A stretch of DNA of 64,000 bases from Escherichia phage vB_EcoM_005: the sequence record MK295203; one strand, given 5' to 3'. The position numbers were made by a program, and so were the translations under genes. A model generated the notes under the pieces. That model was not told the DNA's origin, did not search any database, and was given only the letters and a program-made list of their open reading frames with translations. This document shows positions 1-64,000 of this stretch, piece after piece. Numbering within the stretch: the stretch's first letter is position 1; the number at the start of each line of letters is the position of its first letter.

Positions 1-10
1 TTTAAGGAAT

Positions 11-31
11 GGGGCTTCGGCCCCTTATTGC
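11..31 (+). terminator. Terminator-like GC hairpin (GGGGCTTCGGCCCC) followed by T-rich tract
   Basis: Perfect 5-bp GC stem with TTCG loop then TTATTGCT, immediately upstream of denA start. Confidence 0.45.
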
Positions 32-32
32 T

Positions 33-444
33 ATGAAAGAAATCGCAGACGAATTTAGCTTTATCAAGTACGTCACCCTAGAACTCCAAGATGACGCCAC
101 CATAGCTCCGCTCACAGTACCAAATAAACAAAATGTCATATATGCTATAGCGGTTGATGATATACTAGTCTACATCGGGAAGACTAAAAATCTTCGTAAG
201 CGCATCAACTTACTACCGAACCGCTATTAATCGTAAGGACCAAACGTCGGATTCGACCAAGTCCATTCTGATTCATGAAGCATTAATGGCAGGTAAAAAG
301 GTAGAGTTCTATGCACGGCAGTGCTTTAATCTGTCGATGACTAACGAACTTGGAACTATGTCAGTCGAGACCATGTCTCTTGAAGAGCCAATGTTCATAA
401 AGAAATTTAATCCACCTTGGAATACCCAACACCGTGCCAAATGA
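33..444 (+). pseudogene. denA: Endonuclease II (DenA, GIY-YIG family) with apparent +1 frameshift
   Basis: N-terminal MKEIADEFSFIKY...VIYAIAVDDILVYIGKTKNLRKRIN matches DenA; the track ORF stops at 230 (INLLPNRY*), while the conserved C-terminus (TAINRKDQTSDSTKS...FYARQCFNLSMTNELGT...FNPPWN) continues in the +1 frame to a stop near 442-444. One extra T near 213 explains it. Confidence 0.7.
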
Positions 445-1091
445 AGAAACATTACATATACAAAATTACAGTCATGGAAGGCCCATTTAAAGACCACTAT
501 TATATAGGTAAAAGGTCTAACGAGGACCCTGAAAATGACATTTATAGCGGTAGTGGTGTAAAACTACCGTATATAAAAAGAAATTTTAGATTTATTAAGG
601 AAATTTTATCATTTCATTCGGATGAACAAGAAGCTTATGATAAAGAAAAGGAATTGGTATGTTATGAGGCCTTAATGGACCTATATTGTTTAAATGTTGT
701 TCTTGGAGGCAGGGGTCATAAAACCGGTGATAAATTATCGCAATGGTATTTTTATGATGAGCTTTTTGAATTATGGGTAAATAACGGTCTATTAGGATAC
801 GGAAGATTTGGGCGATTGGCGGTTTCATTAGGATATCCTAATGAGCATTACGGAGGCCTTATAGCGGCCTTTGAAAAAAATTCAGGATTAAAAGCAAATT
901 CTAATACCAAAACCCTAGGAGTTCCTTCTTCCAAGCGTAAGGAACATTGGCTTTACGAAAAGGAGCTTTTCGAACATTGGGTTAAAATGGGCCGATGCGG
1001 TCATAGAACCTTTAAACGCAAGATGGTAGCTTTAAATTATCCTGATGTATCCTATTATCAAATGGTTGAAAATTTTAAGGTAAAGCAATGA
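441..1091 (+). CDS. GIY-YIG homing endonuclease (Seg-like), freestanding between denA and rnlA
   Basis: MKKHYIYKIT...YYIGKRS...YSGSG GIY-YIG motif at N-terminus; ATGA overlaps with the denA stop and the rnlA start; T4 has no gene at this position. Confidence 0.8.
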   Translation: MKKHYIYKITVMEGPFKDHYYIGKRSNEDPENDIYSGSGVKLPYIKRNFRFIKEILSFHSDEQEAYDKEKELVCYEALMDLYCLNVVLGGRGHKTGDKLSQWYFYDELFELWVNNGLLGYGRFGRLAVSLGYPNEHYGGLIAAFEKNSGLKANSNTKTLGVPSSKRKEHWLYEKELFEHWVKMGRCGHRTFKRKMVALNYPDVSYYQMVENFKVKQ

Positions 1092-2065
1092 TTGAATTAT
1101 ATGATAACTTGATGGCCCTGGTTAAAAACTCGACTAAATCTAAGTTCTTCTTTAAAGACTTTCAGAGTGCGCTAGGAGTCAACTATCGCATCTTTAGTTA
1201 TAACTATGCATCGTACAGTGATTGGTTGGAAGACGGCGCACTAGAGTGCCGAGGCATTATGTTTGAAATGGACGAGAACGGTCCGGTACGTATTGCTGCT
1301 CGTCCTATGCAAAAGTTCTTTAACCTCGACGAAAACCCTATGACTATCGGTCTGGATTTGTCGCCGGAAAATATTGACCTCGTAATGGCTAAGGAAGATG
1401 GTTCTCTGATTTCTACATTCATGGACCGTCAGTATCTTTCTGTTAAATCTAAAGGCTCTATCCATTCATCAATGGTGCATGATTCTTTACGTTTCCTTCG
1501 TCTCCCTGAGAACGAGGCTTTTGCCGCACGTCTAGAAGAAATCACCAAAGCCGGGTATACCTGCAACCTTGAATATGTTGCACCTACCAACCGTATCGTG
1601 TTGGCTTACCAAGAAACAAACCTCATCCTGTTAAACGTTCGTAATAATGAAACGGGTGAATATATTCCGTATGCGGAATTGTTTAAGGACGGTGCTCTGC
1701 GTAAGCATTTGGTTGAAAGCTATGACCTCTCTGAGGGTGATTTCGTAGAAACCATTCGTAAACAAGAGGGCATTGAAGGTTTCATCTTTGTACTGAAAGA
1801 TGGTACGTTCTTTAAACTCAAAACTGCATGGTACAGTGCACTGCATCATACCAAAGATTCCATTAACAATAACGAACGTTTGTTTGAAGTTGTAGTGGCT
1901 GGCGGAACTGATGACCTTCGTGGCCTGTTCAGTACGGATTCGTTTGCTATCGAGAAAATCGATGCCTTTGAACGTATCCATTTAGATTACTTAGAACAAT
2001 CACTGGCCTTGTTAGAAGCAGCGTATTCTCAGCTCAAGGGTCGCGACCGTAAAGACTATGCATAA
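1088..2065 (+). CDS. rnlA: RNA ligase 1 (RnlA, gp63)
   Basis: 325 aa; MIELYDNLMALVK...YRIFSYNYASYSDWLEDGALECRGIMFEMDENGPVRIAARPMQKFFNLDENP...APTNRIVLAYQE closely matches T4 RnlA; shorter than T4 (374 aa) at the C-terminus. Confidence 0.85.
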   Translation: MIELYDNLMALVKNSTKSKFFFKDFQSALGVNYRIFSYNYASYSDWLEDGALECRGIMFEMDENGPVRIAARPMQKFFNLDENPMTIGLDLSPENIDLVMAKEDGSLISTFMDRQYLSVKSKGSIHSSMVHDSLRFLRLPENEAFAARLEEITKAGYTCNLEYVAPTNRIVLAYQETNLILLNVRNNETGEYIPYAELFKDGALRKHLVESYDLSEGDFVETIRKQEGIEGFIFVLKDGTFFKLKTAWYSALHHTKDSINNNERLFEVVVAGGTDDLRGLFSTDSFAIEKIDAFERIHLDYLEQSLALLEAAYSQLKGRDRKDYA

Positions 2066-2110
2066 GGCCCAAATCCCTGAAAAATATTTGAAAGAAATTG
2101 TGGTAGAGTA

Positions 2111-2142
2111 GTTTACATCTCCTCATGATGTGTTAGTATAGA
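2111..2142 (+). promoter_or_regulatory. T4-type early promoter (GTTTACA -35, TAnnnT -10)
   Basis: GTTTACATCTCCTCATGATGTGTTAGTATAGA upstream of the alc-like gene; the CTCCTCAT/ATGAGGAG inverted repeat spans the promoter and RBS. Confidence 0.45.
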
Positions 2143-2169
2143 CTTACCAACTAATGAGGAGAAAACAAA

Positions 2170-2670
2170 ATGAATATGCAAATGATTACTAACGAAATGG
2201 TTGTTAAGGCTTTTGGTGACTCTACTGACGGTATCCAAGTTTTTAAAGGTTCTCGTGCAGTAGGTTACCTGACCGATCTTCGTGTTACTTTAGCTAAAAA
2301 TGCTAAAAAGAAAATCAAGCAAAAAGAATACTCTACCCGTTATGCAGAAGAAAAGCGTGAAGCCATGCCTGAAGCTGTCAACTCTATGGTTGAGTTTCTC
2401 CAAAACAACCTTTCTAAGTACGATGCCGAGGTATTCATCAATATTAGCCAACCTAATGTTAAAATCTCAGGCATCACTTTCTATTTGATTTGCGACCCAT
2501 TAAGCGACAAGTTTAATCGCCTTGGTATTTCAAGTCCTTACCATACAGCTGAAGAATTGTGTTTTATGTTCGAAACGTACAAAATTCAGTGCGAAAATCC
2601 TAAAACGGTTCTTATTAATTCCCTGTCACGTGATGACATCATCGAGATTATTACCAAATGTCTAAATTAA
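2170..2670 (+). CDS. alc: Alc-like protein (host transcription inhibitor) by size and synteny
   Basis: 166 aa ORF directly downstream of rnlA and upstream of the pseT cluster, as in T4 (Alc 167 aa); RBS GAGGAG. Confidence 0.55.
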   Translation: MNMQMITNEMVVKAFGDSTDGIQVFKGSRAVGYLTDLRVTLAKNAKKKIKQKEYSTRYAEEKREAMPEAVNSMVEFLQNNLSKYDAEVFINISQPNVKISGITFYLICDPLSDKFNRLGISSPYHTAEELCFMFETYKIQCENPKTVLINSLSRDDIIEIITKCLN

Positions 2671-3011
2671 GTATTTACCTTTTAGCTGGAGCCATTGCAG
2701 TAGGTGCTTACGGTTTTATTTCGTACCAATCAAGCCGTATTGATACATTAACCGAAGAACTGAAAACAACCCAGCAAACGGCCAAACAGAATGCCGAAGC
2801 CGTAGATGACCTTCGTGGTCAATACTCTGATATCGAATTCCGTACTACTGAAATGAATGCCCGAATGGATAAAATTAAGGTAGAAAATGAAAAGCTCCGT
2901 AAAGATTCGAAGAAGGCGCACGTGGTGGCAAGTAAGCCAGGACTGGTCGAAAAACAAATCAACAAGTCCTTCGATTCCTTTACAGAAGACTTCAGGAGCA
3001 TTACAGAATGA
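2658..3011 (+). CDS. Small membrane protein (pseT.3-like), N-terminal TM helix plus coiled coil
   Basis: MSKLSIYLLAGAIAVGAYGFISY hydrophobic N-terminus; position as in T4 pseT.3. Confidence 0.6.
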   Translation: MSKLSIYLLAGAIAVGAYGFISYQSSRIDTLTEELKTTQQTAKQNAEAVDDLRGQYSDIEFRTTEMNARMDKIKVENEKLRKDSKKAHVVASKPGLVEKQINKSFDSFTEDFRSITE

Positions 3012-3199
3012 TTAAATTATCTGTAGTAGTATTATCTATTGGCTTGTTAGTTGGATGTGCCCAGGACATCCCTGTAGTGCCTAAGCAACAACTACATCCT
3101 TCATGGCCACAACCTATTGCCAAACATAATGTTAAATGGCAGGTTAAGGTAATCGATGGTAAAGCTTGGGTTGGAATGCCATTTGAAGATTCCGAATGA
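3008..3199 (+). CDS. Small predicted lipoprotein (pseT.2-like)
   Basis: 63 aa; signal peptide with lipobox LVGC (MIKLSVVVLSIGLLVGCAQ). Confidence 0.55.
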   Translation: MIKLSVVVLSIGLLVGCAQDIPVVPKQQLHPSWPQPIAKHNVKWQVKVIDGKAWVGMPFEDSE

Positions 3200-3302
3200 T
3201 TGAGTCTTGTATCGATGGGTCGGATGTCATTCTATTTGGCTTTACATGCTTTTGTTTTGGAATCGTGCTTAGCATGTGTATAAATGGTATTTTTGGAAAG
3301 TA

Positions 3303-3332
3303 GTTTACAAACTCTTGGGAGCAGAGTATAAT
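3303..3332 (+). promoter_or_regulatory. T4-type early promoter (GTTTACA-N17-TATAAT)
   Basis: GTTTACAAACTCTTGGGAGCAGAGTATAAT; GGAGCA/TGCTCC stem around the -10. Confidence 0.6.
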
Positions 3333-3365
3333 GCTCCTACGGATTATAAAAATTGAGGAAATTAT

Positions 3366-3845
3366 TATGACTTTACGTGATAACAGTTTTGTGGCTAAGC
3401 CTGAATACATTTCAGGCGTTAAATCGCCTGCATTACAAAAGCTCCTAAAACTAGGGTCCTGTGCAAGTACACCACTTGAAAAGAAGGCAACTTTCGATTT
3501 TGCTTGGGCTATGGTAGACGGTATTGATGTAGTAAGACAGGTGTCTTTTTATGCTCCAGGGTCTATTGAGCCTTCGCAGATTATTAATTTGAATGGAAGT
3601 AATTATATTACCGTCCAACAGTGGTATCGTATGATGCGCCCGGTTTGGGAATACCCTGAATTCATTGAAGAGTACAATGAAAAAGAACGTATTCGTGAAT
3701 TGGTGAAAAGTTTTGAATACGCGGCTAAACGTCATGGACAAATGCAAGCTGCCGCTGCACTTGGTGATGTTTCTGAAAGTGCGGCATATGAAACTGGTAA
3801 AATCCTTAAAACCTGCCGTGAAGAACTTTATAAGGAACTTGGTGT

Positions 3846-3849
<4 letters not shown>
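3366..3849 (+). CDS. Hypothetical protein
   Basis: ORF track 3331..3849; likely start at MTLRDN (ATG ~3366) downstream of the early promoter. Confidence 0.55.
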
Positions 3850-5049
<1,200 letters not shown>

Positions 5050-5050
<1 letters not shown>

Positions 5051-5247
5051 TGAATAATATCGAAAAGATTTTTCGTACAATCGAAGAAATTGAAAAACGT
5101 AAATGCTTTTTCTTCGGCGTATGGCCTTTAACTGATGGACGTATTGGCCTGGATGTTATGGACTATAAAGATGAAGACAAGGTCGATGGTGGTATTTTTA
5201 AATCCGCTCCTGAACTCCTTGCCTTCTTGGAAGAACATTATGTATAA
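5050..5247 (+). CDS. Hypothetical protein (cd.5-like position)
   Basis: 65 aa ORF, ATGA overlap with pseT. Confidence 0.45.
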
Positions 5248-5455
5248 CAAACACCATGAAGTTGAAGAAGAAGCTTATAAAGAGCTTCAGAAACTGGTAG
5301 GTCTGAATATGTCTCCTGCCCTCATTAACTCACTTGCGGCCCTTCGTAATGACCTCAATGAACGTTACAAAGGCGAGTACTATGTTGAGTTTGTTCCCCT
5401 GACTGAAGTCGTTGACCGGTTTATTGTTAACGTGAAGGTCCATACAGTACACTGA
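5240..5455 (+). CDS. Hypothetical protein
   Basis: In-frame ATG (MYNKHHEVEE...) within track ORF 5135..5455, overlapping the stop of the upstream ORF. Confidence 0.4.
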   Translation: MYNKHHEVEEEAYKELQKLVGLNMSPALINSLAALRNDLNERYKGEYYVEFVPLTEVVDRFIVNVKVHTVH

Positions 5456-5462
5456 GGTAATT

Positions 5463-5741
5463 ATGTTCCCTACTTATTCTCAAATTGTTAAAACCGTTTT
5501 TAGTCAGATTGTATCTGATTATCTATACGAAACCGTCGACACGTCGACTGAACTAAAAGTGCACGGTCGTTTGTCTGCTATTCTGGAAATCATGTTCCCG
5601 GATGCGGTTGATGCAATCACTGTTCAACTCACGCCTGGTGCAGCATTTGCAATTGTCCCATTTAAAATTGATAACCACATTTTGGCTATTTCATGCAAAA
5701 TGGACTTCCAGAAACAAACGGTAGTTGTCGAAGCAATTTAA
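5463..5741 (+). CDS. Hypothetical protein
   Basis: 92 aa ORF with RBS. Confidence 0.5.
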   Translation: MFPTYSQIVKTVFSQIVSDYLYETVDTSTELKVHGRLSAILEIMFPDAVDAITVQLTPGAAFAIVPFKIDNHILAISCKMDFQKQTVVVEAI

Positions 5742-5764
5742 GGATACTATAGACCTATCAACTT

Positions 5765-5794
5765 GTTTACACCGTGGTAGGACTGTGGTATAGT
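5765..5794 (+). promoter_or_regulatory. T4-type early promoter (GTTTACA-N17-TATAGT) with stem-loop around the -10
   Basis: GTTTACACCGTGGTAGGACTGTGGTATAGT; GGTAGGACT/AGTCCTACC inverted repeat flanks the -10. Confidence 0.55.
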
Positions 5795-5824
5795 AGTCCT
5801 ACCGAAACAAATGAGGAAATCGAA

Positions 5825-6379
5825 ATGGGTAAGTTCTTTGAAGAGCGTAAGTTTTACAAGTTCGTTGGTGAATACACTAAAAACAAATTCACTAATAACG
5901 GTGCTTATGGCCTCAATACAGCTTTTGCTAAGTATGTGGGTATGAATCCGTTTGAAGTTGAAATTGATTACCATAATGGGCGTGAACGTGTAAGCCGAAT
6001 TCGTGTATATGACGAGATGATGTTTGTCGACCCGAGCAAACTCACAGGTAATCCTGACGATGCAAATAGTGTTCTTTTTAATTCAGCGGGCTTTTTTAGC
6101 CATGAATTCGAATACTTTATCGAAGTGGTAGACCCTAAAGAACTGCAGTTAGTTTTCCAGAACCCTGAAATCAAACCTATTAAAACTCCGGCCGATTGGA
6201 AAGTGCTTATTGTTAAAAACGGTAAGATTGAAGTTCATTCTCGCCATAACACAAAGGAACAAGCTGATCGTCAGGCTGAAGAGCTTTTGACCAATTCGTT
6301 CCAGCAAGTGTGTTATATTGTTAAAGGCGACGTTACCCAAGCTACCACTACCAAACAACTTAAGTTGGAGACAATCTAA
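5825..6379 (+). CDS. Hypothetical protein (cd.2-like position)
   Basis: Start at MGKFFEERKFYKF with RBS GAGGAA; track ORF 5774..6379. Confidence 0.55.
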   Translation: MGKFFEERKFYKFVGEYTKNKFTNNGAYGLNTAFAKYVGMNPFEVEIDYHNGRERVSRIRVYDEMMFVDPSKLTGNPDDANSVLFNSAGFFSHEFEYFIEVVDPKELQLVFQNPEIKPIKTPADWKVLIVKNGKIEVHSRHNTKEQADRQAEELLTNSFQQVCYIVKGDVTQATTTKQLKLETI

Positions 6380-6582
6380 TGCTGAGCGAACAACCTATTA
6401 CTGTAGAGCAGTTCCACGTTAAAGTTAAAGAATTTGCTCAGGCCCTGATTAATAAGGTTTCTGTACGTTTTCCTGATGCAACTCTGCGAGTAATTCAGGA
6501 ATCACCACGTGCGGTATTGGTTATCGTTAATCCTAAAGATGGTGACCAGATTACCCAGTTGAAACTTGGTAGGTCTCTCTGA
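6379..6582 (+). CDS. Hypothetical protein
   Basis: 67 aa ORF, ATGA overlap with the upstream gene. Confidence 0.45.
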   Translation: MLSEQPITVEQFHVKVKEFAQALINKVSVRFPDATLRVIQESPRAVLVIVNPKDGDQITQLKLGRSL

Positions 6583-6751
6583 AAAGGCTACTCAGTACAT
6601 CAAAGACCTTTTTAAACTGAGTGAAGATTTCCAAAGCATCCATACTTCAACATATGATGCCGTGCTGGCTACTGTTCTTCCGGTTGAAATTGGTGATCGA
6701 ATTCCGGCGGCGGTATTTTTCGATAAACAAAAATTATCTAGTGGTGATGTA

Positions 6752-7198
6752 ATGAAAGCAAGCACATACCTTCAGATTGCATATCTGATTTCTCAAGAAT
6801 CAAAATGTTGTTCATGGAAAGTGGGTGCGGTTATCGAAAAGAATGGTCGCATTATCTCTACAGGCTATAACCTCCTTAAAGAACATCGTATGGCTCACGC
6901 TGCATGGTCATCTAAAAATGAAATCCATGCTGAGCTGAATGCTATTTTGTTTGCAGCTCGTACTGGAAGTTCTATTGATGGCGCTACGATGTATGTGACG
7001 TTATCTCCGTGCGCCGATTGTGCTAAGTCTATTGCGCAGTCTGGAATTAAAACATTGGTTTATGCTGAGCTCTATGACCGAAATCCTGAAGGTTGGGACG
7101 ATATCCTCCGTGAATCGGGCATCGAAGTTATCCAGTATAATCGTACAGGTCTCCGTTCTTTGAACTGGGAATCAATTCAAAACTATTGTGGTGAATAA
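6752..7198 (+). CDS. cd: dCMP deaminase (Cd)
   Basis: MKASTYLQIAYLISQESKCCSWKVGAVIEKNGRIISTGYN...HAELNAILFAA...SPCADCA (HAE / PCxxC zinc motifs). Track ORF 6566..7198 carries an in-frame TTG-initiated 62-codon extension. 148 aa versus 193 in T4. Confidence 0.85.
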   Translation: MKASTYLQIAYLISQESKCCSWKVGAVIEKNGRIISTGYNLLKEHRMAHAAWSSKNEIHAELNAILFAARTGSSIDGATMYVTLSPCADCAKSIAQSGIKTLVYAELYDRNPEGWDDILRESGIEVIQYNRTGLRSLNWESIQNYCGE

Positions 7199-7431
7199 TG
7201 AAATTTCGTCTAGTTAAATTTTCAGGTCTGAACTCAAAAGGTGAAAACCTGATAGCCTATTCAGTAGAATATAAAAAGTACTTTTTCTCTCGTTGGAAAT
7301 CGTACTATAAATCCGAGTGGGTTCGCGCCGAAATGAAATATAAAACGGTACCTATTCTTGATAATTGTCATAACCTATTAAGAGCTCTAAAAGAGCGTAA
7401 CGCAACCACTATCAAAACTATTCTGGAATAA
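7198..7431 (+). CDS. Hypothetical protein (31.2-like position)
   Basis: 77 aa ORF. Confidence 0.45.
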   Translation: MKFRLVKFSGLNSKGENLIAYSVEYKKYFFSRWKSYYKSEWVRAEMKYKTVPILDNCHNLLRALKERNATTIKTILE

Positions 7432-7433
7432 TT

Positions 7434-7733
7434 ATGATTTTAACTGAACAAGAAACAATTCGTCTCCGTGAAAAAGTCAAGACTATTTTGTCTGTTGGTT
7501 TTCACGAAGTCCTGTTTGAAAAAGCCGATGGTAGCGCCCGTCGTATGACTTGTACTCGCGACTTAGACCTGCTGCCATATAAAGAAGTCCAGGCCCCTGG
7601 ACCAGAAGCCAATAAAGAACCTGTTAATTATATCAGAGTATTTGATACTAAGGCCAGTGATTGGCGCTCATTCCGTTTCGATAAGCTGATTTCTATTAAC
7701 GGCCTTCAGACCGAAACTCTGCTTGTCCTGTAA
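7434..7733 (+). CDS. Hypothetical protein (31.1-like position)
   Basis: 99 aa ORF. Confidence 0.45.
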   Translation: MILTEQETIRLREKVKTILSVGFHEVLFEKADGSARRMTCTRDLDLLPYKEVQAPGPEANKEPVNYIRVFDTKASDWRSFRFDKLISINGLQTETLLVL

Positions 7734-7791
7734 TATGCTTTAAGAATAGCGTGTTATTATTAATCTATCAACAAAACAATATGGATTAAAT

Positions 7792-8115
7792 ATGGAACTT
7801 CCTATTAAAGCGGTCGGAGAATATGTTATTCTCGTTTCCGAACCAAAACAAGCTGGTGATGAAGAAACTACTGCATCTGGTATCGTTATTGGCAAACTTC
7901 ATCAAGGTGAAATCCCTGAACTTTGTGAAATTTATTCTGTAGGACCTGATGTCCCTGAAGATTTTTGTGAAGTAGGCGATTTGACTCCACTTCCTGTTGG
8001 TAAGATTGCTAACGTGCCTCATCCGTTGGTTGCATTGGGTATTAAACAACCTAAAGAAATTAAACAGAAATTCGTTACCTGTCACTATAAAGCTATTCCT
8101 TGCCTTTATAAGTGA
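7792..8115 (+). CDS. 31: Co-chaperonin gp31 (GroES-like, capsid folding)
   Basis: [23 protein letters not shown]...[23 protein letters not shown] nearly identical to the T4 gp31 C-terminus. Confidence 0.9.
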
Positions 8116-8261
8116 TATAAATAATAATATGGATTGGCTGCCGGACTAGTTAGTTAACCGGAGAATCCTAAGCGGTGGACTACAACTGAGAGACTTGCCG
8201 AAAGGAAGTGAAATTCAGAAGAACGTGTCCACCAATCTTTATCTCGAATTGAGAAACTAAA

Positions 8262-8510
8262 ATGAACAAACAATTGAATCACGCTCTTGAACTGCAACGC
8301 AACGCTTGGAACAACGGTCACGAAAACTACGGTGCATCTATTGATGTTGAAGCCGAAGCACTGGAAATCCTGCGTTATTTCAAACATCTGAACCCAGCAC
8401 AGGCTACTCTGGCTGCTGAACTGGAAGCTAAAGATGAACTGAAATTTGCTAAGCCTTTGGCTTCAGCAGCTCGTAAAGCAGTACGTCATTTTATTATTAC
8501 CCTGAAGTAA
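8262..8510 (+). CDS. rIII: rIII lysis-inhibition accessory protein
   Basis: 82 aa, same size and position (between 31 and 30.x) as T4 rIII. Confidence 0.7.
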   Translation: MNKQLNHALELQRNAWNNGHENYGASIDVEAEALEILRYFKHLNPAQATLAAELEAKDELKFAKPLASAARKAVRHFIITLK

Positions 8511-8580
8511 GTTAAATCGAGGAGCCGTCGAACTGTTTGATTAATGATTTGCGAATCATTATAGTTTTAAGACCCCAACA

Positions 8581-8610
8581 GTTTTACGGTGTACCTCTTG
8601 AATGTATTTT
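8581..8610 (+). promoter_or_regulatory. Possible early promoter (TTTTAC-N17-TATTTT)
   Basis: GTTTTACGGTGTACCTCTTGAATGTATTTT in the 260-bp ORF-free leader downstream of rIII. Confidence 0.3.
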
Positions 8611-8772
8611 GTACTATCACGTGTCAGAAAAAGGTTATCTGTCTAAGCCGTGGTTGGTATGATGACGAGGTTTATGGTTATCCTGTCGTTAAATATCTAA
8701 AACCTATGTTCCCCTTGAGGGCTTGCGCAGGCAACGCCAATAAGTCCTGCATTCTAATTTAAGAGATTTAAA

Positions 8773-8934
8773 ATGGCCAAGAAAGAAGTTAAAGTAGTTG
8801 ACGGTACCTCTAAACGCGCTGGTTACAAGCGTGCGTCCAACAAGCGTATCAATCAGGTAGTTGATAAGCTTCAAGCTCGTGCCCGTGCAGTATTGCGTGC
8901 AGATGCTGCTTGCTTTGGTAAGCCTCAGGCATAA
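8773..8934 (+). CDS. Small basic protein (30.9-like position), 53 aa
   Basis: MAKKEVKVVDGTSKRAGYKRASNKRINQ...; below the 60-aa ORF-track cutoff; followed by a strong terminator. Confidence 0.4.
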   Translation: MAKKEVKVVDGTSKRAGYKRASNKRINQVVDKLQARARAVLRADAACFGKPQA

Positions 8935-8939
8935 GTTAT

Positions 8940-8965
8940 GGGACTCTTCGGAGTCCCATTTTTGT
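8940..8965 (+). terminator. Rho-independent terminator
   Basis: GGGACTCTTCGGAGTCCC hairpin followed by ATTTTTGTTT. Confidence 0.7.
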
Positions 8966-8986
8966 TTCTAAATCTTTAAAAAAAGG

Positions 8987-9016
8987 GTGTACATCTCCGG
9001 TAGGCATGATACTATA
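8987..9016 (+). promoter_or_regulatory. Early promoter variant plus conserved leader (cassette copy 1)
   Basis: GTGTACA...TACTAT, then ATAGACATGTACCAAATAATACGAAAACAAACTGGAGAATAAAATG. Confidence 0.4.
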
Positions 9017-9056
9017 GACATGTACCAAATAATACGAAAACAAACTGGAGAATAAA

Positions 9057-9389
9057 ATGAAAACTGTAAATCTGAATGCATCTGTTAAAGCTAAATGTTT
9101 CAACGGTGGATATCAAGAAACCATGTGGGTCCTGACTGCAGTTGAAGGTGATATCATAGAAGTTGAAACAACTGAAGGTATGGGTACTGATTTTACATTC
9201 ACCATCGAGCTTCACAACTTCTTTACAGGTTGGATTTATGAACTGAAAACTGTAATTACCGGTCGTATTGAAGAAAACAAAATTGGTGAATTCTATTACG
9301 TTAATGCCCGTACACGCGCTGAACGTCTGATTGCTCAGATGAAAAAAGTTGGTAAACTTGATATGAAAAATTGGAATGTTGTGAAATAA
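9057..9389 (+). CDS. Hypothetical protein (30.8-like position)
   Basis: 110 aa ORF with RBS GGAG. Confidence 0.55.
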   Translation: MKTVNLNASVKAKCFNGGYQETMWVLTAVEGDIIEVETTEGMGTDFTFTIELHNFFTGWIYELKTVITGRIEENKIGEFYYVNARTRAERLIAQMKKVGKLDMKNWNVVK

Positions 9390-9392
9390 ATG

Positions 9393-9422
9393 TTTTACTT
9401 TGGTACAGGTTGTGTTATTATA
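9393..9422 (+). promoter_or_regulatory. Early promoter plus conserved leader (cassette copy 2)
   Basis: TTTTAC-N17-TATTAT inside a GGTACAGGT/ACCTGTACC stem-loop, followed by the same ~40-nt leader as copy 1. Confidence 0.45.
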
Positions 9423-9462
9423 GACCTGTACCAAATAATACGAAAACAAACTGGAGAATAAA

Positions 9463-9828
9463 ATGAACTACATCAACTTCGAACGTAAATATGTTTCTAA
9501 CGGTATCGCTGGTTCTTCTGAAGTTATTTGCCTGTGGAAACACGAAAACGGTACAGTGTGTGAAATCGAACAGTGCATGACTCCTAACTACGTTTATATG
9601 CGCTTTGAAAATGGTATTACGGTTTCAATCACAATGGAAGGTTCTACTTTTAAAATCGCTTTAGATGATGATTTCCGTCAACGTGATTTAGGTACCCATC
9701 CTTGCTGGAACGGTGCTAATCGTAAGCTTCTGGTTAAAACCTGGATTCGTCACATCCTGAGCAACCGAGCTAAACCTGAACACCTGGAAGCAATCTTTGA
9801 TGTAGTTCTGAACGAATTCGATATCTAA
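9463..9828 (+). CDS. Hypothetical protein (30.7-like position)
   Basis: 121 aa ORF; cysteine-rich (CLW...CEIEQC...HPC). Confidence 0.55.
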   Translation: MNYINFERKYVSNGIAGSSEVICLWKHENGTVCEIEQCMTPNYVYMRFENGITVSITMEGSTFKIALDDDFRQRDLGTHPCWNGANRKLLVKTWIRHILSNRAKPEHLEAIFDVVLNEFDI

Positions 9829-9843
9829 TCTTAACTTAAAAAT

Positions 9844-9863
9844 GGAGGCTTCGGCCTCCTTTG
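9844..9863 (+). terminator. Terminator-like hairpin
   Basis: GGAGGCTTCGGCCTCC followed by TTTG. Confidence 0.5.
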
Positions 9864-9874
9864 AGGAAAATATT

Positions 9875-10042
9875 ATGTTTATGACCACTTATTTTGATAC
9901 TCGTAAAAATTTCTGTGAAGTTGTTTTCTCTAAAGCAGGTAAAGATGTTCCTGCCGACAAACAACCTACTCGTGAATCTATTAAGGCTTATGGACCTCTG
10001 ACATCTATGGTGGTAATGTTAAATCACACGGCTTTCAGATGA
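9875..10042 (+). CDS. Hypothetical small protein
   Basis: Track ORF 9842..10042 begins inside the terminator hairpin; the internal ATG (MFMTTYFDTRK) has RBS GAGGAA. Confidence 0.4.
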   Translation: MFMTTYFDTRKNFCEVVFSKAGKDVPADKQPTRESIKAYGPLTSMVVMLNHTAFR

Positions 10043-10049
10043 GGTTCTA

Positions 10050-10244
10050 ATGCAACTATTCTTATCACAAACTGTTCAGCTAAAAGGTGTAGGTATTCCT
10101 GGAATGATTTCCAAGGTTCTACCTGCTTTTAAATTAGGTAATGTTACTATTAAAGAAGCCTACACCGTCCTATGGGTCGATGGAACTGAAGACGTTCGTA
10201 TGGGTGGTGAACTGTCTGTAATCAAATGTTTAAAGCGAGGATAA
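10050..10244 (+). CDS. Hypothetical protein
   Basis: 64 aa ORF. Confidence 0.45.
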   Translation: MQLFLSQTVQLKGVGIPGMISKVLPAFKLGNVTIKEAYTVLWVDGTEDVRMGGELSVIKCLKRG

Positions 10245-10245
10245 T

Positions 10246-10458
10246 ATGTTTAAGAAATTGATTCAGAAATTATTAGGTACGGAAATGGTCGAAGTGACTT
10301 ATCGCGTGACTGACGTAAGTCCATGGGCCCGAAATATTGAACCGTATACTAAAACAATTAAAATGCTGAAGTCTGACGGCGGATTATCTATTAAAGACCG
10401 CCTACCTGGTTACGGGCATTGGGCTGATGTCGAAATTATAAGTGTCAAAGATGTCTGA
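10246..10458 (+). CDS. Hypothetical protein
   Basis: 70 aa ORF. Confidence 0.45.
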   Translation: MFKKLIQKLLGTEMVEVTYRVTDVSPWARNIEPYTKTIKMLKSDGGLSIKDRLPGYGHWADVEIISVKDV

Positions 10459-10810
10459 GTTAGAAATCAGAAGTATTAAGGTGAAAAATCATGAACAACA
10501 AAAACGTATATTCAGAATGTCAGGCCTGGACGCACAAAAAGCTGGACGAACTTATGCTAGAGCTCAGGACCGTGGGACGCTGTTCTGGCTTGGAACTCCC
10601 ATTTCAAGATACTCTACAGCATGGAAAGAGTTGTACGAAAATGCTTATTTTGAAGCAGCGATCCAAAACCCAGGATTTCGCGATGCGTTACAATCCACAA
10701 AAGGTAGGGTTTTAAAGCATTCTATGGCAAGCCACCTTACAGAATGTGATACAATACTAACTGAAAAAGAGTTTATCGACATCCTAAACAAATTGAGAGA
10801 TTTATTATGA
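10442..10810 (+). CDS. Hypothetical protein (30.3-like position)
   Basis: 122 aa ORF. Confidence 0.5.
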   Translation: MSKMSELEIRSIKVKNHEQQKRIFRMSGLDAQKAGRTYARAQDRGTLFWLGTPISRYSTAWKELYENAYFEAAIQNPGFRDALQSTKGRVLKHSMASHLTECDTILTEKEFIDILNKLRDLL

Positions 10811-11445
10811 AACCAGTTATCTTAACAGATATCGATGGAGTATGTTTAAGTTGGCAGTCCGGCTTGCCTTATTTCGCACAGAAATATAATTTGCCTTTAG
10901 AACATATTTTGAATATGATTCAGGACGAACGTTTCTTATCTCCAGGCGAGCTGTTTAATTGTGATAATGAATTAGGCGCTCGTTTAATCGAGAAATATAA
11001 TCAGTCGGATTTTATTCGTTATCTGTCTCCTTACATGGACGCATTAAAACATATCAACAAGCTCAAAAAAGACTTCGATTTTGTAGCCGTGACTGCGCTA
11101 GGCGACTCAATTGATGCCCTGCTGAATAGACAATTCAATTTGAATGCTTTGTTCCCTGGCGCATTCAAGGAGATTCTGATGTGTGGTCATTCAGAATCAA
11201 AAGAAGACCTCTTCATAAGAGCTAAAAATACGTACGGTAAACGTATTAAGTTTTATGTTGATGATTTGGCTCACCACTGTGATGCTGCATCTAATGTTCT
11301 CATGGATATCCAAGTTTATTGGTTAGCTCGTGGTGAACGTGACTTTAAACCTAATTTAGCCGTAAAGGTTAATTCATGGGACGATATCGCAGCTATCGAA
11401 TCCCTTCGTAATAATGCTGCAGTTGAATGGATTGCGCGAGGTTAA
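10807..11445 (+). CDS. HAD-superfamily phosphatase-like protein (30.2-like)
   Basis: N-terminal ILTDIDGV (DxDG motif I of HAD hydrolases); 212 aa. Confidence 0.6.
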   Translation: MKPVILTDIDGVCLSWQSGLPYFAQKYNLPLEHILNMIQDERFLSPGELFNCDNELGARLIEKYNQSDFIRYLSPYMDALKHINKLKKDFDFVAVTALGDSIDALLNRQFNLNALFPGAFKEILMCGHSESKEDLFIRAKNTYGKRIKFYVDDLAHHCDAASNVLMDIQVYWLARGERDFKPNLAVKVNSWDDIAAIESLRNNAAVEWIARG

Positions 11446-11456
11446 TATGTTTGTAG

Positions 11457-11725
11457 TTCATACAATTTCAGACTATGGTCCTACCACTACAATGGATTAT
11501 GGTCATGTAAACCAGTTTATTCGTCATGTGAATCATGATTACTCATTTGATGTAAATCCGGCTAAAGACCATCCTGTTTGGCGCGAATGTGTCGAACAGG
11601 GATTCATTTATGTTCATTTTATGTCCAAGTTCAAATCCGATGGGCGAATGAGATTTGTGTTCTCTTATCATAAGCGATTAGACTTGCTTTTGGCTGATGT
11701 GGCTTATAATAGAATTCATGACTAA
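11457..11725 (+). CDS. Hypothetical protein (30.1-like position)
   Basis: Internal ATG (MFVVHTISDYG) of track ORF 11414..11725. Confidence 0.45.
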
Positions 11726-11735
11726 TGAGGTGATT

Positions 11736-13259
11736 ATGATTTTAGATATCTTGAACGAAATTGCTGCTATTGATTCCACTAAAGCTAAAGAAGCCATTAT
11801 TGCTCGTGAAAAGGACAATGAGCTTCTGAAACGTGTTTATCGTATGGCTTATACTCGTCGTTTGAACTACGGTATTAAAAAGTGGCCAGAACCTGGATTT
11901 ACGTCTCAATCCTTTGGTATGATTACTCTTGAAGACCTTCTTGATTTCGCAGAGTTCACATTAGCCACTCGTAAGGTTACTGGTAATGCTGCTATTGAAG
12001 AACTGGCCCAAATCATTGCTGATGCTAAGGCTCAAGATGCCGAGGTATTACGTCGTGTAATGATGCGCGACCTTGAATGTGGTGCATCGATTTCTATTGC
12101 TAACAAGGTTTGGAAAGGTTTAATCCCTGAACAACCACAGATGTTGGCTAGTTCTTATGATGAAGATTTGATTAAGAAAAATATTAAATGGCCTGCGTTT
12201 GCTCAATTAAAAGCTGATGGCGCTCGTTGTTTTGCTGAAGTTCGTAACGATGGGGTCACATTCCTTACTCGTGGTGGTAACGAATATCAAGGGCTTAATC
12301 TTTTGGCGGCTGAATTAATGGCAATGACCGAAGAAGCTCGACAACGCCATCCTAATGGTGTTATGATTGACGGCGAATTAGTTTACCACACTCCTAAAGT
12401 AGAACCTAAAGCATCTAATGATTTGTTTAGTATGTTTGATGAGGAACTTCCTGAATTAAGTAAGGCTAAGGAATTCCAAACTGTCGCCGATCGTTCCACG
12501 TCAAACGGCTTGGCTAACAAGGCTCTTCAAGGAACTATTACTCCAACCGAAGCCGCAGGTATGGTATTACAGGCGTGGGATTATGTCCCGTTGGATGTCG
12601 TATATTCCGAAGGTAAAATTAAAGGCGATAAGTATGATGTACGCTTTGCAGCCTTAGAACTTATGGTTGCTCATAATGTCGTATTGCATGGTACAACGCG
12701 TGTCGAAGCTATCGAAAACCAGTGGGTTAATAATCTTGAAGAAGCTAAAGTCGTTTATAAGAAATATGTCGACCAGGGCCTGGAAGGCATTATCCTTAAG
12801 AACATGGACTCCTACTGGGAAAACCGCCGTTCTAAGAATCTTATCAAGTTCAAAGAAGTAATCGATATCGCTTTAGAAGTGGTAGGTTATTATGAACACT
12901 CGAAGGACCCTAACAAACTAGGCGGTGTCGAGTTGGTATCGCGTTGTCGTCGAATTACAAGTGACTGTGGTTCAGGCTTTAAAGATACCACCCATAAGAA
13001 AGATAAATCAGGTAAAAAGGTATTGATTCCATTGGAAGACCGTCCTGATTTAGACCGTGAACTTCTCATGAAACAAGCTCGTGAAGGTAAGTTGATTGGA
13101 CGTATTGCTGACTGTGAATGTAATGGTTGGGTTCATTCTAAAGGACGTACTGATACCGTAGGTATTTTCCTTCCAATCATTAAAGGTTGGCGTTTCGATA
13201 AAACAGAAGCTGATACATTTGAAGATGTATTCGGTGATTGGTCTCAAACTGGACTATAA
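11736..13259 (+). CDS. 30: ATP-dependent DNA ligase (gp30)
   Basis: Start MILDILNEIAAID with RBS GAGG; KADGAR adenylation motif (QLKADGARCFAEV); colinear with T4 ligase; track ORF 11697..13259. Confidence 0.92.
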   Translation: MILDILNEIAAIDSTKAKEAIIAREKDNELLKRVYRMAYTRRLNYGIKKWPEPGFTSQSFGMITLEDLLDFAEFTLATRKVTGNAAIEELAQIIADAKAQDAEVLRRVMMRDLECGASISIANKVWKGLIPEQPQMLASSYDEDLIKKNIKWPAFAQLKADGARCFAEVRNDGVTFLTRGGNEYQGLNLLAAELMAMTEEARQRHPNGVMIDGELVYHTPKVEPKASNDLFSMFDEELPELSKAKEFQTVADRSTSNGLANKALQGTITPTEAAGMVLQAWDYVPLDVVYSEGKIKGDKYDVRFAALELMVAHNVVLHGTTRVEAIENQWVNNLEEAKVVYKKYVDQGLEGIILKNMDSYWENRRSKNLIKFKEVIDIALEVVGYYEHSKDPNKLGGVELVSRCRRITSDCGSGFKDTTHKKDKSGKKVLIPLEDRPDLDRELLMKQAREGKLIGRIADCECNGWVHSKGRTDTVGIFLPIIKGWRFDKTEADTFEDVFGDWSQTGL

Positions 13260-13260
13260 T

Positions 13261-13443
13261 ATGAAAGCTTATTTAGAAACCGTGGTTATTGGATATAAAG
13301 AAGGTGGCGATGTCTCCACCGCAGTGTCCCAAATTGTCCTTGAATTTGAAAATGAAATCGCGTTCGCCGATTTTAAAGATAATTTCGGCCGCTATGAAAA
13401 GGGCCCTAAATTTGAAGTGTACCGTACGTTGTTAGTACTTTAA
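13261..13443 (+). CDS. Hypothetical small protein
   Basis: Internal ATG (MKAYLETVVIGYKEGG) of track ORF 13219..13443. Confidence 0.4.
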   Translation: MKAYLETVVIGYKEGGDVSTAVSQIVLEFENEIAFADFKDNFGRYEKGPKFEVYRTLLVL

Positions 13444-13444
13444 T

Positions 13445-13467
13445 AAAGGCCTTCGGGCCTTTTCTGG
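13445..13467 (+). terminator. Rho-independent terminator
   Basis: GGCCTTCGGGCC hairpin plus TTTTCT. Confidence 0.65.
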
Positions 13468-13497
13468 CATAAATAAGGTTATTAAAGAGGAATTATT

Positions 13498-15582
13498 ATG
13501 ACCGAACAATTAAATGAAGTGTTTGAGTCCGAAGGCACACTGCCTACAGTAAACTTGAACCCTAAACTTAAAGTACCACAGATTTGGAAGATTGGCGACG
13601 CGGAATCCCAATTGGTTGCTCGTATGGTATCCTATGCCTCTGAAGGCGACGCCATTAAACAAGTTAAATTAGGTGACAAATATGCCCACGTTATTTTGAT
13701 GAGTTTATCAGCTAAAGGTACTCCAGCCGAACTTAAGGGTGGCCTTGGCCCTACTCCTGTAGATGCGATTAATACTATTTTTGATGTGGTTTATGACCAA
13801 GTTAAAAAGCTTCGTATGGATGCCGTGATGTTCCGTTTTCCTACCAAGAAAATGAAAGGACAAGGGCCTATTGTCCAACGTATTATCCAACGTTTGGTAG
13901 CACAGAAAACCGGTGGACGTTTTAAAGTAGTTCCAGCTATGTACCAATTTACCGGTAAACATACTTATATCCTAGTAGTTCGTAAACAAGCTGATATCGA
14001 AGATATCAAAGGTATGCCAGGAATTAATTCCGAATTATACACTAAGGTAGATTCTGATGTCGGTGAAGTTTATATTTCTAAAAAAGAAGGCGCTCAGGTT
14101 ACTAAAGAAACTGCTATTGCCGGCAGTATTGCTAAAGTTGAAGAACGTCGCACTGATAAAATGGTTATAACCAAGACTAAGATTTCCCGTCGTGCTATTG
14201 CGGCAAGCCAGTCATTAGAAGCAGATCGTAATGAAGGTGAATTGTTTCAGAAATATGAACAAACTGCCAATGAGTTCAGTGCGCCTGCTACGGCGGAATT
14301 AATTCCACAAGCGGCCGAAGTTGAATTATCATTATCATCCGAAACAGCTAAGGATAAGCTGGCTACGGCTATTGATTTTAAAATTTATAATACTATGGAT
14401 GATTCATTTAAATTTGCGGATGAAGTTTCTTACGGTGATAAAATTAACTCTTCTTTAGAAAAATTTGTCAAAAAAATTAAAAATGAAAAAACCACGTCAG
14501 TTAAAGCTTTAGCTGCCTTTGTTGAAGTTGCTAATGAAATCGCAGAATCTATTAAAAGTGATTGGTTTGAAGATTATAGAAAAGACAATTTCCATTTGGA
14601 AAAAGAGATATTGAATGAAAACAGTGAAAGAGTATGGAAACAACGTAAGTCTTCATTCTTGTCTAAGATAATGTATACATACGCTATAGAATCAACTAGA
14701 GAAATTCTTAATATAACAACATCTCGAGACCCTAAACAATATACACTTGCAGAAAAACGAGCTATCAGAGAATACGCCTCTTCAGCTTATGTTGATATTA
14801 ACAATGTCCTTCTTGGCCGTTATAAACCGGGCTTTTATGAAGTTTTGGACGAAAGCGAAGTTAAACGTGCTATTGATGGAATGGATTCTGCCTTTAAAAA
14901 TGGTGACCGTTTACCTGAAGGAATAATGGTTTATAGAGCACAATCTTTGCGCGCGCCTATCTACGAAGCATTAGTTAAAAATAAGGTATTCTATTTTAGA
15001 AACTATGTTTCAACCTCATTGGCTCCAATCATTTTTGGTGGCTTTAAAGAGAATGCGGCTATTGGTCTTGCTTCCGATGATGTTCGAAAAGAATTAAACA
15101 TTGATAATAATGACGAAGGTGTTACCATCTCTGCTAGTCAAGTGCGTACACATATGTATGCACCGGATCAAATCCGTGTTGATGTTGGCTGGGCTATTAG
15201 TGGTGCTCATAAGGTTAACGTGATTTATCCTGGCCAATTAAGCATGCATGCCAACGAAAAGGAAATAATTTTACCACGCGGGCTACTTGTAAAAATAGAT
15301 AAAATCGTGGATGCATCAGCCAATACTGGTTCTGCGGTGTCTAACAATAAATTTATTCAAGCCGAAGTTATGACGTCAGATGAGCTTCAAGAGTCAGTGG
15401 TATATGATGGTGACGTACTAGTGGAAACCGGCGAGTTGGTCGTATATCAAGATGATTTCGATACTTCCGAAAGCCCTGTATCTTTTGATTCATTTGTTAA
15501 ATCTACACGGGTTGATGTACTGACTCTTTTGGCTTCATGCATAGACCTCTATGACATCCCAGAAAAATTCATCCAAGGGTAA
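13498..15582 (+). CDS. alt: Alt-like ADP-ribosyltransferase (paralog A)
   Basis: 694 aa (T4 Alt 682 aa); ART R / S-T-S / E-x-E triad present: YRAQSL, YVSTSL, HANEKEIILP. Confidence 0.75.
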   Translation: MTEQLNEVFESEGTLPTVNLNPKLKVPQIWKIGDAESQLVARMVSYASEGDAIKQVKLGDKYAHVILMSLSAKGTPAELKGGLGPTPVDAINTIFDVVYDQVKKLRMDAVMFRFPTKKMKGQGPIVQRIIQRLVAQKTGGRFKVVPAMYQFTGKHTYILVVRKQADIEDIKGMPGINSELYTKVDSDVGEVYISKKEGAQVTKETAIAGSIAKVEERRTDKMVITKTKISRRAIAASQSLEADRNEGELFQKYEQTANEFSAPATAELIPQAAEVELSLSSETAKDKLATAIDFKIYNTMDDSFKFADEVSYGDKINSSLEKFVKKIKNEKTTSVKALAAFVEVANEIAESIKSDWFEDYRKDNFHLEKEILNENSERVWKQRKSSFLSKIMYTYAIESTREILNITTSRDPKQYTLAEKRAIREYASSAYVDINNVLLGRYKPGFYEVLDESEVKRAIDGMDSAFKNGDRLPEGIMVYRAQSLRAPIYEALVKNKVFYFRNYVSTSLAPIIFGGFKENAAIGLASDDVRKELNIDNNDEGVTISASQVRTHMYAPDQIRVDVGWAISGAHKVNVIYPGQLSMHANEKEIILPRGLLVKIDKIVDASANTGSAVSNNKFIQAEVMTSDELQESVVYDGDVLVETGELVVYQDDFDTSESPVSFDSFVKSTRVDVLTLLASCIDLYDIPEKFIQG

Positions 15583-15585
15583 ATA

Positions 15586-17610
15586 ATGGAAAATTTAAAC
15601 GAAGTTTTTGATAGCGATTCCGCTAAAAACTATCCAGTAATAAATCTTAAACCGGGTTCCGGTATTCCGCAGATTTTCTCTATCCAAGCACCAGGTAATG
15701 ATAACTTGGTCGCTCGTATGGTATCTTATGCGTCTCAAGGAGACGCTATTAAAATGGTTAAGCCAGGCGACAAATATGTCCACGTTATTCTAATGAGTTT
15801 GTCGAGCAAGGGTGCTCCGGCTGAACTTAAGGGCGGCCTTGGTTCTGACCCACTTGGTACACTGAATACCATTTTTGATACCGTATACGAACAAGTAAAC
15901 AAACTTAAAATGGATGCGGTTTTATTCCGTTTCCCTACCAAGAAAATGAAAGGTAAGGGCCCTACTGTCCAACGCGTATTAGCTCGTTTGGTGATGGCTC
16001 GTACCGGTGGTAAGTTTAAAGTTGTCGATGATATGTTCCAATTCAGTGGAAAACATACCTATGTTCTTTTAGTACGTCGTGGTTCTAATATCGAAGATAT
16101 CAAGGGTATGCCTGAAATTGATGCCGACCTTTATACCAAAGTCGATTCTAAAGTCGGCGAAGTTTATGTTTCTAAGAAAACAGGCCAGGCCGTAAGTAAG
16201 GTAGAAGCCGTAGCGGCATCTATTGCACAGGTTGAAGAGAAACGTACCGATAAGGCTGTCATTACTCGTACTAAGATTTCCCGTCGTATGGCGGCTGCCG
16301 CGCAGTATTCTACTGCTGAGCCTGAAACTTTGTCCCCTAAAGAATTGCAGGTTTATAACGAATTTGAAGCTTCTGTACCGGTTCACACTGCCGAAGGCCT
16401 TGAGAACGAAGGTATTGAACAGATTAGTCAGAACTTTAAAAAAGGTGCTATTACCAAAATGCGCCAGGCTTCTCAGTTTAAATCTAAGAGTGAGGACCTT
16501 GCCAACTTTAGATACACTATTGCTCTCACACACGCTTTAATGACTGATAGTAAATTTAAACTAAATTATGCTAATAGAGATAAACAAGGGTTTGAAATTT
16601 ACTCTAAAAATATGGCATTTTTTAATACAGAAGTCGATAGACTTTTAAGCGGCCTTTCGCAAATCAATACAACCAATAGTCTGGATATTATTAAGAAAAT
16701 TGTTAATAACCTGAGCGCCCGTTTTAATGGCTCCCCTTCAGAGAAAGCATCTCGAATTGCTTTCGCTATGGAAGCCGTTTATAAACTGGTTAACGATTCT
16801 ATTGGTGATGCATATGCTTATTCAGGCGAGCTCATTAAACCTAAGGACCTAACCAAAGACGAAAGCAATGCTATTATTGAATATTGTGCGGCTGAATATG
16901 CTCCTATGAACTTATTCCTTTTAGGTAAACCTGAATCCGAAAACAATACAACGGCTATTAGATTGATTAAGGATTTAGACTCAGCATTTACTAAGGGTAT
17001 TAAACTTCCTAAGGGTACTATTTTGTATCGTGGTCAGGATTTGCCATACAAAATTCTGCGTCATAATATCGATAACAAAACATTTTACTTTAAGAACTTT
17101 GTGTCAGCCTCATTAAAGCCTAACATCTTTGGTGAATTTGGTAAAAATTATATGGCCCTCGACAACCAAGCCGTTTTTGTTGGTGGTGAAGGTTCTTTAT
17201 CCTCCGCTGATGAGTTGTTTAAATTGGCTAGTGGTAGTTCATCTGATGTAGGCGAAGTCGATGATGAAGAGGTAGAATGGGAAGAAGACGAGTTCGGTAA
17301 TCCAATTGCACCTGAAGGTCCTGCGGATAGAATTGCTGAAATTGGTATGGTTATTCGAGGTGCTGAAGCAGTTAAAGTTATCGCTCCTGGCGACCTTACA
17401 GAATATGCGGAAGCTACCGTAACACCTCCTTCAGAGCTCAGCGAATCTGTTTACGATGGTGACCATTTGATGGAAACTGGTGAAGTTCGCCTGATGGATG
17501 GATTTAGTCAATTCTTGGTTAATGAATCCGTTTCTGAAAGCAACGAAGCTATGGAAATCCTTGCCGCGTCTTTGGATATCTCTTCTTTATCAAATAAATT
17601 CAAAATGTAG
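15586..17610 (+). CDS. Alt-like ADP-ribosyltransferase paralog B, divergent C-terminal domain
   Basis: 674 aa; N-terminal ~230 aa about 70-75% identical to paralog A; R (YRGQDL) and S-x-S (FVSASL) present, but no clear E-x-E at the aligned position (GAEAVKVIAP); acidic insert DDEEVEWEEDE. Confidence 0.7.
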   Translation: MENLNEVFDSDSAKNYPVINLKPGSGIPQIFSIQAPGNDNLVARMVSYASQGDAIKMVKPGDKYVHVILMSLSSKGAPAELKGGLGSDPLGTLNTIFDTVYEQVNKLKMDAVLFRFPTKKMKGKGPTVQRVLARLVMARTGGKFKVVDDMFQFSGKHTYVLLVRRGSNIEDIKGMPEIDADLYTKVDSKVGEVYVSKKTGQAVSKVEAVAASIAQVEEKRTDKAVITRTKISRRMAAAAQYSTAEPETLSPKELQVYNEFEASVPVHTAEGLENEGIEQISQNFKKGAITKMRQASQFKSKSEDLANFRYTIALTHALMTDSKFKLNYANRDKQGFEIYSKNMAFFNTEVDRLLSGLSQINTTNSLDIIKKIVNNLSARFNGSPSEKASRIAFAMEAVYKLVNDSIGDAYAYSGELIKPKDLTKDESNAIIEYCAAEYAPMNLFLLGKPESENNTTAIRLIKDLDSAFTKGIKLPKGTILYRGQDLPYKILRHNIDNKTFYFKNFVSASLKPNIFGEFGKNYMALDNQAVFVGGEGSLSSADELFKLASGSSSDVGEVDDEEVEWEEDEFGNPIAPEGPADRIAEIGMVIRGAEAVKVIAPGDLTEYAEATVTPPSELSESVYDGDHLMETGEVRLMDGFSQFLVNESVSESNEAMEILAASLDISSLSNKFKM

Positions 17611-17639
17611 TTTACAACACCACAAGGATGTGGTACTAT
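17610..17639 (+). promoter_or_regulatory. T4-type early promoter (GTTTACA-N17-TACTAT)
   Basis: GTTTACAACACCACAAGGATGTGGTACTAT. Confidence 0.55.
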
Positions 17640-17667
17640 TACCTTACACAAACATGAGGAGAACATT

Positions 17668-17958
17668 ATGAAATCTGCATTCCGTTTTAATGGTCAAGAA
17701 CTGGTAGTTGAAAACGTTATCCCTGCTTCTGAAGAGTTTGACAGTGCCGTAGGTAATGAATTACGTCGAGTTTTCGGTGAAGACAAACAGTTTGATATCC
17801 GACCTGTTGAGAATTTTTCTTATCCAGAACAAACCGAAAACATTTTTAACGGTGTAGTGACAGGACAACTCGAATCTGAAGCTCCTATTTCAGTTACGGT
17901 ATTTGTTAAAAAGCAACCGCTAATGACGGCAGCAGGTTTCATTTCGTTCCGTAAATAA
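17668..17958 (+). CDS. Hypothetical protein
   Basis: 96 aa ORF with RBS GAGGAG, downstream of the early promoter. Confidence 0.55.
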   Translation: MKSAFRFNGQELVVENVIPASEEFDSAVGNELRRVFGEDKQFDIRPVENFSYPEQTENIFNGVVTGQLESEAPISVTVFVKKQPLMTAAGFISFRK

Positions 17959-17963
17959 ACCCC

Positions 17964-17990
17964 TAAAGGAGAGCATATGCTCTCCTTTTT
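17964..17990. terminator. Bidirectional terminator between convergent + and - genes
   Basis: AAAGGAGAGCATATGCTCTCCTTTTTT: palindromic hairpin flanked by A-run and T-run. Confidence 0.7.
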
Positions 17991-17992
17991 TG

Positions 17993-18847
17993 TTATAACA
18001 GCCTCGATATTCCATTATTAATAGCACGCCCACCAAATGTATTAACCAATCCTGTTAATCCACTAGAAGCTCCTGAAAGTCTACTTAATTTGGCCACTGA
18101 AGAACTCAGCGAATTGCTCTCACTTAGCCCAGCGACGCCTTTAATAATCTTATCTTCCAACCACTCATAAGCAGCTTGTTTACCAACTGCACCCGTCTGT
18201 ACACTTCTATAAGCAAATGTAACATCAAATGAAGCAATTTGGTTATCACCGTCGTAGGATAATTCCGGTGACGAAACACCAACAGGAACACAACCATTGT
18301 CTTGAACACTATTGACCCAATCATTAAAAGCACGGTAGTTAGCAGCTTCAGAATCCATACGGAAGCTTAATACCAATGGAGAATATTCTCTTCCGGTAAT
18401 TTTGATGTTAGGCGAGTTGTGGTTCAAATCCATTTCATAGTTCAAAGTATTATCCGGGATTTTAACGGCGTGGACTAAAAGACCTGCCGTAGGATAGGCC
18501 ATATTGAAAAAATCCATCAGATATGTACCTACTTCAAACTCTCCTAGTAAGCTCTGCACAACCCTGGATGACATAGCTCCAATCAGATATTTACTTATGC
18601 CTGACTTACGAATCAACTTCTGAGTGCCCGCTGTCACTAATGTCGTAACACCTTGGGCCAACTCTCCTTGTGTAATACCAAACAAATCGGTATTCAATGG
18701 GATATTGTTAAATAAAGCTCCACCGAACTGGTCGAGGAGCGCTTGGGATTTAGAAGAAGGAACCGTAGCAAATACTACACTAAACAGGTTATTCCTCTGT
18801 AGGTCAATATTAATTGCCTGGTTCTGAAATTCTTGTAAAGTATACAT
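17993..18847 (-). CDS. 54: Baseplate tail-tube initiator gp54
   Basis: MYTLQEFQNQAINIDLQRNN...TAGTQKLIRKSG...SFRMDSEA matches T4 gp54; 284 aa versus 320 in T4. Confidence 0.85.
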   Translation of the reverse strand: MYTLQEFQNQAINIDLQRNNLFSVVFATVPSSKSQALLDQFGGALFNNIPLNTDLFGITQGELAQGVTTLVTAGTQKLIRKSGISKYLIGAMSSRVVQSLLGEFEVGTYLMDFFNMAYPTAGLLVHAVKIPDNTLNYEMDLNHNSPNIKITGREYSPLVLSFRMDSEAANYRAFNDWVNSVQDNGCVPVGVSSPELSYDGDNQIASFDVTFAYRSVQTGAVGKQAAYEWLEDKIIKGVAGLSESNSLSSSVAKLSRLSGASSGLTGLVNTFGGRAINNGISRLL

Positions 18848-19935
18848 TAGAATCCTTCCGTATAAAGTGAGCCACGGTTCAGAGTAATAATTTCACGGAA
18901 AGTAACTTCTAAACTAAACGTAGATGGTAAGTTAGGAGCAATAGCCAATCCGTTAAAATGGCCGTCCGGAGTTTTATCAAAACGGATACTCTGGATTTGG
19001 CATGGACCAAAAATATCTTCACGACCATCATATGAACTGCTATCACCAAAGTTTCGGATATACCAAATGGTAGGGTTACTTACCACAATAACATTAGAAA
19101 GGAAGCTTGTAATACTTTCCCCTAATAGCTTACCGTCAAACTTGTCAATAGCTTCTTTTTTAAACGTAGAACGATACCAGGTATCAATCTTATCTTTTAA
19201 TTCGCCTGCGAAGGCTGAATTGCCTGTTTCGCCATAAGAATAGTAATTAAAGATTTCATATATTTTAATAATCTGGATAAGGTCTTGGGCGTTTCGTGGA
19301 GTCATTTCCCAGGTAAATACCTTAGTACGGTTATCCGGGCCCGCATACATACTACGAGCGGTAGTGTATATCTGTTCACCCGAATCAGCCATTACACCAT
19401 TAGTTACAGATTCCAATGCACCAAATACCGCAGTACTTGCAACGTTACTCAAAATACCTGTAGCAGTACCACCACCTTTAGTAATCAATGATTCGCCTAC
19501 ATCGTTAAATTTATGTGACACAGAATCCACATCAGATTTAGAACGAGGTAAAAGAATATTGGCTAAGGCTTGGGTATCAAATTTAACGCCCTTAGTATTT
19601 CCGCCAAATAAGTTTTTAACAGCACTATAGGTTCCACTGTTGCCTGTTAATTTGCTGGCTGCACTTGAGAACTTTTTAGTCATTTGACTCGAACGGTCGT
19701 TACGCAAATCCGGAGATACACGAGAACTAAAATTATATGCAGTAAAAAGCAAGCCATTTTTATAGAGGTCGTTTAATACCATATCGGTTGAGGTATCATT
19801 ACCTGAAGCACGCTCAGCTGGGTACTGAGCAGTTACCGTGGTTTTTATTGCTTGTGTTTTAGATTGACCTGCGGAGGTCTTTGAACCTCCTTTAAACAAG
19901 GAGGCTACATCAAAGTCAAGTTCTTTTACTTTCAT
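18847..19935 (-). CDS. 48: Baseplate tail-tube cap gp48
   Basis: 362 aa (T4 364 aa), syntenic between 54 and 29. Confidence 0.8.
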   Translation of the reverse strand: MKVKELDFDVASLFKGGSKTSAGQSKTQAIKTTVTAQYPAERASGNDTSTDMVLNDLYKNGLLFTAYNFSSRVSPDLRNDRSSQMTKKFSSAASKLTGNSGTYSAVKNLFGGNTKGVKFDTQALANILLPRSKSDVDSVSHKFNDVGESLITKGGGTATGILSNVASTAVFGALESVTNGVMADSGEQIYTTARSMYAGPDNRTKVFTWEMTPRNAQDLIQIIKIYEIFNYYSYGETGNSAFAGELKDKIDTWYRSTFKKEAIDKFDGKLLGESITSFLSNVIVVSNPTIWYIRNFGDSSSYDGREDIFGPCQIQSIRFDKTPDGHFNGLAIAPNLPSTFSLEVTFREIITLNRGSLYTEGF

Positions 19936-19943
19936 TATTAATC

Positions 19944-21680
19944 CTAATTAACTTTAGTAGCTTGACGCATACCAGGAGCCGGAGTAGAGGACTGTGGAGG
20001 TAAATTATAACTAGTCTTACTCGTTTTCTTGATATTCGTTTGCTGATTTATTTGAGTTGGAGCTTGCTGACTATATTTAGCATTTTCCTTTGCTCTCATT
20101 TGCTCATCAACCTTTTTAACCTGGGTATTTTCAGGGGATTCAGCTACAGAAGCAGGTTTAGGCTTTTCAGCTTCGTTAAATTTCTCTAAAGATTTATTCA
20201 TCTTATCAAGTAATTGCTGGATATTAAGGTCCTTCGGTGCTCCACCTTTAGCCATAATAGGGTCTGCCAATTGTTTCTCGATATCAGCTTTATACGCTTT
20301 AGCATTTTCGATATCTTTAGAATCAGGCTTCATTATATTATCAGCAGTTTGAGTCAAACGAATAATATCAGCCTGGGCTTTATCACGTTTCTTGAAATAC
20401 TCTAAACGTTCTTCTTCAGGGAGGTCACGGAAGCTTGTGTCAATTCCACCTGCGCGTAATTGGTCAGCTTGTTCTTTAGTAAGATTGCCGTATTTCTCTG
20501 CCTGGTTTATAAGCTCAGGTTTATCCTTATACTTCTTATTCATTTTCTCGGCTGTTTCTAAAGCCTCAGCAGAACGTCTATCATGGTACTTGGCTACTTT
20601 AGTTTGGTCTTCGTCATCCAAAGTGGCTCCGGTATTTTGTTGATACGACATTAAAGCGGAAGCTTCTACGTTTTCAGCCAACTCACCCATACCAGGTATT
20701 TTGCTTAAAATAGCAGAAATCAACTTAGAAATACCGACCATTAAAAGCTGAGCCATATTTTTAGTAAGATTGACCATACCACGAATAATAGCTTCGGCCA
20801 GCCCTAACCAGTTTCCTTCACTAAACATGGCTTCGGCATTCTTGGCCCATGTCATTAGCCCTTCAAGTAAGGGTCCCCACTCTTTAAACTTATCGTTAAA
20901 TTCTTTCCATCCTGACTCAAATTGGTCCATGAAATATTGGAAGTATACACGAATGGCATCTATACCAAATATTAAAAGGACTAAACCTGCGGCAAGTTTA
21001 GCAGCTTCAGCGGCTGCAGTAACGGTATACTTAAAAAGCATACCTGAAATTCTATCAGCGACACCTACGGAAGCTTTAAATCCCTTTTCAGTTATTTTAG
21101 TAAGGGCTTCAATTTTCTCGGAAAGAGAAGACTTATCACCTTCTTTACCTTCATCTGAATTTTTAGGAGGCTCGGGCACAAATTCGGCGTCAGGTTTATT
21201 ATCTTCAGGTGGAAGAACATCTTCAATAACGGCTGGAACTTTAGGAGTTTCGGCCTTGGGTTCTTCAGGAATAGAGTCTTCAATAACCTTTAATGAGCTC
21301 CCTTCCGGCGGAATAGAAATACCAGAAAATTTAGCCTCCAACATATTAGAAAGCTTATTAATCTTTTCGTTTAATGCATCCGAAAGAGCTTTAGATTGTT
21401 GGGTTTGTTCTGATATAGCTTCAGCCGTTAATTCGGTTCCGGCAACAACATCTTGGACGCTTTTATCTACTCGGTCCACAGAACTAATAATCTGATTAGA
21501 CTTTGTCTCAACCACTTCAGAGAGCAATTCAGACGCCGCCTGGGAATCAGATAAAACATCTGATATATTTCCTAATTCGTCGTTCTGAGTTTGGGCTAGC
21601 GCCTCAGCACGACGCTGAGGAGCCATTTCTTCAATCAGTTTATTGCGACGAAAACTATTCTGGTTAGATTCGTTCTTCAT
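19944..21680 (-). CDS. 29: Baseplate hub / tail-length determinator gp29
   Basis: 578 aa (T4 590 aa), syntenic. Confidence 0.8.
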   Translation of the reverse strand: MKNESNQNSFRRNKLIEEMAPQRRAEALAQTQNDELGNISDVLSDSQAASELLSEVVETKSNQIISSVDRVDKSVQDVVAGTELTAEAISEQTQQSKALSDALNEKINKLSNMLEAKFSGISIPPEGSSLKVIEDSIPEEPKAETPKVPAVIEDVLPPEDNKPDAEFVPEPPKNSDEGKEGDKSSLSEKIEALTKITEKGFKASVGVADRISGMLFKYTVTAAAEAAKLAAGLVLLIFGIDAIRVYFQYFMDQFESGWKEFNDKFKEWGPLLEGLMTWAKNAEAMFSEGNWLGLAEAIIRGMVNLTKNMAQLLMVGISKLISAILSKIPGMGELAENVEASALMSYQQNTGATLDDEDQTKVAKYHDRRSAEALETAEKMNKKYKDKPELINQAEKYGNLTKEQADQLRAGGIDTSFRDLPEEERLEYFKKRDKAQADIIRLTQTADNIMKPDSKDIENAKAYKADIEKQLADPIMAKGGAPKDLNIQQLLDKMNKSLEKFNEAEKPKPASVAESPENTQVKKVDEQMRAKENAKYSQQAPTQINQQTNIKKTSKTSYNLPPQSSTPAPGMRQATKVN

Positions 21681-22134
21681 TTAAGATATCCATGATTTTA
21701 AGCAATCCTTTGATAGGACCATTAGGGCCAGGGATAGCTACAGTAGAAGTTATATCGTCAGCCCATGTGGCAACAAAGGCTTTAAACGTTTTACCTTGGA
21801 ACTGGAATTCAAGCCGTTGGCAAATATAAAGGTCGTTTAAATTATACGTGAATCCGTCTTTAGTTACTTTTTCTTTTAATCGCCCGTTGAATTCTAAAAG
21901 GTGCAAAGCAGCAAAATCTGTTTCTGCTGCAGATAACCCTTTACAAATGGAGTCCATTGTCATGTGGAGGGCTTTGTAGGGGTCTTTTTCGTCCTTAACT
22001 AATTTCTGGTGCTTGAGACCTAGTTTAGGAATAGAAATTTCTTTATTACCCAGCGTTATTTTCTTGATCGGGAGTATCAGTTTTAAGTTCATTTTTAACC
22101 TTCGGTGGTTCTTCAATCTTAATAGGCTTACCAT
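21664..22134 (-). CDS. 28: Baseplate hub distal subunit gp28
   Basis: Track ORF overlaps the gp27 3' end by ~90 nt; the true start is probably the internal [11 protein letters not shown] (~22092). Confidence 0.6.
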
Positions 22135-23215
22135 TAGTAAACATATAAAGGTTTGTAATTGATGTATTGTTACTCACTTCATGAATAACTTCGTCTACAT
22201 AAAAATCATACTGGAATTGGTTTTTAGGGTCATAGAAATTAATCTTATCGCCTGGAGTAAGTTCAAAATCGCCAAAAACTTTACAATGAGCGTACCCGTC
22301 ATACTGGGCCATAGTAACCAATCTATCTGCTTCTTCAAATCCGTTTCGGTAGGTATAATCGGAATATCCACCAGAGCGAGAAACCAATATACTGTTTTGC
22401 CCATCGCCAAAAGTAATTCGTGTGGCGTTTTTGTCTAAGAAAGAGTGGGCGTATATAGTAGCGTTTTCATATGGTTTTCTGGAATGCTGGTTGGCTTTAG
22501 TTAACCATTCAAAATCAAATGCGATAGGAGTGTCCATATCTTGGACGTATTGGCCTATTAAACGAGGCTCACCGACCACAAAATTAATTGGCTCTTGATT
22601 AACCATAAATTCGTAGTCCATGATAGAAATACCATCTATATCTTCCCAGACAAATACAAATTTATCAGATTCAACGGCCATACCTACTTCTCGTACAAAT
22701 TCCATATAACGGTCCATTGAATCACACCAAGGAACATTAGGAACGTAAACGTTTATCCCGTTCAATGGAGGTGCAAGAAGTGGACGGTCTTGGTAAATAA
22801 CACCAATCATTTCAGTTAATGTTTCTTGAACACTAGGGAAGAACATACGTCCGAATTTAAGATTTTCTAAAAAGTGGATTGGGGCGAGTTGTATTGTTAT
22901 GATATTGTCGCCCTTCGAATCCACTCCTACAGCAAAGTGTTTGCTTCCATAAATTCTTGACTGGGTACGCTCGGAGTTAGCGTTCTTAACAGAAATTTGG
23001 ATAATCTGCTCGCCATCCATTTTAGTATGAAGGTTCTTTGCATCATAAAACTGAAGCAGCCCTTCATTACTACCGTAAAGTCCATCTCGCATTGTTAGAG
23101 TAGTAAATGTCGCGCCTAGTTCAACAAAACGATGCTCTAACCAGGCGTCATAATCTTCGTAAAGGCGTATACTAATATTAGGAAAGCCTTCACGTTGCAT
23201 AGTTTTTGAACTCAT
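22046..23215 (-). CDS. 27: Baseplate hub subunit gp27
   Basis: 389 aa (T4 391 aa). Confidence 0.85.
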
Positions 23216-23964
23216 TTCTTAAGGTCCTTTTCAACCAAAGACAAAGCAATACCGCGTTCGATTGGAATCATCTGCATAATGCTTTCTAATGAATAATTGT
23301 TCTTTACCAATAAATGGTTTATTTGGTAAAATAAAAATATCTCATCTGGATTGACTATAAGCTTAAACACCTCTAAAATATCGGTATATGCAATCGTTCT
23401 ACGATTACAACATCCATATTTGAGTTCGAAATTAATAGGGCTGGTTTGTTTGACTATATCCTCTAAAGTAGATAAGTCTATAGCATCTATTACGGCTAAT
23501 TGGTCTTCTTCAGAAAGGTCAGTCCAATTATATTTTCCGTTTTCATCTTCTACGGTTTGGAGGGTGTTCAAAATCAATTCGGATTTGTCTTGATATTCTA
23601 TTTCCGGAAATTTGAATGTTAGCTTCAAGCCAGCCACTTCAATTGTGGGATTATCTAACTTGGCTTGTTTCAAATTGAATAAAACTTGTCTATCCTTTTC
23701 ACACTTACTACAAGTGTATCGGATAGGAATTTTGGTCTTGCCGAGTGATGACGTGTAAAGTTCAATGAACATATACGGGCGCCATGACGTAGGATATTCA
23801 CCGAAGTATTCTTCCAGTAACTCATCTAAAATTTGTTTTTGCTCTTCAGGTGATTTATTATTCATGTCATTTCGAATCAAAATAAAATCACGATAATCAG
23901 CTACTGTAAAAGGTTTAAATCGGTGGACTCCATCAGGCATTTCACAACGTACGATATTAGCCAT
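23212..23964 (-). CDS. 51: Baseplate hub assembly catalyst gp51
   Basis: Start at [12 protein letters not shown] (250 aa; T4 249 aa); track ORF extends to 24015 through the promoter region. Confidence 0.8.
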
Positions 23965-23984
23965 AGGGTGTCCTCTTATTGATG

Positions 23985-23996
23985 TATTTATAAATA
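23985..23996. promoter_or_regulatory. Bidirectional late promoter (palindromic TATTTATAAATA)
   Basis: TATAAATA readable on both strands; serves divergent genes 51 (-) and 26 (+). Confidence 0.65.
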
Positions 23997-24014
23997 AGCT
24001 TAAAGGAGAAGACA

Positions 24015-24638
24015 ATGAATTATACTTTTGACGTAAAAATTAAAAACAAAACCATAAAATGCAGAGCATTTACCCTCAGAGAGTATAAGGACTTGCTCCA
24101 AGCTAAATTAGAAGGCAGAATAGAGTCCTTTATCAATGAACTCATTTCGAATTGCACAGATGCTCGTGATTTAAACAAGCAAGAATCTGAGCTCCTGGTG
24201 ATAAACCTGTGGGCCCATTCATTAGCTGAAGTGAATATAGAACGTGAGTGGGTTTGTAGTTGTGGTCGCTCACAGGTTGTCCCTATGACACTAACTCGCG
24301 CAAAATTAGGTAAAGAGCCTGATGTTATTAAAGACTTTGGCAACTTTAAAATTGTTTTCAGGTACCCTAAACTCTTTGAAGATAAAAATAGGGCTATGAT
24401 GGTCGCTGGGTGTATCGATTATATTTTAACTTCTGCAGGCGAAAAGCTTTTTCTTTCCGATTTAAGCGATGCGGAACTTGATGACCTTTATTCTGTGATA
24501 ACAGAAAAAGATATAAAAGAAGTTTATGATGCATTAGTCGCCCCTAAGCCTATTTTGGCCATACCTATTTCTTGTGAATGTGGTGAACATACCGTCCACG
24601 TTATTGAGGGACTTAAAGAGTTCTTTAAGGTGATGTAA
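24015..24638 (+). CDS. 26: Baseplate hub subunit gp26
   Basis: 207 aa (T4 208 aa); RBS AAGGAG. Confidence 0.8.
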   Translation: MNYTFDVKIKNKTIKCRAFTLREYKDLLQAKLEGRIESFINELISNCTDARDLNKQESELLVINLWAHSLAEVNIEREWVCSCGRSQVVPMTLTRAKLGKEPDVIKDFGNFKIVFRYPKLFEDKNRAMMVAGCIDYILTSAGEKLFLSDLSDAELDDLYSVITEKDIKEVYDALVAPKPILAIPISCECGEHTVHVIEGLKEFFKVM

Positions 24639-24928
24639 TGAATATCAATAAAATGTATTCGGATTTAGACCCTGAAATGAGGACGTCTTGGAATAGAGAC
24701 GTCGCTAAAGCTACAGGTGCTCAGAATATCACCCCATTAATCACGGATACTATTAAGCGTAATATAGTTTCCGCTGTGCGGAACTTCGAACCTAGAATTT
24801 CTGCCCTGGCTGTAGGTGTCACACCTGTGTACGATGATAACTCGATTATCGTAACCGTTCAGTTTAGTATTGTTGATGACCCGGATACATTAGAGCAAAT
24901 TAGAATTCAGCTCTCACAGAGTGGTTAA
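24638..24928 (+). CDS. 25: Baseplate wedge protein gp25 (GPW/gp25 family), shortened
   Basis: MNINKMYSDLDPEMRTSWNRDVAKA...ERNI..SAVRNFEPRI..LAV.V.PVYDD matches the T4 gp25 ends; 96 aa versus 132, with the central segment absent. Confidence 0.75.
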   Translation: MNINKMYSDLDPEMRTSWNRDVAKATGAQNITPLITDTIKRNIVSAVRNFEPRISALAVGVTPVYDDNSIIVTVQFSIVDDPDTLEQIRIQLSQSG

Positions 24929-24986
24929 TTGCTGTTCAATTGAATAGTGTATAATGGTCCTATGGTTATTACACAGGAAACATGCG

Positions 24987-25424
24987 ATGAGTAAAGAGAT
25001 TGAGTACAAGTTAGAGTCGTTTCAAGATGCTTTGGATGAAGATTTAAAGATTGATGGGACTCGTTTACAGTATGAAGTACAGAACAACGTTTTGCTGCAC
25101 AGCAAATGGCTAAGACTGTATACGAATTGTAAGAAAGAAATAATGAGATTAGAAATCCAGAAAAAGACCTCACTTAAGAAGCGATTAGATTTCTACACGG
25201 GACGTGGAGAGCCAGGTGATGAGGTTTGTATGGACCAGTATGAGAAGTCTGAATTAAAAACTGTTATGGCTGCAGATTCTAGTGTAATTAAAATCGATAC
25301 GTCAATTCAGTATTGGGCTTTATTACAGGACTTTTGTAGTTCAGCTTTAGACGCAGTAAAAGCCAGAGGGTTCTCATTAAAGAATATGTTGGAGCTCAGG
25401 AAATTTGAAGCAGGTGAAAAATGA
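24987..25424 (+). CDS. uvsY: Recombination mediator UvsY
   Basis: Start MSKEIEYKLESF; TRLQYEVQNNVLLHSKWLRLY...YWALLQDFCSSALDAVKARGF colinear with T4 UvsY. Confidence 0.88.
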   Translation: MSKEIEYKLESFQDALDEDLKIDGTRLQYEVQNNVLLHSKWLRLYTNCKKEIMRLEIQKKTSLKKRLDFYTGRGEPGDEVCMDQYEKSELKTVMAADSSVIKIDTSIQYWALLQDFCSSALDAVKARGFSLKNMLELRKFEAGEK

Positions 25425-25547
25425 GACGCACTAAAAATATCAAACCTATTAAAGTAGATGTTGATAAAATGAAACTTCTCCAAGAATTCATTAATGCCGC
25501 TTTATCAAGTAATAAATAGATATGTAAGTTAAACTAAGGAGACAATC

Positions 25548-25715
25548 ATGTCAGATAAGATTTGCGTTGTCTGTAAAACTCCAATCGATGCTGCATTGGT
25601 TGTTGAAACAGAAAAAGGTCCGGTTCATCCGGGCTCATGCTATAATTACGTTCAAAGCTTGCCGGTTACGGAAAACACTGAAGAACAGCTGAACGAAACC
25701 CAATTACTACTTTAG
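25548..25715 (+). CDS. Small CxxC protein (uvsY.-2-like)
   Basis: 55 aa, MSDKICVVCKTPIDA...; RBS AAGGAG; below the ORF-track cutoff. Confidence 0.45.
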   Translation: MSDKICVVCKTPIDAALVVETEKGPVHPGSCYNYVQSLPVTENTEEQLNETQLLL

Positions 25716-25755
25716 TCTAGTGTGTATAGCCATTTATGGTTATTGGCCCTTCCGA

Positions 25756-25784
25756 AAGGTTGGGCCTTTTTTGTTTAGAAATCT
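25756..25784 (+). terminator. Rho-independent terminator
   Basis: GGCCC...GGGCC hairpin followed by TTTTTTG. Confidence 0.6.
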
Positions 25785-26002
25785 TCCTCTTCCTCGTCGT
25801 CCATCGACTCCAATTCAGCTCTCTTACCAGCCAATGCATCGCGTACGCTGATATCATCCGAATCACGAAGTTCGGCTTCCTTACTACGAGTTTTGTAATA
25901 CTTCTCTAATTCCTTCAGACCATCCATAGTCTGACAAGAACCAATTTTAGCCATGAAGCTTTCAATAGATGCTTCCTGAATAACTTCTTTAAAGGTTTTC
26001 AT
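25775..26002 (-). CDS. uvsW.1: UvsW.1-like small acidic protein
   Basis: 75 aa ORF overlapping the uvsW stop (ATGA) in a different frame. Confidence 0.6.
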   Translation of the reverse strand: MKTFKEVIQEASIESFMAKIGSCQTMDGLKELEKYYKTRSKEAELRDSDDISVRDALAGKRAELESMDDEEEEDF

Positions 26003-27495
26003 AAATCCACCTGTTTCATTACGTAATTAAATTTCTCATCAGCATAACGTTGAATACGTTCTAAAGCGTGTTTGAGGGCGTAGTTCAAATGAACATATTT
26101 CTTTTTAGCCGTAGCTGATTTAGGCTTAACACCCATGTCGTCGATGATATCCCATACTTGTGCTGTCGATTTAGAAGCATGTTTACGGAGTACACGACCA
26201 ATTGTCTGGAGTACAATGATTTTAGATTTTACTGGATGAGCAAATACAACGTGGTGAAGGTTCTTAACGGAAATACCGGTAGAGAACACACCGTAACTTG
26301 CCACAACAATAATACCCTTACCATTTTCCGCCATTACTTTCAGAGCATTACGCGTTTCGGTATTAACTTCACCTGATACATAATAAACTTCTTTATGTTG
26401 CTCTTTAACCATTTCAAAAAGAGTTTTACCGTGTTCGATGTTTTTAAACATCAGGAATACGTTCTCTTCTTTCTTAGCGAGTTTAACAGCTAAATTAGCA
26501 ACCCATTTATTACGACGAGTAGCCTTAGTAATGACTTTAATTTCTGATTGGTAATCTTTACCTTTCATCTTAACAGTGAATTCGTCTGGGTATCGAAGGA
26601 AAATACTGTTGATTTTAAGGTCGGTAACCTGTCCTTCTTCCATTAACTGTGAAGTGGATACAGGCTTAAACACGTCACCAAACAAACCCATATATTGCAT
26701 TAAATTAGCTTTACCATCTTTTAAAGAACCAGACAAACCGAATTTAAACATACAGTTGGTTAGGCCTTCGATGATAGTAGAAATTGATTTACCTGTAGCC
26801 AAATGACATTCGTCGTTCATAAACATACCAAACTGAGCAAACCATTCTTTAGGTTGCTTAATAGCAGTTTGATAAGTCGAAACGTAAATCATTGCATCAG
26901 AATCACGAGCAGTACCTGAACGAATTCCAAGCATTGCGGCTTTAGGGAACAACCGATAATCGATGAAGTCATTAATCATCTGGTCAACAAGTGCAGTAGT
27001 AGGAACTAAAATAAGGATTTTACCTTCATAGTTCTCAACGTAATATCGACTCAGGAGTGCCTGGATTAATGATTTACCTGCGGATGTAGGTAAATTCAGA
27101 ATTGCGCGACGTTTTGTCAGGCCGTTGTATACGGCTTCATTCTGATACCAATGAGGCTCAATCTTGGTAGACCCTGAATAAATTTCTTGAGAAGCCACCC
27201 ATGAGTCAAAATCTTCACGAGAAATATCTTCCTGTTCAAGAATACGTGGGTCAATCCACAGAGAGTATTCAAATTGTTCAGCGAACTTTTTAATTTGAGG
27301 GACCAATCCATAAGGAAGTTTACGGTTATAATCCAGAAGACGAATACGTCCATCCCATTGCCCATAACGAAATTTAGGGTTGAATTTATATCCATCAGCT
27401 TCAAAGCTAAAATAGTCTCTGAGTTCGTAGAATGTGGATTCATCACACTCGATACGGACATGACTAAAATTATCAAAATGTACTTGAATTTGCAT
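25999..27495 (-). CDS. uvsW: UvsW SF2 DNA/RNA helicase
   Basis: 498 aa; Walker A LNLPTSAGKS; DECH-box NDECH; colinear with T4 UvsW. Confidence 0.9.
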   Translation of the reverse strand: MQIQVHFDNFSHVRIECDESTFYELRDYFSFEADGYKFNPKFRYGQWDGRIRLLDYNRKLPYGLVPQIKKFAEQFEYSLWIDPRILEQEDISREDFDSWVASQEIYSGSTKIEPHWYQNEAVYNGLTKRRAILNLPTSAGKSLIQALLSRYYVENYEGKILILVPTTALVDQMINDFIDYRLFPKAAMLGIRSGTARDSDAMIYVSTYQTAIKQPKEWFAQFGMFMNDECHLATGKSISTIIEGLTNCMFKFGLSGSLKDGKANLMQYMGLFGDVFKPVSTSQLMEEGQVTDLKINSIFLRYPDEFTVKMKGKDYQSEIKVITKATRRNKWVANLAVKLAKKEENVFLMFKNIEHGKTLFEMVKEQHKEVYYVSGEVNTETRNALKVMAENGKGIIVVASYGVFSTGISVKNLHHVVFAHPVKSKIIVLQTIGRVLRKHASKSTAQVWDIIDDMGVKPKSATAKKKYVHLNYALKHALERIQRYADEKFNYVMKQVDL

Positions 27496-27509
27496 AAGTA
27501 ATTCTCAGT

Positions 27510-27531
27510 TATAAATATAGTTATATTTATA
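27510..27531. promoter_or_regulatory. Divergent late promoters (TATAAATA on both strands)
   Basis: + strand TATAAATA at 27510-27517 (toward the inh-like gene); - strand TATAAATA at 27531-27524 (toward uvsW). Confidence 0.6.
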
Positions 27532-27550
27532 CACCAACAAGAGACTAATT

Positions 27551-28222
27551 ATGGATACTCAATATATTGAAGAGCTTCGTGCACTCGAAGATAAAAAAGA
27601 AGCTAAAGCTAAGTTAATCGAATATGGTGAACAGTTCGGTTTAAAACTTAAGAAAACCCGTTCGTTTGATAATTTGATTATCGATATCACTGAAGGTCTT
27701 AAAGCCTTGGCCGACGAACCACTTCCGGAAACCGAAGGGTTGTCCATTTCTGATTTGATTGATGCCGCCGACGAACTTACAGGTTCTAATGAATTTATTG
27801 ATGGTGCTGAACCTGCTAAAGAAGAAGCAACCCTGTTGTTCGATGCTCCTGAGGCAGTTGTTGAAGTCGTTGAGGTAGCCGAACATCCTAAGGTAGAGAT
27901 TATTGAAGAGGATGTTCCGTTTGACGAAGAGAAATTCAAAGAAGCTGTAGCCAAGGTTGTTGAATTGGAAAAACCTAAATTTGAACTCCCTGAAAACTTC
28001 AGTCCTAATCTTTTGCTTATTGGTAAAAACCCTGGTTACTGTACTGTTCCTTGGTGGATTTATCAATGGATTTCTGAGACTCCGGATTGGAAAGAACGTC
28101 CGACTGCTTTCCAACATCCTACTGCACACCAAACACTATTCAGCTTGATTTATTACATCAATCGTAATGGGTCTGTTCTAATACGAGAAACTCGTAACTC
28201 ATCTTTTGTCACTTTAAAATAA
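27551..28222 (+). CDS. inh: Acidic protein at the inh position (putative prohead protease inhibitor)
   Basis: 223 aa (T4 Inh 226 aa), located between uvsW and hoc as in T4; identity by synteny only. Confidence 0.45.
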   Translation: MDTQYIEELRALEDKKEAKAKLIEYGEQFGLKLKKTRSFDNLIIDITEGLKALADEPLPETEGLSISDLIDAADELTGSNEFIDGAEPAKEEATLLFDAPEAVVEVVEVAEHPKVEIIEEDVPFDEEKFKEAVAKVVELEKPKFELPENFSPNLLLIGKNPGYCTVPWWIYQWISETPDWKERPTAFQHPTAHQTLFSLIYYINRNGSVLIRETRNSSFVTLK

Positions 28223-28231
28223 GGGTGTATT

Positions 28232-29551
28232 ATGGCTTATACCGTAACTATTGCTCCTTTGGCGGCTACGGCCGTTATTGGAGCAACAACCAATTTCACT
28301 GCGTCTGGTTCCGGTGCTGCAGCTGAAGGTACCGAATCATTTGTCTGGACCGTTGATGGCGTTCCTCAATCTTCTGTGACTGCTGCAATGGATTATGTCG
28401 CTGTTGGTCCAGCAGGCAGTAAGACTATTAAAGTTGTTGCAACCTCCACTCCGGCAGACGGCGAACCAGAAACTGCTGAGGCTGAGACAACTTTAACTAT
28501 CCAGAATAAAACAATGCCTGCTATTACATTGACTTTAGACCCTGCCTCTGTTACTAAAGAAGTGGGTCAATCTCAAGTTGTTACTGCTAACGTGACAGGT
28601 GCTCCTTCTGGTGCAACAATTGCTTATGTTTGGAAACGTAACACTAGCGTAATCCCAGGTCAAACTGGTAAAACTATTACTGTTACCGAATCAGCAGAAG
28701 CAAATTATACATTGAACTGCGAAGTTACTGTTTCTGCACCCGATTATAATAATGGCACCGCAACTAAAGGAGCTGCGGTAACTTTTGTTAAGAAAACTAT
28801 GTCAGGTGTTTCTGTTACTTTAACGCCTCCCTCAATTAGTACAGAGAAAGACTCATCTGCGCAGTTTAAAGCGGATGTAGTTGGCGCTCCTTCCGGCGTA
28901 AATGCAACTTATTCTTGGAAGAAAAATGGTTCTATTATTCCGGGCGAAAGCAGTAATATTCTTGCTGTAGATACATCTACAATAGGTTCTTACTCTATTG
29001 AAGTTTCGGTAGTCCTAACAGGTGCGGATTATAATGATTTAACCGTTACCGAAACAGGAAGTGTAGCAATTACTAAAAAGACTATGGCAGGTGTTTCCGT
29101 TACTTTAACACCCGCCTCTATTAATGTTCCTGAAGGAATCCCAGCTTCTTTTAAAGCGGATATAGTCGGCGCACCGAGTGGAGCTACTTTTGCCTATTCT
29201 TGGAAGAAAGACGGTTCTCCTGTAGTTGGCACCACGGATACTCTAGCAATCGATACAAGCGCTGAAGGTTCACAGGTTATTGAAGTTTCTGTTGTGGTTT
29301 CGGCGACTGATTATAACCCGACGACTGTTACGAAAACTGGTAATGTAACAGTCACAGCTAAAGTAGCACCTGTTCCTGACGGTGAATTACCTTATGTGCA
29401 TCCATTGCCAGTACGCAGTTATTTGCACCGATACACACTTCAAAAAATGATTACCGACTATCCAGAGGTTGATGTACAAGAATCTCGTAATGGTCGAATT
29501 ATTCATCGCACCGCTTTAGAAGCTGGTATTATATACGATTACGTTTATTAA
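28232..29551 (+). CDS. hoc: Hoc outer capsid protein with four tandem Ig-like repeats
   Basis: 439 aa; repeats carrying GAPSG(A/V)..Y.WK(K/R)(N/D)GS..PG; synteny upstream of rnlB. Confidence 0.8.
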   Translation: MAYTVTIAPLAATAVIGATTNFTASGSGAAAEGTESFVWTVDGVPQSSVTAAMDYVAVGPAGSKTIKVVATSTPADGEPETAEAETTLTIQNKTMPAITLTLDPASVTKEVGQSQVVTANVTGAPSGATIAYVWKRNTSVIPGQTGKTITVTESAEANYTLNCEVTVSAPDYNNGTATKGAAVTFVKKTMSGVSVTLTPPSISTEKDSSAQFKADVVGAPSGVNATYSWKKNGSIIPGESSNILAVDTSTIGSYSIEVSVVLTGADYNDLTVTETGSVAITKKTMAGVSVTLTPASINVPEGIPASFKADIVGAPSGATFAYSWKKDGSPVVGTTDTLAIDTSAEGSQVIEVSVVVSATDYNPTTVTKTGNVTVTAKVAPVPDGELPYVHPLPVRSYLHRYTLQKMITDYPEVDVQESRNGRIIHRTALEAGIIYDYVY

Positions 29552-29556
29552 TTATG

Positions 29557-29575
29557 GGCCGCAAGGCCCATTTTG
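29557..29575 (+). terminator. Rho-independent terminator
   Basis: GGGCCGCAAGGCCC followed by ATTTTG. Confidence 0.65.
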
Positions 29576-29595
29576 CATTAAAGTACAAAATTCCT

Positions 29596-29625
29596 GTTTA
29601 CAAGTTAAAAATTCTATGTTAAGAT
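29596..29625 (+). promoter_or_regulatory. T4-type early promoter (GTTTACA-N17-TAAGAT)
   Basis: GTTTACAAGTTAAAAATTCTATGTTAAGAT. Confidence 0.5.
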
Positions 29626-29654
29626 GGGTTTACCAACTCAACGAGAGAATTGTT

Positions 29655-29864
29655 ATGGATAAGGTTAAAGTACATTTTTTACACGAATCTGGGTTGAATT
29701 TTATAGAAATTGCTAAAAAAATGGGCGGGACCGCTAAGGACATGGCCAAAGCATGGGTTGATGTAGAACAAGCCAAGGCCAAATTTAAAGCGAAAGAAAA
29801 GGTTGTTTATCGTAAAAGATTGAACAACAAGGTTCGGCGCAAGACGCGTTCTAGTTCAAAGTAA
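29655..29864 (+). CDS. Small HTH-like protein (24.3 / 24.2 position)
   Basis: Internal ATG (MDKVKVHFLHESGLNFIEIAKKMGGTAKDMAKAW) of track ORF 29616..29864. Confidence 0.45.
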   Translation: MDKVKVHFLHESGLNFIEIAKKMGGTAKDMAKAWVDVEQAKAKFKAKEKVVYRKRLNNKVRRKTRSSSK

Positions 29865-29978
29865 TATGCTTTAAATTTAGGTGTGTTATAATGGGTCTAG
29901 GTCCTTCCGTTAAACCATTTGGCTTGGTGACAGAAGACTACTAGCTCTTCTATTTAATTATATTTATTATGGTGATTT

Positions 29979-30986
29979 ATGTTCAAGAAATATAGCAGTC
30001 TCGAAAACCACTACAACAGTAAGTTTATCGAAAAACTCCGTACTAATGGTTTGACCAGTGGTGAATGGGTGGCACGTGAGAAGATTCATGGAACCAACTT
30101 TAGTTTAATCATAGAACGTGACGCAGTCACATGCGCCAAGCGCACTGGCCCTATCCTCCCTGCTGAAGATTTCTATGGTTATGAAATTGTACTTAAGAAC
30201 TATGCTGATTCTATTAAATCTGTTCAACATCTAATTGAATCGATTAATTACCAGTCATACCAGATTTATGGCGAATTCGCTGGGCCAGGTATCCAGAAGA
30301 ATGTGGACTACGGTGATAAAGACTTTTATGTGTTCGATATCCGAGTTACTAAGGAAGATGGTTCAGAATCTGTTCTAAGCGATACATTGATGGAAGCCTT
30401 CTGTATTATCCATAAGTTTAAGGTAGCTCCATGTCTGGTCACCGGTAGCTTTGAAGACCTTATTAAATTACCTAATGACTTTGATTCAGTTATTCCTGAT
30501 TATAATTTTGCGGTGGATAACGCTGGCCTAACTATTGCAAACTCAACAGACTTTATTCCTAAGGTAGAAGGTAAAGTATTCACGGCTGAAGGCTTTGTAC
30601 TTAAACCTGATATTCCTACCTGGCTTCCAAATGGAAATCGCGTAGCTATTAAATGCAAGAACTCTAAATTCAGCGAGAAGAAAAAGTCTGATAAGCCTAT
30701 TAAGGTGGCTGTAGTTTTATCACAAGACGATATGGATTTGATGTGGCAATTCACTGATTATGTGACTGTCAACCGCATTAATAATGTCATCAGTAAGATT
30801 GGCGAAGTATCACCGAAGGATTTTGGAAAGGTAATGGGCTTGACCGTCCAGGATATCCTTGAAGAAGCCGCCCGTGAAGAATTAGAATTAACCGATGCAG
30901 AAAATCCTGTTGAAGTTAAAAAGCAGCTCGTTGAGTGTGTAAAAGATACCCTACGAGCCGTATGGATTGAACTAATATCCAAATAA
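29979..30986 (+). CDS. rnlB: RNA ligase 2 (RnlB)
   Basis: 335 aa (T4 334 aa); adenylation motif EKIHGTN. Confidence 0.9.
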
Positions 30987-30993
30987 ATGACAA

Positions 30994-31014
30994 AGGGACC
31001 GTAAGGTCCCTTTT
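30994..31014. terminator. Bidirectional terminator between rnlB (+) and gene 24 (-)
   Basis: AAAGGGACCGTAAGGTCCCTTTTT. Confidence 0.7.
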
Positions 31015-31016
31015 TG

Positions 31017-32297
31017 TTAGTTTAATTCAGTCAAAACTTTAGGAAGTTTCACACCAAGCAATACGGACATATCAGAACGTCCCGCCATCAAATCCATATT
31101 AGTCGCATCAATAATACGGGCTTGTTTATCATCAGAAGTAACCGTATAAGGGTTAGCAGCCAGTGCATAACGAACCATTAATGCAATAGATGGTTGCAGG
31201 CTTTCAGGGTCAACGACCACTTTAAATGTACCCACATGTTCAGGGTCAGCCAAATCGAGGCCTTCTGTATACGGTGCATAGAACAAAGAACCTACTGCTT
31301 CTTTCCCACCAAATTCCTCTTTAACACCTACAGTAACATAATCAATCGGCGTGTTGGTATCACAATACACAGGCAAACCATTTTCCAGGAATCCGTATGC
31401 ATTTGCAGAAAGATATTTGTCGTTCTGTGGGGTATGTCTTAACCAGCCAGAACCAGCCAGAACAGCAGCTACGCGAGTACTCGCTACTACATAAGTTGCC
31501 GTATAAGAGGTTGCGCGCTGGATATGAGAAACCATTTCACAAACTAACTCATAAAGCTTGCGAGAAGCTTCCGGTGAGTTAGCATAACTCAGGTCAATTA
31601 AGCCATCATCACACAAACCTTCAACTTTATAACGCTTGGAAACCGTAACCAGGGACTGAAGAATATCTTTGTTGATTTCATCAGCCATTTCAGTAGCCAG
31701 GAGGTCTTCCAAGAAATTAGGGGCATCGAAACCATTTGCTTCGAGGTCTTGAGCCAGTTCTACAGTAACAGTACTCTTCAACTTACGGGATTTAACTGGA
31801 GCGTTCCATTTATTAACGACGAATTTGGCTTCAGAAACATCTACATCCTGGAGGCCTTCAAAACGCTCAGTCAGTGCGGCTTCGGACATAATACGAATAG
31901 TCAACTTAACAATAGCTTCTTGAAGTTGTTCGTATTCATCGCCAGTAGCACCTGCAAATGGTGTTGCTACCAAAGCTTTATAAACTACGTTTTCAAATTG
32001 GAACAAATCATCTTTAGCGTAAACAGCACCCGCAGTGAAAACTGGGATAGAGGCACGGTCTTTAGCGGATACTGCACCGGAATAAGTAGCACCTGTCTGG
32101 AAAGATAATTCGTTTTTTTCTGTAAGATATTTGATACCATATAGAGCAGCCAAAGGTTGGTTAGTACGCTGCTGAGCTACAAGGTCGGTATAAATCAGTT
32201 TGGTCGTAGCTCTGGTTAAAGCTACTAAATTTGGACGACCAATCGAAGAACTCGAAGTAGTGGTCGACTCTTTTAAAAGGTCGTTAATTTTAGCCAT
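31017..32297 (-). CDS. 24: Capsid vertex protein gp24
   Basis: 426 aa (T4 427 aa), gp23-like fold. Confidence 0.88.
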   Translation of the reverse strand: MAKINDLLKESTTTSSSSIGRPNLVALTRATTKLIYTDLVAQQRTNQPLAALYGIKYLTEKNELSFQTGATYSGAVSAKDRASIPVFTAGAVYAKDDLFQFENVVYKALVATPFAGATGDEYEQLQEAIVKLTIRIMSEAALTERFEGLQDVDVSEAKFVVNKWNAPVKSRKLKSTVTVELAQDLEANGFDAPNFLEDLLATEMADEINKDILQSLVTVSKRYKVEGLCDDGLIDLSYANSPEASRKLYELVCEMVSHIQRATSYTATYVVASTRVAAVLAGSGWLRHTPQNDKYLSANAYGFLENGLPVYCDTNTPIDYVTVGVKEEFGGKEAVGSLFYAPYTEGLDLADPEHVGTFKVVVDPESLQPSIALMVRYALAANPYTVTSDDKQARIIDATNMDLMAGRSDMSVLLGVKLPKVLTELN

Positions 32298-32326
32298 TGC
32301 TATTTTCCTTTGTGGAGTAATAAGTT

Positions 32327-32344
32327 TATTTATAATTATTTATA
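32327..32344 (-). promoter_or_regulatory. Two tandem late promoters (TATAAATA) for gene 24
   Basis: + strand TATTTATAATTATTTATA is the reverse complement of two TATAAATA boxes upstream of the gp24 start. Confidence 0.6.
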
Positions 32345-32351
32345 AAAGTTG

Positions 32352-32380
32352 TTTACAGCAGGCAGGCCACGTGATACTAT
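32352..32380 (+). promoter_or_regulatory. T4-type early promoter (GTTTACA-N17-TACTAT)
   Basis: GTTTACAGCAGGCAGGCCACGTGATACTAT followed by AGACCTATCAA (same 19-mer as at 5743). Confidence 0.55.
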
Positions 32381-32409
32381 AGACCTATCAAAACATGAGG
32401 AGATTAAAA

Positions 32410-32676
32410 ATGAACAAATTAAACTTTATCCGTACTACACTTTCTAACCTTGACAAAGACATCAAAGCTCTGGTAGAAAAATTCGGTACCAATCCTAATG
32501 GTAATGCAGTTAATGCATTGGTTAAGAAATACGAAGCTCTGGCTTATGAAACTGATTTCTGGTGGAACGGTGAATACTCTACCCATACCAAAGACAAATC
32601 TGGTAACTGGCTGAAAATCCAAGAAAATCGTATTGACTTCCGTGATATCATCAACCGTCGTGTCAAAGCAGCGTAA
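32410..32676 (+). CDS. Hypothetical protein
   Basis: Start MNKLNFIRTT with RBS GAGGAG; track ORF 32395..32676. Confidence 0.5.
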   Translation: MNKLNFIRTTLSNLDKDIKALVEKFGTNPNGNAVNALVKKYEALAYETDFWWNGEYSTHTKDKSGNWLKIQENRIDFRDIINRRVKAA

Positions 32677-32679
32677 AAT

Positions 32680-33339
32680 ATGAATTATTTAATTTACAAA
32701 ATAACCAATCTCATTAATAACAAGATTTATGTTGGAGCCCATGCCACTACAGATGTTAACGATTCTTATATGGGTTCTGGGGTTAACATAGTAAAATCCA
32801 TAAAGAAGCACGGTTTAGAGAATTTTAAAAAGGAAATCCTTTTCAATTTCGAAACACCTGAAGAGATGTATGCTAAGGAAGCCGAACTAGTTGATGAGGC
32901 TTTTGTCATGAGAACAGATACTTATAATGCTGCCTTAGGCGGTAAGGGTAATCCTGTTATAGTAGCTTTACAGGAACCCGGGTATCGTGAGATGTTATCC
33001 GAAAAGACCAAGGCCGGTATGACCAAGGAAGTAAGGGCCAAAATGTCTAAATCGAAAACAGGTTCTAAAGAATCCAAAGAGCACCGAGAAAACAAATCTA
33101 TAGCTAATAAAAAGTTTTACGAGAATAGGGATTCTCATCTTAAAGGTAGGAAACTATCAGAAGAACATAAAGCCAAAATTAGAAAGAATTCTAATAAAGG
33201 TAAGAAATTCGTATTTGTGGATATTTCTATTAAAGGTCATGAATTTAGCCATTACGATTACGCTGCCGAATTCTTTAACGTATCCGCAAAAACTATAAGA
33301 AATTGGATTAATGAACGCGATGATTGTTTTAAGCTATAG
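32680..33339 (+). CDS. segD: GIY-YIG homing endonuclease (SegD-like, between 24 and 23)
   Basis: MNYLIYKITNLINNKIYVGAH... GIY-YIG motif; same intergenic position as T4 segD. Confidence 0.8.
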   Translation: MNYLIYKITNLINNKIYVGAHATTDVNDSYMGSGVNIVKSIKKHGLENFKKEILFNFETPEEMYAKEAELVDEAFVMRTDTYNAALGGKGNPVIVALQEPGYREMLSEKTKAGMTKEVRAKMSKSKTGSKESKEHRENKSIANKKFYENRDSHLKGRKLSEEHKAKIRKNSNKGKKFVFVDISIKGHEFSHYDYAAEFFNVSAKTIRNWINERDDCFKL

Positions 33340-33349
33340 AAACAAGAAT

Positions 33350-33375
33350 GGGAGACCGAAGTCTCCCAAATATTT
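33350..33375 (+). terminator. Rho-independent terminator
   Basis: GGGAGACCGAAGTCTCCC followed by AAATATTTTT. Confidence 0.6.
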
Positions 33376-33436
33376 TTAAGAATTAATAACTTATGTTATT
33401 AAATTCCCTTAACGTAGACACGTCTAAAGTAACCAT

Positions 33437-34825
33437 TCAGACCGAGGCTGTTAACGATGTCAGGCATACCGCTCTGAATACGTTTGGTAGGAGCCTGTGC
33501 AGACGGGTCAGCGAACGGGTTGATACTGTGAAGTAATCGGAACGTGCATACTGGTCGATGTAAACGCGATATTTACCACCAAGAACACCGGCAAATACTG
33601 CTTTGGTTGTGTCAACGTTGAAACCCTGACCCAGACCTTGAGCTGCATAACTTACAGAAGTATCAACTGCAGCCAGTACGTTAACTACGTTACGGGAAGC
33701 GATGATGAAGTTACCAGCACCACGACCGGTCTGACGAGCGATTTCGGCTGCTTCTTTATCAATCTGGAACAGAAGGGCTTTAAAGCTCTCACCGGCCCAA
33801 CGAGCACCACGGATATCAATCGGGTCCTGGAAGTCAAACACACCAGCTTTAGCGCCAACGGTGTTGGTCATACCAGATTTACCAACCTGTGCAGAGTAGT
33901 TAATCCAATCGATAACTTCACGGTTGATTTCGAGCATAATTTCGGTAGCAAGGATACCGGACAGTTCAGCATCTGCATCCATACCGTGTACTGCACGAAG
34001 GTCCTGTGCCAGTTCGATAGAATAGCTTGCTTTCAGCTGACGGGATTTAGCTTCGATAACTTGTTTGTCGATGCGGAAGCCCATTTCGTTCCACGGGTTA
34101 TCCTGGGAACCGTTAAAGCCTTCCTGAAGTTCAGCGATAGAAGTAGCCATACCTTCAGCCAATTCAGCCAACTTACCAGCTTCAATCAAAGCGGTAACAG
34201 CAGCATCCAGTTTAGCGGCATCAGTAGCAGCAGCATCAACGGTTACAGCTTCAACAGCCTGGAAGTGTGCAGCACCGGTAGCTTCGAAGAAGTGAGAATA
34301 AATTTTACCAACTTCCAGAACTTTGCTTGCAGCCAGTGCTTCGAAAGATTCAGCAGCACCCTGACCAGAGAACATAGCGTTCGGAGCATACATCGGGTGG
34401 AAAGCTTCTTTAGCGCCAGCAGCGATAGGGTCTTTACCATAAACTGCGCGCAGGGCAAATACCTGGCCGGTAGGGTTATTCAGAGGCTGAACACCACAAA
34501 TATCAAAAGCAATCAGATGAGGAATAGCACGACGAACCATACCCATTACTGCAGGCCCAATCTGAGTTACAGCACCAGAAGTCTGGCCAGCTGCGATATT
34601 GGTAGCATCATAACCGTGGTCACCGCCAATTTCAGCTTCGGTCAGGAAAGAACCAAATGCTTCAGAGATTTTTTCATCACGGTATTCCGGAGCAGTCAGG
34701 ATGTCTTGTTCCTGGTTTTCGAAAATTTTAGCGATGATAGCTTGTTTAGAAGCACCTACGATTTCAGGAAGAGCTTCGTTTTCCAGCAGAGCGGACCATT
34801 TTTGAACTAATGCATTCTTTTTCAT
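33437..34825 (-). CDS. 23: Major capsid protein gp23, C-terminally frame-disrupted
   Basis: N-terminal ~425 aa colinear with T4 gp23 up to ...YIDQYARSDYFTV; the track ORF then ends in non-homologous residues, while the conserved C-terminus INPFADPSAQAPTKRIQSGMPDIVNSLGLNGYFRRVYVKGI* lies in another frame ending ~33409. Confidence 0.85.
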   Translation of the reverse strand: MKKNALVQKWSALLENEALPEIVGASKQAIIAKIFENQEQDILTAPEYRDEKISEAFGSFLTEAEIGGDHGYDATNIAAGQTSGAVTQIGPAVMGMVRRAIPHLIAFDICGVQPLNNPTGQVFALRAVYGKDPIAAGAKEAFHPMYAPNAMFSGQGAAESFEALAASKVLEVGKIYSHFFEATGAAHFQAVEAVTVDAAATDAAKLDAAVTALIEAGKLAELAEGMATSIAELQEGFNGSQDNPWNEMGFRIDKQVIEAKSRQLKASYSIELAQDLRAVHGMDADAELSGILATEIMLEINREVIDWINYSAQVGKSGMTNTVGAKAGVFDFQDPIDIRGARWAGESFKALLFQIDKEAAEIARQTGRGAGNFIIASRNVVNVLAAVDTSVSYAAQGLGQGFNVDTTKAVFAGVLGGKYRVYIDQYARSDYFTVSTRSLTRLHRLLPNVFRAVCLTSLTASV

Positions 34826-34846
34826 GTGTTGTATAACCTTATTAAA

Positions 34847-35563
34847 TTAAGAAATTCGTGATGCTGCGATTGCAGACAGGTCCGCGAAGGACAGGGTAGG
34901 CTTAGCGCCTTTTTCTTCAACTGCTTCTGAAATGTAATTCAGTGCCGCAGCATCGTCTACATTTTTATTTATAGCGGCTTCGGTGATTGGGTTTTCAACG
35001 TCAGTTTCAGTCAGGTCTTTAGTTGCTTCCGTAACAGCAACTTCACGCTGTACGTAATTAATATACGCGTCGCGCTTACCAACTTCTTCGAACAGACGAG
35101 CGGTTTCATCTTTCTGCTCTTGGAGTTCTTCTTCCATTTCAGCAACAACATCTACTGCTTCTTCTGGAACAACCACATTGTGTTCAACAAACAGTTCTTT
35201 CATACCCATCAACATGGATTCGAACAGTTCGGCTTTAATACCTTTATCAACAGCCAGCTGGTTTTCAGCCATCCATTCTTTAGCAACGTGGTCAAGGAAA
35301 CGACCGGCAGCTTCTTGGATTTTCTTATCGGCTTTTTCTTCAGCTTCTTCTTTATTTTTCTCTACTTCTTCTTCCGCTTTTTCAGCGATTTTAGCGATGT
35401 GAGATTCAGCCAGTTTCACGGCGTGTTGCTTGACGGTAGCTTCGAATACAGTGCCGAAAGTTTCTTTTGCTTCCGGAGAAATATTAACTGATTCGAAAAT
35501 ACTATCAAGAGCAACGGAAGCATCAATATTCTGTGCTTCGGCGATCAGTTGTTCTTTAAGCAT
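34847..35563 (-). CDS. 22: Prohead core scaffold protein gp22
   Basis: 238 aa acidic helical protein (T4 269 aa); synteny. Confidence 0.75.
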   Translation of the reverse strand: MLKEQLIAEAQNIDASVALDSIFESVNISPEAKETFGTVFEATVKQHAVKLAESHIAKIAEKAEEEVEKNKEEAEEKADKKIQEAAGRFLDHVAKEWMAENQLAVDKGIKAELFESMLMGMKELFVEHNVVVPEEAVDVVAEMEEELQEQKDETARLFEEVGKRDAYINYVQREVAVTEATKDLTETDVENPITEAAINKNVDDAAALNYISEAVEEKGAKPTLSFADLSAIAASRIS

Positions 35564-35590
35564 TTTGTAGTCCTGTTGTTTAGATAATAA

Positions 35591-35598
35591 TATTTATA
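35591..35598 (-). promoter_or_regulatory. Late promoter (TATAAATA) for gene 22
   Basis: + strand TATTTATA is the reverse complement of TATAAATA, ~30 nt upstream of the gp22 start. Confidence 0.5.
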
Positions 35599-36229
35599 AC
35601 GCTTTTTTCATGGCCTCTGCGAGAGCCATAAAGGCGTCATCGGCACTGGTATCGGTTTCTACCGTTTGTGATTCTGTAATTTGCTTTGGAGTTACATAAG
35701 CATCAGGAGCAGATGGTCCCCATACTGCATCAACACCGACGGTTAATTTATAACCTTCGTTTACACGCTTATATCCTTTGTTGGTTTCGGTTAAAGAACC
35801 AAGACCACGAGAACTAACACCAGGAACCCAACCAGCACGGATATTTGCAGCTAGTTTATCACCTGGGCCATGGTCACCTTCGATGATACGTGCACGTCCA
35901 TAAACATCATTACCTTTCCACCACATATCTTCAATAATAATAGCGGCTTGCATAGGGTCAACGTTAGCACGAGGTGGGTGGTTTAATTCTCCTAAAGCTT
36001 GTTTAGTAGCAACCTGTTCCGCCATATAATCGGCAACGGCTTTTTCCAAAATAGGTTTTGGGTAAAGGCGTTTATTACGGTTAACTACCTCTGCTTGCAT
36101 GAAAATGCCTTCTATATAAAGGCCGGGAGCAAGCCCAGAATTTTTTCCATCATGAGATTCCAACATAGGAACCCCATCGATAATTTCACCTGGTTGTCCC
36201 CAATGTTCGATGAGCAATTCAGGTTTCAT
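35594..36229 (-). CDS. 21: Prohead protease gp21
   Basis: 211 aa (T4 212 aa); synteny. Confidence 0.85.
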   Translation of the reverse strand: MKPELLIEHWGQPGEIIDGVPMLESHDGKNSGLAPGLYIEGIFMQAEVVNRNKRLYPKPILEKAVADYMAEQVATKQALGELNHPPRANVDPMQAAIIIEDMWWKGNDVYGRARIIEGDHGPGDKLAANIRAGWVPGVSSRGLGSLTETNKGYKRVNEGYKLTVGVDAVWGPSAPDAYVTPKQITESQTVETDTSADDAFMALAEAMKKAL

Positions 36230-36657
36230 TAGTTAAGTCCAAAAGCTTTACGTTTAGAACGGGCTTTCTTACGCTTACGTTCAGCACGCACTTGAGTAGA
36301 TGGATTAGCACGTTTGGTTTTAGATGCTTTACGAGCAATCTGACGGCGTTTTGCTTTAGATAAACCTGTCGTTTGGAACGCATTACGTTGACGGGTTTTA
36401 ATATCTTTAGTACGAGTAAGCTCACCTTTAGAGGAAACGTGTTTAACGATAAATTCGTTAAGAGCCATTGATTCATTTAAAGAACCAAGAGCGATAGCAC
36501 ATTCGATATCGCCTTCAGCAATCATGTTCTCTACAAGATTATTTATATCGCTTTTCTCGAGCGCTTCAGAAAGAGCAGCAAAACGTCCCTGTGCTTCTGG
36601 AATTTTAGCCTCTACGCTTTCTAGAGTTAATTCGTAATCATCAGGGATAAGGAACAT
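36229..36657 (-). CDS. 68: Prohead core protein gp68
   Basis: 142 aa (T4 141 aa); synteny. Confidence 0.7.
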
Positions 36658-36926
36658 TATTCGTCGTCCTCGTCTTCGTCTTTATCATCACCTTCATCCG
36701 CATCGTCAGATTCTTTTTTGTCTTTCTTATCTGCTTTATCGGATTTTTTGTCATCTTCGTCTTCGTCATCTTTGTCGGCTTCTTCGCCTTCAATCATAAC
36801 GGAGCGAGCAATTTCTGCTTTACGGGCTTCAATCAAAGCGGCTACTCGAGATTCGATAAGCGGGCCTGCTGCTTTACGAACTGCTACGAGGTCGTTTGAT
36901 TTAATAGCTTCGATTAAATCTTCCAT
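36657..36926 (-). CDS. 67: Prohead core protein gp67 (highly acidic C-terminus)
   Basis: 89 aa with D/E/K-rich tail; synteny. Confidence 0.7.
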
Positions 36927-38500
36927 TAGAAATCCTCTTCTTCTTCATCTGGGTTTTGGAAACGAGCCTCTTTAGACTCTTCTTCAATTTGCTTAGCTTC
37001 TTGATTAATTTCTTCGTCAGTCATTTGGAGGAAATCTTTCATAGCCGTTTGATGTGAAATGTACTTACCAATAAATGGTTCAGCCATCGTTAGCATATTG
37101 ATTCTGCGTTCCATGATTTCAGCATCTTTCATTTCACTGAAATAGCTATCACGGTTAAACGTAACTTTAATATTATTTATTTCCTTTTCCCACTCATCTT
37201 CTGTAATAATCTTTTTAAGAATGAGGTTTGTTTTTAACGGGTCTAGGAAAATTTCTTCAAATTTGTTTTGTAACTGACGAATCCATTTAGAGAATTTTAA
37301 TTCGTCACGAGTGATTGCTGTACCGGCATCAAACATAACACCAGAATTGGACTCGCTAGGGATACGTGATTCAGGAACACGCAGCGCACGATAAAGTGCT
37401 GTGCGGAAATAAAGAACGTCGTCCATATCACTCATACCAGTAGCGCCTGGCATTGTATCAACTTCTGTAACCGCTTTACCATCACGACGTTGCAACCAAT
37501 AGTCTTCAGTCATGGACATATTGTGTTGTTGGTTTTTAATTTTACCTGTCGAAGCATCATACACCACACGGTTTTTCATCGTGTTCATGATATGTTGCAT
37601 TTGTGCTGCAGCCTTACGTGAAGGCATATTACCTGTATCGATATAAAACACACGACGGTCAGGAGCACGTGTAATACGGTAGATGACCATTGCGTCTTCC
37701 ATCAATTTAAGCTGGTTTGCAGGCTTAATAGCACGTTGCAAATAGCCAATGATGTTTTTACCACAACAATCTAATAATCCAGAATGAGCATAAACCACTG
37801 CAGCACGAGGAATTTTAACTTTAGTCCCGGCTGAATAAATGCGTCCATCAGCGCAATAACTTTCATGGCCTGTATCATAAACGAAAAACTCGCGATATCC
37901 GTCTACAACTTTAACGCCATCTTCCATACGTGTAACGATTTCACGAATATATTGGACTTGGCGTGGGTCTAAGCGACGAAGCTCTTGTACGCCATCTTTC
38001 ATTTTTTTAGGGTTTATAATTTTATGAAAGAAAATTCTTGAGTCTACATACCAGCGTTGGAAATGGTCAGTACCTTTACGTTGGAAATTTAAAAGGTTTA
38101 AAACTTCACTGAATTCGGCCAAGATTTTATCTTTAATTGCTTGACTAAATTCTGTCCCGTCTAAATTCAATGCAACTACTTCTTTATCATCCTCATAGAC
38201 AATAGCGTCAGACACAATTTCCTGTACGGCGTTGTCGACTTCATAGTTGTTCATTAAATTACGGTAGGTATCAATAAGTTCCCTGGTATTTTTAACTTCA
38301 GGCTCATTACTACCAAACATCTGTTGCATAAGAGCATTATAAGGAATATTTTGCTCTTGTGTCTCAATTTCGCGAGCGCCATCATCAAGCTTAGGTGCGG
38401 TGACAGACTCTAAATTGTTATTAATTTGTTGTTTATATTCTTTTTCGTCTTCATTAGCCCATGGCTTAAGAAAACTTAATATTGTATTAAAGTTTGCCAT
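36926..38500 (-). CDS. 20: Portal vertex protein gp20
   Basis: 524 aa, identical in length to T4 gp20; synteny. Confidence 0.88.
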
Positions 38501-38548
38501 TAGAGTCTCCGATGAATGGGATAAGGAGCCGAAGCTCCTTGATAATTC

Positions 38549-38556
38549 TATTTATA
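38549..38556 (-). promoter_or_regulatory. Late promoter (TATAAATA) for gene 20
   Basis: + strand TATTTATA between the seg stop and the gp20 start. Confidence 0.5.
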
Positions 38557-38557
38557 C

Positions 38558-39139
38558 TCATTCATTTTCATGTTTGTGATAACGTGTTATAGCCGAACGA
38601 GTTGATTCAACACCACAGATAGGGCAAATCATCCTTGGCTGATTAATCTTTTTGCCTTTAGCCGGATGTTCTTTACCAAACATCGGATTACCTTCACCAG
38701 ACATAGCTTTGGCTTGGTCTGGTCGCTTACGTCCTTTTAGAGCTTTAGAATGTTCAGGCCTCTTTTTACCTAACCTACAATCTCTTTGTAGCTGTTTGGC
38801 ATGTTCACTCATTGGAATCCCTTTACGAGACATTCCAAAGAACCCGTCAGGCTGAGCTAATGACATATTTATATAGTTTTTAGATTTAACTACATTATAC
38901 TTTATTTGAAGCTCTTTCTCAGCTATACGAGCTTCTTTATCGGTTTCAAATAAAGATAAAATTCTGGTTTTGAAAAGGTGCGGATTTTCTTTACGTTCTA
39001 GATTCCAAATCTTTTTATATGCTTGGGATAATACAGAACCATTATATCCTTCTTTGAGAATCCTTTCAACGTATGTTGAGCCAATATAACGACGGGGTAG
39101 TTTAGACCCCGTGTATATGGTTAAGTAAGTACAATACAT
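38558..39139 (-). CDS. GIY-YIG-type homing endonuclease (Seg-like) between genes 19 and 20
   Basis: YLTIYTGSKLPRRYIGST GIY-YIG-like N-terminus; repeated GKKRPEHSKALKGRKRP basic (NUMOD3-like) repeats; C-terminal CPICG zinc finger; T4 has no gene here. Confidence 0.7.
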   Translation of the reverse strand: MYCTYLTIYTGSKLPRRYIGSTYVERILKEGYNGSVLSQAYKKIWNLERKENPHLFKTRILSLFETDKEARIAEKELQIKYNVVKSKNYINMSLAQPDGFFGMSRKGIPMSEHAKQLQRDCRLGKKRPEHSKALKGRKRPDQAKAMSGEGNPMFGKEHPAKGKKINQPRMICPICGVESTRSAITRYHKHENE

Positions 39140-39159
39140 TCTAAACTCCTTGACTTCAT

Positions 39160-39167
39160 TGTTTGAA
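39160..39167 (-). promoter_or_regulatory. Late promoter (TATAAATA) upstream of seg
   Basis: + strand TATTTATA between the gp19 stop and the seg start. Confidence 0.5.
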
Positions 39168-39206
39168 TGTATTTATACTATCATAATTTGCTATAAAAGT
39201 AAAAAC

Positions 39207-39698
39207 TTATTCCCACCAGTCAATAGCAAATGTGCTTTCAAATGTTTCTACCTCGTTATTCGAGTCCCAGTCCATCTGGACTTCACCAACGTTAGTAGGC
39301 CATAAGCCGTAAATTGTAACTTCTTTGGTCACAGTCTTGCCGTCACGATGGAACTGGCGAACTACTGCTTGTTTCTTATATTCTGCAGGTGCTGCACCGG
39401 TAATTTCATTGGTCATACCGTGACAGAGATTCTGCCAATCGACAATTGCTTGACGGGTGTCATGTGCATCATCGTTATAAATGGTAATTGTCCAATCATC
39501 AAACGTACGGTCACCAGCTACGTTAATTTTACGGTTCATGTAGCCAACCGGTACTTTTTCTACAATGCCTGCCGGCATAGGTGCTGCTTTACATTTAAAG
39601 CTAAAGTTTTTACCCAGAAATGGAATTTCCACTTCGAAAAGGTTAGGGCGTGCAAAGTCACCTGACTCGAAGGCCCTAGTGATATCCGTAAGTTCCAT
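39207..39698 (-). CDS. 19: Tail tube protein gp19
   Basis: 163 aa, identical in length to T4 gp19. Confidence 0.88.
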   Translation of the reverse strand: MELTDITRAFESGDFARPNLFEVEIPFLGKNFSFKCKAAPMPAGIVEKVPVGYMNRKINVAGDRTFDDWTITIYNDDAHDTRQAIVDWQNLCHGMTNEITGAAPAEYKKQAVVRQFHRDGKTVTKEVTIYGLWPTNVGEVQMDWDSNNEVETFESTFAIDWWE

Positions 39699-39701
39699 AA
39701 G

Positions 39702-40385
39702 TTAGTGTTTCCTATCATATTCTTCAATTAAATGGAATAGCATATCTAAATCTATACTATTTTTAGAATCTTTACTTCGATTCTTTTCCCAAGGAATCAT
39801 TTCTAGATTGCAAATGTGTCCTATTATTTCGGGAGGGACGCCATTTTCAAATCCATATTTGATAGATACCCTATGGTCTAATTGATAAGCTCCTTTAACA
39901 CCACATATCCCGCTTAGATGTCTATTTGGTAGATTATCAACTTCTTCTTTAAAAGTCTTATTAGTAAAAGACCTCACTGAATAATAATATTTATTACGTT
40001 CAGATTTGTTAGGATTCCATCTTCCGTTTTTAGGTCCTGAACAAGCTTCAATCTTTATACCTTTTTTAGACTTAGAAATTTTAGGCCCTTTGGTTTTACG
40101 GATTTTTATGCCTTCATCAGAATTCCAATATTCTTTTCTTGTTTCTGAATAGACTTCCCAACGATGCTCTTTACAGAACTTAGAATTGGTTTCATTAAGT
40201 CGCCCTTTTGTTACAGTATAATAAATGCCACATTTATCACATTTACACGTAACAGCCATTTTTCCAGGACAGTCTTCTAATTTTATTAAATGGGAGCTTC
40301 CACTTTTAACTTGATATCCAAGATTTTTAAAAGCAGAAACATTGCGATTCGTTATAGGTATTTCAAATAGAGTATTAGTAATCAT
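39702..40385 (-). CDS. HNH homing endonuclease between genes 18 and 19
   Basis: YQLDHRVSIKYG...GHICNLEMIPWEKNRSK HNH (His-Me finger) motif; N-terminal CKCDKCG...CKEH zinc finger; T4 genes 18 and 19 are adjacent. Confidence 0.75.
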   Translation of the reverse strand: MITNTLFEIPITNRNVSAFKNLGYQVKSGSSHLIKLEDCPGKMAVTCKCDKCGIYYTVTKGRLNETNSKFCKEHRWEVYSETRKEYWNSDEGIKIRKTKGPKISKSKKGIKIEACSGPKNGRWNPNKSERNKYYYSVRSFTNKTFKEEVDNLPNRHLSGICGVKGAYQLDHRVSIKYGFENGVPPEIIGHICNLEMIPWEKNRSKDSKNSIDLDMLFHLIEEYDRKH

Positions 40386-40390
40386 ACTTA

Positions 40391-40398
40391 TATTTATA
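40391..40398 (-). promoter_or_regulatory. Late promoter (TATAAATA) upstream of HNH gene
   Basis: + strand TATTTATA immediately upstream of the HNH start. Confidence 0.5.
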
Positions 40399-40475
40399 TA
40401 CCAGAAAGTCGCAGGATTGCGCCTGCGACGTTTTTAGTTATACAGTTGATAAATCATATTCCTAAAGAATAATCA

Positions 40476-40560
40476 ATCCCAGGCTCAATTCTACGTGATG
40501 TACGCTGTAACCAAACTCATGGTATAATGGTTTTAGGTTCTTTATATTACAGCCTGGGAT
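40476..40560. repeat. Perfect 10-bp inverted repeat (ATCCCAGGCT / AGCCTGGGAT) with 65-nt spacer, just downstream of gene 18
   Basis: Arms at 40476-40485 and 40551-40560; spacer contains CATGGTATAATGG. Confidence 0.6.
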
Positions 40561-40566
40561 AATAGA

Positions 40567-42402
40567 TTATACTAACGGTCCAATCAATTCATCAAAATCA
40601 GCACCAGTGCTCGTTGCAACGAAGTTCAACGTGATGTAGTTAATAGAACGAGCAGGTTTAACGTAGATATTAGCAATAAACTCATTACGGTCGATAACCG
40701 CAGGGGTGTTCACTGTAGTATCACAAACCACACGTCCTTCATAAATCCCACCAAGTGCCTTAATACCATCTAAGTACTGAGAAACTTCCATACGGAAGCT
40801 TGAACGGGTGAAGTTATCGTTCAATTCAAACAGTTTATATTTAGAGGCATCACCGATATTTTTCTTAAGCATGTTGAACAGACGGCGAACGTTAATATGG
40901 TCCATCGGAGATGGAACTTTAGTTGCAGTCTTATCACCAAACAATACGAAACCATCACCACCAGCAAAACCAACAACTGGGTTAATAGCTTCCTGGTACA
41001 TGCGGTCACGTTGGGATTGACGAGGTTCAATTGCCAATTTCAGAACGTTAAGAATCTGGCCACGGTTATAACCAGCCGGAGACATCCAAGGCTGAGACAC
41101 ATCATCCGTACGGGCACACAAACCAGCCATATCAGCCGCTAACGGAACCCAACGATTAACGTCGTTATATTTGTCATACTGATATTTATAGTTGCCGTCA
41201 ATTGCAGCATAAGTGGTGCTAATGTTCATGTTGTTGGTATCAAACAATGCTGCACCGGTACGCCAGTCGATAAGGTTATCTACTGCACGAGTCAATGGAA
41301 CGTTAACCAACAGACCTTTAGGAGGAGAAATAAATGCCAAGCAATCCTGACGTTCATCAGCAATGCTCACAACATGTTTCTGGACGGTCGAAGCAACTTC
41401 GTCACCTTCACCGTAGTTCAGCGAGGTAGCGAAGATATAGTTCGAAGTACCTTTAGCGAAATAGTCATCAAGATAAATGTTATTACCGTAAACGTCTTTT
41501 TCGCCTTCTTTGGTAGAAAGTACGACGGATTCTACGATTGCACCGTCACGGCGAACAATAATAGCATATTGGTCTTCTGTTTGAGGACCGTAGTTGAATA
41601 CTGCTTTAGCTACAGAAGCACGAGTACCGCCATTTGGATAAATATCCAACATTTTATTAGAACCAGCATCATAAGCCGCTTTAGAAACAATTTCAACTTC
41701 CAGAGTACTACCAATTTCACCAGGATAAAGGGCGACCACACCAGGCATACCAAACTGTTTAAGAGATGCTTGGAATTCCAGGGAAGTAATAGCTTCTTCA
41801 CTGTTCTCTGCTTCAGTCAACAGAATACCGGAATCGGTTACAATTTTACCGACAGTAATAGTACCAGAAACACCGGAAGAGGCAGAAGTAACTTCAGCAG
41901 TCCACGCCGGGCCGAGGTTCGGATATTGGTTAACAGAACGAGCATAAGAAATAATCTTGCCTGTAGGAATAAACACCGATAGAATTTTACCGTCTGTATC
42001 GACCGAAGTTACACGACCTTCAGATTCGATTACAGTTTGGTTATATTTGATATTAATTTTATCGCCTACCGCATAGTTAGAACCTGCAGTAGTAATAGTG
42101 GTTTGGACGTTACCTGCTATCGGAGATGCGTTTTTAGCGAATTCACGGTTAACAACACGAACAGTACGAAGGTCATTACCGTACTGGAGGAAGTTCATAC
42201 CCGACATGAAGTAATCGGCAACTTCGTTATTAGGACCTCCAAATAAGTCAACCAGTTCAACTTCATTAGTAATCTGAGTTACCTGGAAAGCAGGGCCCCA
42301 CTGGAATTTACCAACCAGCGCTGCACGACCCGTTGCGTTACGAACGACAGTACTCTGTACGGACGTTTCTTTGAGCTCAATGCCCGGTGATAATAAAGCC
42401 AT
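40567..42402 (-). CDS. 18: Tail sheath protein gp18
   Basis: 611 aa (T4 659 aa); MALLSPGIELKETSVQS... Confidence 0.88.
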   Translation of the reverse strand: MALLSPGIELKETSVQSTVVRNATGRAALVGKFQWGPAFQVTQITNEVELVDLFGGPNNEVADYFMSGMNFLQYGNDLRTVRVVNREFAKNASPIAGNVQTTITTAGSNYAVGDKINIKYNQTVIESEGRVTSVDTDGKILSVFIPTGKIISYARSVNQYPNLGPAWTAEVTSASSGVSGTITVGKIVTDSGILLTEAENSEEAITSLEFQASLKQFGMPGVVALYPGEIGSTLEVEIVSKAAYDAGSNKMLDIYPNGGTRASVAKAVFNYGPQTEDQYAIIVRRDGAIVESVVLSTKEGEKDVYGNNIYLDDYFAKGTSNYIFATSLNYGEGDEVASTVQKHVVSIADERQDCLAFISPPKGLLVNVPLTRAVDNLIDWRTGAALFDTNNMNISTTYAAIDGNYKYQYDKYNDVNRWVPLAADMAGLCARTDDVSQPWMSPAGYNRGQILNVLKLAIEPRQSQRDRMYQEAINPVVGFAGGDGFVLFGDKTATKVPSPMDHINVRRLFNMLKKNIGDASKYKLFELNDNFTRSSFRMEVSQYLDGIKALGGIYEGRVVCDTTVNTPAVIDRNEFIANIYVKPARSINYITLNFVATSTGADFDELIGPLV

Positions 42403-42420
42403 TTTGAATCCTCTTGGTTA

Positions 42421-42428
42421 TGCTTTAT
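42421..42428 (-). promoter_or_regulatory. Late promoter (TATAAATA) for gene 18
   Basis: + strand TATTTATA ~20 nt upstream of the gp18 start. Confidence 0.55.
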
Positions 42429-42434
42429 TGTTAT

Positions 42435-44741
<2,307 letters not shown>

Positions 44742-44745
<4 letters not shown>

Positions 44746-45608
44746 GGGTTTCTCCTTGGTGCTGGAGGCGCTGGCTCGACAGGCACTGGAATATCTTGTG
44801 AATATGTTTGAACGGAACTTCCATCCCATTCTGTTTGTTCTACACCTCTCGGAACCACTTCGCTATCAACCGATTCGAAATTACCTTCAGGAGCGAGTTC
44901 CTTTGAGTTAGCAAAGAAATCAAGATAAATGGTTTTAATTTCGCCTTCCATTTCTTTAACTGGAGGATATAACCACCCGTTAACCTCAAACATCATGGAC
45001 CATTCTAAACGACGACGAGAAGTGGTATCGCCTTCTAATTGTTCGTCCATTGCAATAGACTGGAACACAATACGAATATCACGGTCAAATTTAATCTCGT
45101 TTGTATAGAGTTCAGTGATTGTTGTATTAAAGTGAGGTTGGAAATAAGGCATAATCTGTTCCACAATTTGGAACATATCATCTTGGGTTCTAGTGTAAAT
45201 ACCCAGTTCGAAAATCATTTTAACCGGAGTAGGAGAATATTGGCTAACCCGTTTACGAGGGTCACCATTCTCAAATTGAATTTGTGTTCTGTTCTGAAGA
45301 GCTGTTTTGTATTGTGAGTTATAAAGCATATCAACCATTTGAAGGTTCATACGTGGAAGAACTGTTTCCACTTTAGCCTTTTGTTCAGCTCGTTCTTTAG
45401 GAGACGTATTGGGATTTGGAATATTCTGTACTGCCGTCCATTTGCCCAAATTTGCCATAAATCTTTCTTTAGAAGCATACGTGATAGGAACCTTAATAAA
45501 TTTAAGCCCTGTATCTTCTCTTTGACGTGCTACTTGAACATGGGAAAATAAATCACCCATCAAAACAATATAGCGACGTAGCGAACTATTATAAAAGTGA
45601 CCGAACAT
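44742..45608 (-). CDS. 15: Tail sheath stabilizer / tail completion protein gp15
   Basis: 288 aa (T4 272 aa); synteny. Confidence 0.8.
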
Positions 45609-46195
45609 TACTCACCTCTCATTTTACAATTATCATTATGCCAACGATTTATAAGATGGTATCCTATCATCTTGTGGCAATGTGGACACTCTACTTTTCT
45701 CTTTGGTACACCTGTTTGGGCTTGTCCAAAGGATACGGTATGTTCTGCTGAAAGCTTTTTGCCTTTGTGGGTTTCACTGGCTCTCTTTTTAGCATACTCT
45801 CCGTGATGTTTACCAAAAAATGGATTCAATTCACCTATACGAGTTTTACCCCAGGCTGATTTAACCCTCTTCATTTCTATACGGGCTTCTTCGTATTTTA
45901 TTTTTAATTCTTCTTCGGATAAATTTAAATTTCTACGTTCAGAACTACTAAACATAATCCAAAAGGCTAAAATCATTTTAGGGTCTTTTGTTTTTGCTAA
46001 GATTGCATGCGCCTCTAGATGGTCTAAAACATCTATAGAAACTATATTTTCCGGCGTGTTTTCGTATTCTGGAAATAAAGACCTAGGGAGAATATGATGT
46101 TTTTCGGTGTATTCTGTTTTAGGTGGCTTGGAGACCACCGCCAGATATTCATCTGTCAAATCCCCAAGCCATAATCCTACTTTTTCTTCTATCAT
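45608..46195 (-). CDS. HNH homing endonuclease (Mob-like) between genes 14 and 15
   Basis: HHILPRSLFPEYENTPENIVSIDVLDHLEAH HNH motif; C-terminal CPHCH...C zinc finger. Confidence 0.75.
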   Translation of the reverse strand: MIEEKVGLWLGDLTDEYLAVVSKPPKTEYTEKHHILPRSLFPEYENTPENIVSIDVLDHLEAHAILAKTKDPKMILAFWIMFSSSERRNLNLSEEELKIKYEEARIEMKRVKSAWGKTRIGELNPFFGKHHGEYAKKRASETHKGKKLSAEHTVSFGQAQTGVPKRKVECPHCHKMIGYHLINRWHNDNCKMRGE

Positions 46196-46204
46196 AGAAG
46201 TTAT

Positions 46205-46908
46205 TTAATCATCTAAAAAAGCATCATCAAATGCTGTAGGAGGAGCATCTTCTCCTCGTCCATTAATTACAACATAAGGATGTACGAATTCAGCCGCTTC
46301 GGCATTAATCTCATTGACCTCTTCGTATTGAATGTCGGAGATATCAGCCAACCCGTCGATATTCTTAACAGGCATTAAATCAAGCTCACTGAATTCAGGA
46401 ATATTAATACCTTCATTTCTCTGTAATTCAGGACGAAGTTCTTCACCATTGTAAATGAACTTGGTAGCGGTAATTCGACGCTGGACGTTAGCACCTACTT
46501 GATAGAATGGGTCGTAAGGTTGTACCCAGTTAATTTCGAATAGGCTTATTATCCATTGGGAAATAAATCAAGTCGCCTGAAACAGGTTCAGTGCCATTGC
46601 ATTGATGTTTAAAAAGGTTAGGGTTAATTGTGATTGTTACTTCATCATTAACCATCATACCGAACTTACTGAAAGCCTATTCGGTCATTGGCATTTAACA
46701 TATTCACGTGGTATATAATAAAGCTCAATACCACGCATTTGAATAGACTCAGCAACTAAAGCATCAGCCAATGTTTGGGTATTCTCATGCTTGTAATGGT
46801 CGCCATTGGGTCATTGACAAAGGGATTGAGAATTTCGGCTTCGTTCGTATTAGCGTAACCTGTATTATTTTCTAGTTTGGCGAAAAGACTAGAATCAAAT
46901 GTCGACAT
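46205..46908 (-). pseudogene. 14: Neck protein gp14, multiply frame-disrupted
   Basis: Track ORF stops after [36 protein letters not shown]; conserved segments ([34 protein letters not shown]; [41 protein letters not shown]; [32 protein letters not shown]...FLDD*) continue in three different frames. Confidence 0.7.
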
Positions 46909-47521
46909 AACTCCACTCCTTCCATTTAGGTTTATCATTCTTTATTCTATTAATAACTGCGCTTTTGACTATACCAAAATACTCGGCGCATTCTTTACCT
47001 GTCGAGAATACCATTTCTCCGACTCTAACTGCTCTGGCCGCAGGATTTTTACTACCGGTAAAATCTGGGTGTTTCACACGCGTCCACATTAATGCGGTAG
47101 ATTCTTTTCTACGCTTTAGCCCTTCTTCAGTCCATTCTCTTGATTTTGCCGCCTCTGACATTCTTTTTCTTGATTCTATAGAACGGGTTTTACCTATATT
47201 AGGGTTATCTTTAGGATTGTAATAAGAAGGACCACCTTGTCCTCCTTTTACCAAATTAACACACTGAGCAAAATCTTCTTTAAGAATATCGACTAAAAGT
47301 TCTTCGGCTTCCTTTAATAATTCCGGATTACCGAAATCTTTCGACCATAATACCTGTTTTATACAGTTTCGTCCATATTTTTTCTTAGCATTCGAAATAT
47401 ACGTTCCTGAGCCAACGTATGAATCCAGCTTTGGATTAGATTTATCCGAATGTCTTTTACCGCCATAAATTTTTAATCCGTCCGACGTTTCAAACTCAGT
47501 CACGTATAATCTATAAAACAT
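46895..47521 (-). CDS. GIY-YIG homing endonuclease (Seg-like) inserted at the 13/14 junction
   Basis: [24 protein letters not shown]...YVGSG GIY-YIG motif; C-terminal HTH; track ORF 46895..47668 is fused in frame to a duplicated gene-14 N-terminal fragment. Confidence 0.75.
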
Positions 47522-47715
47522 AATTATCCAATTAAAATAGGTGTTGGTGGGTCGAGTAAATCTAATTCGAAAGTTGACGAAAGGGTTCATTATTTCAGTT
47601 TCGTTCGTGTTAGCATAGCCAGTATTATCTTCTAGCTTAGCGAATAAACTCGAATCGAAAGTAGCCATAATTATCCAATTAAAATAGGTGTTGGTGGGTC
47701 GAGTAAATCTAATTC
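47520..47715. repeat. Two exact 50-bp direct repeats flanking a duplicated gene-14 5' fragment
   Basis: CATAATTATCCAATTAAAATAGGTGTTGGTGGGTCGAGTAAATCTAATTC at ~47520-47569 and ~47666-47715; the 96 bp between encodes [32 protein letters not shown]. Confidence 0.75.
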
Positions 47716-48839
47716 CTCGCGAAGTCGTTCTTTTTCTAAACGAGCTTCTTCAATCAATCGAATAGCCATCTACAGTGGTTCCACCTGCAAGTTGCATGCC
47801 TTGGTGTTTGGCTAAAATATTACCATTGACCTCTTTAACCAGTGCCGTAGCATAATCTTTAACCCAACGGTTATTATATGCACCAGTCTTGAAGACCAAG
47901 GTCCTCACCTACACGCATACCAGAAATACGACGTGATGGATTATCCCAAACAGCTCCAGGGCTCCATTCATTTTCGTCACACCCACCAGAGGCATATCCA
48001 TATCCTGCAGTATTTCCTACCATAGAATCAACCCCATTAAAAGAGCGAGTATAAACTTCAATTACAATAAAATCACCTTTAACAAAGTTACCCATTACCT
48101 TCAACTGTTCAGTGGCATCGTTATACCAATAATCAGGCAACAAAATATTACCATTGACTTCTTTAACCAATGCCGTCGCATAATCTTTGACCCAACGGTT
48201 ATTATATGAACCATCTTGCAAACCAAGGTCTTCACCTGCCCTCATACCTGAAATACGACGAGCCGGGTTATCCCAAATAGCTCCGGGGCTCCATTCATTT
48301 TCGTCACACCCACCAGAGGCATATCCATATCCTGCAGTATTTCCTACCATAGAATCAACCCCATTAAAAGTGGAACCAAAAGGTCTTGCATCATAGAACG
48401 ATATTGCATTAATTGTGTAAAATAACCAAGGTCGGCACCGAAGGCATTAGGCCCAAAGCTGTTACAAGAAGGTTCCAAGACCACCATTAATACCGGCCAA
48501 GCCTAATACAAAATCAGTAAACCATGGATAAGTCGCTTGGCCATCCATAGATGTTAAAGAACCCACGTTGGTTCTCAAAATTTGTGTTACCGCAAATATA
48601 TTACGGCCTTTAAGGTCAAATACACCGTTACGGAATTTTTCTTCGTCATCATGGCCTATATAAAAAGCCTGATAACCTTTGTTATAGCCGTTATAATGAT
48701 ACTCACCGTAGAGCTCCAGTGCGCGCTGGATGCAATCGTATACTTGGTCTGTAGTTACTTCAATATTTGTAATCGGTGCACCCAGGCGGCGCAGGATTGC
48801 GTCCTTGAGTTGCTTAGGGTTATATGATTCACTTGCCAT
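47672..48839 (-). pseudogene. 13: Neck protein gp13 with internal tandem duplication, in-frame stops and frameshifts
   Basis: N-terminal 125 aa (track ORF 48462..48839) match T4 gp13, then two in-frame stops; track ORF 47874..48350 holds [43 protein letters not shown] twice, 107 codons apart; C-terminus ...[28 protein letters not shown] is in another frame. Confidence 0.65.
47815..48365. repeat. Tandem duplication (~230 bp units, ~320 bp period, ~90% identity) inside gene 13
   Basis: AAAATATTACCATTGAC.TCTTTAACCA.TGCCGT.GCATAATCTTT... at ~47815 and again at ~48135. Confidence 0.7.
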
Positions 48840-48860
48840 GGTTTATTCCTCTAATAACCG

Positions 48861-48868
48861 TATTTATA
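48861..48868 (-). promoter_or_regulatory. Late promoter (TATAAATA) for gene 13
   Basis: + strand TATTTATA ~25 nt upstream of the gp13 start. Confidence 0.55.
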
Positions 48869-48876
48869 GCAAAAAA

Positions 48877-48895
48877 GGGCCGAAGCCCTTTTATT
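48877..48895. terminator. Bidirectional terminator downstream of wac
   Basis: AAAAAAGGGCCGAAGCCCTTTTATT. Confidence 0.65.
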
Positions 48896-51107
48896 ATGGT
48901 GTTGGGGTTAAAGTCACAAAATCTGACAATAATACCCATGCATTATCAACAAGAACATACGGAAGTCCATCAGCAACTGGAGCCGCTGGCGGACGTTTAC
49001 CAAGTTCAGTTTCTAGTGCAGTGATTTTAGCTTCGGCTGCAGTTAAACGAGTAGTTAATCCTGCCACTTTACCTGATTCAACTTCAACAACACCTAAACG
49101 GGTATCAATAGCCGCTACTTTATCGGATTCACCCTTAACTTCAGCCAATCCAGATTTAAGTGTTACTATATCACCTTCTGCAGTGCCAAGGCGGGTATTA
49201 ATACCTGCTACCTTATCAGATTCGACTTTAACAGCGGCAAGTCCTGTTTCTAAAGTGGTGATTTTACCTTCTGCTGTAGTAACTCTAGTTGTTAAAGGAG
49301 CAATTTTGGCAGTATCAACTTTAATTGCGTTAATTTCACCTTCAGTAGAAGAAACTCGGCCAGTTAAAGAAACGATATCGCCTTTGTTCTTGGTGATATC
49401 CGCTTTAATAGGGGTCAACTGGTTTTCTAAATCGGTTACATCTAAAGCCAGTGCAGTAACATCGTCATCAGTAGTATCTGTCTTAGTTTCAAGAGCAGCA
49501 ATTTTACCGTTAATGGTTACATCACTAGATTCAAGTGCTGTTAAACGACCGTCCTGTTCAACGTCTTTAGCCTTTATAGTAACGATATCTGCTTTAATCT
49601 CACCAACCGAAGTGTTTAATGCACCGGTACGAGTATCAAGAGAAGAAATTGAGGTATCATTATCATCGACTCTAGAAGTTAAAGCGGCCACTTTACCGTT
49701 GGTAACAACCAAATCAGCCTTAACAGATTCTATTTCCGTAGAGCTATTGAGAACCTCTGTCCAAGTAGCATTGCGGCGTGCATAAAGCTTACCATCGGAA
49801 GGGGCATCATTCAACTTACCTAACATCTGGGTTTCTAAAGAAGTAACCGCGTTAATAAGACCACGTTCTTCTACAGTAGTACCGTTAGGGTTGGTCCCGT
49901 CAACCTTATTGGTGAGTTTAAGTAAAGTACCCTTAATACCGGATTGGTTATTTCCAATTTCTACTTGAATATCCTGGATAGATGAAGTAGATTGGTTTGC
50001 TTGGATAATAACGTCATTTAAACGCTTATTAATGGTCCCAGCTGCCGGAGATACTTCACTACCTAAACGGCGGTTGATATCAGTAACTTGGAAACGTAAG
50101 CCATCACTTGAACTAACACCCACTATGGTTTTAAGGTCATTTACATCGGTGCGAAGACCGCTTAAACGTCCATTAATAGAAGTAGGAGTTGATTCAGAAC
50201 CTATTTGGATTTCAATTGATGTTACACGAGGTTTTAAATCAACGTTGACTGAATTTTCTAGGGTAAGAGTTTTGCTTTCTAAAGTAGTTACTCGGTCCTT
50301 TATAGGCATACCGGAGAAATCAATATTGGTCTTAATTTCGTCGATAGACGTATTAAAATTAATTGCCGCCGTTTCTAATGCTGAAATTCGGGTATAAGCA
50401 GGTTGTTTACCTACCGTATCAGAATGCGGGCCAAGTTCAGCACGAATTTCATTTAATTTAATACCTAATTGCCCGACGTCAGAATCTTCATAATTCCTTT
50501 CAAGGGTATCAATGCGAAGACGATGGTCGACCAATTCAGTGGTATTATCAATGATGCGACGTTTCATACCGGTGGCTTCGCTGGTTTCACCTGGAGGCAA
50601 TGGATTGCCATTTATATCCTGGTTTTCATAATGACCTATTTCGGTTTTAAGAAGAACAATATTTTCACGTACAGTTAAATATGGGCCATCTTGTAAAGGG
50701 TCATGGTAACCAACGTCTTCACGCAAGTAATCAAAATTGGTGGTTAACTCATCCAATTTTCCTGTTGTTTCTGAAGTAACCTTTTTAAGGTCTACGATAT
50801 CAACACGGTTTTTCTCAATTTGTTGGATGACGGAAATATCCGTAGCCATTTCTAAGGCATCATTGATATTATTAACGTTTTCTACCAGTTCGTTAACTTT
50901 ATCTGCGGTTTTCAAATCATTCGCATCAAGAGCTTCAACGTTTTTCTGAACTCCTAAAGCAGCAGCGTTCAAATTACCTTCATTGCCGTATTTTGTTTTT
51001 GCTGCAGACATACAATCACCCTCGCGTATCCATTGGATACGCTTTTGAGGAGCATCAGGTACGCCGTCAACAAATGGTAACTCACTAAGTTCCAATTTGT
51101 TAATCAT
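48894..51107 (-). CDS. wac: Fibritin (Wac), long coiled coil with C-terminal foldon-like domain
   Basis: 737 aa (T4 487 aa); heptad-rich; C-terminus DGLPYVLVDNAWVLLSDF resembles the T4 foldon. Confidence 0.85.
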   Translation of the reverse strand: MINKLELSELPFVDGVPDAPQKRIQWIREGDCMSAAKTKYGNEGNLNAAALGVQKNVEALDANDLKTADKVNELVENVNNINDALEMATDISVIQQIEKNRVDIVDLKKVTSETTGKLDELTTNFDYLREDVGYHDPLQDGPYLTVRENIVLLKTEIGHYENQDINGNPLPPGETSEATGMKRRIIDNTTELVDHRLRIDTLERNYEDSDVGQLGIKLNEIRAELGPHSDTVGKQPAYTRISALETAAINFNTSIDEIKTNIDFSGMPIKDRVTTLESKTLTLENSVNVDLKPRVTSIEIQIGSESTPTSINGRLSGLRTDVNDLKTIVGVSSSDGLRFQVTDINRRLGSEVSPAAGTINKRLNDVIIQANQSTSSIQDIQVEIGNNQSGIKGTLLKLTNKVDGTNPNGTTVEERGLINAVTSLETQMLGKLNDAPSDGKLYARRNATWTEVLNSSTEIESVKADLVVTNGKVAALTSRVDDNDTSISSLDTRTGALNTSVGEIKADIVTIKAKDVEQDGRLTALESSDVTINGKIAALETKTDTTDDDVTALALDVTDLENQLTPIKADITKNKGDIVSLTGRVSSTEGEINAIKVDTAKIAPLTTRVTTAEGKITTLETGLAAVKVESDKVAGINTRLGTAEGDIVTLKSGLAEVKGESDKVAAIDTRLGVVEVESGKVAGLTTRLTAAEAKITALETELGKRPPAAPVADGLPYVLVDNAWVLLSDFVTLTPTP

Positions 51108-51116
51108 TTTTTACCC

Positions 51117-52445
51117 TTATTCTACTTTAATAATAAAAAGAACGGACATTGTCCATGGACGTGTTTCATTGGCAATAAGACCTTCACTATTAAGTGTGGT
51201 ATAGGTAGCGGTATTACCGAAGGCACCAGCATTATCATGTTCACCAAAACCACCAGCATGTTTATGATAACGTAATGCTTGGGCTTGAACGGAAGATTGT
51301 GGGAAAGAACCAACACCATTACCTAAACGGGCTTTACCTTTACCGTCTTCTCCTCGGTTACCGGCAATATGCGGGTTAACTTCGCCTTCAGAATATCCAC
51401 CGACCATGTTAGCGCCACGAGGATATAATCCACGGAAATCTGGAATAGCACCCCACCATCCCCGACAAATAGTACCTACAGGGACGCTATCTGATAATTG
51501 GTCGTGGGTAACAACATCAACACCATTACGACGTAATGCGCCATTAACGTTTAAAGTACCCCATATTTCACCACCTGAAGTAGAAATAACGTTGGCATTA
51601 TAAGCCAGTGCCGTATTACCATCACCTTGGCCCACAGTAGTAGATAATCGAACCAATCCAATACGACCAGTATTACCTGTACGAGCTAACAAAGAAGCAG
51701 GTGTAACAGCGGCAGTGTGGTCAGTACCATTAGATACCATATCCCAACCCGCGAGTTTAATAATACCGCTTCGTTCTTCGGTGGATGTTAATGTGGCTAA
51801 TCCTGCAGGAGAAATAGCGATACCTACAGAAAGATTTCCATTACCAACTTCGGCATTAGTCGCTAAACGAACCAAACCTTCATTTGTAGTCGTTGCCGTA
51901 GAATAAACCGGTAACGCTGCTGTCGCTGCACCAATTGCTTGCGATACTTTAAGTGGGGTCATTGCGGTGGTATCATCGGTACCAGCTAATGCAGCAGGTG
52001 TAGTTGAAATCTTGATAACGCCTGTGGCGTTCTCTGTTGATAAACGGTTCTCAAATGTATAATCCATTACCGCTTTCAAAGAGGTTGCTACGATTGCAGC
52101 CTGGGGCTCTGTGCCTGCTATGGCTTCAGCGTTAGTAGCGTAACGAGTGATACCTACATAAGTTTCTGTTGCCTGAGTAGGAATATCTAAACGGGCTTTT
52201 AAAGTTGCTGGAGTCACTGCACTATAAGCGTCCAATCCGTCCATTACTTCTTGTGTGGTGGCAAGACGAATAATACCTTGGGATGTTTCTGTGGCTGAAG
52301 GAACATTACCTGTGACGCCGATTAATGAAATAGTTGCCAATGCTTCTTGAACATTAGTAATATCAGGCGGGAAATTCGACCCAGTAGGGTCGAATGATTT
52401 GAATTCCGATTTATCACTAATGTGTTTTAGTGTGTTTGTTGACAT
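51117..52445 (-). CDS. 12: Short tail fiber protein gp12
   Basis: MSTNTLKHISDKSEFKSFDPTGSNFPPDITNVQEA...; C-terminal RYHKHAGGFGEHDNAGAFGNT metal-binding motif; 442 aa versus 527 in T4. Confidence 0.88.
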   Translation of the reverse strand: MSTNTLKHISDKSEFKSFDPTGSNFPPDITNVQEALATISLIGVTGNVPSATETSQGIIRLATTQEVMDGLDAYSAVTPATLKARLDIPTQATETYVGITRYATNAEAIAGTEPQAAIVATSLKAVMDYTFENRLSTENATGVIKISTTPAALAGTDDTTAMTPLKVSQAIGAATAALPVYSTATTTNEGLVRLATNAEVGNGNLSVGIAISPAGLATLTSTEERSGIIKLAGWDMVSNGTDHTAAVTPASLLARTGNTGRIGLVRLSTTVGQGDGNTALAYNANVISTSGGEIWGTLNVNGALRRNGVDVVTHDQLSDSVPVGTICRGWWGAIPDFRGLYPRGANMVGGYSEGEVNPHIAGNRGEDGKGKARLGNGVGSFPQSSVQAQALRYHKHAGGFGEHDNAGAFGNTATYTTLNSEGLIANETRPWTMSVLFIIKVE

Positions 52446-52563
52446 TAATATAATCTCTTATAGTAATATAAAGGAATCGTGCCGTTAACTGTACCACCTG
52501 CTAACGATTGGGTAGAGTTACCTAAGTATTCCCACTTACCGTATCCAGCCCTTGGCTGTTGGA

Positions 52564-53004
52564 CTATAGTATGGGAAATTGTACAACCCGGGCAATAGCG
52601 TCTAAAAACACATCATTTACTTTAGATGCAACCAATACAGATGAATCGCCAACTAAGACCTCTACAGGAAGTCCAAACACTTTAATAATAACCGGGTCGC
52701 CAAGTTCACCGCCCGAAGAAATAGAACCGGTAAATGTAATTTTATCAGATTGCTGAATAAATCCAGGTGCTCTGTTTTCTGTGGTAATAATAACAGAGTT
52801 CACAGGAAGCTCTGCTCTAAATGCAATATCATCTATTGCACTTTGAACCGTAGGAAAATAAACACCCTTCTGGGTTTGGTTTGCAGAAGGACCACCGATA
52901 GGTCGTTGGTCAGCGACAGCAGTAGGCTTGTCACTAGTGTAAGATAATTCCAAATAATCGGCTAAGCGGGATTTTAACCCGCTTTTCATTTCAGTTAAAG
53001 TCAT
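52564..53004 (-). CDS. 11: Baseplate wedge / short-tail-fiber attachment protein gp11, C-terminally frame-disrupted
   Basis: 146-aa track ORF; a further ~36 plausible codons (...IVQQPRAGYGKWEYLGNSTQSLAGGTVNGTIPLYYYKRLY*) lie in another frame and end in a TAATG overlap with the gp12 start. Confidence 0.7.
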   Translation of the reverse strand: MTLTEMKSGLKSRLADYLELSYTSDKPTAVADQRPIGGPSANQTQKGVYFPTVQSAIDDIAFRAELPVNSVIITTENRAPGFIQQSDKITFTGSISSGGELGDPVIIKVFGLPVEVLVGDSSVLVASKVNDVFLDAIARVVQFPIL

Positions 53005-54716
53005 TATGCAATCCTCAGATAAGCCGGTCCTTGTGAATCAGGGTCAACTAAACATCCACCTACAAAAATAGGGCCATCGTTATCAGCAATAAGGACTTTA
53101 TCATCGGTATTAAGTTCAGGGATATTCTCATATTTCAAATTAGCCACATGAGCACCACCGGTACCACCAGCAGTTGACTGTGGAATACCAGAAGAATCCA
53201 GATCGTTATTATTTGCATTAAACAAAGAAGCCGCGTCAGGAGACCAACCTACCAAGAACACATCAGATAAACGCTTCCATGAACCAAAGCCCATATAAGT
53301 TTTAGGGTTATTAGGGTTCACCGTGTTCTCGTAGATAGTTCCTATAGGGTAGATTAAATCAAAAAATGTTGCTGCTGTGTCTATTGTAATATTAGACGAG
53401 GCGACCGGCTCAACGTTAGGTGCAAAAGGATTATCTACATCAGTAATACGAACCTGGCCTGTTATATCAATCGATGGACCCTTAGAAATATAGATGTTGT
53501 TGGTATAATCCAAAATCTCATCAATTTCCATGGTGGTACCGATATCATTATTGTACCAAATTACTGTAAGAATATCGCCATGTTCAAAGTTACGTCCAAA
53601 TTCGATGGATTCAATCTTGTCTTCAGGAGTCAAATTAAAAATATAGTCTGATTTAGATTGAGTCCATTGACCACCGGCATTAAAACACTCGGTAGCAGTA
53701 CGACCATCAGCACCTTCACAATAAAACGAAGGAAGTCCAGCTGTACCTGCTTGATGAAGTAATGTGCTATTAAGCATAACTTGACAAGCATTTGGGTTGA
53801 TAGGGCTGTTAACAGAAATATTCAAATCAGCGGCTGATATAACATGCGAAGTATTCAAATCTCCGACGAAAGAAGAACCAGGAACAGAAACGTTTTTAGT
53901 CAATTCTGAACTTTGGATTGTTATATCACGGCGGTTATAAGAACTACGCCATTGAGCAAGCCCGTCATTATATGATTTGATAATAACAGTATCACCCGCT
54001 TCACAAGGATATTTTAAACGGATGTCTTTACCATTCAAGGCCACCAATTCACCTGGTTGAGCACCTGGAGAACCAAACTCTGCGGTAGCAGCATCAAAAA
54101 TATCATCAATACCGTAGAACAAATTGTTACCACGTTGTGAAACGCTTAAACTTGCTACGTTATAAGAAAGACCCGGGAAAACATCTAGAAAGTCTGTTTG
54201 ACCTTCAGTGGCAATAAACTGCTTAGTTGCTACAGTAGCAAGGTCGTTATTTGGAATACGGTTTACTTGCTTATTTTCAACATATTCCCAACGTCCTGGA
54301 GCACAATAAACTAATTCAAGGTCAGAGAAGTTGCGAGCAATTTCTACTTGAGTAGCTGAACCCTTAATGGTATCACCTGTGGCAGGGATTAGGGTTACAG
54401 GGTTAGCTTGCCATGAGGAATACACGTCACGTACACGGATAACAAAGTTATATTCTTCAGGGGAGCCTTTAGGAAGCTGAACGTTAATACGCCCACCTTG
54501 AGTATTAAGGGTATAGCTATGACCCATTACAGCGTTCAACAAAGCGCCATCTGCGGTAGAATGCTGTTTCCAAGCGCCTGCGGCATGTGGGTTGTTGCCA
54601 TCACCTAATTGGTAATAAAGCTCATTGAAGTTGTTATTAATTTTAAGACCACCTGCACGCAGGTAATCACCGGACCCGTCATCAACAGCGGAACCTACTT
54701 TTAAGTCTTGTTTCAT
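53004..54716 (-). CDS. 10: Baseplate wedge protein gp10
   Basis: 570 aa (T4 602 aa); synteny. Confidence 0.85.
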   Translation of the reverse strand: MKQDLKVGSAVDDGSGDYLRAGGLKINNNFNELYYQLGDGNNPHAAGAWKQHSTADGALLNAVMGHSYTLNTQGGRINVQLPKGSPEEYNFVIRVRDVYSSWQANPVTLIPATGDTIKGSATQVEIARNFSDLELVYCAPGRWEYVENKQVNRIPNNDLATVATKQFIATEGQTDFLDVFPGLSYNVASLSVSQRGNNLFYGIDDIFDAATAEFGSPGAQPGELVALNGKDIRLKYPCEAGDTVIIKSYNDGLAQWRSSYNRRDITIQSSELTKNVSVPGSSFVGDLNTSHVISAADLNISVNSPINPNACQVMLNSTLLHQAGTAGLPSFYCEGADGRTATECFNAGGQWTQSKSDYIFNLTPEDKIESIEFGRNFEHGDILTVIWYNNDIGTTMEIDEILDYTNNIYISKGPSIDITGQVRITDVDNPFAPNVEPVASSNITIDTAATFFDLIYPIGTIYENTVNPNNPKTYMGFGSWKRLSDVFLVGWSPDAASLFNANNNDLDSSGIPQSTAGGTGGAHVANLKYENIPELNTDDKVLIADNDGPIFVGGCLVDPDSQGPAYLRIA

Positions 54717-55477
54717 TATACTGGAACTCCAATAGTTTGGGTTTCTACGACCTTAATTGCAAGCCTCATAGGATTGACAGAAGAAGCGGTCGCGATAATA
54801 TAGTTTGATGTATCGAATTTAAAATCTAGGGAATAAATTTCGTCATCATCTGAAGTTTGTCCACGTTTAATAACAGCGTATTCGGTGGAATAAATCTTTC
54901 TAGCTTGGTTGTCGATAAACACAAGGTATTCTGAAGCTTTGTAAATGGTTTCGTTGGCATTCACTGCCGTAACTAAAAGTTTGACCAATGAATACTGGCC
55001 AGAATAAACCACTGGAATATCACGAGCTACAGAAGATATATTATATGTCTTATTTAATGGAACTCGTTTATCACCAAACATACTTTCAATTGAATAATCC
55101 CATACTGCAACGCCGTTTGTATCCGATACACACCATAAAAGAACTCGTGTATAAGGTGTTACGATACGCAAAGTCGAAGTTGAATGGCTTGCAAAAGTAT
55201 CCAATATACGGATTTCAAGATAATTAGTGGAAGAAATACTCCCGTTAGAGTTGATAATCTCGATTCCTTCACCGACTGCACCTTTTACAGTGGTTAATAG
55301 TAATTTCTGACCTGTTAATTCGCCTGTTAAAGCAGTTTTACGTTGGTCACCGAAAGTATTATAAATGTTGTTTAAGTCAGTGTTCAGTTTAACACCGCCG
55401 TCATAAAGAATGTCGCCGGTGCTGGCATTACCAATTTCACCGACGTCAATTAGTTCTTTACCAGTTTGCTTAATCAT
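54716..55477 (-). CDS. 9: Baseplate wedge / long-tail-fiber socket protein gp9
   Basis: KELIDVGEIGNASTGDILYDGG... matches the T4 gp9 N-terminus; 253 aa versus 288. Confidence 0.85.
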   Translation of the reverse strand: MIKQTGKELIDVGEIGNASTGDILYDGGVKLNTDLNNIYNTFGDQRKTALTGELTGQKLLLTTVKGAVGEGIEIINSNGSISSTNYLEIRILDTFASHSTSTLRIVTPYTRVLLWCVSDTNGVAVWDYSIESMFGDKRVPLNKTYNISSVARDIPVVYSGQYSLVKLLVTAVNANETIYKASEYLVFIDNQARKIYSTEYAVIKRGQTSDDDEIYSLDFKFDTSNYIIATASSVNPMRLAIKVVETQTIGVPV

Positions 55478-55518
55478 AGGTATGCCTCATTATTGATATA
55501 CTGTATTTATTAAACCCC

Positions 55519-55540
55519 GAAAGGGCCTTGCGGCCCTTAT
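55519..55540 (-). terminator. Terminator-like hairpin downstream of gene 8
   Basis: GGGCCGCAAGGCCC on the - strand followed by a U-rich tract. Confidence 0.5.
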
Positions 55541-56445
55541 TAGAATTCGAAGATAATGTTAATTTCTTCTGTTTGGTCCATGGAACGAATAACCGGAGGA
55601 CGGTTTTCCATATAAATCATTTCACCTGAGTGGCGGGAGAGGTCTATAACATCATAGTACTCTTTTTCGGCTTTAATGATCGGATCGGATGGGTGAGCTT
55701 TAGCTTCTAACGGGTTAGAAATTATCGAAAGCTGTCTAAATCCTTTGTTACCAGGCAGACTAAATTCAGGGAAGTAAACTGAATCTAAGAATGCTTTAAA
55801 ACGAATGGTATTGCCTTTAATACGATAAATCAATCCATAATCGTCTTGCTGCCAAGTAAGGTTATTCTCGTATCCCCAACGTTCTGGGTCTTCGGCAATT
55901 TCTTCCGGCCATGGAACCACGATATATTCATTAGTGCAACGGTTGATACTTACATCAGGTGGAATCTCATACAAATATTCCCAGGTACACTCGGTTTTAT
56001 TATCAAGGGACAAAATAGAACATGTACCTGAGTCAGGAATATCTACACAACGATAAACCATCCAACCTGCACCAACATCAGTACGGTTTTGAGGTTGGCT
56101 ATTCGCCACTACAATTTCACCAATCTGGAAAGTAAACGGGTTAGGATAAGAGGTATCGCCCCAGTCTTTGCGTGGGACAACACAATCCAACATGCTCTTA
56201 TAAACCTTAACACAACCCATCATGTTTGCCCAGACGTCTTCTACGCCTTCAGAATCATCTACAGGATATGGTGGGGCAAAGCCTGGGTCGTTTTCGTTAT
56301 CGGCCCATGGTCGGGCCCTTCCGAAAGATACATACATAGTGTTCTGGTCTTCACCATCACCTATTGTTCTGTAAAAGTTGTACATTTTTTCCGTTCTAAA
56401 TTTTGAAGTAACAATAGAACGATAAACTACTGTAGAATTAATCAT
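55540..56445 (-). CDS. 8: Baseplate wedge protein gp8
   Basis: YRSIVTSKFRTEKM...RCTNEYIVVPWPEE...EMIYMENRPP colinear with T4 gp8; 301 aa versus 334. Confidence 0.88.
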   Translation of the reverse strand: MINSTVVYRSIVTSKFRTEKMYNFYRTIGDGEDQNTMYVSFGRARPWADNENDPGFAPPYPVDDSEGVEDVWANMMGCVKVYKSMLDCVVPRKDWGDTSYPNPFTFQIGEIVVANSQPQNRTDVGAGWMVYRCVDIPDSGTCSILSLDNKTECTWEYLYEIPPDVSINRCTNEYIVVPWPEEIAEDPERWGYENNLTWQQDDYGLIYRIKGNTIRFKAFLDSVYFPEFSLPGNKGFRQLSIISNPLEAKAHPSDPIIKAEKEYYDVIDLSRHSGEMIYMENRPPVIRSMDQTEEINIIFEF

Positions 56446-56503
56446 TAATTTTTACCTGAGGGGCAAAGGTCACAGCACTTTGGTCAAACAAAATGCGCAT
56501 AGA

Positions 56504-59170
56504 CTAATCGGCAGGAATATCAAACGGTTCTCCTGCTTTAGGTCCAACGTTGTACATTGGAGCACCTGTACGAGGGTCTCGTTCTATATTACCATCAAAA
56601 CCTATTACAGCAACTCTATCATACCATTCAGATGGCAAACCTGAGTCCCATTTATAGTTCTTAAGGATATTAATAATAGTTTCTGTATGTTTTAGCGTTA
56701 AACCAACGTTAACAAACATAGAAAGCAAAGTTATACCTACAAAGCCGAAACCTACTGGATGAACAAATCTCAAAACATCTTTGCGATAACGAGAGGTAGG
56801 GAGATTAGACTTAATAGTCATCACATAATAAGAACGGTTACGGTTGATATAGTCGATATTGTTACTCAAAAGCTCTTTACCACGTACACCCTGAACAATC
56901 ATACCCTTGAACGAAGTACGTTCAGATTTAATTTCCTGTCCGACTATAAAACGACCTAAAAGGTTATGAATGGTTAAACGCCATTGCAGTTTACCATCTT
57001 TGTAATTTCGTTCTATATAAGTAACATTACTACGACCCGTAGGAGTATAAATCGTTTGGCCTACGATATCTTCACTGATATTGTCGGATTCTACGATGAT
57101 ATCATATTCGATAGAGTTCTTGGACTCGATATCAATTTCGACATCTTCGTTGTAAAGCAATTTAAACAGGAACTTATAAGAAGCTTCGGTACCTTTTGTA
57201 GACCAAAAATCGCTTTGGCGTGCCTGGAAAAAACGAACAACTTCATCGCGTTTTTCCTTTGACAAATAGATATTACGCTTATAGATTTCCGACCACAAAT
57301 ATTCCCATGAATCTTCTTCACGCGGATATTGGTTACGAATAAGATTCAACAAATTATTATAGTGCGTACCTGAGCCATCACTAATAAATTGGAGATAGTA
57401 TTCACAGAATTTTTCAAAGTTGGTATCTTGAAGCAAATAACTATCTGGAATCATTTTAACCAGTAAAGGTTGGAGGTCTGGGTCCTGCTCACCAACTTCC
57501 TCTTTAGGCTTCCATGGGATTTCATGTTCTTGGTTTTGCAATTCTGCCGTAAACATAATTTCTTTAGGCTTCCAAATAACACGGACTTCATCACGCACAC
57601 GATAGTCAAATTCAAAATATCCAACCAATTCACCCGTAGATTTGTGAATCATCATTCCGGAAGAATATTTCTTAAAGCCGTTAAATTCTATATTAGGAGA
57701 CGTGACTTTACAAAAACCTTTATTCCAAATCTCGTGAACAATACGTTCAGGTGAAGAACCACTGTTCAGGTCGATAATTTTCTGATATAAAGCATCATTA
57801 TAAACAACCATCGCATGGTCGCCGGTAGTAATCCATGAACGGGTTCCATCACGACGGGACCAACTAAAGAATGGTTCGGCATAATAAGCCATACGTCCAG
57901 GTTTAAATTCTTTGAAATCAGATTTAGAGTTAGACCTAAAACTCATCATCAAATAATGTTTATCATGAATCCATTGTTCATCTTTAACATATTTAACGGC
58001 TGAAGTGACAATTTCAGGATATTCCAAAGGAAGTTCAGAATCAACCTCTACTTCATATCTAAAGTTGCTCGAACTGAAAAATAATTCCTCTCCATCGGTA
58101 GACATGCTGGTATATCCATGCTCTATACGACGACGTTCTTCTTCAGTGTTTCCAAATACACGAGTCCATGTATCGGCTGAAGTGTCTAACCAATAAACAC
58201 CTTTAGATTCGGAATCAACCACATTGGATTCGACTGTAGGGTCCATTTTTTCTTCTTTAACTTCACCTGTAATTAAAGCAAATGTATGGCCTTGGATAGA
58301 ATCTAATTTATAACAAACAGCTTTAGGGTTCCCTGTGATAGTTGAATATCCGCTTTCAAATATCTTCTCTCCATAAGTCGGAGAACTAGGGTCGGTGTCT
58401 ATAGGGGCTTCAGATGTTTTTGCTTTATAAACTCTGTCTCTACCAGCAACATAAATGAATTCATCAGATGCGCACATGGCCTCGGCAATAGTAGAAATAG
58501 GTAAAGGAAGCTTTGCATATGAACCAAATATTTCGATTTCAAATGGAAGGTCGATATCGCTACCTATTTTAGCAAAAGTTACATCCTGGGAACTAAATCT
58601 AACGTCATCAGCAGACCAACGAATATCACTTGATTTACGTCCGTAAAATATTTGGTCATAACCTAGAACATAAGTGGTCGTGTCGGTTTGGTAATGTACC
58701 GTACGTGAAACAGGGTTACCTACTCGGTCATTAAACAAACGGATATAATGCCAGTTCTGCCCTTTATCATTAGAAACCTTAGCGGTGCTTTGGAATCTTT
58801 CTAAAAGGTAAAGTACACCGCCAAGTTCCATTAAAATAGAACGTTTAGGGTCTTTACAAACTGCTTGGATGCTTCCTTGGATTTCATGGAAACGGTCTGC
58901 TTTTAAAACATAATTTGATATAGATGACAAATGCGAATATGCAGGGGTAAAGTTAAAATCTTCACTCATCAAAGAAGCCATAATGGCGTCAGTATTAAAG
59001 TTCACATAATTCTGATTATTTTTTGTGAATTTTTCTTCAATAAATTTATTAGACAAAGTGAATTCGCGCATATGCTCAAATGTATATGCGTTGGTAGAGA
59101 AAGTTTCAAATTCTTCAGTGTAAACCCATTCAGACTGCTCAAACCCCTGGGCAGCTACCGCAACTCTCAT
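56504..59170 (-). CDS. 7: Baseplate wedge protein gp7
   Basis: 888 aa (T4 1032 aa); synteny. Confidence 0.8.
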   Translation of the reverse strand: MRVAVAAQGFEQSEWVYTEEFETFSTNAYTFEHMREFTLSNKFIEEKFTKNNQNYVNFNTDAIMASLMSEDFNFTPAYSHLSSISNYVLKADRFHEIQGSIQAVCKDPKRSILMELGGVLYLLERFQSTAKVSNDKGQNWHYIRLFNDRVGNPVSRTVHYQTDTTTYVLGYDQIFYGRKSSDIRWSADDVRFSSQDVTFAKIGSDIDLPFEIEIFGSYAKLPLPISTIAEAMCASDEFIYVAGRDRVYKAKTSEAPIDTDPSSPTYGEKIFESGYSTITGNPKAVCYKLDSIQGHTFALITGEVKEEKMDPTVESNVVDSESKGVYWLDTSADTWTRVFGNTEEERRRIEHGYTSMSTDGEELFFSSSNFRYEVEVDSELPLEYPEIVTSAVKYVKDEQWIHDKHYLMMSFRSNSKSDFKEFKPGRMAYYAEPFFSWSRRDGTRSWITTGDHAMVVYNDALYQKIIDLNSGSSPERIVHEIWNKGFCKVTSPNIEFNGFKKYSSGMMIHKSTGELVGYFEFDYRVRDEVRVIWKPKEIMFTAELQNQEHEIPWKPKEEVGEQDPDLQPLLVKMIPDSYLLQDTNFEKFCEYYLQFISDGSGTHYNNLLNLIRNQYPREEDSWEYLWSEIYKRNIYLSKEKRDEVVRFFQARQSDFWSTKGTEASYKFLFKLLYNEDVEIDIESKNSIEYDIIVESDNISEDIVGQTIYTPTGRSNVTYIERNYKDGKLQWRLTIHNLLGRFIVGQEIKSERTSFKGMIVQGVRGKELLSNNIDYINRNRSYYVMTIKSNLPTSRYRKDVLRFVHPVGFGFVGITLLSMFVNVGLTLKHTETIINILKNYKWDSGLPSEWYDRVAVIGFDGNIERDPRTGAPMYNVGPKAGEPFDIPAD

Positions 59171-59252
59171 TTTATAAAATGAATTAGGAGAAATGAATGC
59201 CTCTTCAAACCATTCGTTATTAGGGGTGTAACCTAAATTTCTCCAAAATAAT

Positions 59253-61121
59253 CTATCGTCGGGAATTTCTACACCCTTCCAACTCTATAGTTGTGTACTG
59301 AGGACGAAGGTCATCTTCAAATACGATTAAAGAACCGTCTTTGGTAAAGATGTTGTCTTGGTCTGGCCCTGCATAAAGTTCAATAGACTGGACTTCAAAA
59401 CGGTCGGAAGTAAGGCCTATTGCGGCGATATCCCAGAAAATAAAGTCTGAGTAATAATCAATTTCGCCAATTAAAGGACCTATAACCATTTTACCATCGC
59501 CTCGTTCGTCTTTATCTGTAGCAACAATACGTACGTTATAAGATTTAATATCATCAGATACGTTTGTTGGGACGAACTCAAATTCACTAGAAGTTACAGA
59601 ACGGTTGGTGTATTGATTATAGTATTTAATACCTGCTTCAGGTGTTTTGAAGAAGTTTAATACCTCGCGAACCATTGTTACCGTAGCCGAAGAGCCAAGG
59701 ATACTGTGGTCTGCATTATCAATATAAGTCAACATTTTAGACTTGGCAAATCCGTGGTTGAATATTTCAACTTCGTTAATATAATAACGGTCTATTTGGG
59801 AAAGGATTTGAGCCGTTAGCCATTGTTCAGATTCCTGTAATTTGTTCAGTGCATATGAAACCTTAATTTTATGTTTCAAGAACAAGTAGTCAGGAGAAAT
59901 AACCGAAGGAGTAATAGGCGCCAAGTTAAATTCTGAAAGATAATTTTGGATATCTTCGCGTTGTACTGCTGTCAAATATAATCCAGATTTAGGCTTAATG
60001 GTAACAAAAGCATAACCAGGTTTATTTGAATCGGTAAAGGTTTGTACTGCTTGTACAATAGACCCAAATCGTTCTGAAACGAATGTATCATAATCTGTAC
60101 CGGTTACAGCACGCATCTGGGCTTCGCGCTTAACTACAGCCAGCTCACGAATACGTTCAATATCTTCAGGGTCACCACCACCATCAGCACCTACATAATC
60201 CGGGTTTTCATCGTAGTTTTCTGTAATTTTTTCAACAGTAATATACGCCAAAGAATCCGCATAACTAAAGTCTACGGCACCGTTAGCAACTTCACCGTCA
60301 GTACGAAGATATTCTATAACAATGGTAGCATCTTTAACAGGTTTTAAACCACCGATATAATTGGCTTCTAATACACCACCTGCAACTGATTTTTCAGCAA
60401 CACCTTCACCAAAGAAGAATTCGGTATTACCATCTACGGTTTCGCGCATATAATAAATGGTAGATGTGCTACCAGCGTGAACCATGGATTTATTAGTCCA
60501 GTTAATCCATTCTGAGCCATCAACATAAAGCTTAACTTCTTGACGGTCGATATCCGGGTCGCGAATAAGAATAGGAGTTTTAGGGTCGTACTTAAGTTCA
60601 GTACGAATAATACGACCTTGTGCTAAAGATACAATAGGGAGATATTGGTTATTAACATCACGTACGGCAATAACGTTTTCCGTGGTAACAAAAGCATACG
60701 GGTCGGCCGAAGTATCACGGGCATAAGCCAAGAATTTAGTACCACGTGGGATACGAATATTCTTTTCATTCAGGGCCTGAGTACAGGTCAACATGATACT
60801 TGTTTTTGCTGCTGATTTAGAACTAGGAAGGTAGCCATTATCCTGTGCAGCCTGGACTACAGAGGAACGCAAGTTAGCGGTACCGATGAAAGATTCATAT
60901 ACGGCGGTGTTAGCAAACTGCTGCATATACAGGGTATTGTAAGCTAACATGTCAATCAGGATATTCATTCGCGAACCTACGAAATCATAATCCTGGAATT
61001 CTTTCTGGCTAGAAAGCCAATCGATAATATTCTTTTTAATCTCTTCAAACGTAGCTCCCACAAATACTTTTGGGATAGCGTTAACGGTTCTTGTTAATTG
61101 GTAATTCGTAGGAGTAGCCAT
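59253..61121 (-). CDS. 6: Baseplate wedge protein gp6 (C-terminus probably frame-disrupted)
   Basis: 622 aa (T4 660 aa); 38 stop-free codons (SWKGVEIPDDRLFWRNLGYTPNNEWFEEAFISPNSFYK) fill the 82-nt gap before gene 7 in a different frame. Confidence 0.8.
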   Translation of the reverse strand: MATPTNYQLTRTVNAIPKVFVGATFEEIKKNIIDWLSSQKEFQDYDFVGSRMNILIDMLAYNTLYMQQFANTAVYESFIGTANLRSSVVQAAQDNGYLPSSKSAAKTSIMLTCTQALNEKNIRIPRGTKFLAYARDTSADPYAFVTTENVIAVRDVNNQYLPIVSLAQGRIIRTELKYDPKTPILIRDPDIDRQEVKLYVDGSEWINWTNKSMVHAGSTSTIYYMRETVDGNTEFFFGEGVAEKSVAGGVLEANYIGGLKPVKDATIVIEYLRTDGEVANGAVDFSYADSLAYITVEKITENYDENPDYVGADGGGDPEDIERIRELAVVKREAQMRAVTGTDYDTFVSERFGSIVQAVQTFTDSNKPGYAFVTIKPKSGLYLTAVQREDIQNYLSEFNLAPITPSVISPDYLFLKHKIKVSYALNKLQESEQWLTAQILSQIDRYYINEVEIFNHGFAKSKMLTYIDNADHSILGSSATVTMVREVLNFFKTPEAGIKYYNQYTNRSVTSSEFEFVPTNVSDDIKSYNVRIVATDKDERGDGKMVIGPLIGEIDYYSDFIFWDIAAIGLTSDRFEVQSIELYAGPDQDNIFTKDGSLIVFEDDLRPQYTTIELEGCRNSRR

Positions 61122-61129
61122 TTTAATTC

Positions 61130-61423
61130 CTATTTTATGAATACTTTAGATGAGGCTTGTGCGACTGTATCTCCGCACGAAATAGGGTCTGCCATCTGGA
61201 CAGCCTTTTTGCCTGTAACATATACCTTTGATGTTCTAGGTTGGGTTACCCCACCATGGGTTTCATATGGTTTTTTAATTTCTGTATGTTCTGTAATAGG
61301 GTCACCATCTACTAATACAGGAATACCACCCGTAAATACTTTACCTTGGGTAGCGTTTATTACTGTAGGAGGCCATGCTTCATGACCTGCGGTTACACAT
61401 TGGTTATAACTTAAGCCCGACAT
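61130..61423 (-). CDS. 5.4: PAAR-repeat baseplate tip protein gp5.4
   Basis: 97 aa, same length and position as T4 gp5.4. Confidence 0.75.
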
Positions 61424-61944
61424 TATGGCCTCGCATATACATATTCTCTTAATTGGTTAGCCCATTTGCTCCAATTACCCACTATAACTTTGGTATAAAC
61501 CTTAGTAAGGGTTTTTCTTACCGGAGCAGGAGGTGGGTCTGTTTCGCTACCGGCTCTAGAATTACTACCGCCTGAGTTCCCTGTATCACCTCCTGACGAC
61601 TCTTCCTGAAAGTCATAGATTAATGTGACCGTATAAGAAAAAGTCTTCTGGAGATTGCTAGGGGCTTTCCAGAGGTATAATTGAGTGCTCTTGTCCTCTG
61701 GTAAATCTTTCCATGAACCGGCAGTTTTAAATTCATCACCTAATCGGTATTTTAATGCATCCTCAGAGAAACCAAATACTGATTCGTAAGTTCCATATAA
61801 ATGAGCCCCATCAACTGTGATGCCTTCTGTCGGCTCATATTCTGTTATATTTATTTCGACTAATGTTTCGTTTGTTTCTAATTGAGCGGTAAACGTAACA
61901 TCGATAGAGCTTCCTTCCATGGAATCTCCTAAATCAGTGCTCAT
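61423..61944 (-). CDS. 5.1: Hypothetical protein (5.1 position)
   Basis: Track ORF 61423..62004 overlaps the gp5 end; internal start [11 protein letters not shown] is likely. Confidence 0.5.
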
Positions 61945-61954
61945 CGGTAGGATA

Positions 61955-63376
61955 TTAGCCAATGTCAATCCTCGAACCATCAATAGTATATTGACCGGAT
62001 GCAATTGAACTCATAGTCGACATAGTTTCAGACCAATTGCCTGCAACAGTCATATCAACGTTTCCATTTACGGACCATTTAACGTTTCCATTTACTGTAT
62101 AGTCATGGTTGCCTTCAACTAATGTTTTTGCATCGCCTTTAACAGTTATATCAGCATTACCCTCGACAAGAATTGTTACGTTTCCTTTAACAATAAGGGT
62201 CCCATCACCTTCTACGGTTTTAGTTTCATTACCACGAATATGATATCCGTCTGCTACTGTCTTGGAAGTTTTGCGACCATCAGGAGCAACTTCTTCATAA
62301 CTACCTGTAGGATGGATTAAACGATAACGTTCTTGCCCTGGAGTGTTATCAAATTCTTGGATATGCCCGCCTTCAGTCTGCATGGTTTGGACATATGGGT
62401 ATTCACCTTTATAACTAGAATCAGGCTCTTTAAAAAGAATCCTTGTATCTTCTGGAGTCCATGGGTCGGCAGGGTCTGAATTTTTAGGGGCTGCAAAGGT
62501 TTGAATCATTCTATACGAACGCCCTTTAAATGACCTTTCTTTAGGGGCCATAATACCGTATGATTCCATGTTACCTGTAAGGATAATCATTGATACCCTT
62601 GATGCACGACCTTTAGTTTGGTTAAACCACACAGAATCACGAGCGGCATCAAATGCTTTCTTATAATCTCCGGCTAACATTGCAGCGAGCATGGTTCTAA
62701 ATTTAGCCAGTCCACCCAATCCCATTTGGAAAGCCATGTTTTCAAGAGCCATTTGTCTTGAACGGTTTTCTTTATTGTAAACTGGCCCTACAACACTATG
62801 CCGACCTATATCGCTTTGGACTTTTTTAAGGTCTTCTTGGAATAATTTAGAAGCCTCGTCCATTGATATTGCACCTGGGTTACCTTTAACTTCTCGTCCT
62901 ACCTGATTAGATAATATTTTGTTTATTCGGTTCATATCTCTAATAGGTTGCGGTGTGATAAGGTGGCCTATACCTATAGTAGGATAACCTTCGGTGTCCC
63001 AATAGTTAATACCCACATCAGTGTTTGCATCTTGTATTACGTTAGAAGTGGCATCATATCCAACTTCACCGCCTCGGTTTAGTGCTGCAGCATCATTACC
63101 TAAATAAAGTGGATATTGACCTGTTGGGTCGCTAAAACCTTCATTAGGATTAGCCTTTTGTCTTGAAGCGGAACCATATGTACCGAGGACAAGCCCGTTT
63201 AATTTCCACTTATCAAGAAAGTGCCCATAAGTACGAAGGCCTTTTACAGGACCTTGGACCTTTTCGTAAGGATGCAAGCCCCAGACACGAACTCGAACGC
63301 GTCCTTGTTGGAGTGGGTCCATACGGTCTTCAACCACCCCTACGAACCAACTGACATTATCAGACATGTTAATCAT
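61955..63376 (-). CDS. 5: Baseplate hub / tail lysozyme gp5 (OB domain, lysozyme domain, C-terminal beta-helix)
   Basis: YWDTEGYPTIGIGHLI (T4-lysozyme-like) and VEGN/VNGN beta-helix repeats; ends ...SGQYTIDGSRIDIG; 473 aa versus 575 in T4. Confidence 0.88.
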   Translation of the reverse strand: MINMSDNVSWFVGVVEDRMDPLQQGRVRVRVWGLHPYEKVQGPVKGLRTYGHFLDKWKLNGLVLGTYGSASRQKANPNEGFSDPTGQYPLYLGNDAAALNRGGEVGYDATSNVIQDANTDVGINYWDTEGYPTIGIGHLITPQPIRDMNRINKILSNQVGREVKGNPGAISMDEASKLFQEDLKKVQSDIGRHSVVGPVYNKENRSRQMALENMAFQMGLGGLAKFRTMLAAMLAGDYKKAFDAARDSVWFNQTKGRASRVSMIILTGNMESYGIMAPKERSFKGRSYRMIQTFAAPKNSDPADPWTPEDTRILFKEPDSSYKGEYPYVQTMQTEGGHIQEFDNTPGQERYRLIHPTGSYEEVAPDGRKTSKTVADGYHIRGNETKTVEGDGTLIVKGNVTILVEGNADITVKGDAKTLVEGNHDYTVNGNVKWSVNGNVDMTVAGNWSETMSTMSSIASGQYTIDGSRIDIG

Positions 63377-63975
63377 AGCGCTTTTTCCATTTCTCTAATT
63401 AAAGCGGAAACAAAGGACTCGATGTCATTAGGGTCTATAATCTTTATTTCGCGCTTATATTCATTTTTACGAATGGCATCCTCGTAAATATCTACTGCAG
63501 CCAAAGGCCCTTCATATTGAGGATAACGTTTTTCGGTATCGCCCTTATCATACCAAGTATAAGGATTTTCCGGGGTATTTACTAGATTCCAGAATTTCTC
63601 ACCCTTTTCATTGACATGATAAAGGACTTGGTTTCCGCCTGCAGTAGCATAACGTTGAATAGCCGCTTGATACGCCGATTCTTGGCCTGTAATCCATCCA
63701 TAATACGGGTCATAGATATTGTTACACATTAAAAGGACCCAATATAATTGCACGTTACCATAAAGTTGATTGGCCAATTCTTCTGGACGAGGGGCCCCAC
63801 TGATGTAATATGTTTTAAGTGTATAATTTTTAGCCACTTTGTTAAAATATTCTTTATAATTTCTAAATATATCAGTCATCGGAACGCTCAGTACATCGGC
63901 ATTGGTTAATGAGCCGGAATCTGGCTTGACTGTTTTTGATTCGTAATTTATAGGGTCGAAAAATGAGAAGAGCAT
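63373..63975 (-). CDS. 53: Baseplate wedge protein gp53
   Basis: 200 aa (T4 196 aa); synteny upstream of gene 5. Confidence 0.8.
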   Translation of the reverse strand: MLFSFFDPINYESKTVKPDSGSLTNADVLSVPMTDIFRNYKEYFNKVAKNYTLKTYYISGAPRPEELANQLYGNVQLYWVLLMCNNIYDPYYGWITGQESAYQAAIQRYATAGGNQVLYHVNEKGEKFWNLVNTPENPYTWYDKGDTEKRYPQYEGPLAAVDIYEDAIRKNEYKREIKIIDPNDIESFVSALIREMEKAL

Positions 63976-64000
63976 AGTGCCTCCGAGTATAAATAATATT

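Follow-up and report, generated by a model that had tools for sequence, protein, structure and literature searches.

Can a T4-like phage carry a major capsid gene that is broken close to its 3' end? The question was raised by gp23, which lies on the minus strand of the window (the whole 64-kb stretch of DNA that was analysed). A frame disruption near the 3' end of this gene had been read from the letters of the window, together with the claim that no viable phage could bear it. The disruption was recovered by alignment with T4 and with the relatives and by blastn, the missing stretch being present in 110 of 110 matching records, and the claim on viability was upheld on established T4 genetics: gene 23 is essential, as are likewise the genes for sheath, baseplate, neck and scaffold of T4, and the lesion is therefore incompatible with a viable T4-like phage. 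The lesion is real in the character string, and it is no biological feature.

Layout of the break in gp23

The breakpoints were mapped by nucleotide alignment with fDHCT2 and IME08, supplemented by blastn, and C6 and WG01 gave agreeing positions (Table 1). The truncated ORF (33437..34825, minus strand) encodes 462 aa. Its residues 3-433 align to residues 6-435 of T4 gp23, as far as ...YIDQYARSDYFT, and are followed by a wrong-frame tail reading VSTRSL...TASV, which comprises 29 non-homologous residues and not the 37 counted at first. The conserved C-terminus, SINPFADPSAQAPTKRIQSGMPDIVNSLGLNGYFRRVYVKGI (INPFADPSAQ...VKGI and stop), is read in another frame with its stop codon at 33401-33399, and these last 41 residues (33399-33526) align to T4 residues 481-521. 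The original prediction, according to which the gene is colinear with T4 and its C-terminus lies in a different frame, is therefore borne out by the two aligned stretches (T4 6-435, then 481-521). At the junction, 134 nt of the relatives have become 1 base, a net change of -133 nt (44 codons + 1 nt), and the missing block corresponds to T4 residues ~436-479/480. The lesion had been read as a deletion exceeding 100 nt and not as a homopolymer slip, and this was found, with the size corrected from ~127 nt to 133 nt net (134 replaced by 1); the loss of conserved residues was likewise found, their number being 44 codons + 1 nt in place of ~40 residues.

Apart from the break, the gene was readily identified. 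The Pfam profile PF07068 (Gp23) scored 322.1 bits against a curated cut-off of 24.4 (E = 8e-96) and was covered from position 1 to 308 of 376, as compared with 1-357 for the intact fDHCT2 protein. In the alignment, the mature gp23* chains (5vf3_A, 8t9r_A) begin at query residue 64, and a propeptide of ~63 aa is thus present. The head-gene neighbourhood is conserved (gp20, gp67, gp68, gp21, gp22, gp23, the segD-like gene, gp24). The 5' part of the gene is 98.5% identical to fDHCT2 DNA (98.5-98.7% for fDHCT2 and WG01), the codon changes relative to fDHCT2 are 18 synonymous and 3 non-synonymous, and once the missing 134 nt are supplied from a relative, an intact ORF of 519 aa results. With this ratio of 18:3 and a restorable ORF, the gene looks freshly functional. 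In sequence and gene order it matches T4 gp23 (PF07068; PDB 6uzc, 7vs5, 5vf3) and the Dhakavirus orthologues of WG01, fDHCT2, C6 and IME08, and it differs from them by the missing 134 nt and the out-of-frame C-terminus. Colinearity with T4 gp23 in a single frame through the C-terminus (~520 aa) was not found in the window. What the window contains is thus a typical gp23 (PF07068) of the Dhakavirus kind, whose failure to reach full length in a single frame is due to the artefact.

A query of 101 nt with the junction at its centre matched 110 phage records, all of them in two pieces spanning 234 nt (101 + 133). None of these 110 related records shares the junction, a point on which the original prediction could have failed, and all have the 133 extra nt. 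The 50 nt on either side of the junction are 100% identical in WG01, MX01, IME281, AnYang, IME540, PSD9 and others; because of these identical flanks and the extra 133 nt in 110 of 110 records, the junction is not a product of chance. The close gp23 matches were each split into two pieces as well, with the longer span on the side of the record. A 30-mer over the junction was not found in the viral, genome and metagenome contig collections, searches of E. coli genomes and plasmids with the region gave no match, and neither the truncated gp23 ORF nor the intact gp24 of the window had an exact match in a large protein collection. The missing block does not occur elsewhere in the window at the DNA or protein level (blastn, tblastn), and rearrangement and a split gene were rejected for this reason.

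T4-like phages possess the gene 60 bypass as well as genes split by homing endonucleases. Against this general background, a functional recoding of gp23 (frameshift or bypass of the gene 60 kind) or its division into subunits, perhaps originating from the adjacent endonuclease gene, was considered, since a GIY-YIG SegD-like gene (32680-33339) lies 60 nt downstream of gp23, directly next to it as in T4 and IME08. The likeness to gene 60 is superficial, however, and consists in coding being continued in a different frame: in T4 gene 60, 50 extra nt are skipped and the protein is complete, whereas in gp23 of the window conserved coding sequence is absent. As regards split genes, sequence has been lost and none has been inserted at the break, and there is no coding gap, with at most one base between the two frames. 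As regards gene 60 and programmed frameshifts, bypass signals are lacking: no take-off/landing codon pair, junction stop or slippery heptamer is contained in ...GATTACTTCACAGTATCAACC..., and the frame-shifted product would still be without 44 residues that are conserved from T4 to Dhakavirus and are encoded nowhere else in the window. The break is conserved in 0 of the 110 related records, and similar deletions occur in ~25 other genes far from endonuclease genes. Recoding or splitting of gp23 is, on this evidence, hardly conceivable. A scar left by SegD was rejected: in IME08, where segD adjoins gp23 as well, the capsid gene is intact, and none of the other deletions adjoins an endonuclease gene.

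A single natural slippage or microhomology deletion in gp23, unconnected with the rest of the window, could be suggested by the short direct repeat ATCGGT, which is present near both ends of the block in relatives. Recombination between these repeats would, however, produce an in-frame deletion of 129 nt and the junction ...TTCACCATCGGTATC..., whereas the window reads ...TTCAC-A-GTATC..., where the breakpoints do not fall on the repeat and are separated by an unmatched base. As the gp23 lesion has, in addition, the same form as ~25 others, an isolated event of this type is considered extremely unlikely.

Deletions throughout the window

The window is closest to C6, WG01, fDHCT2, IME540 and IME08 (94-99% DNA identity), that is, to the Dhakavirus group of T4-like phages. 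Comparison with C6 revealed 26 missing blocks at sharply defined points, with the window sequence continuous over each of them, and comparison with WG01, an independent genome, revealed 25, the positions and sizes being as determined against C6 (Table 1). The event of 95 nt is visible against C6 only because WG01 is without the gene concerned. Exactly 99 nt are missing in 16-17 of the 25-26 deletions; the remaining sizes are 85(-103), 95, 97, 106, 112, 123, 125, 133, 147 and 173/174 nt. The deletions in gp22 and gp23 were corroborated by fDHCT2 and IME08, and the length of gp22 is 238 aa in the window versus 271 aa in relatives. The boundaries of the deletion in gp14 are uncertain because its right flank is divergent. 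MAFFT three-way alignments were left out for some junctions at which end gaps were misplaced. The gp23 deletion is one of at least 25 similar blunt losses, for which 99 nt is the modal length, and such lesions are thus not confined to gp23.

Table 1. Coordinates of the gp23 segments and of the deletions in the window (strand given for gp23).
Feature	Position	Strand	Missing length and remarks
gp23 nt 1-1298 (codons 1-432 + two bases of codon 433)	33528..34825	minus	colinear with T4 and relatives
gp23 deletion junction	33527	minus	one unmatched base for gp23 nt 1299-1432 of relatives; frame shifted
gp23 nt 1433-1560 (last 42 codons + TAA, 33401-33399)	33399..33526	minus	out of frame with 5' part
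Wrong-frame tail of 462-aa ORF	33437..33526	minus	29 non-homologous residues + stop; DNA is the true C-terminal coding region
rnlA	2060..2062		blunt, 125 nt; gene truncated after residue 325 of 382
Small membrane-protein gene, 3' end	3192..3196		blunt, 99 nt
Boundary of two small ORFs upstream of cd	6570..6571		blunt, 99 nt
Small ORF	6733..6734		blunt, 95 nt; versus C6 only
cd (dCMP deaminase)	6870..6872		blunt, 99 nt
Small ORF	9990..9994		blunt, 112 nt; frame broken
Small ORF	10473..10477		blunt, 99 nt
alt (ADP-ribosyltransferase) paralogue	17409..17413		blunt, 99 nt
gp54 (baseplate tail tube initiator)	18298..18299		blunt, 99 nt
gp28 (baseplate hub)	21780..21781		blunt, 99 nt
gp25	24722..24723		blunt, 99 nt; residues ~30-62 of 132-aa T4 gp25 missing
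hoc, near 3' end	29415..29420		blunt, 99 nt
gp22 (scaffold)	35002..35004		blunt, 99 nt; versus C6, WG01, fDHCT2, IME08
gp18 (tail sheath)	41412..41415		blunt, 147 nt; ~49 residues after 336 of 659-aa T4 gp18 missing
gp14 (neck)	46674..46695		~85-103 nt; boundaries uncertain
gp13	48368..48371		97-nt discontinuity; adjoins 230-nt second allele (48141-48370)
gp12 (short tail fibre), first	51202..51203		blunt, 99 nt
gp12, second	51465..51467		blunt, 99 nt
gp11	52588..52592		blunt, 106 nt; frame broken
gp10, 3' end	53017..53019		blunt, 99 nt
gp9	55297..55300		blunt, 99 nt
gp8	55983..55986		blunt, 99 nt
gp6 end + intergenic spacer + gp7 start	59276..59277		blunt, 173-174 nt
gp6	59471..59473		blunt, 99 nt
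gp5, first	62238..62243		blunt, 123 nt
gp5, second	63004..63006		blunt, 99 nt
gp5, third	63230..63231		blunt, 99 nt

When C6 was compared with WG01 by the same procedure as a control (~67 kb), 0 such events were found in either direction, and the window contained no extra blocks of that size class relative to the references. The same type of lesion, with one modal length, is thus seen at many unrelated loci and in the sequence of the window only; the ends are blunt, and the loss is always from the window. No consistent microhomology was found at the block ends, most junctions sharing no bases, and the deleted blocks have no k-mers or positional motif in common. Their mean GC content is 0.41 (0.40 for the region), their starts fall in all three codon phases, and some of them cross gene boundaries. 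A coverage drop-out driven by composition and a design at the codon level are unsupported because no pattern of GC, motif, codon phase or position within genes was found. The junctions are not significantly clustered, with 11 of 28 located in the last 13 kb (own count), which is marginal.

Essential structural genes are struck, namely gp54, gp28, gp25, gp23, gp22, gp18, gp14, gp13, gp11, gp10, gp9, gp8 and gp6, together with gp12 (twice), the gp6/gp7 boundary and gp5 (three times). Non-structural or accessory genes are struck as well (rnlA, the membrane-protein gene, several small ORFs, cd, alt and hoc). The frame is broken by losses that are not multiples of 3 in gp23, gp11, rnlA and one small ORF, and gp13 and gp14 are broken too. 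Losses of 99, 123 and 147 nt remove 33-49 codons in frame. The break in gp23 was noticed because 133 is not divisible by 3 and the frame is broken, and the 99-nt losses, being in frame, were missed on ORF reading. In gp18 and gp25, the solved T4 chains align on either side of a missing internal stretch of ~49 and ~33 residues, respectively; with the T4 structures taken as outgroup, the missing segments are ancestral and belong to the interior of essential proteins. The alignments of these two proteins are printed with the top matches, a 656-aa relative for gp18 and a 136-aa relative for gp25, and the T4 numbering given in Table 1 is separate from that of these relatives.

Origin of the deletions

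We know of no mutational or selective process that would leave the essential genes of a lytic phage with ~25 blunt deletions, all in one direction and of a fixed modal length (99 nt). On this ground, and because a genome of this kind could not form particles, the break in gp23 and the other deletions are regarded, with a probability of roughly 90%, as a non-biological artefact of sequence construction and not as a property of a replicating phage. A natural genome with a functional gp23 would have lost blocks of nearly fixed length at many joins during assembly or stitching. In assemblies of mixed populations by de Bruijn graphs, ~k bases may be lost or duplicated at contig joins through errors in the handling of overlaps, and the likeliest course of events would be that overlaps of ~99-100 nt were mishandled at unitig or contig joins during de Bruijn-graph assembly of a mixed-strain phage sample. 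The overlap may have been trimmed twice, or a short variant "bubble" piece may have been dropped. An isolated variant site would then cause a loss of exactly k, and a cluster of variants a loss of k plus the span of the cluster, a model that would fit the spike at 99 nt, the longer losses of 106-174 nt, all of them short of 2k, and the junction bases, which often differ from the references.

The resemblance to join errors of this type in mixed populations is drawn from the pattern and not from a demonstrated history; it comprises the recurrent one-sided blunt losses of modal length 99 nt, all below twice that length, and a misplaced allele in gp13. At the last-mentioned site, gp13 nt 567-796 are present as a second, WG01-like allele of 230 nt, which is located 97 nt off its proper place and adjoins a C6-like copy of the same segment, to which it is ~92% identical. 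A single unmatched base is present at ~10 of 24 junctions, with a background divergence of only 4-5%. The misplaced allele and the unmatched junction bases are hints of a mixed-strain, overlap-based origin. The model has its weak points. Sizes below 99 nt (95 and ~85-103 nt) need additional natural small indels, at most junctions the flanks are without a visible strain switch, and the junctions are, as mentioned, not significantly clustered. No consistent flip between C6 and WG01 was found at the junctions, and chimerism at the joins is therefore unsupported.

Excision of ~100-nt blocks in silico, whether deliberate or accidental, is the chief alternative and would look much the same. In this case, blocks of ~100 nt would have been cut after assembly, or masked stretches or runs of N removed or collapsed to one base, with overlapping blocks yielding the longer sizes; the deletions would still be an artefact, and the cause alone would differ. 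Several observations agree with such an excision: the fixed modal length of 99 nt, or of 100 nt replaced by 1; the other sizes, none of which reaches 198 nt, as expected where two blocks overlap and merge; a placement without apparent relation to GC, motifs, codon phase or gene boundaries; a window without N; and the junction, the truncated gp23 and the intact gp24 being unmatched in the DNA and protein collections searched. Yet ~8 of 25 events exceed 100 nt, compared with ~10% overlap expected for random blocks (own estimate), the misplaced second allele of gp13 is left unexplained, and so are the sizes of 95 and 97 nt, which fit the join model imperfectly too. The odd base at the junctions varies (C, G or T), whereas conversion of N to another letter would give one fixed letter, and runs of N were not found in the window. 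Excision in silico is accordingly taken to be possible, at somewhat less than even odds.

Genuine deletion in real DNA would imply that the sample contained defective T4-like genomes, for instance non-viable variants kept going by a helper during mixed infection, or phage DNA in decay. The sequence as given does carry the gp23 loss, and a mixture of strains is suggested by the gp13 region, so that a second strain could in principle supply intact proteins. At least 25 independent blunt events in one direction, mostly of exactly 99 nt and without microhomology, would be needed, however, and at least 17 essential structural genes would have been damaged at once; we are aware of no mutational process that produces a fixed deletion length of 99 nt. 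Decay is not seen elsewhere, in the codon changes of gp23 (18:3) or in the gp17, gp19, gp21 and uvsW proteins, which are 100% identical to those of C6. The backbone is that of an otherwise healthy, natural, T4-like genome of the Dhakavirus type, and genuine deletion is very unlikely. The particular case of a defective T4-like population with dozens of losses of ~33 codons in structural genes, physically real and propagated by an intact co-infecting relative, is rated as even less probable. If true, it would represent a system resembling defective interference in a T4-type phage, with the second allele of gp13 as a hint of the second strain.

Use of the record and remaining features

With at least 25 deletions distributed over the window, what was taken for a defective capsid gene becomes a damaged sequence record, and the biological interest of the locus is thereby removed. 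The value of the observation lies in quality control and not in biology. As it stands, the 64-kb window is unfit for gene calling, the construction of protein families, structure prediction and claims of gene loss: no fewer than 17 essential structural genes are frame-shifted or have lost at least 33 codons, and most of the lesions are in frame and escape inspection of the ORFs. Other genes of the window that appear short, truncated or frame-disrupted (gp11, gp13, gp14, rnlA, gp22 and gp18) probably have the same trivial cause. Should the sequence stem from an assembly, public or in-house, the repeated signature of 99 nt would indicate a fixable fault at the joining stage.

Two homing-endonuclease-like ORFs that flank gp19 are shared with IME540, to which they were matched as a single piece with 99.3% identity. 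Endonuclease-like ORFs are abundant in the window.

Blunt losses and a shifted frame

When the window was compared with the close relatives C6 and WG01, about 27 junctions were found between 2061 and 63231, each a blunt, one-sided deletion, 99 nt being the commonest length. Most of these deletions keep the frame and escape ORF reading. Any gene called "short" or "truncated" within the window is suspect. A small indel, additional to these losses, is present in the frame-shifted denA-like ORF (annotated in WG01 as "denA gene product"): residues 1-59 of the C6 protein are matched in frame 3 and residues 49-136 in frame 1, with a 1-nt insertion relative to C6 at about 211.

Duplicated sequence in gp13 and gp14

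The start of the neck gene gp14 (first ~33 codons) is present in two copies, and an endonuclease-like ORF is joined in frame to the upstream copy. The arrangement could represent a real insertion of an endonuclease gene with duplication of its target, or it could be another effect of the assembly. The 3' region of gp13 is likewise represented twice, by two diverged alleles about 92% identical to each other, of which the C6-like one has its frame broken by a 1-nt insertion. This pair suggests that reads of more than one strain were merged.

Accessory genes and additional ORFs

The hoc gene encodes 423 aa in the window versus 282 aa in C6, its greater length being due to additional copies of the repeat unit; it has also undergone a 99-nt loss close to its 3' end (~29417). 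C6 and WG01 each have three paralogues of the ADP-ribosyltransferase gene alt where the window has two, which amounts to about 2.1 kb net. The difference has the look of natural variation in copy number, not of the 99-nt artefact, the recurrent blunt loss judged to be assembly or processing damage.

Six ORFs of about 190-260 aa each are extra relative to C6 and WG01. By appearance they look like homing endonuclease genes; Pfam support is weak, lying under the curated cut-offs, and for three of them the Pfam search returned zero matches. An "HNH endonuclease" annotated in a Bp7 record, in a stretch matching the window, is probably the counterpart of ORF 39702-40385. The pair of endonuclease-like ORFs on either side of gp19 is shared with IME540 (99.3% identity).

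Coordinates of the features described, with database or relative matches
Feature	Coordinates	Match
denA-like ORF	33-441	
alt paralogues	13498-17607	
hoc	28232-29503	
gp14 start, both copies	46813-47668	
gp14 start copy	47668-47570	C6, 100%
gp14 start copy	46908-46813	87.5%
gp13 3' region, both alleles	47570-48370	
gp13 allele, WG01-like	48141-48370	WG01, 98.7%; in frame
gp13 allele, C6-like	within 47570-48137	C6, 94%
Homing-endonuclease-like ORF	417-1091	no Pfam match
Homing-endonuclease-like ORF	32680-33339	SegE GIY-YIG, sub-threshold; IME08 equivalent annotated SegD
Homing-endonuclease-like ORF	38558-39139	SegE GIY-YIG, sub-threshold
Homing-endonuclease-like ORF	39702-40385	no Pfam match
Homing-endonuclease-like ORF	45608-46195	no Pfam match
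Homing-endonuclease-like ORF (joined to gp14 start)	46895-47668	I-TevI DNA-binding domain and NUMOD3 motif, both sub-threshold (Pfam)
Hairpin	33350-33367	fDHCT2, IME08

Hairpin downstream of gp23

Between gp23 and the SegD-like gene, which are convergent, lies a GC-rich hairpin (GGGAGAC-CGAA-GTCTCCC), probably a bidirectional terminator, that is kept in both phages of the nucleotide alignment of the gp23 region.

What the first reader, a model, noticed from the sequence alone, without database searches (positions are those of the whole stretch)
38558..40398. Two freestanding homing endonuclease genes between tail genes 20/19 and 19/18, each with its own late promoter
A Seg-like GIY-YIG gene sits between the portal and tail-tube genes, and an HNH gene between tail tube and sheath. 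T4 has no genes at these positions. Each is preceded by a TATAAATA late promoter. With the endonucleases at 441, 32680, 45608 and 46895, that makes six in 64 kb, a high density.
Basis: partly seen in the sequence, partly recalled or inferred. Interest (0 to 1): 0.45.

Follow-up and report, generated by a model that had tools for sequence, protein, structure and literature searches.

The report
Two homing endonuclease genes flanking gene 19
Two selfish DNA-cutting-enzyme genes have inserted on either side of the tail-tube gene of a T4-like E. coli phage; this kind of mobile element is well known, but here it has left unusually clean footprints of how it spreads.

Summary
The window is a Dhakavirus (JS98-like T4-type coliphage). 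ORF1 (38558-39139, minus strand, 193 aa) lies between g20 and g19. ORF2 (39702-40385, minus strand, 227 aa) lies between g19 and g18. T4 and most Dhakavirus relatives have only short gaps at these positions.

- **Insertions:** both are precise cassette insertions, 649 bp and about 743 bp.
- **Footprints in g19:** each insertion is linked to a patch of purely synonymous changes at the adjacent end of g19. All four presence/absence combinations exist, and each patch follows its own gene.
- **Promoters:** both genes have a TATAAATA box that is conserved in other genera. ORF2's box lies 5 nt from the ATG, which predicts a leaderless mRNA, and it replaces g19's native promoter.
- **Density:** six endonucleases in 64 kb equals T4's own density.

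Verdict: new, uncharacterised members of a known kind of element.

The parts
38549..38556 (-). Late promoter box TATAAATA of g20. It is retained immediately downstream of the ORF1 stop codon.
   Evidence: The same ...GAATGAGTATAAATAG... context follows the g19 stop codon in endonuclease-free JS98.
38558..39206 (-). ORF1 cassette, a 649-bp insertion relative to JS98/WG01/PSD9/IME08. The ends are ambiguous by 6 nt because TYATTC occurs at both ends. It consists of a late promoter, a Shine-Dalgarno sequence and ORF1, inserted exactly at the g19 stop codon.
   Evidence: Alignments. The cassette is 100% identical in IME540, Bp7 and QL01.
38558..39139 (-). ORF1, 193 aa: a SegE-like GIY-YIG free-standing homing endonuclease.
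   Evidence: (phrog_314, E 1e-29). dN/dS across genera is 0.13-0.19.
38840..39139 (-). ORF1 residues 1-100: the GIY-YIG catalytic domain. TIY9 and Y18-IG are present, and E74 and N91 are invariant.
38639..38839 (-). ORF1 residues 101-167: basic linker with NUMOD3-like repeats, a presumed DNA-binding region.
   Evidence: NUMOD3 scores 16.1 bits here, below the cut-off, but 39 of 44 family members match it. The profile weakly matches the I-TevI DNA-binding domain 1i3j.
38561..38638 (-). ORF1 residues 168-193: a C2H2-like zinc finger (C172-x2-C175-x12-H188-x-H190).
   Evidence: Sequence. AF2 predicts beta-beta-alpha at residues 169-188. Six to seven family members match zf-C2H2.
39170..39177 (-). 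ORF1 late promoter box TATAAATA, 30 nt upstream of the ATG. The AAGGAG Shine-Dalgarno sequence lies between them.
   Evidence: The box and the following CATTCAAA... are conserved in Pectobacterium phage PM2.
39207..39698 (-). g19 tail-tube gene, the gene flanked by both cassettes and their presumed target.
   Evidence: Pfam Phage_T4_gp19. In every Dhakavirus compared, the 25 N-terminal and 25 C-terminal gp19 residues, which span both patches, are identical.
39208..39270 (-). 3' recoded patch of g19: 15 synonymous differences between ORF1+ and ORF1- genomes.
   Evidence: (Fisher p 4e-12 against the middle of the gene). The window-type allele is in 4 of 4 ORF1+ genomes and another allele is in 8 of 8 ORF1- genomes.
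39669..39693 (-). 5' recoded patch of g19: 8 synonymous differences between ORF2+ and ORF2- genomes.
   Evidence: (p 9e-9). The window-type allele is in 6 of 6 ORF2+ genomes and the other allele is in 5 of 5 ORF2- genomes. The Bp7 chimera is intermediate.
39699..40441 (-). ORF2 cassette, about 743 bp. It replaces about 60 bp of the empty allele, namely g19's native TATAAATA, a 5'-UTR hairpin and the Shine-Dalgarno sequence. The cassette order is hairpin, late promoter, ORF2, with g19's new Shine-Dalgarno sequence (AGGAAA) inside the end of ORF2.
   Evidence: Alignments.
39702..40385 (-). ORF2, 227 aa: a probable HNH-type (His-Me finger) free-standing homing endonuclease.
   Evidence: (phrog_5104, function unknown, E 2e-77). 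dN/dS is 0.08-0.21.
39705..39938 (-). ORF2 residues 150-227: the nuclease-like domain. It carries GAYQLDH(170-171)...N193-L...N202..K205 on a predicted beta-(insert)-beta-alpha unit.
40146..40385 (-). ORF2 residues 1-80: an N-terminal beta-rich module with a Cys/His zinc site (C49-x2-C52...C71-x2-H74), presumed to recognise DNA.
   Evidence: In other family members this position holds arrays of HTH domains. In Bp7 this half is retained while the nuclease half is swapped.
40391..40398 (-). ORF2 late promoter box TATAAATA, 5 nt from the ATG with no Shine-Dalgarno sequence. The predicted transcript starts at the A of the ATG (leaderless). It is also the only perfect late box upstream of g19.
   Evidence: The same 5-6 nt spacing occurs in CHI14 and Entb_43. 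The T4 late box occupies positions -13 to -6 (PMC1524935).
40408..40429 (-). GC-rich hairpin (8 bp stem) just upstream of the ORF2 promoter. It is part of the cassette and may act as a terminator or insulator for g18 read-through.
   Evidence: An analogous hairpin precedes the promoter box in Entb_43 and CHI14.

Best explanation
Two independent free-standing homing endonuclease gene cassettes bracket the tail-tube gene g19 of a Dhakavirus. ORF1 is a SegE-like GIY-YIG enzyme: an N-terminal catalytic domain, a NUMOD3-like linker and a C-terminal zinc finger. ORF2 is a divergent HNH/His-Me-finger enzyme with the reverse layout: an N-terminal zinc-containing recognition module and a C-terminal nuclease domain.

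Inferred mechanism ('intronless homing', as established for T4 seg and mob genes). In a mixed infection, each enzyme cuts or nicks the endonuclease-free allele in or near the adjacent end of g19. The break is resected and repaired from the endonuclease-carrying genome. This copies the cassette together with a short flank of donor g19 sequence. That flank is synonymously recoded. It is therefore either the co-conversion tract, or the reason the carrier genome is immune to its own enzyme, or both.

Both genes are timed to late infection by their own TATAAATA promoters. ORF2's promoter would give a leaderless, weakly translated mRNA. It has also replaced g19's native promoter, so the essential g19 is now co-transcribed with the endonuclease, which disfavours loss of the cassette.

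Shown: ORFs, folds and motifs, precise insertion boundaries, sporadic and independent distribution, patch-to-gene linkage, purifying selection, and promoter motifs conserved across genera. Inferred: nuclease activity, target sites, homing, promoter use, and the leaderless start.
For: - **Identity and context:**
- **Mobility:** clean 649-bp and about 743-bp indels against JS98/WG01/PSD9/IME08. Metagenome contigs carry the identical ORF2 but no ORF1, so all four presence/absence states exist. g19 carries 15 synonymous differences in its last 65 nt and 8 in its first 30 nt, against 2 in the 397 nt between (p 4e-12 and 9e-9). Each patch co-segregates perfectly with its neighbouring gene.
- **Same sites elsewhere:** orthologues sit at the same two sites in Karamvirus, Winklervirus, Mosugukvirus, Tequatrovirus and Gelderlandvirus.
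- **Selection:** dN/dS is 0.08-0.21.
- **Promoters:**
- **Framework:** intronless homing, co-conversion, embedded promoters and late-promoter control of endonucleases are described in PMC2988022.
Against: - No curated profile reaches its cut-off for either catalytic domain in the window proteins: SegE_GIY-YIG 17.6 < 25, TIGR01453 14.5 < 56, and no HNH model at all for ORF2.
- The canonical GIY-YIG arginine (I-TevI R27) is not conserved at the expected helix position in the ORF1 family.
- ORF1 is 100% identical among the four carriers, so recent spread within Dhakavirus cannot be distinguished from shared ancestry of that segment.
- The recoded patches could be plain recombination tracts.
- One-mismatch late boxes inside ORF2 (AATAAATA at 39988-39995, TAAAAATA at 39758-39765) could still serve g19, which weakens the promoter-dependence argument.
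- No activity, cut-site or transcript data exist.
Confidence: 0.8

Rival explanations
1. The genes derive from endonucleases but are now kept mainly as weapons or regulators. They would exclude the g19 region of competing phages in co-infection (marker exclusion), or bind their own promoter or site as repressors. They would no longer be actively homing selfish elements.
For: Strong purifying selection persists across genera (dN/dS 0.13-0.21). The genes keep their positions in several genera. The ORF2 promoter also drives an essential gene. Autorepression and exclusion roles are documented for T4 endonucleases (PMC2988022).
Against: Occupancy inside Dhakavirus is sporadic, and the two genes assort independently. 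This is what ongoing gain and loss predicts. Exclusion and homing are two outcomes of the same cleavage, so this is more a refinement than an alternative.
Confidence: 0.1
2. ORF2 is not a nuclease. It is a zinc-finger DNA- or RNA-binding protein of unknown function whose C-terminal motif only resembles HNH.
Against: The invariant residues are exactly those an HNN-type His-Me finger needs (D-H at a strand end, N-L, then N..K in the helix), and they hold across 5272 family representatives. HNH enzymes top both structure searches. The domain is fused to interchangeable DNA-binding modules. The insertion behaves like a mobile cassette with a linked flank.
Confidence: 0.1
3. The recoded patches in g19 and the presence/absence pattern reflect ordinary mosaic recombination among co-circulating Dhakavirus lineages, with no endonuclease action. 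The ORFs are passive 'morons'.
For: T4-like phages recombine freely. Other short divergent patches occur nearby, for example in g18 at 41140-41260 and 41560-41620.
Against: Both patches abut the cassettes exactly. They are only 25-65 nt long and consist of synonymous changes only. They co-segregate perfectly and independently with the adjacent ORF in 12 genomes or contigs. A third, analogous patch (20 of 60 nt) lies beside the QL01/PSD9-type paralogue at the g18 end. Both ORFs carry nuclease folds or motifs.
Confidence: 0.05

Closest known systems
T4 SegE (and the Seg family: free-standing GIY-YIG homing endonucleases of T4)
   Same: ORF1 is free-standing and intergenic. It has an N-terminal GIY-YIG domain followed by a DNA-binding tail. 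Its family profile aligns with SegE over 72 columns at 93.7% probability. It is patchily distributed and linked to flanking-sequence conversion, as described for seg genes (PMC2988022).
   Different: It sits at a different locus (g19/g20, whereas segE lies between inh and uvsW). Identity to SegE is low. Pfam SegE_GIY-YIG scores below its cut-off. ORF1 has a C-terminal C2H2-like zinc finger. The canonical catalytic arginine position is not conserved. Activity is untested.
I-TevI (intron-encoded GIY-YIG endonuclease of the T4 td intron)
   Different: ORF1 is not inside an intron. It has a C-terminal zinc finger where I-TevI has an HTH. TIGR01453 scores 14.5 against a cut-off of 56.
HNH / His-Me-finger phage endonucleases (T4 Mob proteins, I-HmuI-type HNN enzymes, GVE2 and Gme HNH nickases)
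   Different: T4 mob genes have the HNH domain followed by a distinct C-terminal region (PMC2988022). In ORF2 the nuclease domain is C-terminal. There is no significant sequence-profile link to any Pfam HNH model, nor to the window's own mob-like ORF 45608-46195. The spacing between H and the first N is long (22 residues, with two short helices inserted).
T4 segG/gene 32 and similar cases where an endonuclease cassette carries the promoter of the downstream essential gene
   Same: The ORF2 cassette removed g19's native late promoter, and g19 now lies directly behind ORF2. The review argues that this arrangement favours retention of the endonuclease.
   Different: In this case the promoter lies upstream of the endonuclease ORF instead of being embedded within it, so the endonuclease and g19 would share one late transcript. 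Weaker one-mismatch boxes inside ORF2 cannot be excluded.

Membership tests
GIY-YIG homing endonucleases (Seg-like) - ORF1 | GIY-YIG alpha/beta fold (three-stranded sheet with flanking helices) | tested here: met
GIY-YIG homing endonucleases (Seg-like) - ORF1 | Conserved catalytic or motif residues (Tyr of GIY, Tyr of YIG, Arg, Glu, Asn) | tested here: inconclusive
   Y9 (TIY), Y18 (YIG), E74 and N91 are invariant in 44 relatives, with spacing like I-TevI Y6/Y17/E75/N90 (the I-TevI numbering is from memory). The expected Arg on the first helix (R26 here) varies as R/K/N/S. R17, K57 and R59 are conserved and could substitute; this was not tested.
GIY-YIG homing endonucleases (Seg-like) - ORF1 | Significant match to a curated family model or to a characterised member | tested here: inconclusive
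   Pfam SegE_GIY-YIG scores 17.6 against a cut-off of 25, and TIGR01453 scores 14.5 against 56. However, the family profile against T4 SegE gives 93.7% by hhalign, E 1.9e-7, phrog_314 'homing endonuclease' matches at E 1e-29, and 18 of 44 relatives match SegE_GIY-YIG weakly.
GIY-YIG homing endonucleases (Seg-like) - ORF1 | Separate DNA-binding region (NUMOD3 / zinc finger / HTH) after the catalytic domain | tested here: met
   NUMOD3 is found in 39 of 44 relatives (16.1 bits here, below the 20.4 cut-off). A C2H2-like finger spans C172 to H190.
Free-standing homing endonuclease gene (both ORFs) | Intergenic and not inside an intron or intein, present in some close relatives and precisely absent in others | tested here: met
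   The empty alleles in JS98/WG01/PSD9/IME08 have 57-bp and 185-bp gaps.
Free-standing homing endonuclease gene (both ORFs) | Flanking-sequence co-conversion or a target site altered in carrier genomes | tested here: met
   Synonymous patches at both ends of g19 co-segregate with the adjacent ORF. The pattern is compatible with co-conversion or immunity but does not prove either mechanism.
Free-standing homing endonuclease gene (both ORFs) | Site-specific cleavage of the endonuclease-free allele and super-Mendelian inheritance in crosses | not testable with these tools
   This needs enzyme assays and phage crosses.
HNH / His-Me-finger nucleases - ORF2 | Beta-beta-alpha-metal fold | tested here: inconclusive
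HNH / His-Me-finger nucleases - ORF2 | Catalytic His (general base) preceded by Asp, a structural Asn, and a metal-binding Asn or His in the helix | tested here: met
   D170-H171, N193 and N202 (plus K205) are invariant in 18 close relatives, and H/N/N/K are invariant in 45- and 44-member wider sets.
HNH / His-Me-finger nucleases - ORF2 | Match to a curated HNH profile at threshold | tested here: not met
   There is no Pfam or NCBIfam HNH hit for the window protein. Only 2 of 18 and 4 of 45 relatives match HNH_4, at E about 1e-3. A profile search of PDB sequences finds no HNH.
T4 Mob family (MobA-E) - ORF2 | HNH domain followed by a distinct C-terminal region, with sequence similarity to mob genes | tested here: not met
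   ORF2 has the nuclease-like domain at the C-terminus. hhalign against the window's mob-like ORF 45608-46195 gives 0.1% probability. The Mob architecture is taken from PMC2988022.
T4-type late gene | TATAAATA at -13 to -6 upstream of the gene | tested here: met
   Perfect boxes lie at 39170-39177 and 40391-40398. They are conserved in orthologues from other genera. Actual use of these promoters is untested.

The most novel reading that the evidence does not exclude
ORF2 represents a large His-Me-finger nuclease domain family that curated libraries do not recognise as HNH. It has at least 5272 cluster representatives, and the domain is always C-terminal behind interchangeable DNA-binding modules. 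In T4-type phages its g19-proximal lineage is expressed from a leaderless late mRNA: TATAAATA lies 5-6 nt from the ATG, with no Shine-Dalgarno sequence, in three genera. That promoter has replaced the promoter of the essential tail-tube gene. This selfish element would therefore have made itself hard to delete while keeping its own translation minimal.
Probability: 0.3. Interest if true: 0.5.

Novelty: new member of a known kind. Interest (0 to 1): 0.35.

Why it matters
Free-standing homing endonucleases are a main driver of mosaicism and marker exclusion in T4-type phages, yet few are characterised outside T4. This locus is a compact natural experiment. A 492-bp essential gene is bracketed by two unrelated endonuclease cassettes, and all four occupancy states are available in sequenced isolates or contigs. 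Short synonymous patches point to where each enzyme probably acts. That makes target-site mapping and homing crosses easy to design.

The work also corrects public annotation. ORF1 orthologues are labelled 'HNH endonuclease' or 'hypothetical protein' but are GIY-YIG. RB5/6/7/9/10 carry an unannotated paralogue of ORF2. It also flags a widespread nuclease-like domain that Pfam, NCBIfam and PHROGs do not name. For phage engineering and therapy, where Dhakavirus phages are used against E. coli, such genes affect recombination outcomes in cocktails.

Tried and rejected
- Single-sequence and profile searches of PDB sequences gave nothing useful for either catalytic domain. The only result was a weak match to the I-TevI DNA-binding linker for ORF1, plus spurious antibody, zinc-finger and LRR matches for ORF2.
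- NCBIfam gave no call for ORF2 and a far sub-threshold one for ORF1.
- Foldseek against the PDB was not significant for ORF2. The afdb50 library was unavailable.
- hhalign of the ORF2 domain against the window's other HNH-type ORF found no relationship.
- A wider profile search enlarged the ORF2 domain family greatly, but the hits have no Pfam HNH annotation. The HNH call therefore still rests on motif, topology and weak structural hits.
- Rfam found no RNA family in 38300-40800 apart from one chance CrcZ fragment.
- Literature searches found no paper describing endonucleases at the 18/19 or 19/20 junctions, or leaderless late mRNAs in T4 endonucleases.
- I considered and rejected the idea that these are typical conserved genes of the lineage, because most Dhakavirus genomes lack them.
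- I considered and rejected an intron or intein location, because both ORFs are intergenic and g19 is intact.
Full report
**1. What the sequence is**

The window is part of a Dhakavirus (JS98-like, T4-type) coliphage genome. The stretch 36900-42500 is 98% identical to phage IME540 and 93-97% identical to Bp7, QL01, WG01, JS98 and IME08. From 33 to 45 kb all genes run on the minus strand. Pfam identifies gp20 portal (36926-38500), gp19 tail tube (39207-39698) and gp18 sheath (40567-42402).

- ORF1, 38558-39139, 193 aa, between g20 and g19.
- ORF2, 39702-40385, 227 aa, between g19 and g18.

In T4 the corresponding gaps are 83 and 116 bp and hold no gene.

**2. ORF1 classification**

Curated models fall short for ORF1. 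SegE_GIY-YIG scores 17.6 bits against a cut-off of 25, NUMOD3 scores 16.1 against 20.4, and TIGR01453 scores 14.5 against 56. PHROGs does place it in a homing-endonuclease family (phrog_314, E 1e-29).

The tail of the protein carries NUMOD3-type repeats, found in 39 of 44 relatives, and a C2H2-like zinc finger.

'Seg-like GIY-YIG' is therefore supported, with one reservation. The arginine expected on the first helix is not conserved. RefSeq labels the identical Bp7 and QL01 proteins, and the PM2 orthologue, 'HNH endonuclease', and that label is wrong.

**3. ORF2 classification**

No Pfam or NCBIfam family reaches significance for ORF2, and its PHROG (5104) has no assigned function.

Eighteen homologues share two features. 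One is an N-terminal module with a Cys/His zinc site. The other is a C-terminal block, GAYQLDH-x-S-x-x-GF...IIGHI-x-NL-x-x-I-x-W-x-x-N-x-x-K, with D170, H171, N193, L194, N202 and K205 invariant.

The model (pLDDT 86) places D-H at the end of a strand, N-L at the start of the next strand, and N202 in the following helix. This is the beta-beta-alpha-metal layout.

A profile of the domain finds 5272 cluster representatives. The domain is always at the C-terminus and often follows arrays of HTH domains, which is the modular design of site-specific nucleases.

I rate the HNH assignment at about 0.75. ORF2 is not a member of the T4 Mob family, whose HNH domain comes first, and it shows no profile similarity to the window's mob-like ORF.

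**4. Insertion sites**

*ORF1 cassette.* Against the empty alleles of JS98, WG01, PSD9 and IME08, the ORF1 cassette is a 649-bp insertion exactly at the g19 stop codon. In empty genomes g19 ends ...GAATGA, followed by G and then the g20 late box TATAAATA. In the window g19 ends ...GAATAA, the cassette follows, and ORF1 itself ends ...GAATGA-G-TATAAATA.

*ORF2 cassette.* This cassette is about 743 bp. It replaces about 60 bp of the empty allele that contain g19's own TATAAATA, a hairpin and the Shine-Dalgarno sequence. g19's new Shine-Dalgarno sequence lies inside the last codons of ORF2.

*Other states of the 18/19 gap.* Bp7 carries a chimera with the same N-terminal half as ORF2 but a swapped nuclease half. 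QL01 and PSD9 carry a 206-aa paralogue, 37% identical to ORF2, inserted next to the g18 stop instead.

**5. Footprints in g19**

In all Dhakavirus genomes compared, the 25 N-terminal and 25 C-terminal residues of gp19, the stretches that span both patches, are identical. Nevertheless the window differs from WG01 at 15 synonymous positions in the last 65 nt of g19 and at 8 in the first 30 nt. Only 2 differences lie in the 397 nt between (Fisher p 4e-12 and 9e-9).

Metagenome contigs that encode the identical ORF2 lack ORF1, so all four occupancy states exist. Across 12 genomes or contigs:

| g19 patch | Adjacent gene present | Adjacent gene absent |
|---|---|---|
| 5' patch | window-type allele in 6 of 6 ORF2+ | other allele in 5 of 5 ORF2- (Bp7 chimera intermediate) |
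| 3' patch | window-type allele in 4 of 4 ORF1+ | other allele in 8 of 8 ORF1- |

The two patches vary independently of each other.

A third patch (20 of 60 nt) lies in the 3' end of g18, beside the QL01-type paralogue. IME08 has this patch but no gene, which may be a footprint of past occupancy.

This is the pattern expected from homing with co-conversion of flanks, from target sites recoded in carriers, or from both (framework: PMC2988022).

**6. Wider distribution**

ORF1 orthologues (63-83% identity) lie between g19 and g20 in Pectobacterium phage PM2 and Enterobacter phage Entb_43. Close homologues (66-70% identity) also occur in Citrobacter phage Moon and further Enterobacter phages, but their genomic position was not examined.

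ORF2 orthologues lie between g18 and g19 in Serratia phage CHI14 (68% identity) and in Entb_43 (41% identity). Homologues at 54-72% identity also occur in Klebsiella, Erwinia and VR26 phages, whose positions were not examined.

The g18-proximal paralogue occurs in RB5 and S16. Near-identical tblastn matches in RB6/7/9/10 and matches in HP3 and pSs-1 suggest the same there. In RB5 it lies in an unannotated 763-bp gap.

Entb_43 has both genes around g19, as the window does. Occupancy is patchy in every genus examined. dN/dS between genera is 0.13-0.21, so both genes encode proteins under selection.

**7. Expression signals**

Both ORFs are preceded by perfect TATAAATA boxes. The window has 19 such boxes against about 6.6 expected.

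ORF1's box lies 30 nt upstream of its ATG, with an AAGGAG Shine-Dalgarno sequence between them. The box and the adjoining sequence recur in PM2.

ORF2's box lies 5 nt from its ATG with no Shine-Dalgarno sequence. The same 5-6 nt spacing recurs in CHI14 and Entb_43, although the surrounding sequence differs. The T4 late box occupies positions -13 to -6 (PMC1524935), so the predicted transcript starts at the A of the ATG and would be leaderless. This is an inference.

A GC-rich hairpin (40408-40429) precedes the box. There is no other perfect late box between this promoter and g19. Only one-mismatch variants lie inside ORF2. g19 is therefore probably co-transcribed with ORF2, and this arrangement would disfavour loss of the cassette (compare embedded promoters in T4). 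The g18-proximal paralogues start with GTG and have no box.

**8. The 'six in 64 kb' claim**

The other four candidates all match PHROG homing-endonuclease families. One of them, 32680-33339, passes TIGR01453 and sits where T4 segD sits. Six in 64 kb equals T4's own density of 15 in 169 kb. In 2010 that density was called unmatched among relatives.

No isolate in the phage collection carries all six:
- IME540 lacks the segD-like gene.
- IME540 also appears to lack both genes between g15 and g13 (72% coverage of that region, the same as WG01).
- KIT01 and MX01 have only one of the genes between g15 and g13.

The window also has disrupted essential genes, described under things noticed in passing. 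The count may therefore be inflated by a chimeric assembly. The region of this finding is itself replicated in independent isolates at 99-100% identity.

**9. Verdict**

These are uncharacterised members of a well-known class, the free-standing homing endonuclease genes of T4-type phages. The added value is the very clean, independently assorting recoded patches in g19, the promoter replacement and the predicted leaderless mRNA of ORF2, and a large nuclease-like domain family that curated libraries do not name.

- Novelty: new member of a known kind.
- Interest: 0.35.

Noticed in passing
window 33399-34825 (g23), deletion point about 33528: The major capsid gene carries a 133-bp deletion relative to IME540. 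The deletion shifts the frame, so ORF 33437-34825 ends in junk. The true C-terminus (...RRVYVKGI*) lies in another frame and ends near 33399. This would be lethal if real, so I suspect an assembly artefact or a defective genome.
   Followed up: partly
window about 41413 (g18, 40567-42402): The sheath gene is 611 aa here, against 660 aa in all seven relatives and in a metagenome contig. The cause is a 147-bp in-frame deletion unique to the window.
   Followed up: partly
window 46200-48840 (g14/g13 neck genes and ORF 46895-47668): The GIY-YIG-type ORF 46895-47668 begins with a duplicate of the first 32 residues of gp14. The body of g14 is split over two frames, with about 85 bp missing near 46674-46695. 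g13 contains a 230-bp tandem duplication (47814-48043 and 48142-48370, 92% identical) and is split over three frames. No phage in the collection has both endonuclease genes here.
   Followed up: partly
window 32677-33334 (ORF 32680-33339, + strand): A segD-like GIY-YIG gene (TIGR01453 57.8 bits, above the cut-off) lies between g24 and g23 on the opposite strand, as T4 segD does. It is a 658-bp insertion that is absent from IME540. The g23 deletion lies only about 190 bp away.
   Followed up: partly
L002 (Bp7) 3036-3707, compared with window 39702-40385: The Bp7 gene at the 18/19 site is a chimera. Its 5' half is about 97% identical to ORF2. From the linker (window about 40060) onward, the nuclease half comes from a different sub-lineage. 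The g19 5' patch in Bp7 is intermediate. This is a natural domain swap.
   Followed up: partly
L003 (QL01) 3204-3824, L005 (PSD9) 2558-3178, and window 40600-40659 for comparison: A paralogue of ORF2 (206 aa, 37% identical) is inserted next to the g18 stop in QL01 and PSD9. It has its own divergent patch of 20 of 60 nt in the g18 3' end. IME08 carries that patch but no gene, which may be a footprint of a lost cassette.
   Followed up: partly
L014 (RB5) 2463-3225: RB5 has an unannotated 763-bp gap between g18 and g19. The gap encodes a full-length 205-aa homologue of the QL01-type endonuclease (59% identical). RB6, RB7, RB9 and RB10 give the same tblastn match with nothing annotated under it. 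S16 annotates only a 106-aa fragment there.
   Followed up: partly
L002 1858-2439, L003 1859-2440, L012 2501-3076: RefSeq names the ORF1 orthologues 'HNH endonuclease'. The fold and the link to SegE show they are GIY-YIG enzymes.
   Followed up: yes
window 42927-42941 (minus strand, inside g17): A TATAAATA box lies 4 nt before an in-frame ATG inside the large-terminase gene. It resembles the internal transcription and translation starts annotated for T4 gene 17. It is also a precedent for a late box placed directly against a start codon.
   Followed up: no
window 40442-40566: The roughly 120-bp non-coding spacer between g18 and the ORF2 cassette is conserved across the Dhakavirus genomes aligned here. 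It is closed by a long-range stem, CCCAGGCU...GGCCUGGG. The fold z-score is only -2.0, and its function is unknown.
   Followed up: partly
L017-L020 (metagenome contigs): The exact ORF2 protein occurs on at least nine contigs from gut or environmental metagenomes. On the four contigs that extend through the 19/20 gap (L017-L020) ORF1 is absent. On L017 the sheath gene is a normal 660 aa.
   Followed up: yes

Follow-up and report, generated by a model that had tools for sequence, protein, structure and literature searches.

Is the rearranged neck-gene locus of this phage a scar of endonuclease homing, or a product of the way in which the sequence was put together? The window, i.e. the whole 64-kb stretch of DNA that was analysed, belongs to a Dhakavirus (JS98-like, T4-type) phage, with genes 13 and 14 on the minus strand. 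The first-pass annotation left two options: a homing or recombination scar frozen mid-conversion, and a chimeric assembly of endonuclease-plus and endonuclease-minus variants. The features that it described are present where it placed them, except that the size and frame of the gene-13 duplication are different and that a neighbouring HNH/mob-like gene was omitted. Its estimate of about 2.6 kb for the interval agrees with the 2635 nt between 46205 and 48839; the same locus in phage MX01 measures 2325 nt, and the excess of 310 nt is wholly made up of +147, +230, +14, +4 and -85 nt. In a self-comparison of the 64 kb, the only other repeats are those of the alt paralogues and of a single intergenic segment, none of them of the neck-locus kind, and the repeats at the neck locus are not due to chance.

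The insertion of a Seg-like endonuclease gene is itself real and has been annotated before. The ORF (46895-47521, minus strand) is intact, codes for 208 amino acids and lies between genes 13 and 14, as reported in the first pass. The first pass was also correct in regarding the 13/14 junction as invaded by an endonuclease gene, of putative GIY-YIG type, and such genes are already annotated in MX01 and in many T4-like phages, where homologues adjoining the neck protein gene are called homing, GIY-YIG or segC-like endonucleases. The window protein is 100% identical to MX01 ORF161, the 208-aa 'putative endonuclease' found between the neck genes of that phage (NC_031934, 92888-93514). It matches phrog_314 'homing endonuclease' at 9e-33, and a C-terminal DNA-binding region similar to that of I-TevI (NUMOD3/helix-turn-helix) is predicted by matches to NUMOD3 (20.8 bits, cut-off 20.4) and to PF20987 (I-TevI_DNA-bd, E=3.3e-5, 24.1 bits, slightly under the cut-off of 27). 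The match to TIGR01453 (E 1e-8, 35.5 bits) is under the 56-bit cut-off of the model, and Pfam PF01541 (GIY-YIG) gives no match even at E<=10. Alignment of the four phrog_314 paralogues of the window has invariant Y3, Y6 ('GIY'), Y19-x-G21 ('YIG') and E71/E73. A sequence search of PDB was empty, no relatives were found in IMG/VR, and the AlphaFold model, made from a 4-sequence alignment, has a pLDDT of 39.8, too low for the model to be of use.

The Seg proteins of T4 (SegA-G) are free-standing GIY-YIG homing endonucleases, which favour inheritance of their own genes together with the flanks. The window ORF resembles them in several respects: it stands free, with conserved genes on either side; close, colinear relatives may have or lack it (the gene is found in MX01 and in contigs L007, L010 and L012-L014 of the Logan assemblies, and is absent from KIT01, L008, JS98 and many others); it has an I-TevI-like DNA-binding tail with a NUMOD3 motif; and its flank is strongly diverged, seg-plus and seg-minus forms being 76% identical there against 98-100% nearby. 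It differs from the T4 proteins in being a putative endonuclease, predicted from sequence, with no significant match to the Pfam GIY-YIG model. Phage FB carries a different endonuclease at the 13/14 site. On the established map of T4 there is no seg at this place, and a search of the literature for a seg at 13/14 returned general Seg papers only. The insertion point is the same in MX01 and in the window, with seg taking the position of the gene-14 ATG and gene 14 restarting within the 3' end of seg. In MX01, however, each flank is single and intact, whereas the window adds a fragment of a seg-free allele and an extra segment of gene 13.

The first of these additions is marked by the 50-nt exact direct repeat that the first-pass annotation had noted. 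Its copies lie at 47519-47568 and at 47666-47715, and each comprises the final 45 nt of gene 13 with the stop codon, a 2-nt spacer and an ATG. Copy 1 is identical in MX01, KIT01, FB and L012, and its ATG is indeed the one used by seg; the ATG of copy 2 starts a fragment of gene 14. The 97 nt between the copies (47569-47665, minus strand) had been taken for a diverged 32-codon copy of the gene-14 start, and this is what they are: codons 1-32/33 of a seg-minus ('B') allele, colinear with the sequence of KIT01 and L008 across the 13/14 junction. Phages without seg have this stretch directly next to gene 13, and its peptide is 100% identical to gp14 of IME08, AnYang and IME341. The B-type sequence (14N_B) matches seg-free phages only, and differs from the seg-plus ('A') version (14N_A, 46813-46908) at 23 of 96 nucleotides, 18 of them in third codon positions, with 4 changes in 32 amino acids. 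The seg-plus haplotype block (46815-47568, minus strand) runs from gene-14 codons 1-32 in the A form through the seg ORF to the final 50 nt of the gene-13 region, and over its 754 nt both MX01 and L012 are 100% identical to it. A second gene-14 N-terminus is present in only 1 of the 1464 phage records that have one at all (1465 places), and a 257-aa fusion ORF has no match in the public collections searched. The 147-nt duplicated unit leaves the 14' fragment in frame with seg, a 1-in-3 coincidence that counts against a chimera; so does the join between the 50-nt repeat and 14N_B, a path that a simple de Bruijn graph would not allow.

Gene 14, coding for the neck protein of head closure (46205-46908, minus strand), has a 5' end of the seg-plus type and a frame that is broken three times. 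A tblastn search of the window with MX01 gp14 returns pieces in different frames, three-frame translation shows stops, and alignment with MX01, FB and KIT01 places three lesions, in agreement with the earlier count of at least three frame changes. These are a 1-nt insertion at 46546 (T on the plus strand); a 20-nt filler at 46675-46694, which replaces 105 nt found in all relatives (net -85 nt) and resembles the deletion lesions found across the window (see below); and a 19-nt filler at 46796-46814, which replaces 5 nt (net +14) at codons 32/33, where the A-type tract gives way to shared sequence downstream. Neither filler recurs in the window; an 11-nt inverted match of filler sequence to 46538-46548 is possible, judged by eye. 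Both gene-14 junctions (46796-46814 and 47568/47571) fall at codon 32/33, as a double-strand break at that site would also predict, and this, too, counts against a chimera.

Gene 13, coding for the neck protein that acts as head-tail adaptor (47671-48839, minus strand), carries 1-nt insertions at 48471, 47886 and 47765, in keeping with the frameshifts noted in the first pass, and a 230-nt insert. The latter had been described as an in-frame tandem duplication of about 321 bp. There is extra copied DNA, but neither the full unit nor the frame stands: the insert (48141-48370) copies 47814-48043 with 92% identity at a spacing of 327-328 nt, the remaining 97 nt of the repeat unit are present once only, and, since 230 is not divisible by 3, the insert breaks the frame at its 5' junction. 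The two copies of this segment X, both on the minus strand, are again unequal. The one at 47814-48043 is a divergent allele (X_B), 90-91% identical to every relative examined; the one at 48141-48370 is the common allele (X_A), 99.1% identical to L012 and 98.3% to MX01, and is inserted 97 nt off its proper place. They differ at 19 of 230 nucleotides, 12 of them in third codon positions, with 4 of 76 amino acids changed.

Each duplicate, then, is a pair of different natural alleles and not a copy, and the differences are mostly synonymous. On the plus strand the locus may be read as the gene-14 body, 14N_A with seg, the 50-nt repeat (U), 14N_B and U again, followed by a piece of gene 13 (13a), X_B, a spacer (Y), X_A and the rest of gene 13. 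The single-copy pieces between the doubled segments (13a, Y, S3) are 97-99% identical to all relatives, X_B is 90-91% identical and 14N_B is of the seg-free type; the doubled segments are therefore precisely the most divergent ones. Doubling of the most divergent segments defines the false heterotype duplications of genome assemblies (Ko et al. 2022, PMC9516828), and the window shares with them adjacent distinct alleles, allele-specific sequence at the point of greatest haplotype divergence, anomalous joins between the copies, and independent assemblies that lack the duplication. Beside the copies there is filler, or sequence is missing, at 46796-46814, at 47569-47570 and at 48370/48371 (where 97 nt are absent). 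The false duplications in that study come from diploid eukaryotes, whereas the 'haplotypes' of the window would be two co-occurring phage variants.

Independent assemblies show what the locus looks like elsewhere. An identical Seg protein is encoded on six contigs, MX01 and five Logan assemblies, none of which has any repeat. Where these seg-plus contigs reach far enough, the flanking genes are full-length, with 310-311 aa for gene 13 (3 contigs) and 257/267 aa for gene 14 (5 contigs), and L007 has an intact 13-seg-14-HNH-15 order. The junction and B-allele patterns of the window are absent from the viral_contigs, genome_contigs and metagenome_contigs collections, and exact look-ups of the wac product and of the shortened gp8 gave no match. 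Between genes 14 and 15 lies an intact ORF (45608-46195, minus strand) for an HNH/mob-like homing endonuclease, which matches phrog_655 at 7e-39; its counterpart in KIT01 is annotated 'mob-like endonuclease', an identical protein is present on L007 and L008, and the ORF is a neighbour outside the artefact.

We conclude that the locus is most probably no biological structure but a low-quality assembly, in which seg-plus and seg-minus variants were joined into a chimera. This second option of the first-pass annotation is favoured because the duplicated segments are the seg-plus and seg-minus alleles, placed in series, of the two most divergent stretches. The sequenced DNA would have contained at least two JS98-like (Dhakavirus) variants: variant A, with the Seg-like gene between 13 and 14 and local sequence like that of MX01 and L012, and variant B, without the endonuclease gene and with its own alleles of gene-14 codons 1-32 and of the 230-nt segment X. 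Stretches that are nearly identical in A and B would have collapsed into a single sequence, while for the strongly different ones both alleles would have been retained one after another; the 50-nt repeats, the diverged second start of gene 14 and the gene-13 'duplication' would all result from this. We infer the co-occurrence of the two variants in one sample, and the software step that joined them. There are no other unrolled allele pairs in the window, and the second variant is therefore visible at the neck locus only, a further point against the chimera.

The damage itself extends across the whole window. Exactly 99 nt are lost at 16 sites and 85-173 nt at 8 more, with the same result whether measured against MX01 or KIT01. 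Most of the essential structural genes compared are affected, including those of gp5, 6, 8, 9, 11, 12, 18, 22, 23, 25, 28 and 54, and no viable phage could carry these deletions. The 99-nt losses amount to 100 nt replaced by 1 base, and on the plus strand every one of the 15 single bases that were filled in or inserted is a G or a T (probability about 3e-5). Between 46.5 and 48.5 kb the lesion density is about ten times the window mean, and this interval contains four of the five uncompensated 1-nt insertions in coding sequence. The same faulty construction would have produced the fixed-size losses and the G/T fillers; as it stands, the mixing of two variants does not account for either, which counts against it.

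Several more specific origins were considered for these lesions. One guess is that an SNP bubble (2k-1, k=50) was dropped at each of the 99-nt sites; differences between MX01 and KIT01 show no enrichment either within the blocks or at their centres. As the source of the 1-nt insertions, homopolymer-type sequencing error was rejected because most of them lie outside runs and small indels are rare elsewhere. The nearest relative shows no clear pattern of switching at the deletion junctions.

The many interrupted genes, and the clustering of frameshifts in genes 13 and 14, are also what one might see in decaying DNA, either a non-viable phage genome or an environmental relic with both neck genes as pseudogenes. 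Such an origin is scarcely credible: sixteen exact 99-nt deletions with G/T-only fillers are no mutational spectrum, and the substitutions in the window are of the kind that purifying selection leaves in genes (gp17, for example, is 99.8% identical in amino acids and about 97% in nucleotides). Moreover, T4-type phages have a strictly lytic life cycle and are not known to persist as resident copies. Corruption or splicing after assembly, through record processing, handling of scaffold gaps or manual stitching of contigs and not by the assembler itself, agrees with an operation of fixed size that puts 1 base in place of 100 nt, with strand-specific G/T fillers such as a converted placeholder character would leave, and with fragment ends that abut without overlap trimming. 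It would look the same as an error of the assembler or scaffolder, and one form of it, loss of fixed-width lines of FASTA text, is excluded because the deletion positions are not congruent modulo 100. The second-allele fragments, on the other hand, are natural sequence, so that a second variant must have contributed real data, and we regard corruption after assembly as unlikely to be the explanation.

A real, if aberrant, product of homing has to be weighed against the joins themselves. In this scenario a genome without seg would have been cleaved by Seg near gene-14 codon 33; one end would have been repaired off a seg-plus donor, through seg and into the end of gene 13, and the other joined without homology. 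The outcome would be a genuine 147-nt duplication together with a further rearrangement in gene 13, on which unrelated technical lesions were superimposed later. The location of both gene-14 junctions at one codon, on the edge of a diverged tract beside an endonuclease gene, fits this course of events, as does the frame shared by the 14' fragment and seg. The tract of 100% identity to MX01 and L012 resembles a co-conversion tract, and Seg-type enzymes drive the transfer of flanking sequence along with their own gene, according to one report (PMC2330249). There is, however, no homology or microhomology at 47568/47571, 48140/48141 or 48370/48371. Gene 13 is essential and is frameshifted by the 230-nt insert alone, and gene 14 is broken three times; therefore the genome could not propagate. 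The structure is missing from the six contigs that have the same seg, the doubled gene-14 start has the single occurrence given above, and the surrounding sequence is demonstrably unreliable. Genuine homing or double-strand-break repair is recognised by homologous or microhomologous joins and functional essential flanks, and the locus has neither. An aberrant homing product is for these reasons quite improbable, and a packaged or replicating recombinant from failed repair of a Seg break, with pre- and post-homing alleles in one molecule, is very unlikely; if true, it would mark the Seg cleavage site at about gene-14 codon 33. The scar frozen mid-conversion, proposed in the first pass, thus lacks support: the two neck genes, both essential, are destroyed, homology and microhomology are missing at the junctions, the structure has no independent instance, and other essential genes of the window carry about 24 fixed-size deletions.

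With chimeric assembly as the preferred reading, the neck-locus structure is most likely not a real feature and the locus is an ordinary one; its true form is almost certainly the plain 13-seg-14-HNH-15 order of L007. The main value of the finding is as a warning: because it has about 24 fixed-size deletions and two allele pairs in series, the window is unusable for claims about gene content, frameshifts or duplications. The underlying biology, i.e. a Seg-like gene at 13/14, an HNH-type neighbour and a gene-14 start that is diverged beside the insertion, is already known. A milder possibility, likelier than a real duplication though still a tentative one, is that the artefact points to a natural population made up of both seg-plus and seg-minus forms of one phage, with a converted tract that would run from about 46815 to about 48370. 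If both alleles did come from one sample, they would represent a clean natural seg-plus/seg-minus polymorphism whose co-conversion tract could be mapped from the reads, which would be modestly useful for studies of homing in T4-like phages.

The window derives from a JS98-like T4-type phage of the genus Dhakavirus, and DNA searches align it over its full length with MX01, KIT01, Bp7, IME08 and others at 92-98% identity. The genes of the neck locus are all on the minus strand, in the order wac (48894-51107), gene 13 (47671-48839), a 208-aa Seg-like endonuclease ORF, hereafter seg (46895-47521), gene 14 (46205-46908), a 195-aa HNH/mob-like endonuclease ORF of phrog_655 lying between genes 14 and 15 (45608-46195), and gene 15 (44742-45608). 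The fibritin encoded by wac has 737 aa in the window, 720 aa in MX01 and 529 aa in KIT01 and FB, and internal repeats at 49001-49324 are spaced 93-144 nt apart; the difference in length is natural variation of the coiled coil. Between gp19 and gp18 there is a 227-aa ORF of unknown function (phrog_5104; 39702-40385, minus strand), to which MX01 and KIT01 have no counterpart at that position. The search with gp14 also matched PQ561418.1 (phage Ec2-ASingh, 63,988 nt, unannotated), a partial Dhakavirus-like record that is not identical to the window, as DNA searches gave no 100% match.

All elements of the neck locus named in the first-pass annotation are present. An exact direct repeat of 50 nt, designated U, occupies 47519-47568 and 47666-47715, and the 97 nt between its copies are the reported diverged gene-14 N-terminus, i.e., a second version of codons 1-32, which differs from the copy at 46813-46908 in 23 of 96 nt and 4 of 32 residues. 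The frame of gene 14 is indeed broken, with three lesions identified (19 nt in place of 5 nt at 46796-46814, 20 nt in place of 105 nt at 46675-46694, and a 1-nt insertion at 46546), and gene 13 is frameshifted by 1-nt insertions at 48471, 47886 and 47765. The in-frame tandem duplication claimed for gene 13 holds only in part: 230 extra nucleotides are found at 48141-48370, but they do not make a complete in-frame tandem unit; the repeat unit is 327 nt, only 230 nt of it are doubled, and the 5' junction of the insert is not in frame. The locus is 2635 nt long, versus 2325 nt in MX01, and the excess of 310 is wholly explained as +147 +230 +14 +4 -85. No other repeats of this kind occur within the 64-kb window. 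With a doubled unit of 147 nt (49 codons) the frame is kept, and a fusion ORF of 257 aa is formed at 46895-47668 (minus strand), in which a gene-14 fragment of the seg-minus type continues through the repeat into seg.

The locus was cut at its junctions, and each piece was compared with MX01, FB, KIT01 and six contigs from Logan assemblies. MX01 and contig L012 match the stretch 46815-47568 at 100% identity; it contains codons 1-32 of gene 14 (14N_A), seg and the final 50 nt of the gene-13 region. The extra gene-13 piece (X_A, 48141-48370) is 99.1% identical to L012, and for the segment that it doubles (X_B, 47814-48043) the best identity anywhere is 90-91%. The second version of codons 1-32 (14N_B, 47569-47665) matches seg-free phages only, and is colinear with their uninterrupted 13/14 junction. 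In the single-copy pieces, at 47716-47813, 48044-48140 and 46695-46795, identity to every relative is 97-99%. Of the 19 nt that distinguish X_A from X_B, 12 are at third codon positions, and 4 of 76 residues change; between 14N_A and 14N_B, 18 of the 23 differing nt are at third positions, and 4 of 32 residues change. IME08, AnYang and IME341 have exactly the gp14 peptide of the seg-minus type. Such differences are those that selection leaves between natural alleles. The piece-by-piece matches therefore indicate that the window contains one seg-plus and one seg-minus allele set (A and B), ordered on the plus strand as gene-14 body, 14N_A with seg, U, 14N_B, U, 13a, X_B, Y, X_A and the rest of gene 13, where 13a and Y are single-copy pieces of gene 13. 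U is identical in MX01, KIT01, FB and L012, with the seg/no-seg difference at one end of it and a C/T difference at the other; this 50-nt "repeat" is a stretch common to both allele sets. The locus resembles false heterotype duplications, in which both alleles appear in series precisely at the points of greatest divergence between haplotypes, a described signature (PMC9516828). With allele pairs in series and damage throughout the window, it is most likely a low-quality, chimeric assembly that interleaves a seg-plus and a seg-minus form of one phage type, as the second alternative in the first-pass annotation had it.

A 208-aa protein identical to that of the window occurs in MX01 and in five Logan assemblies of different runs, six independent contigs in all. 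On those that extend into the flanks, the neighbouring genes are full-length (gene 13 of 310-311 aa on three contigs, gene 14 of 257 or 267 aa on five), and none of the six has the repeats. Contig L007 carries an intact 13-seg-14-HNH-15, which is the arrangement of the window with its anomalies removed. A second copy of the gene-14 N-terminus was found in one of 1464 phage records encoding this N-terminus; the junction sequences and a 27-mer specific to the B allele were absent across all collections searched, and the product of the 257-aa fusion ORF was absent from these and from public assemblies. The first alternative, a homing or recombination scar, would make the locus a real, aberrant product of homing. 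Both junctions in gene 14 lie at codon 32/33, on the border of the diverged tract, which is what a double-strand break at that point predicts, and Seg enzymes are described in PMC2330249 as transferring their own gene plus flanks. Such an origin is nevertheless quite improbable, given joins without any homology, the destruction of the essential gene 13 by the 230-nt insert alone, the three breaks in gene 14, and a structure seen in no independent sequence.

Searches of the window with MX01 proteins (tblastn) revealed 33-residue gaps or truncations in gp5, 6, 8, 9, 11, 12, 18, 22, 23, 25, 28, 54, Alt, Cd and others. At the DNA level, exactly 99 nt are lost at 16 sites (3194, 6871, 10476, 17411, 18295, 21780, 24722, 35003, 51202, 51464, 53018, 55299, 55985, 59472, 63005 and 63230), and 85-173 nt at eight more (2061, 9992, 33527, 41414, 46684, 52591, 59276 and 62240); sizes and positions agree whether MX01 or KIT01 is the reference. 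The losses lie inside essential genes, among them all the numbered ones just listed. Holes of 99 nt in most of the baseplate, tail and head genes are incompatible with a viable phage; the losses are a technical signature. No microhomology was found at the edges of the loss sites. At ten sites one base stands in place of 100 nt; taken together with the five uncompensated 1-nt insertions in coding sequence, these ten filler bases are without exception G or T on the plus strand (15 of 15; probability ~3e-5). The sole such insertion outside genes 13 and 14, around 210, frameshifts a homologue (33-441, plus strand) of MX01 ORF226 "endonuclease", which adjoins nrdB in MX01. Genuine decay is scarcely credible, as it fits neither the fixed size of the lesions nor the selection-shaped substitutions elsewhere in the window. 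Lesion density at 46.5-48.5 kb is about ten times that elsewhere, consistent with a structural difference between two variants at this place. A k of 50 would give the 99-nt span as 2k-1, and the larger losses could be read as 99 nt with a short distance added, but this is only a guess, because polymorphism at the centres of the lost blocks was sought with a negative result. Corruption or stitching after assembly, an unlikely origin of the locus, is inseparable from assembler error by the present analysis, and, if true, would leave the practical verdict unchanged. The striking features of the locus are best explained as artefacts.

The endonuclease gene at 13/14 is real, as first reported: MX01 has the same ORF, with 100% identity, between its neck genes (ORF161, annotated "putative endonuclease"). 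An insertion at this place is thus already annotated in relatives and is not new. Homologues with 55-62% identity adjoin the neck-protein gene in many T4-like phages of Escherichia, Shigella, Yersinia and Klebsiella, and are annotated as homing, GIY-YIG or segC-like endonucleases. The seg product matches phrog_314 "homing endonuclease" (9e-33), the NUMOD3 motif and the I-TevI DNA-binding domain, with a sub-threshold match to TIGR01453; the Pfam GIY-YIG model did not match it, and the GIY, YIG and Glu positions are invariant in an alignment of four window paralogues. In FB, the 13/14 junction is occupied by an unrelated phrog_655 endonuclease (HNH-type, annotated as hypothetical; L002, 3274-3918), so that the junction is a recurrent landing site, used by two unrelated endonuclease families. 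The window has four further free-standing homing-endonuclease-like ORFs, three of phrog_314, at 417-1091 (plus strand, adjoining rnlA), 32680-33339 (plus strand, in a segD-like position between gp24 and gp23) and 38558-39139 (minus strand, between gp20 and gp19), and the phrog_655 ORF between genes 14 and 15; in the structural-gene region of the phage, such genes are unusually abundant.

Seg-plus and seg-minus alleles share only 76% identity over the first 96 nt of gene 14, with nearly the same protein, and both flanks of this tract are 98-100% identical; the 5' end of gene 14 in FB is likewise strongly diverged. As judged from sequence comparison, the endonuclease target is probably located there and the seg-plus allele probably immune, this being the pattern expected in that case. 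Such a reading is consistent with known Seg biology, and not new; if the target is there, the block of 100% identity with MX01 and L012 would be a putative co-conversion tract.
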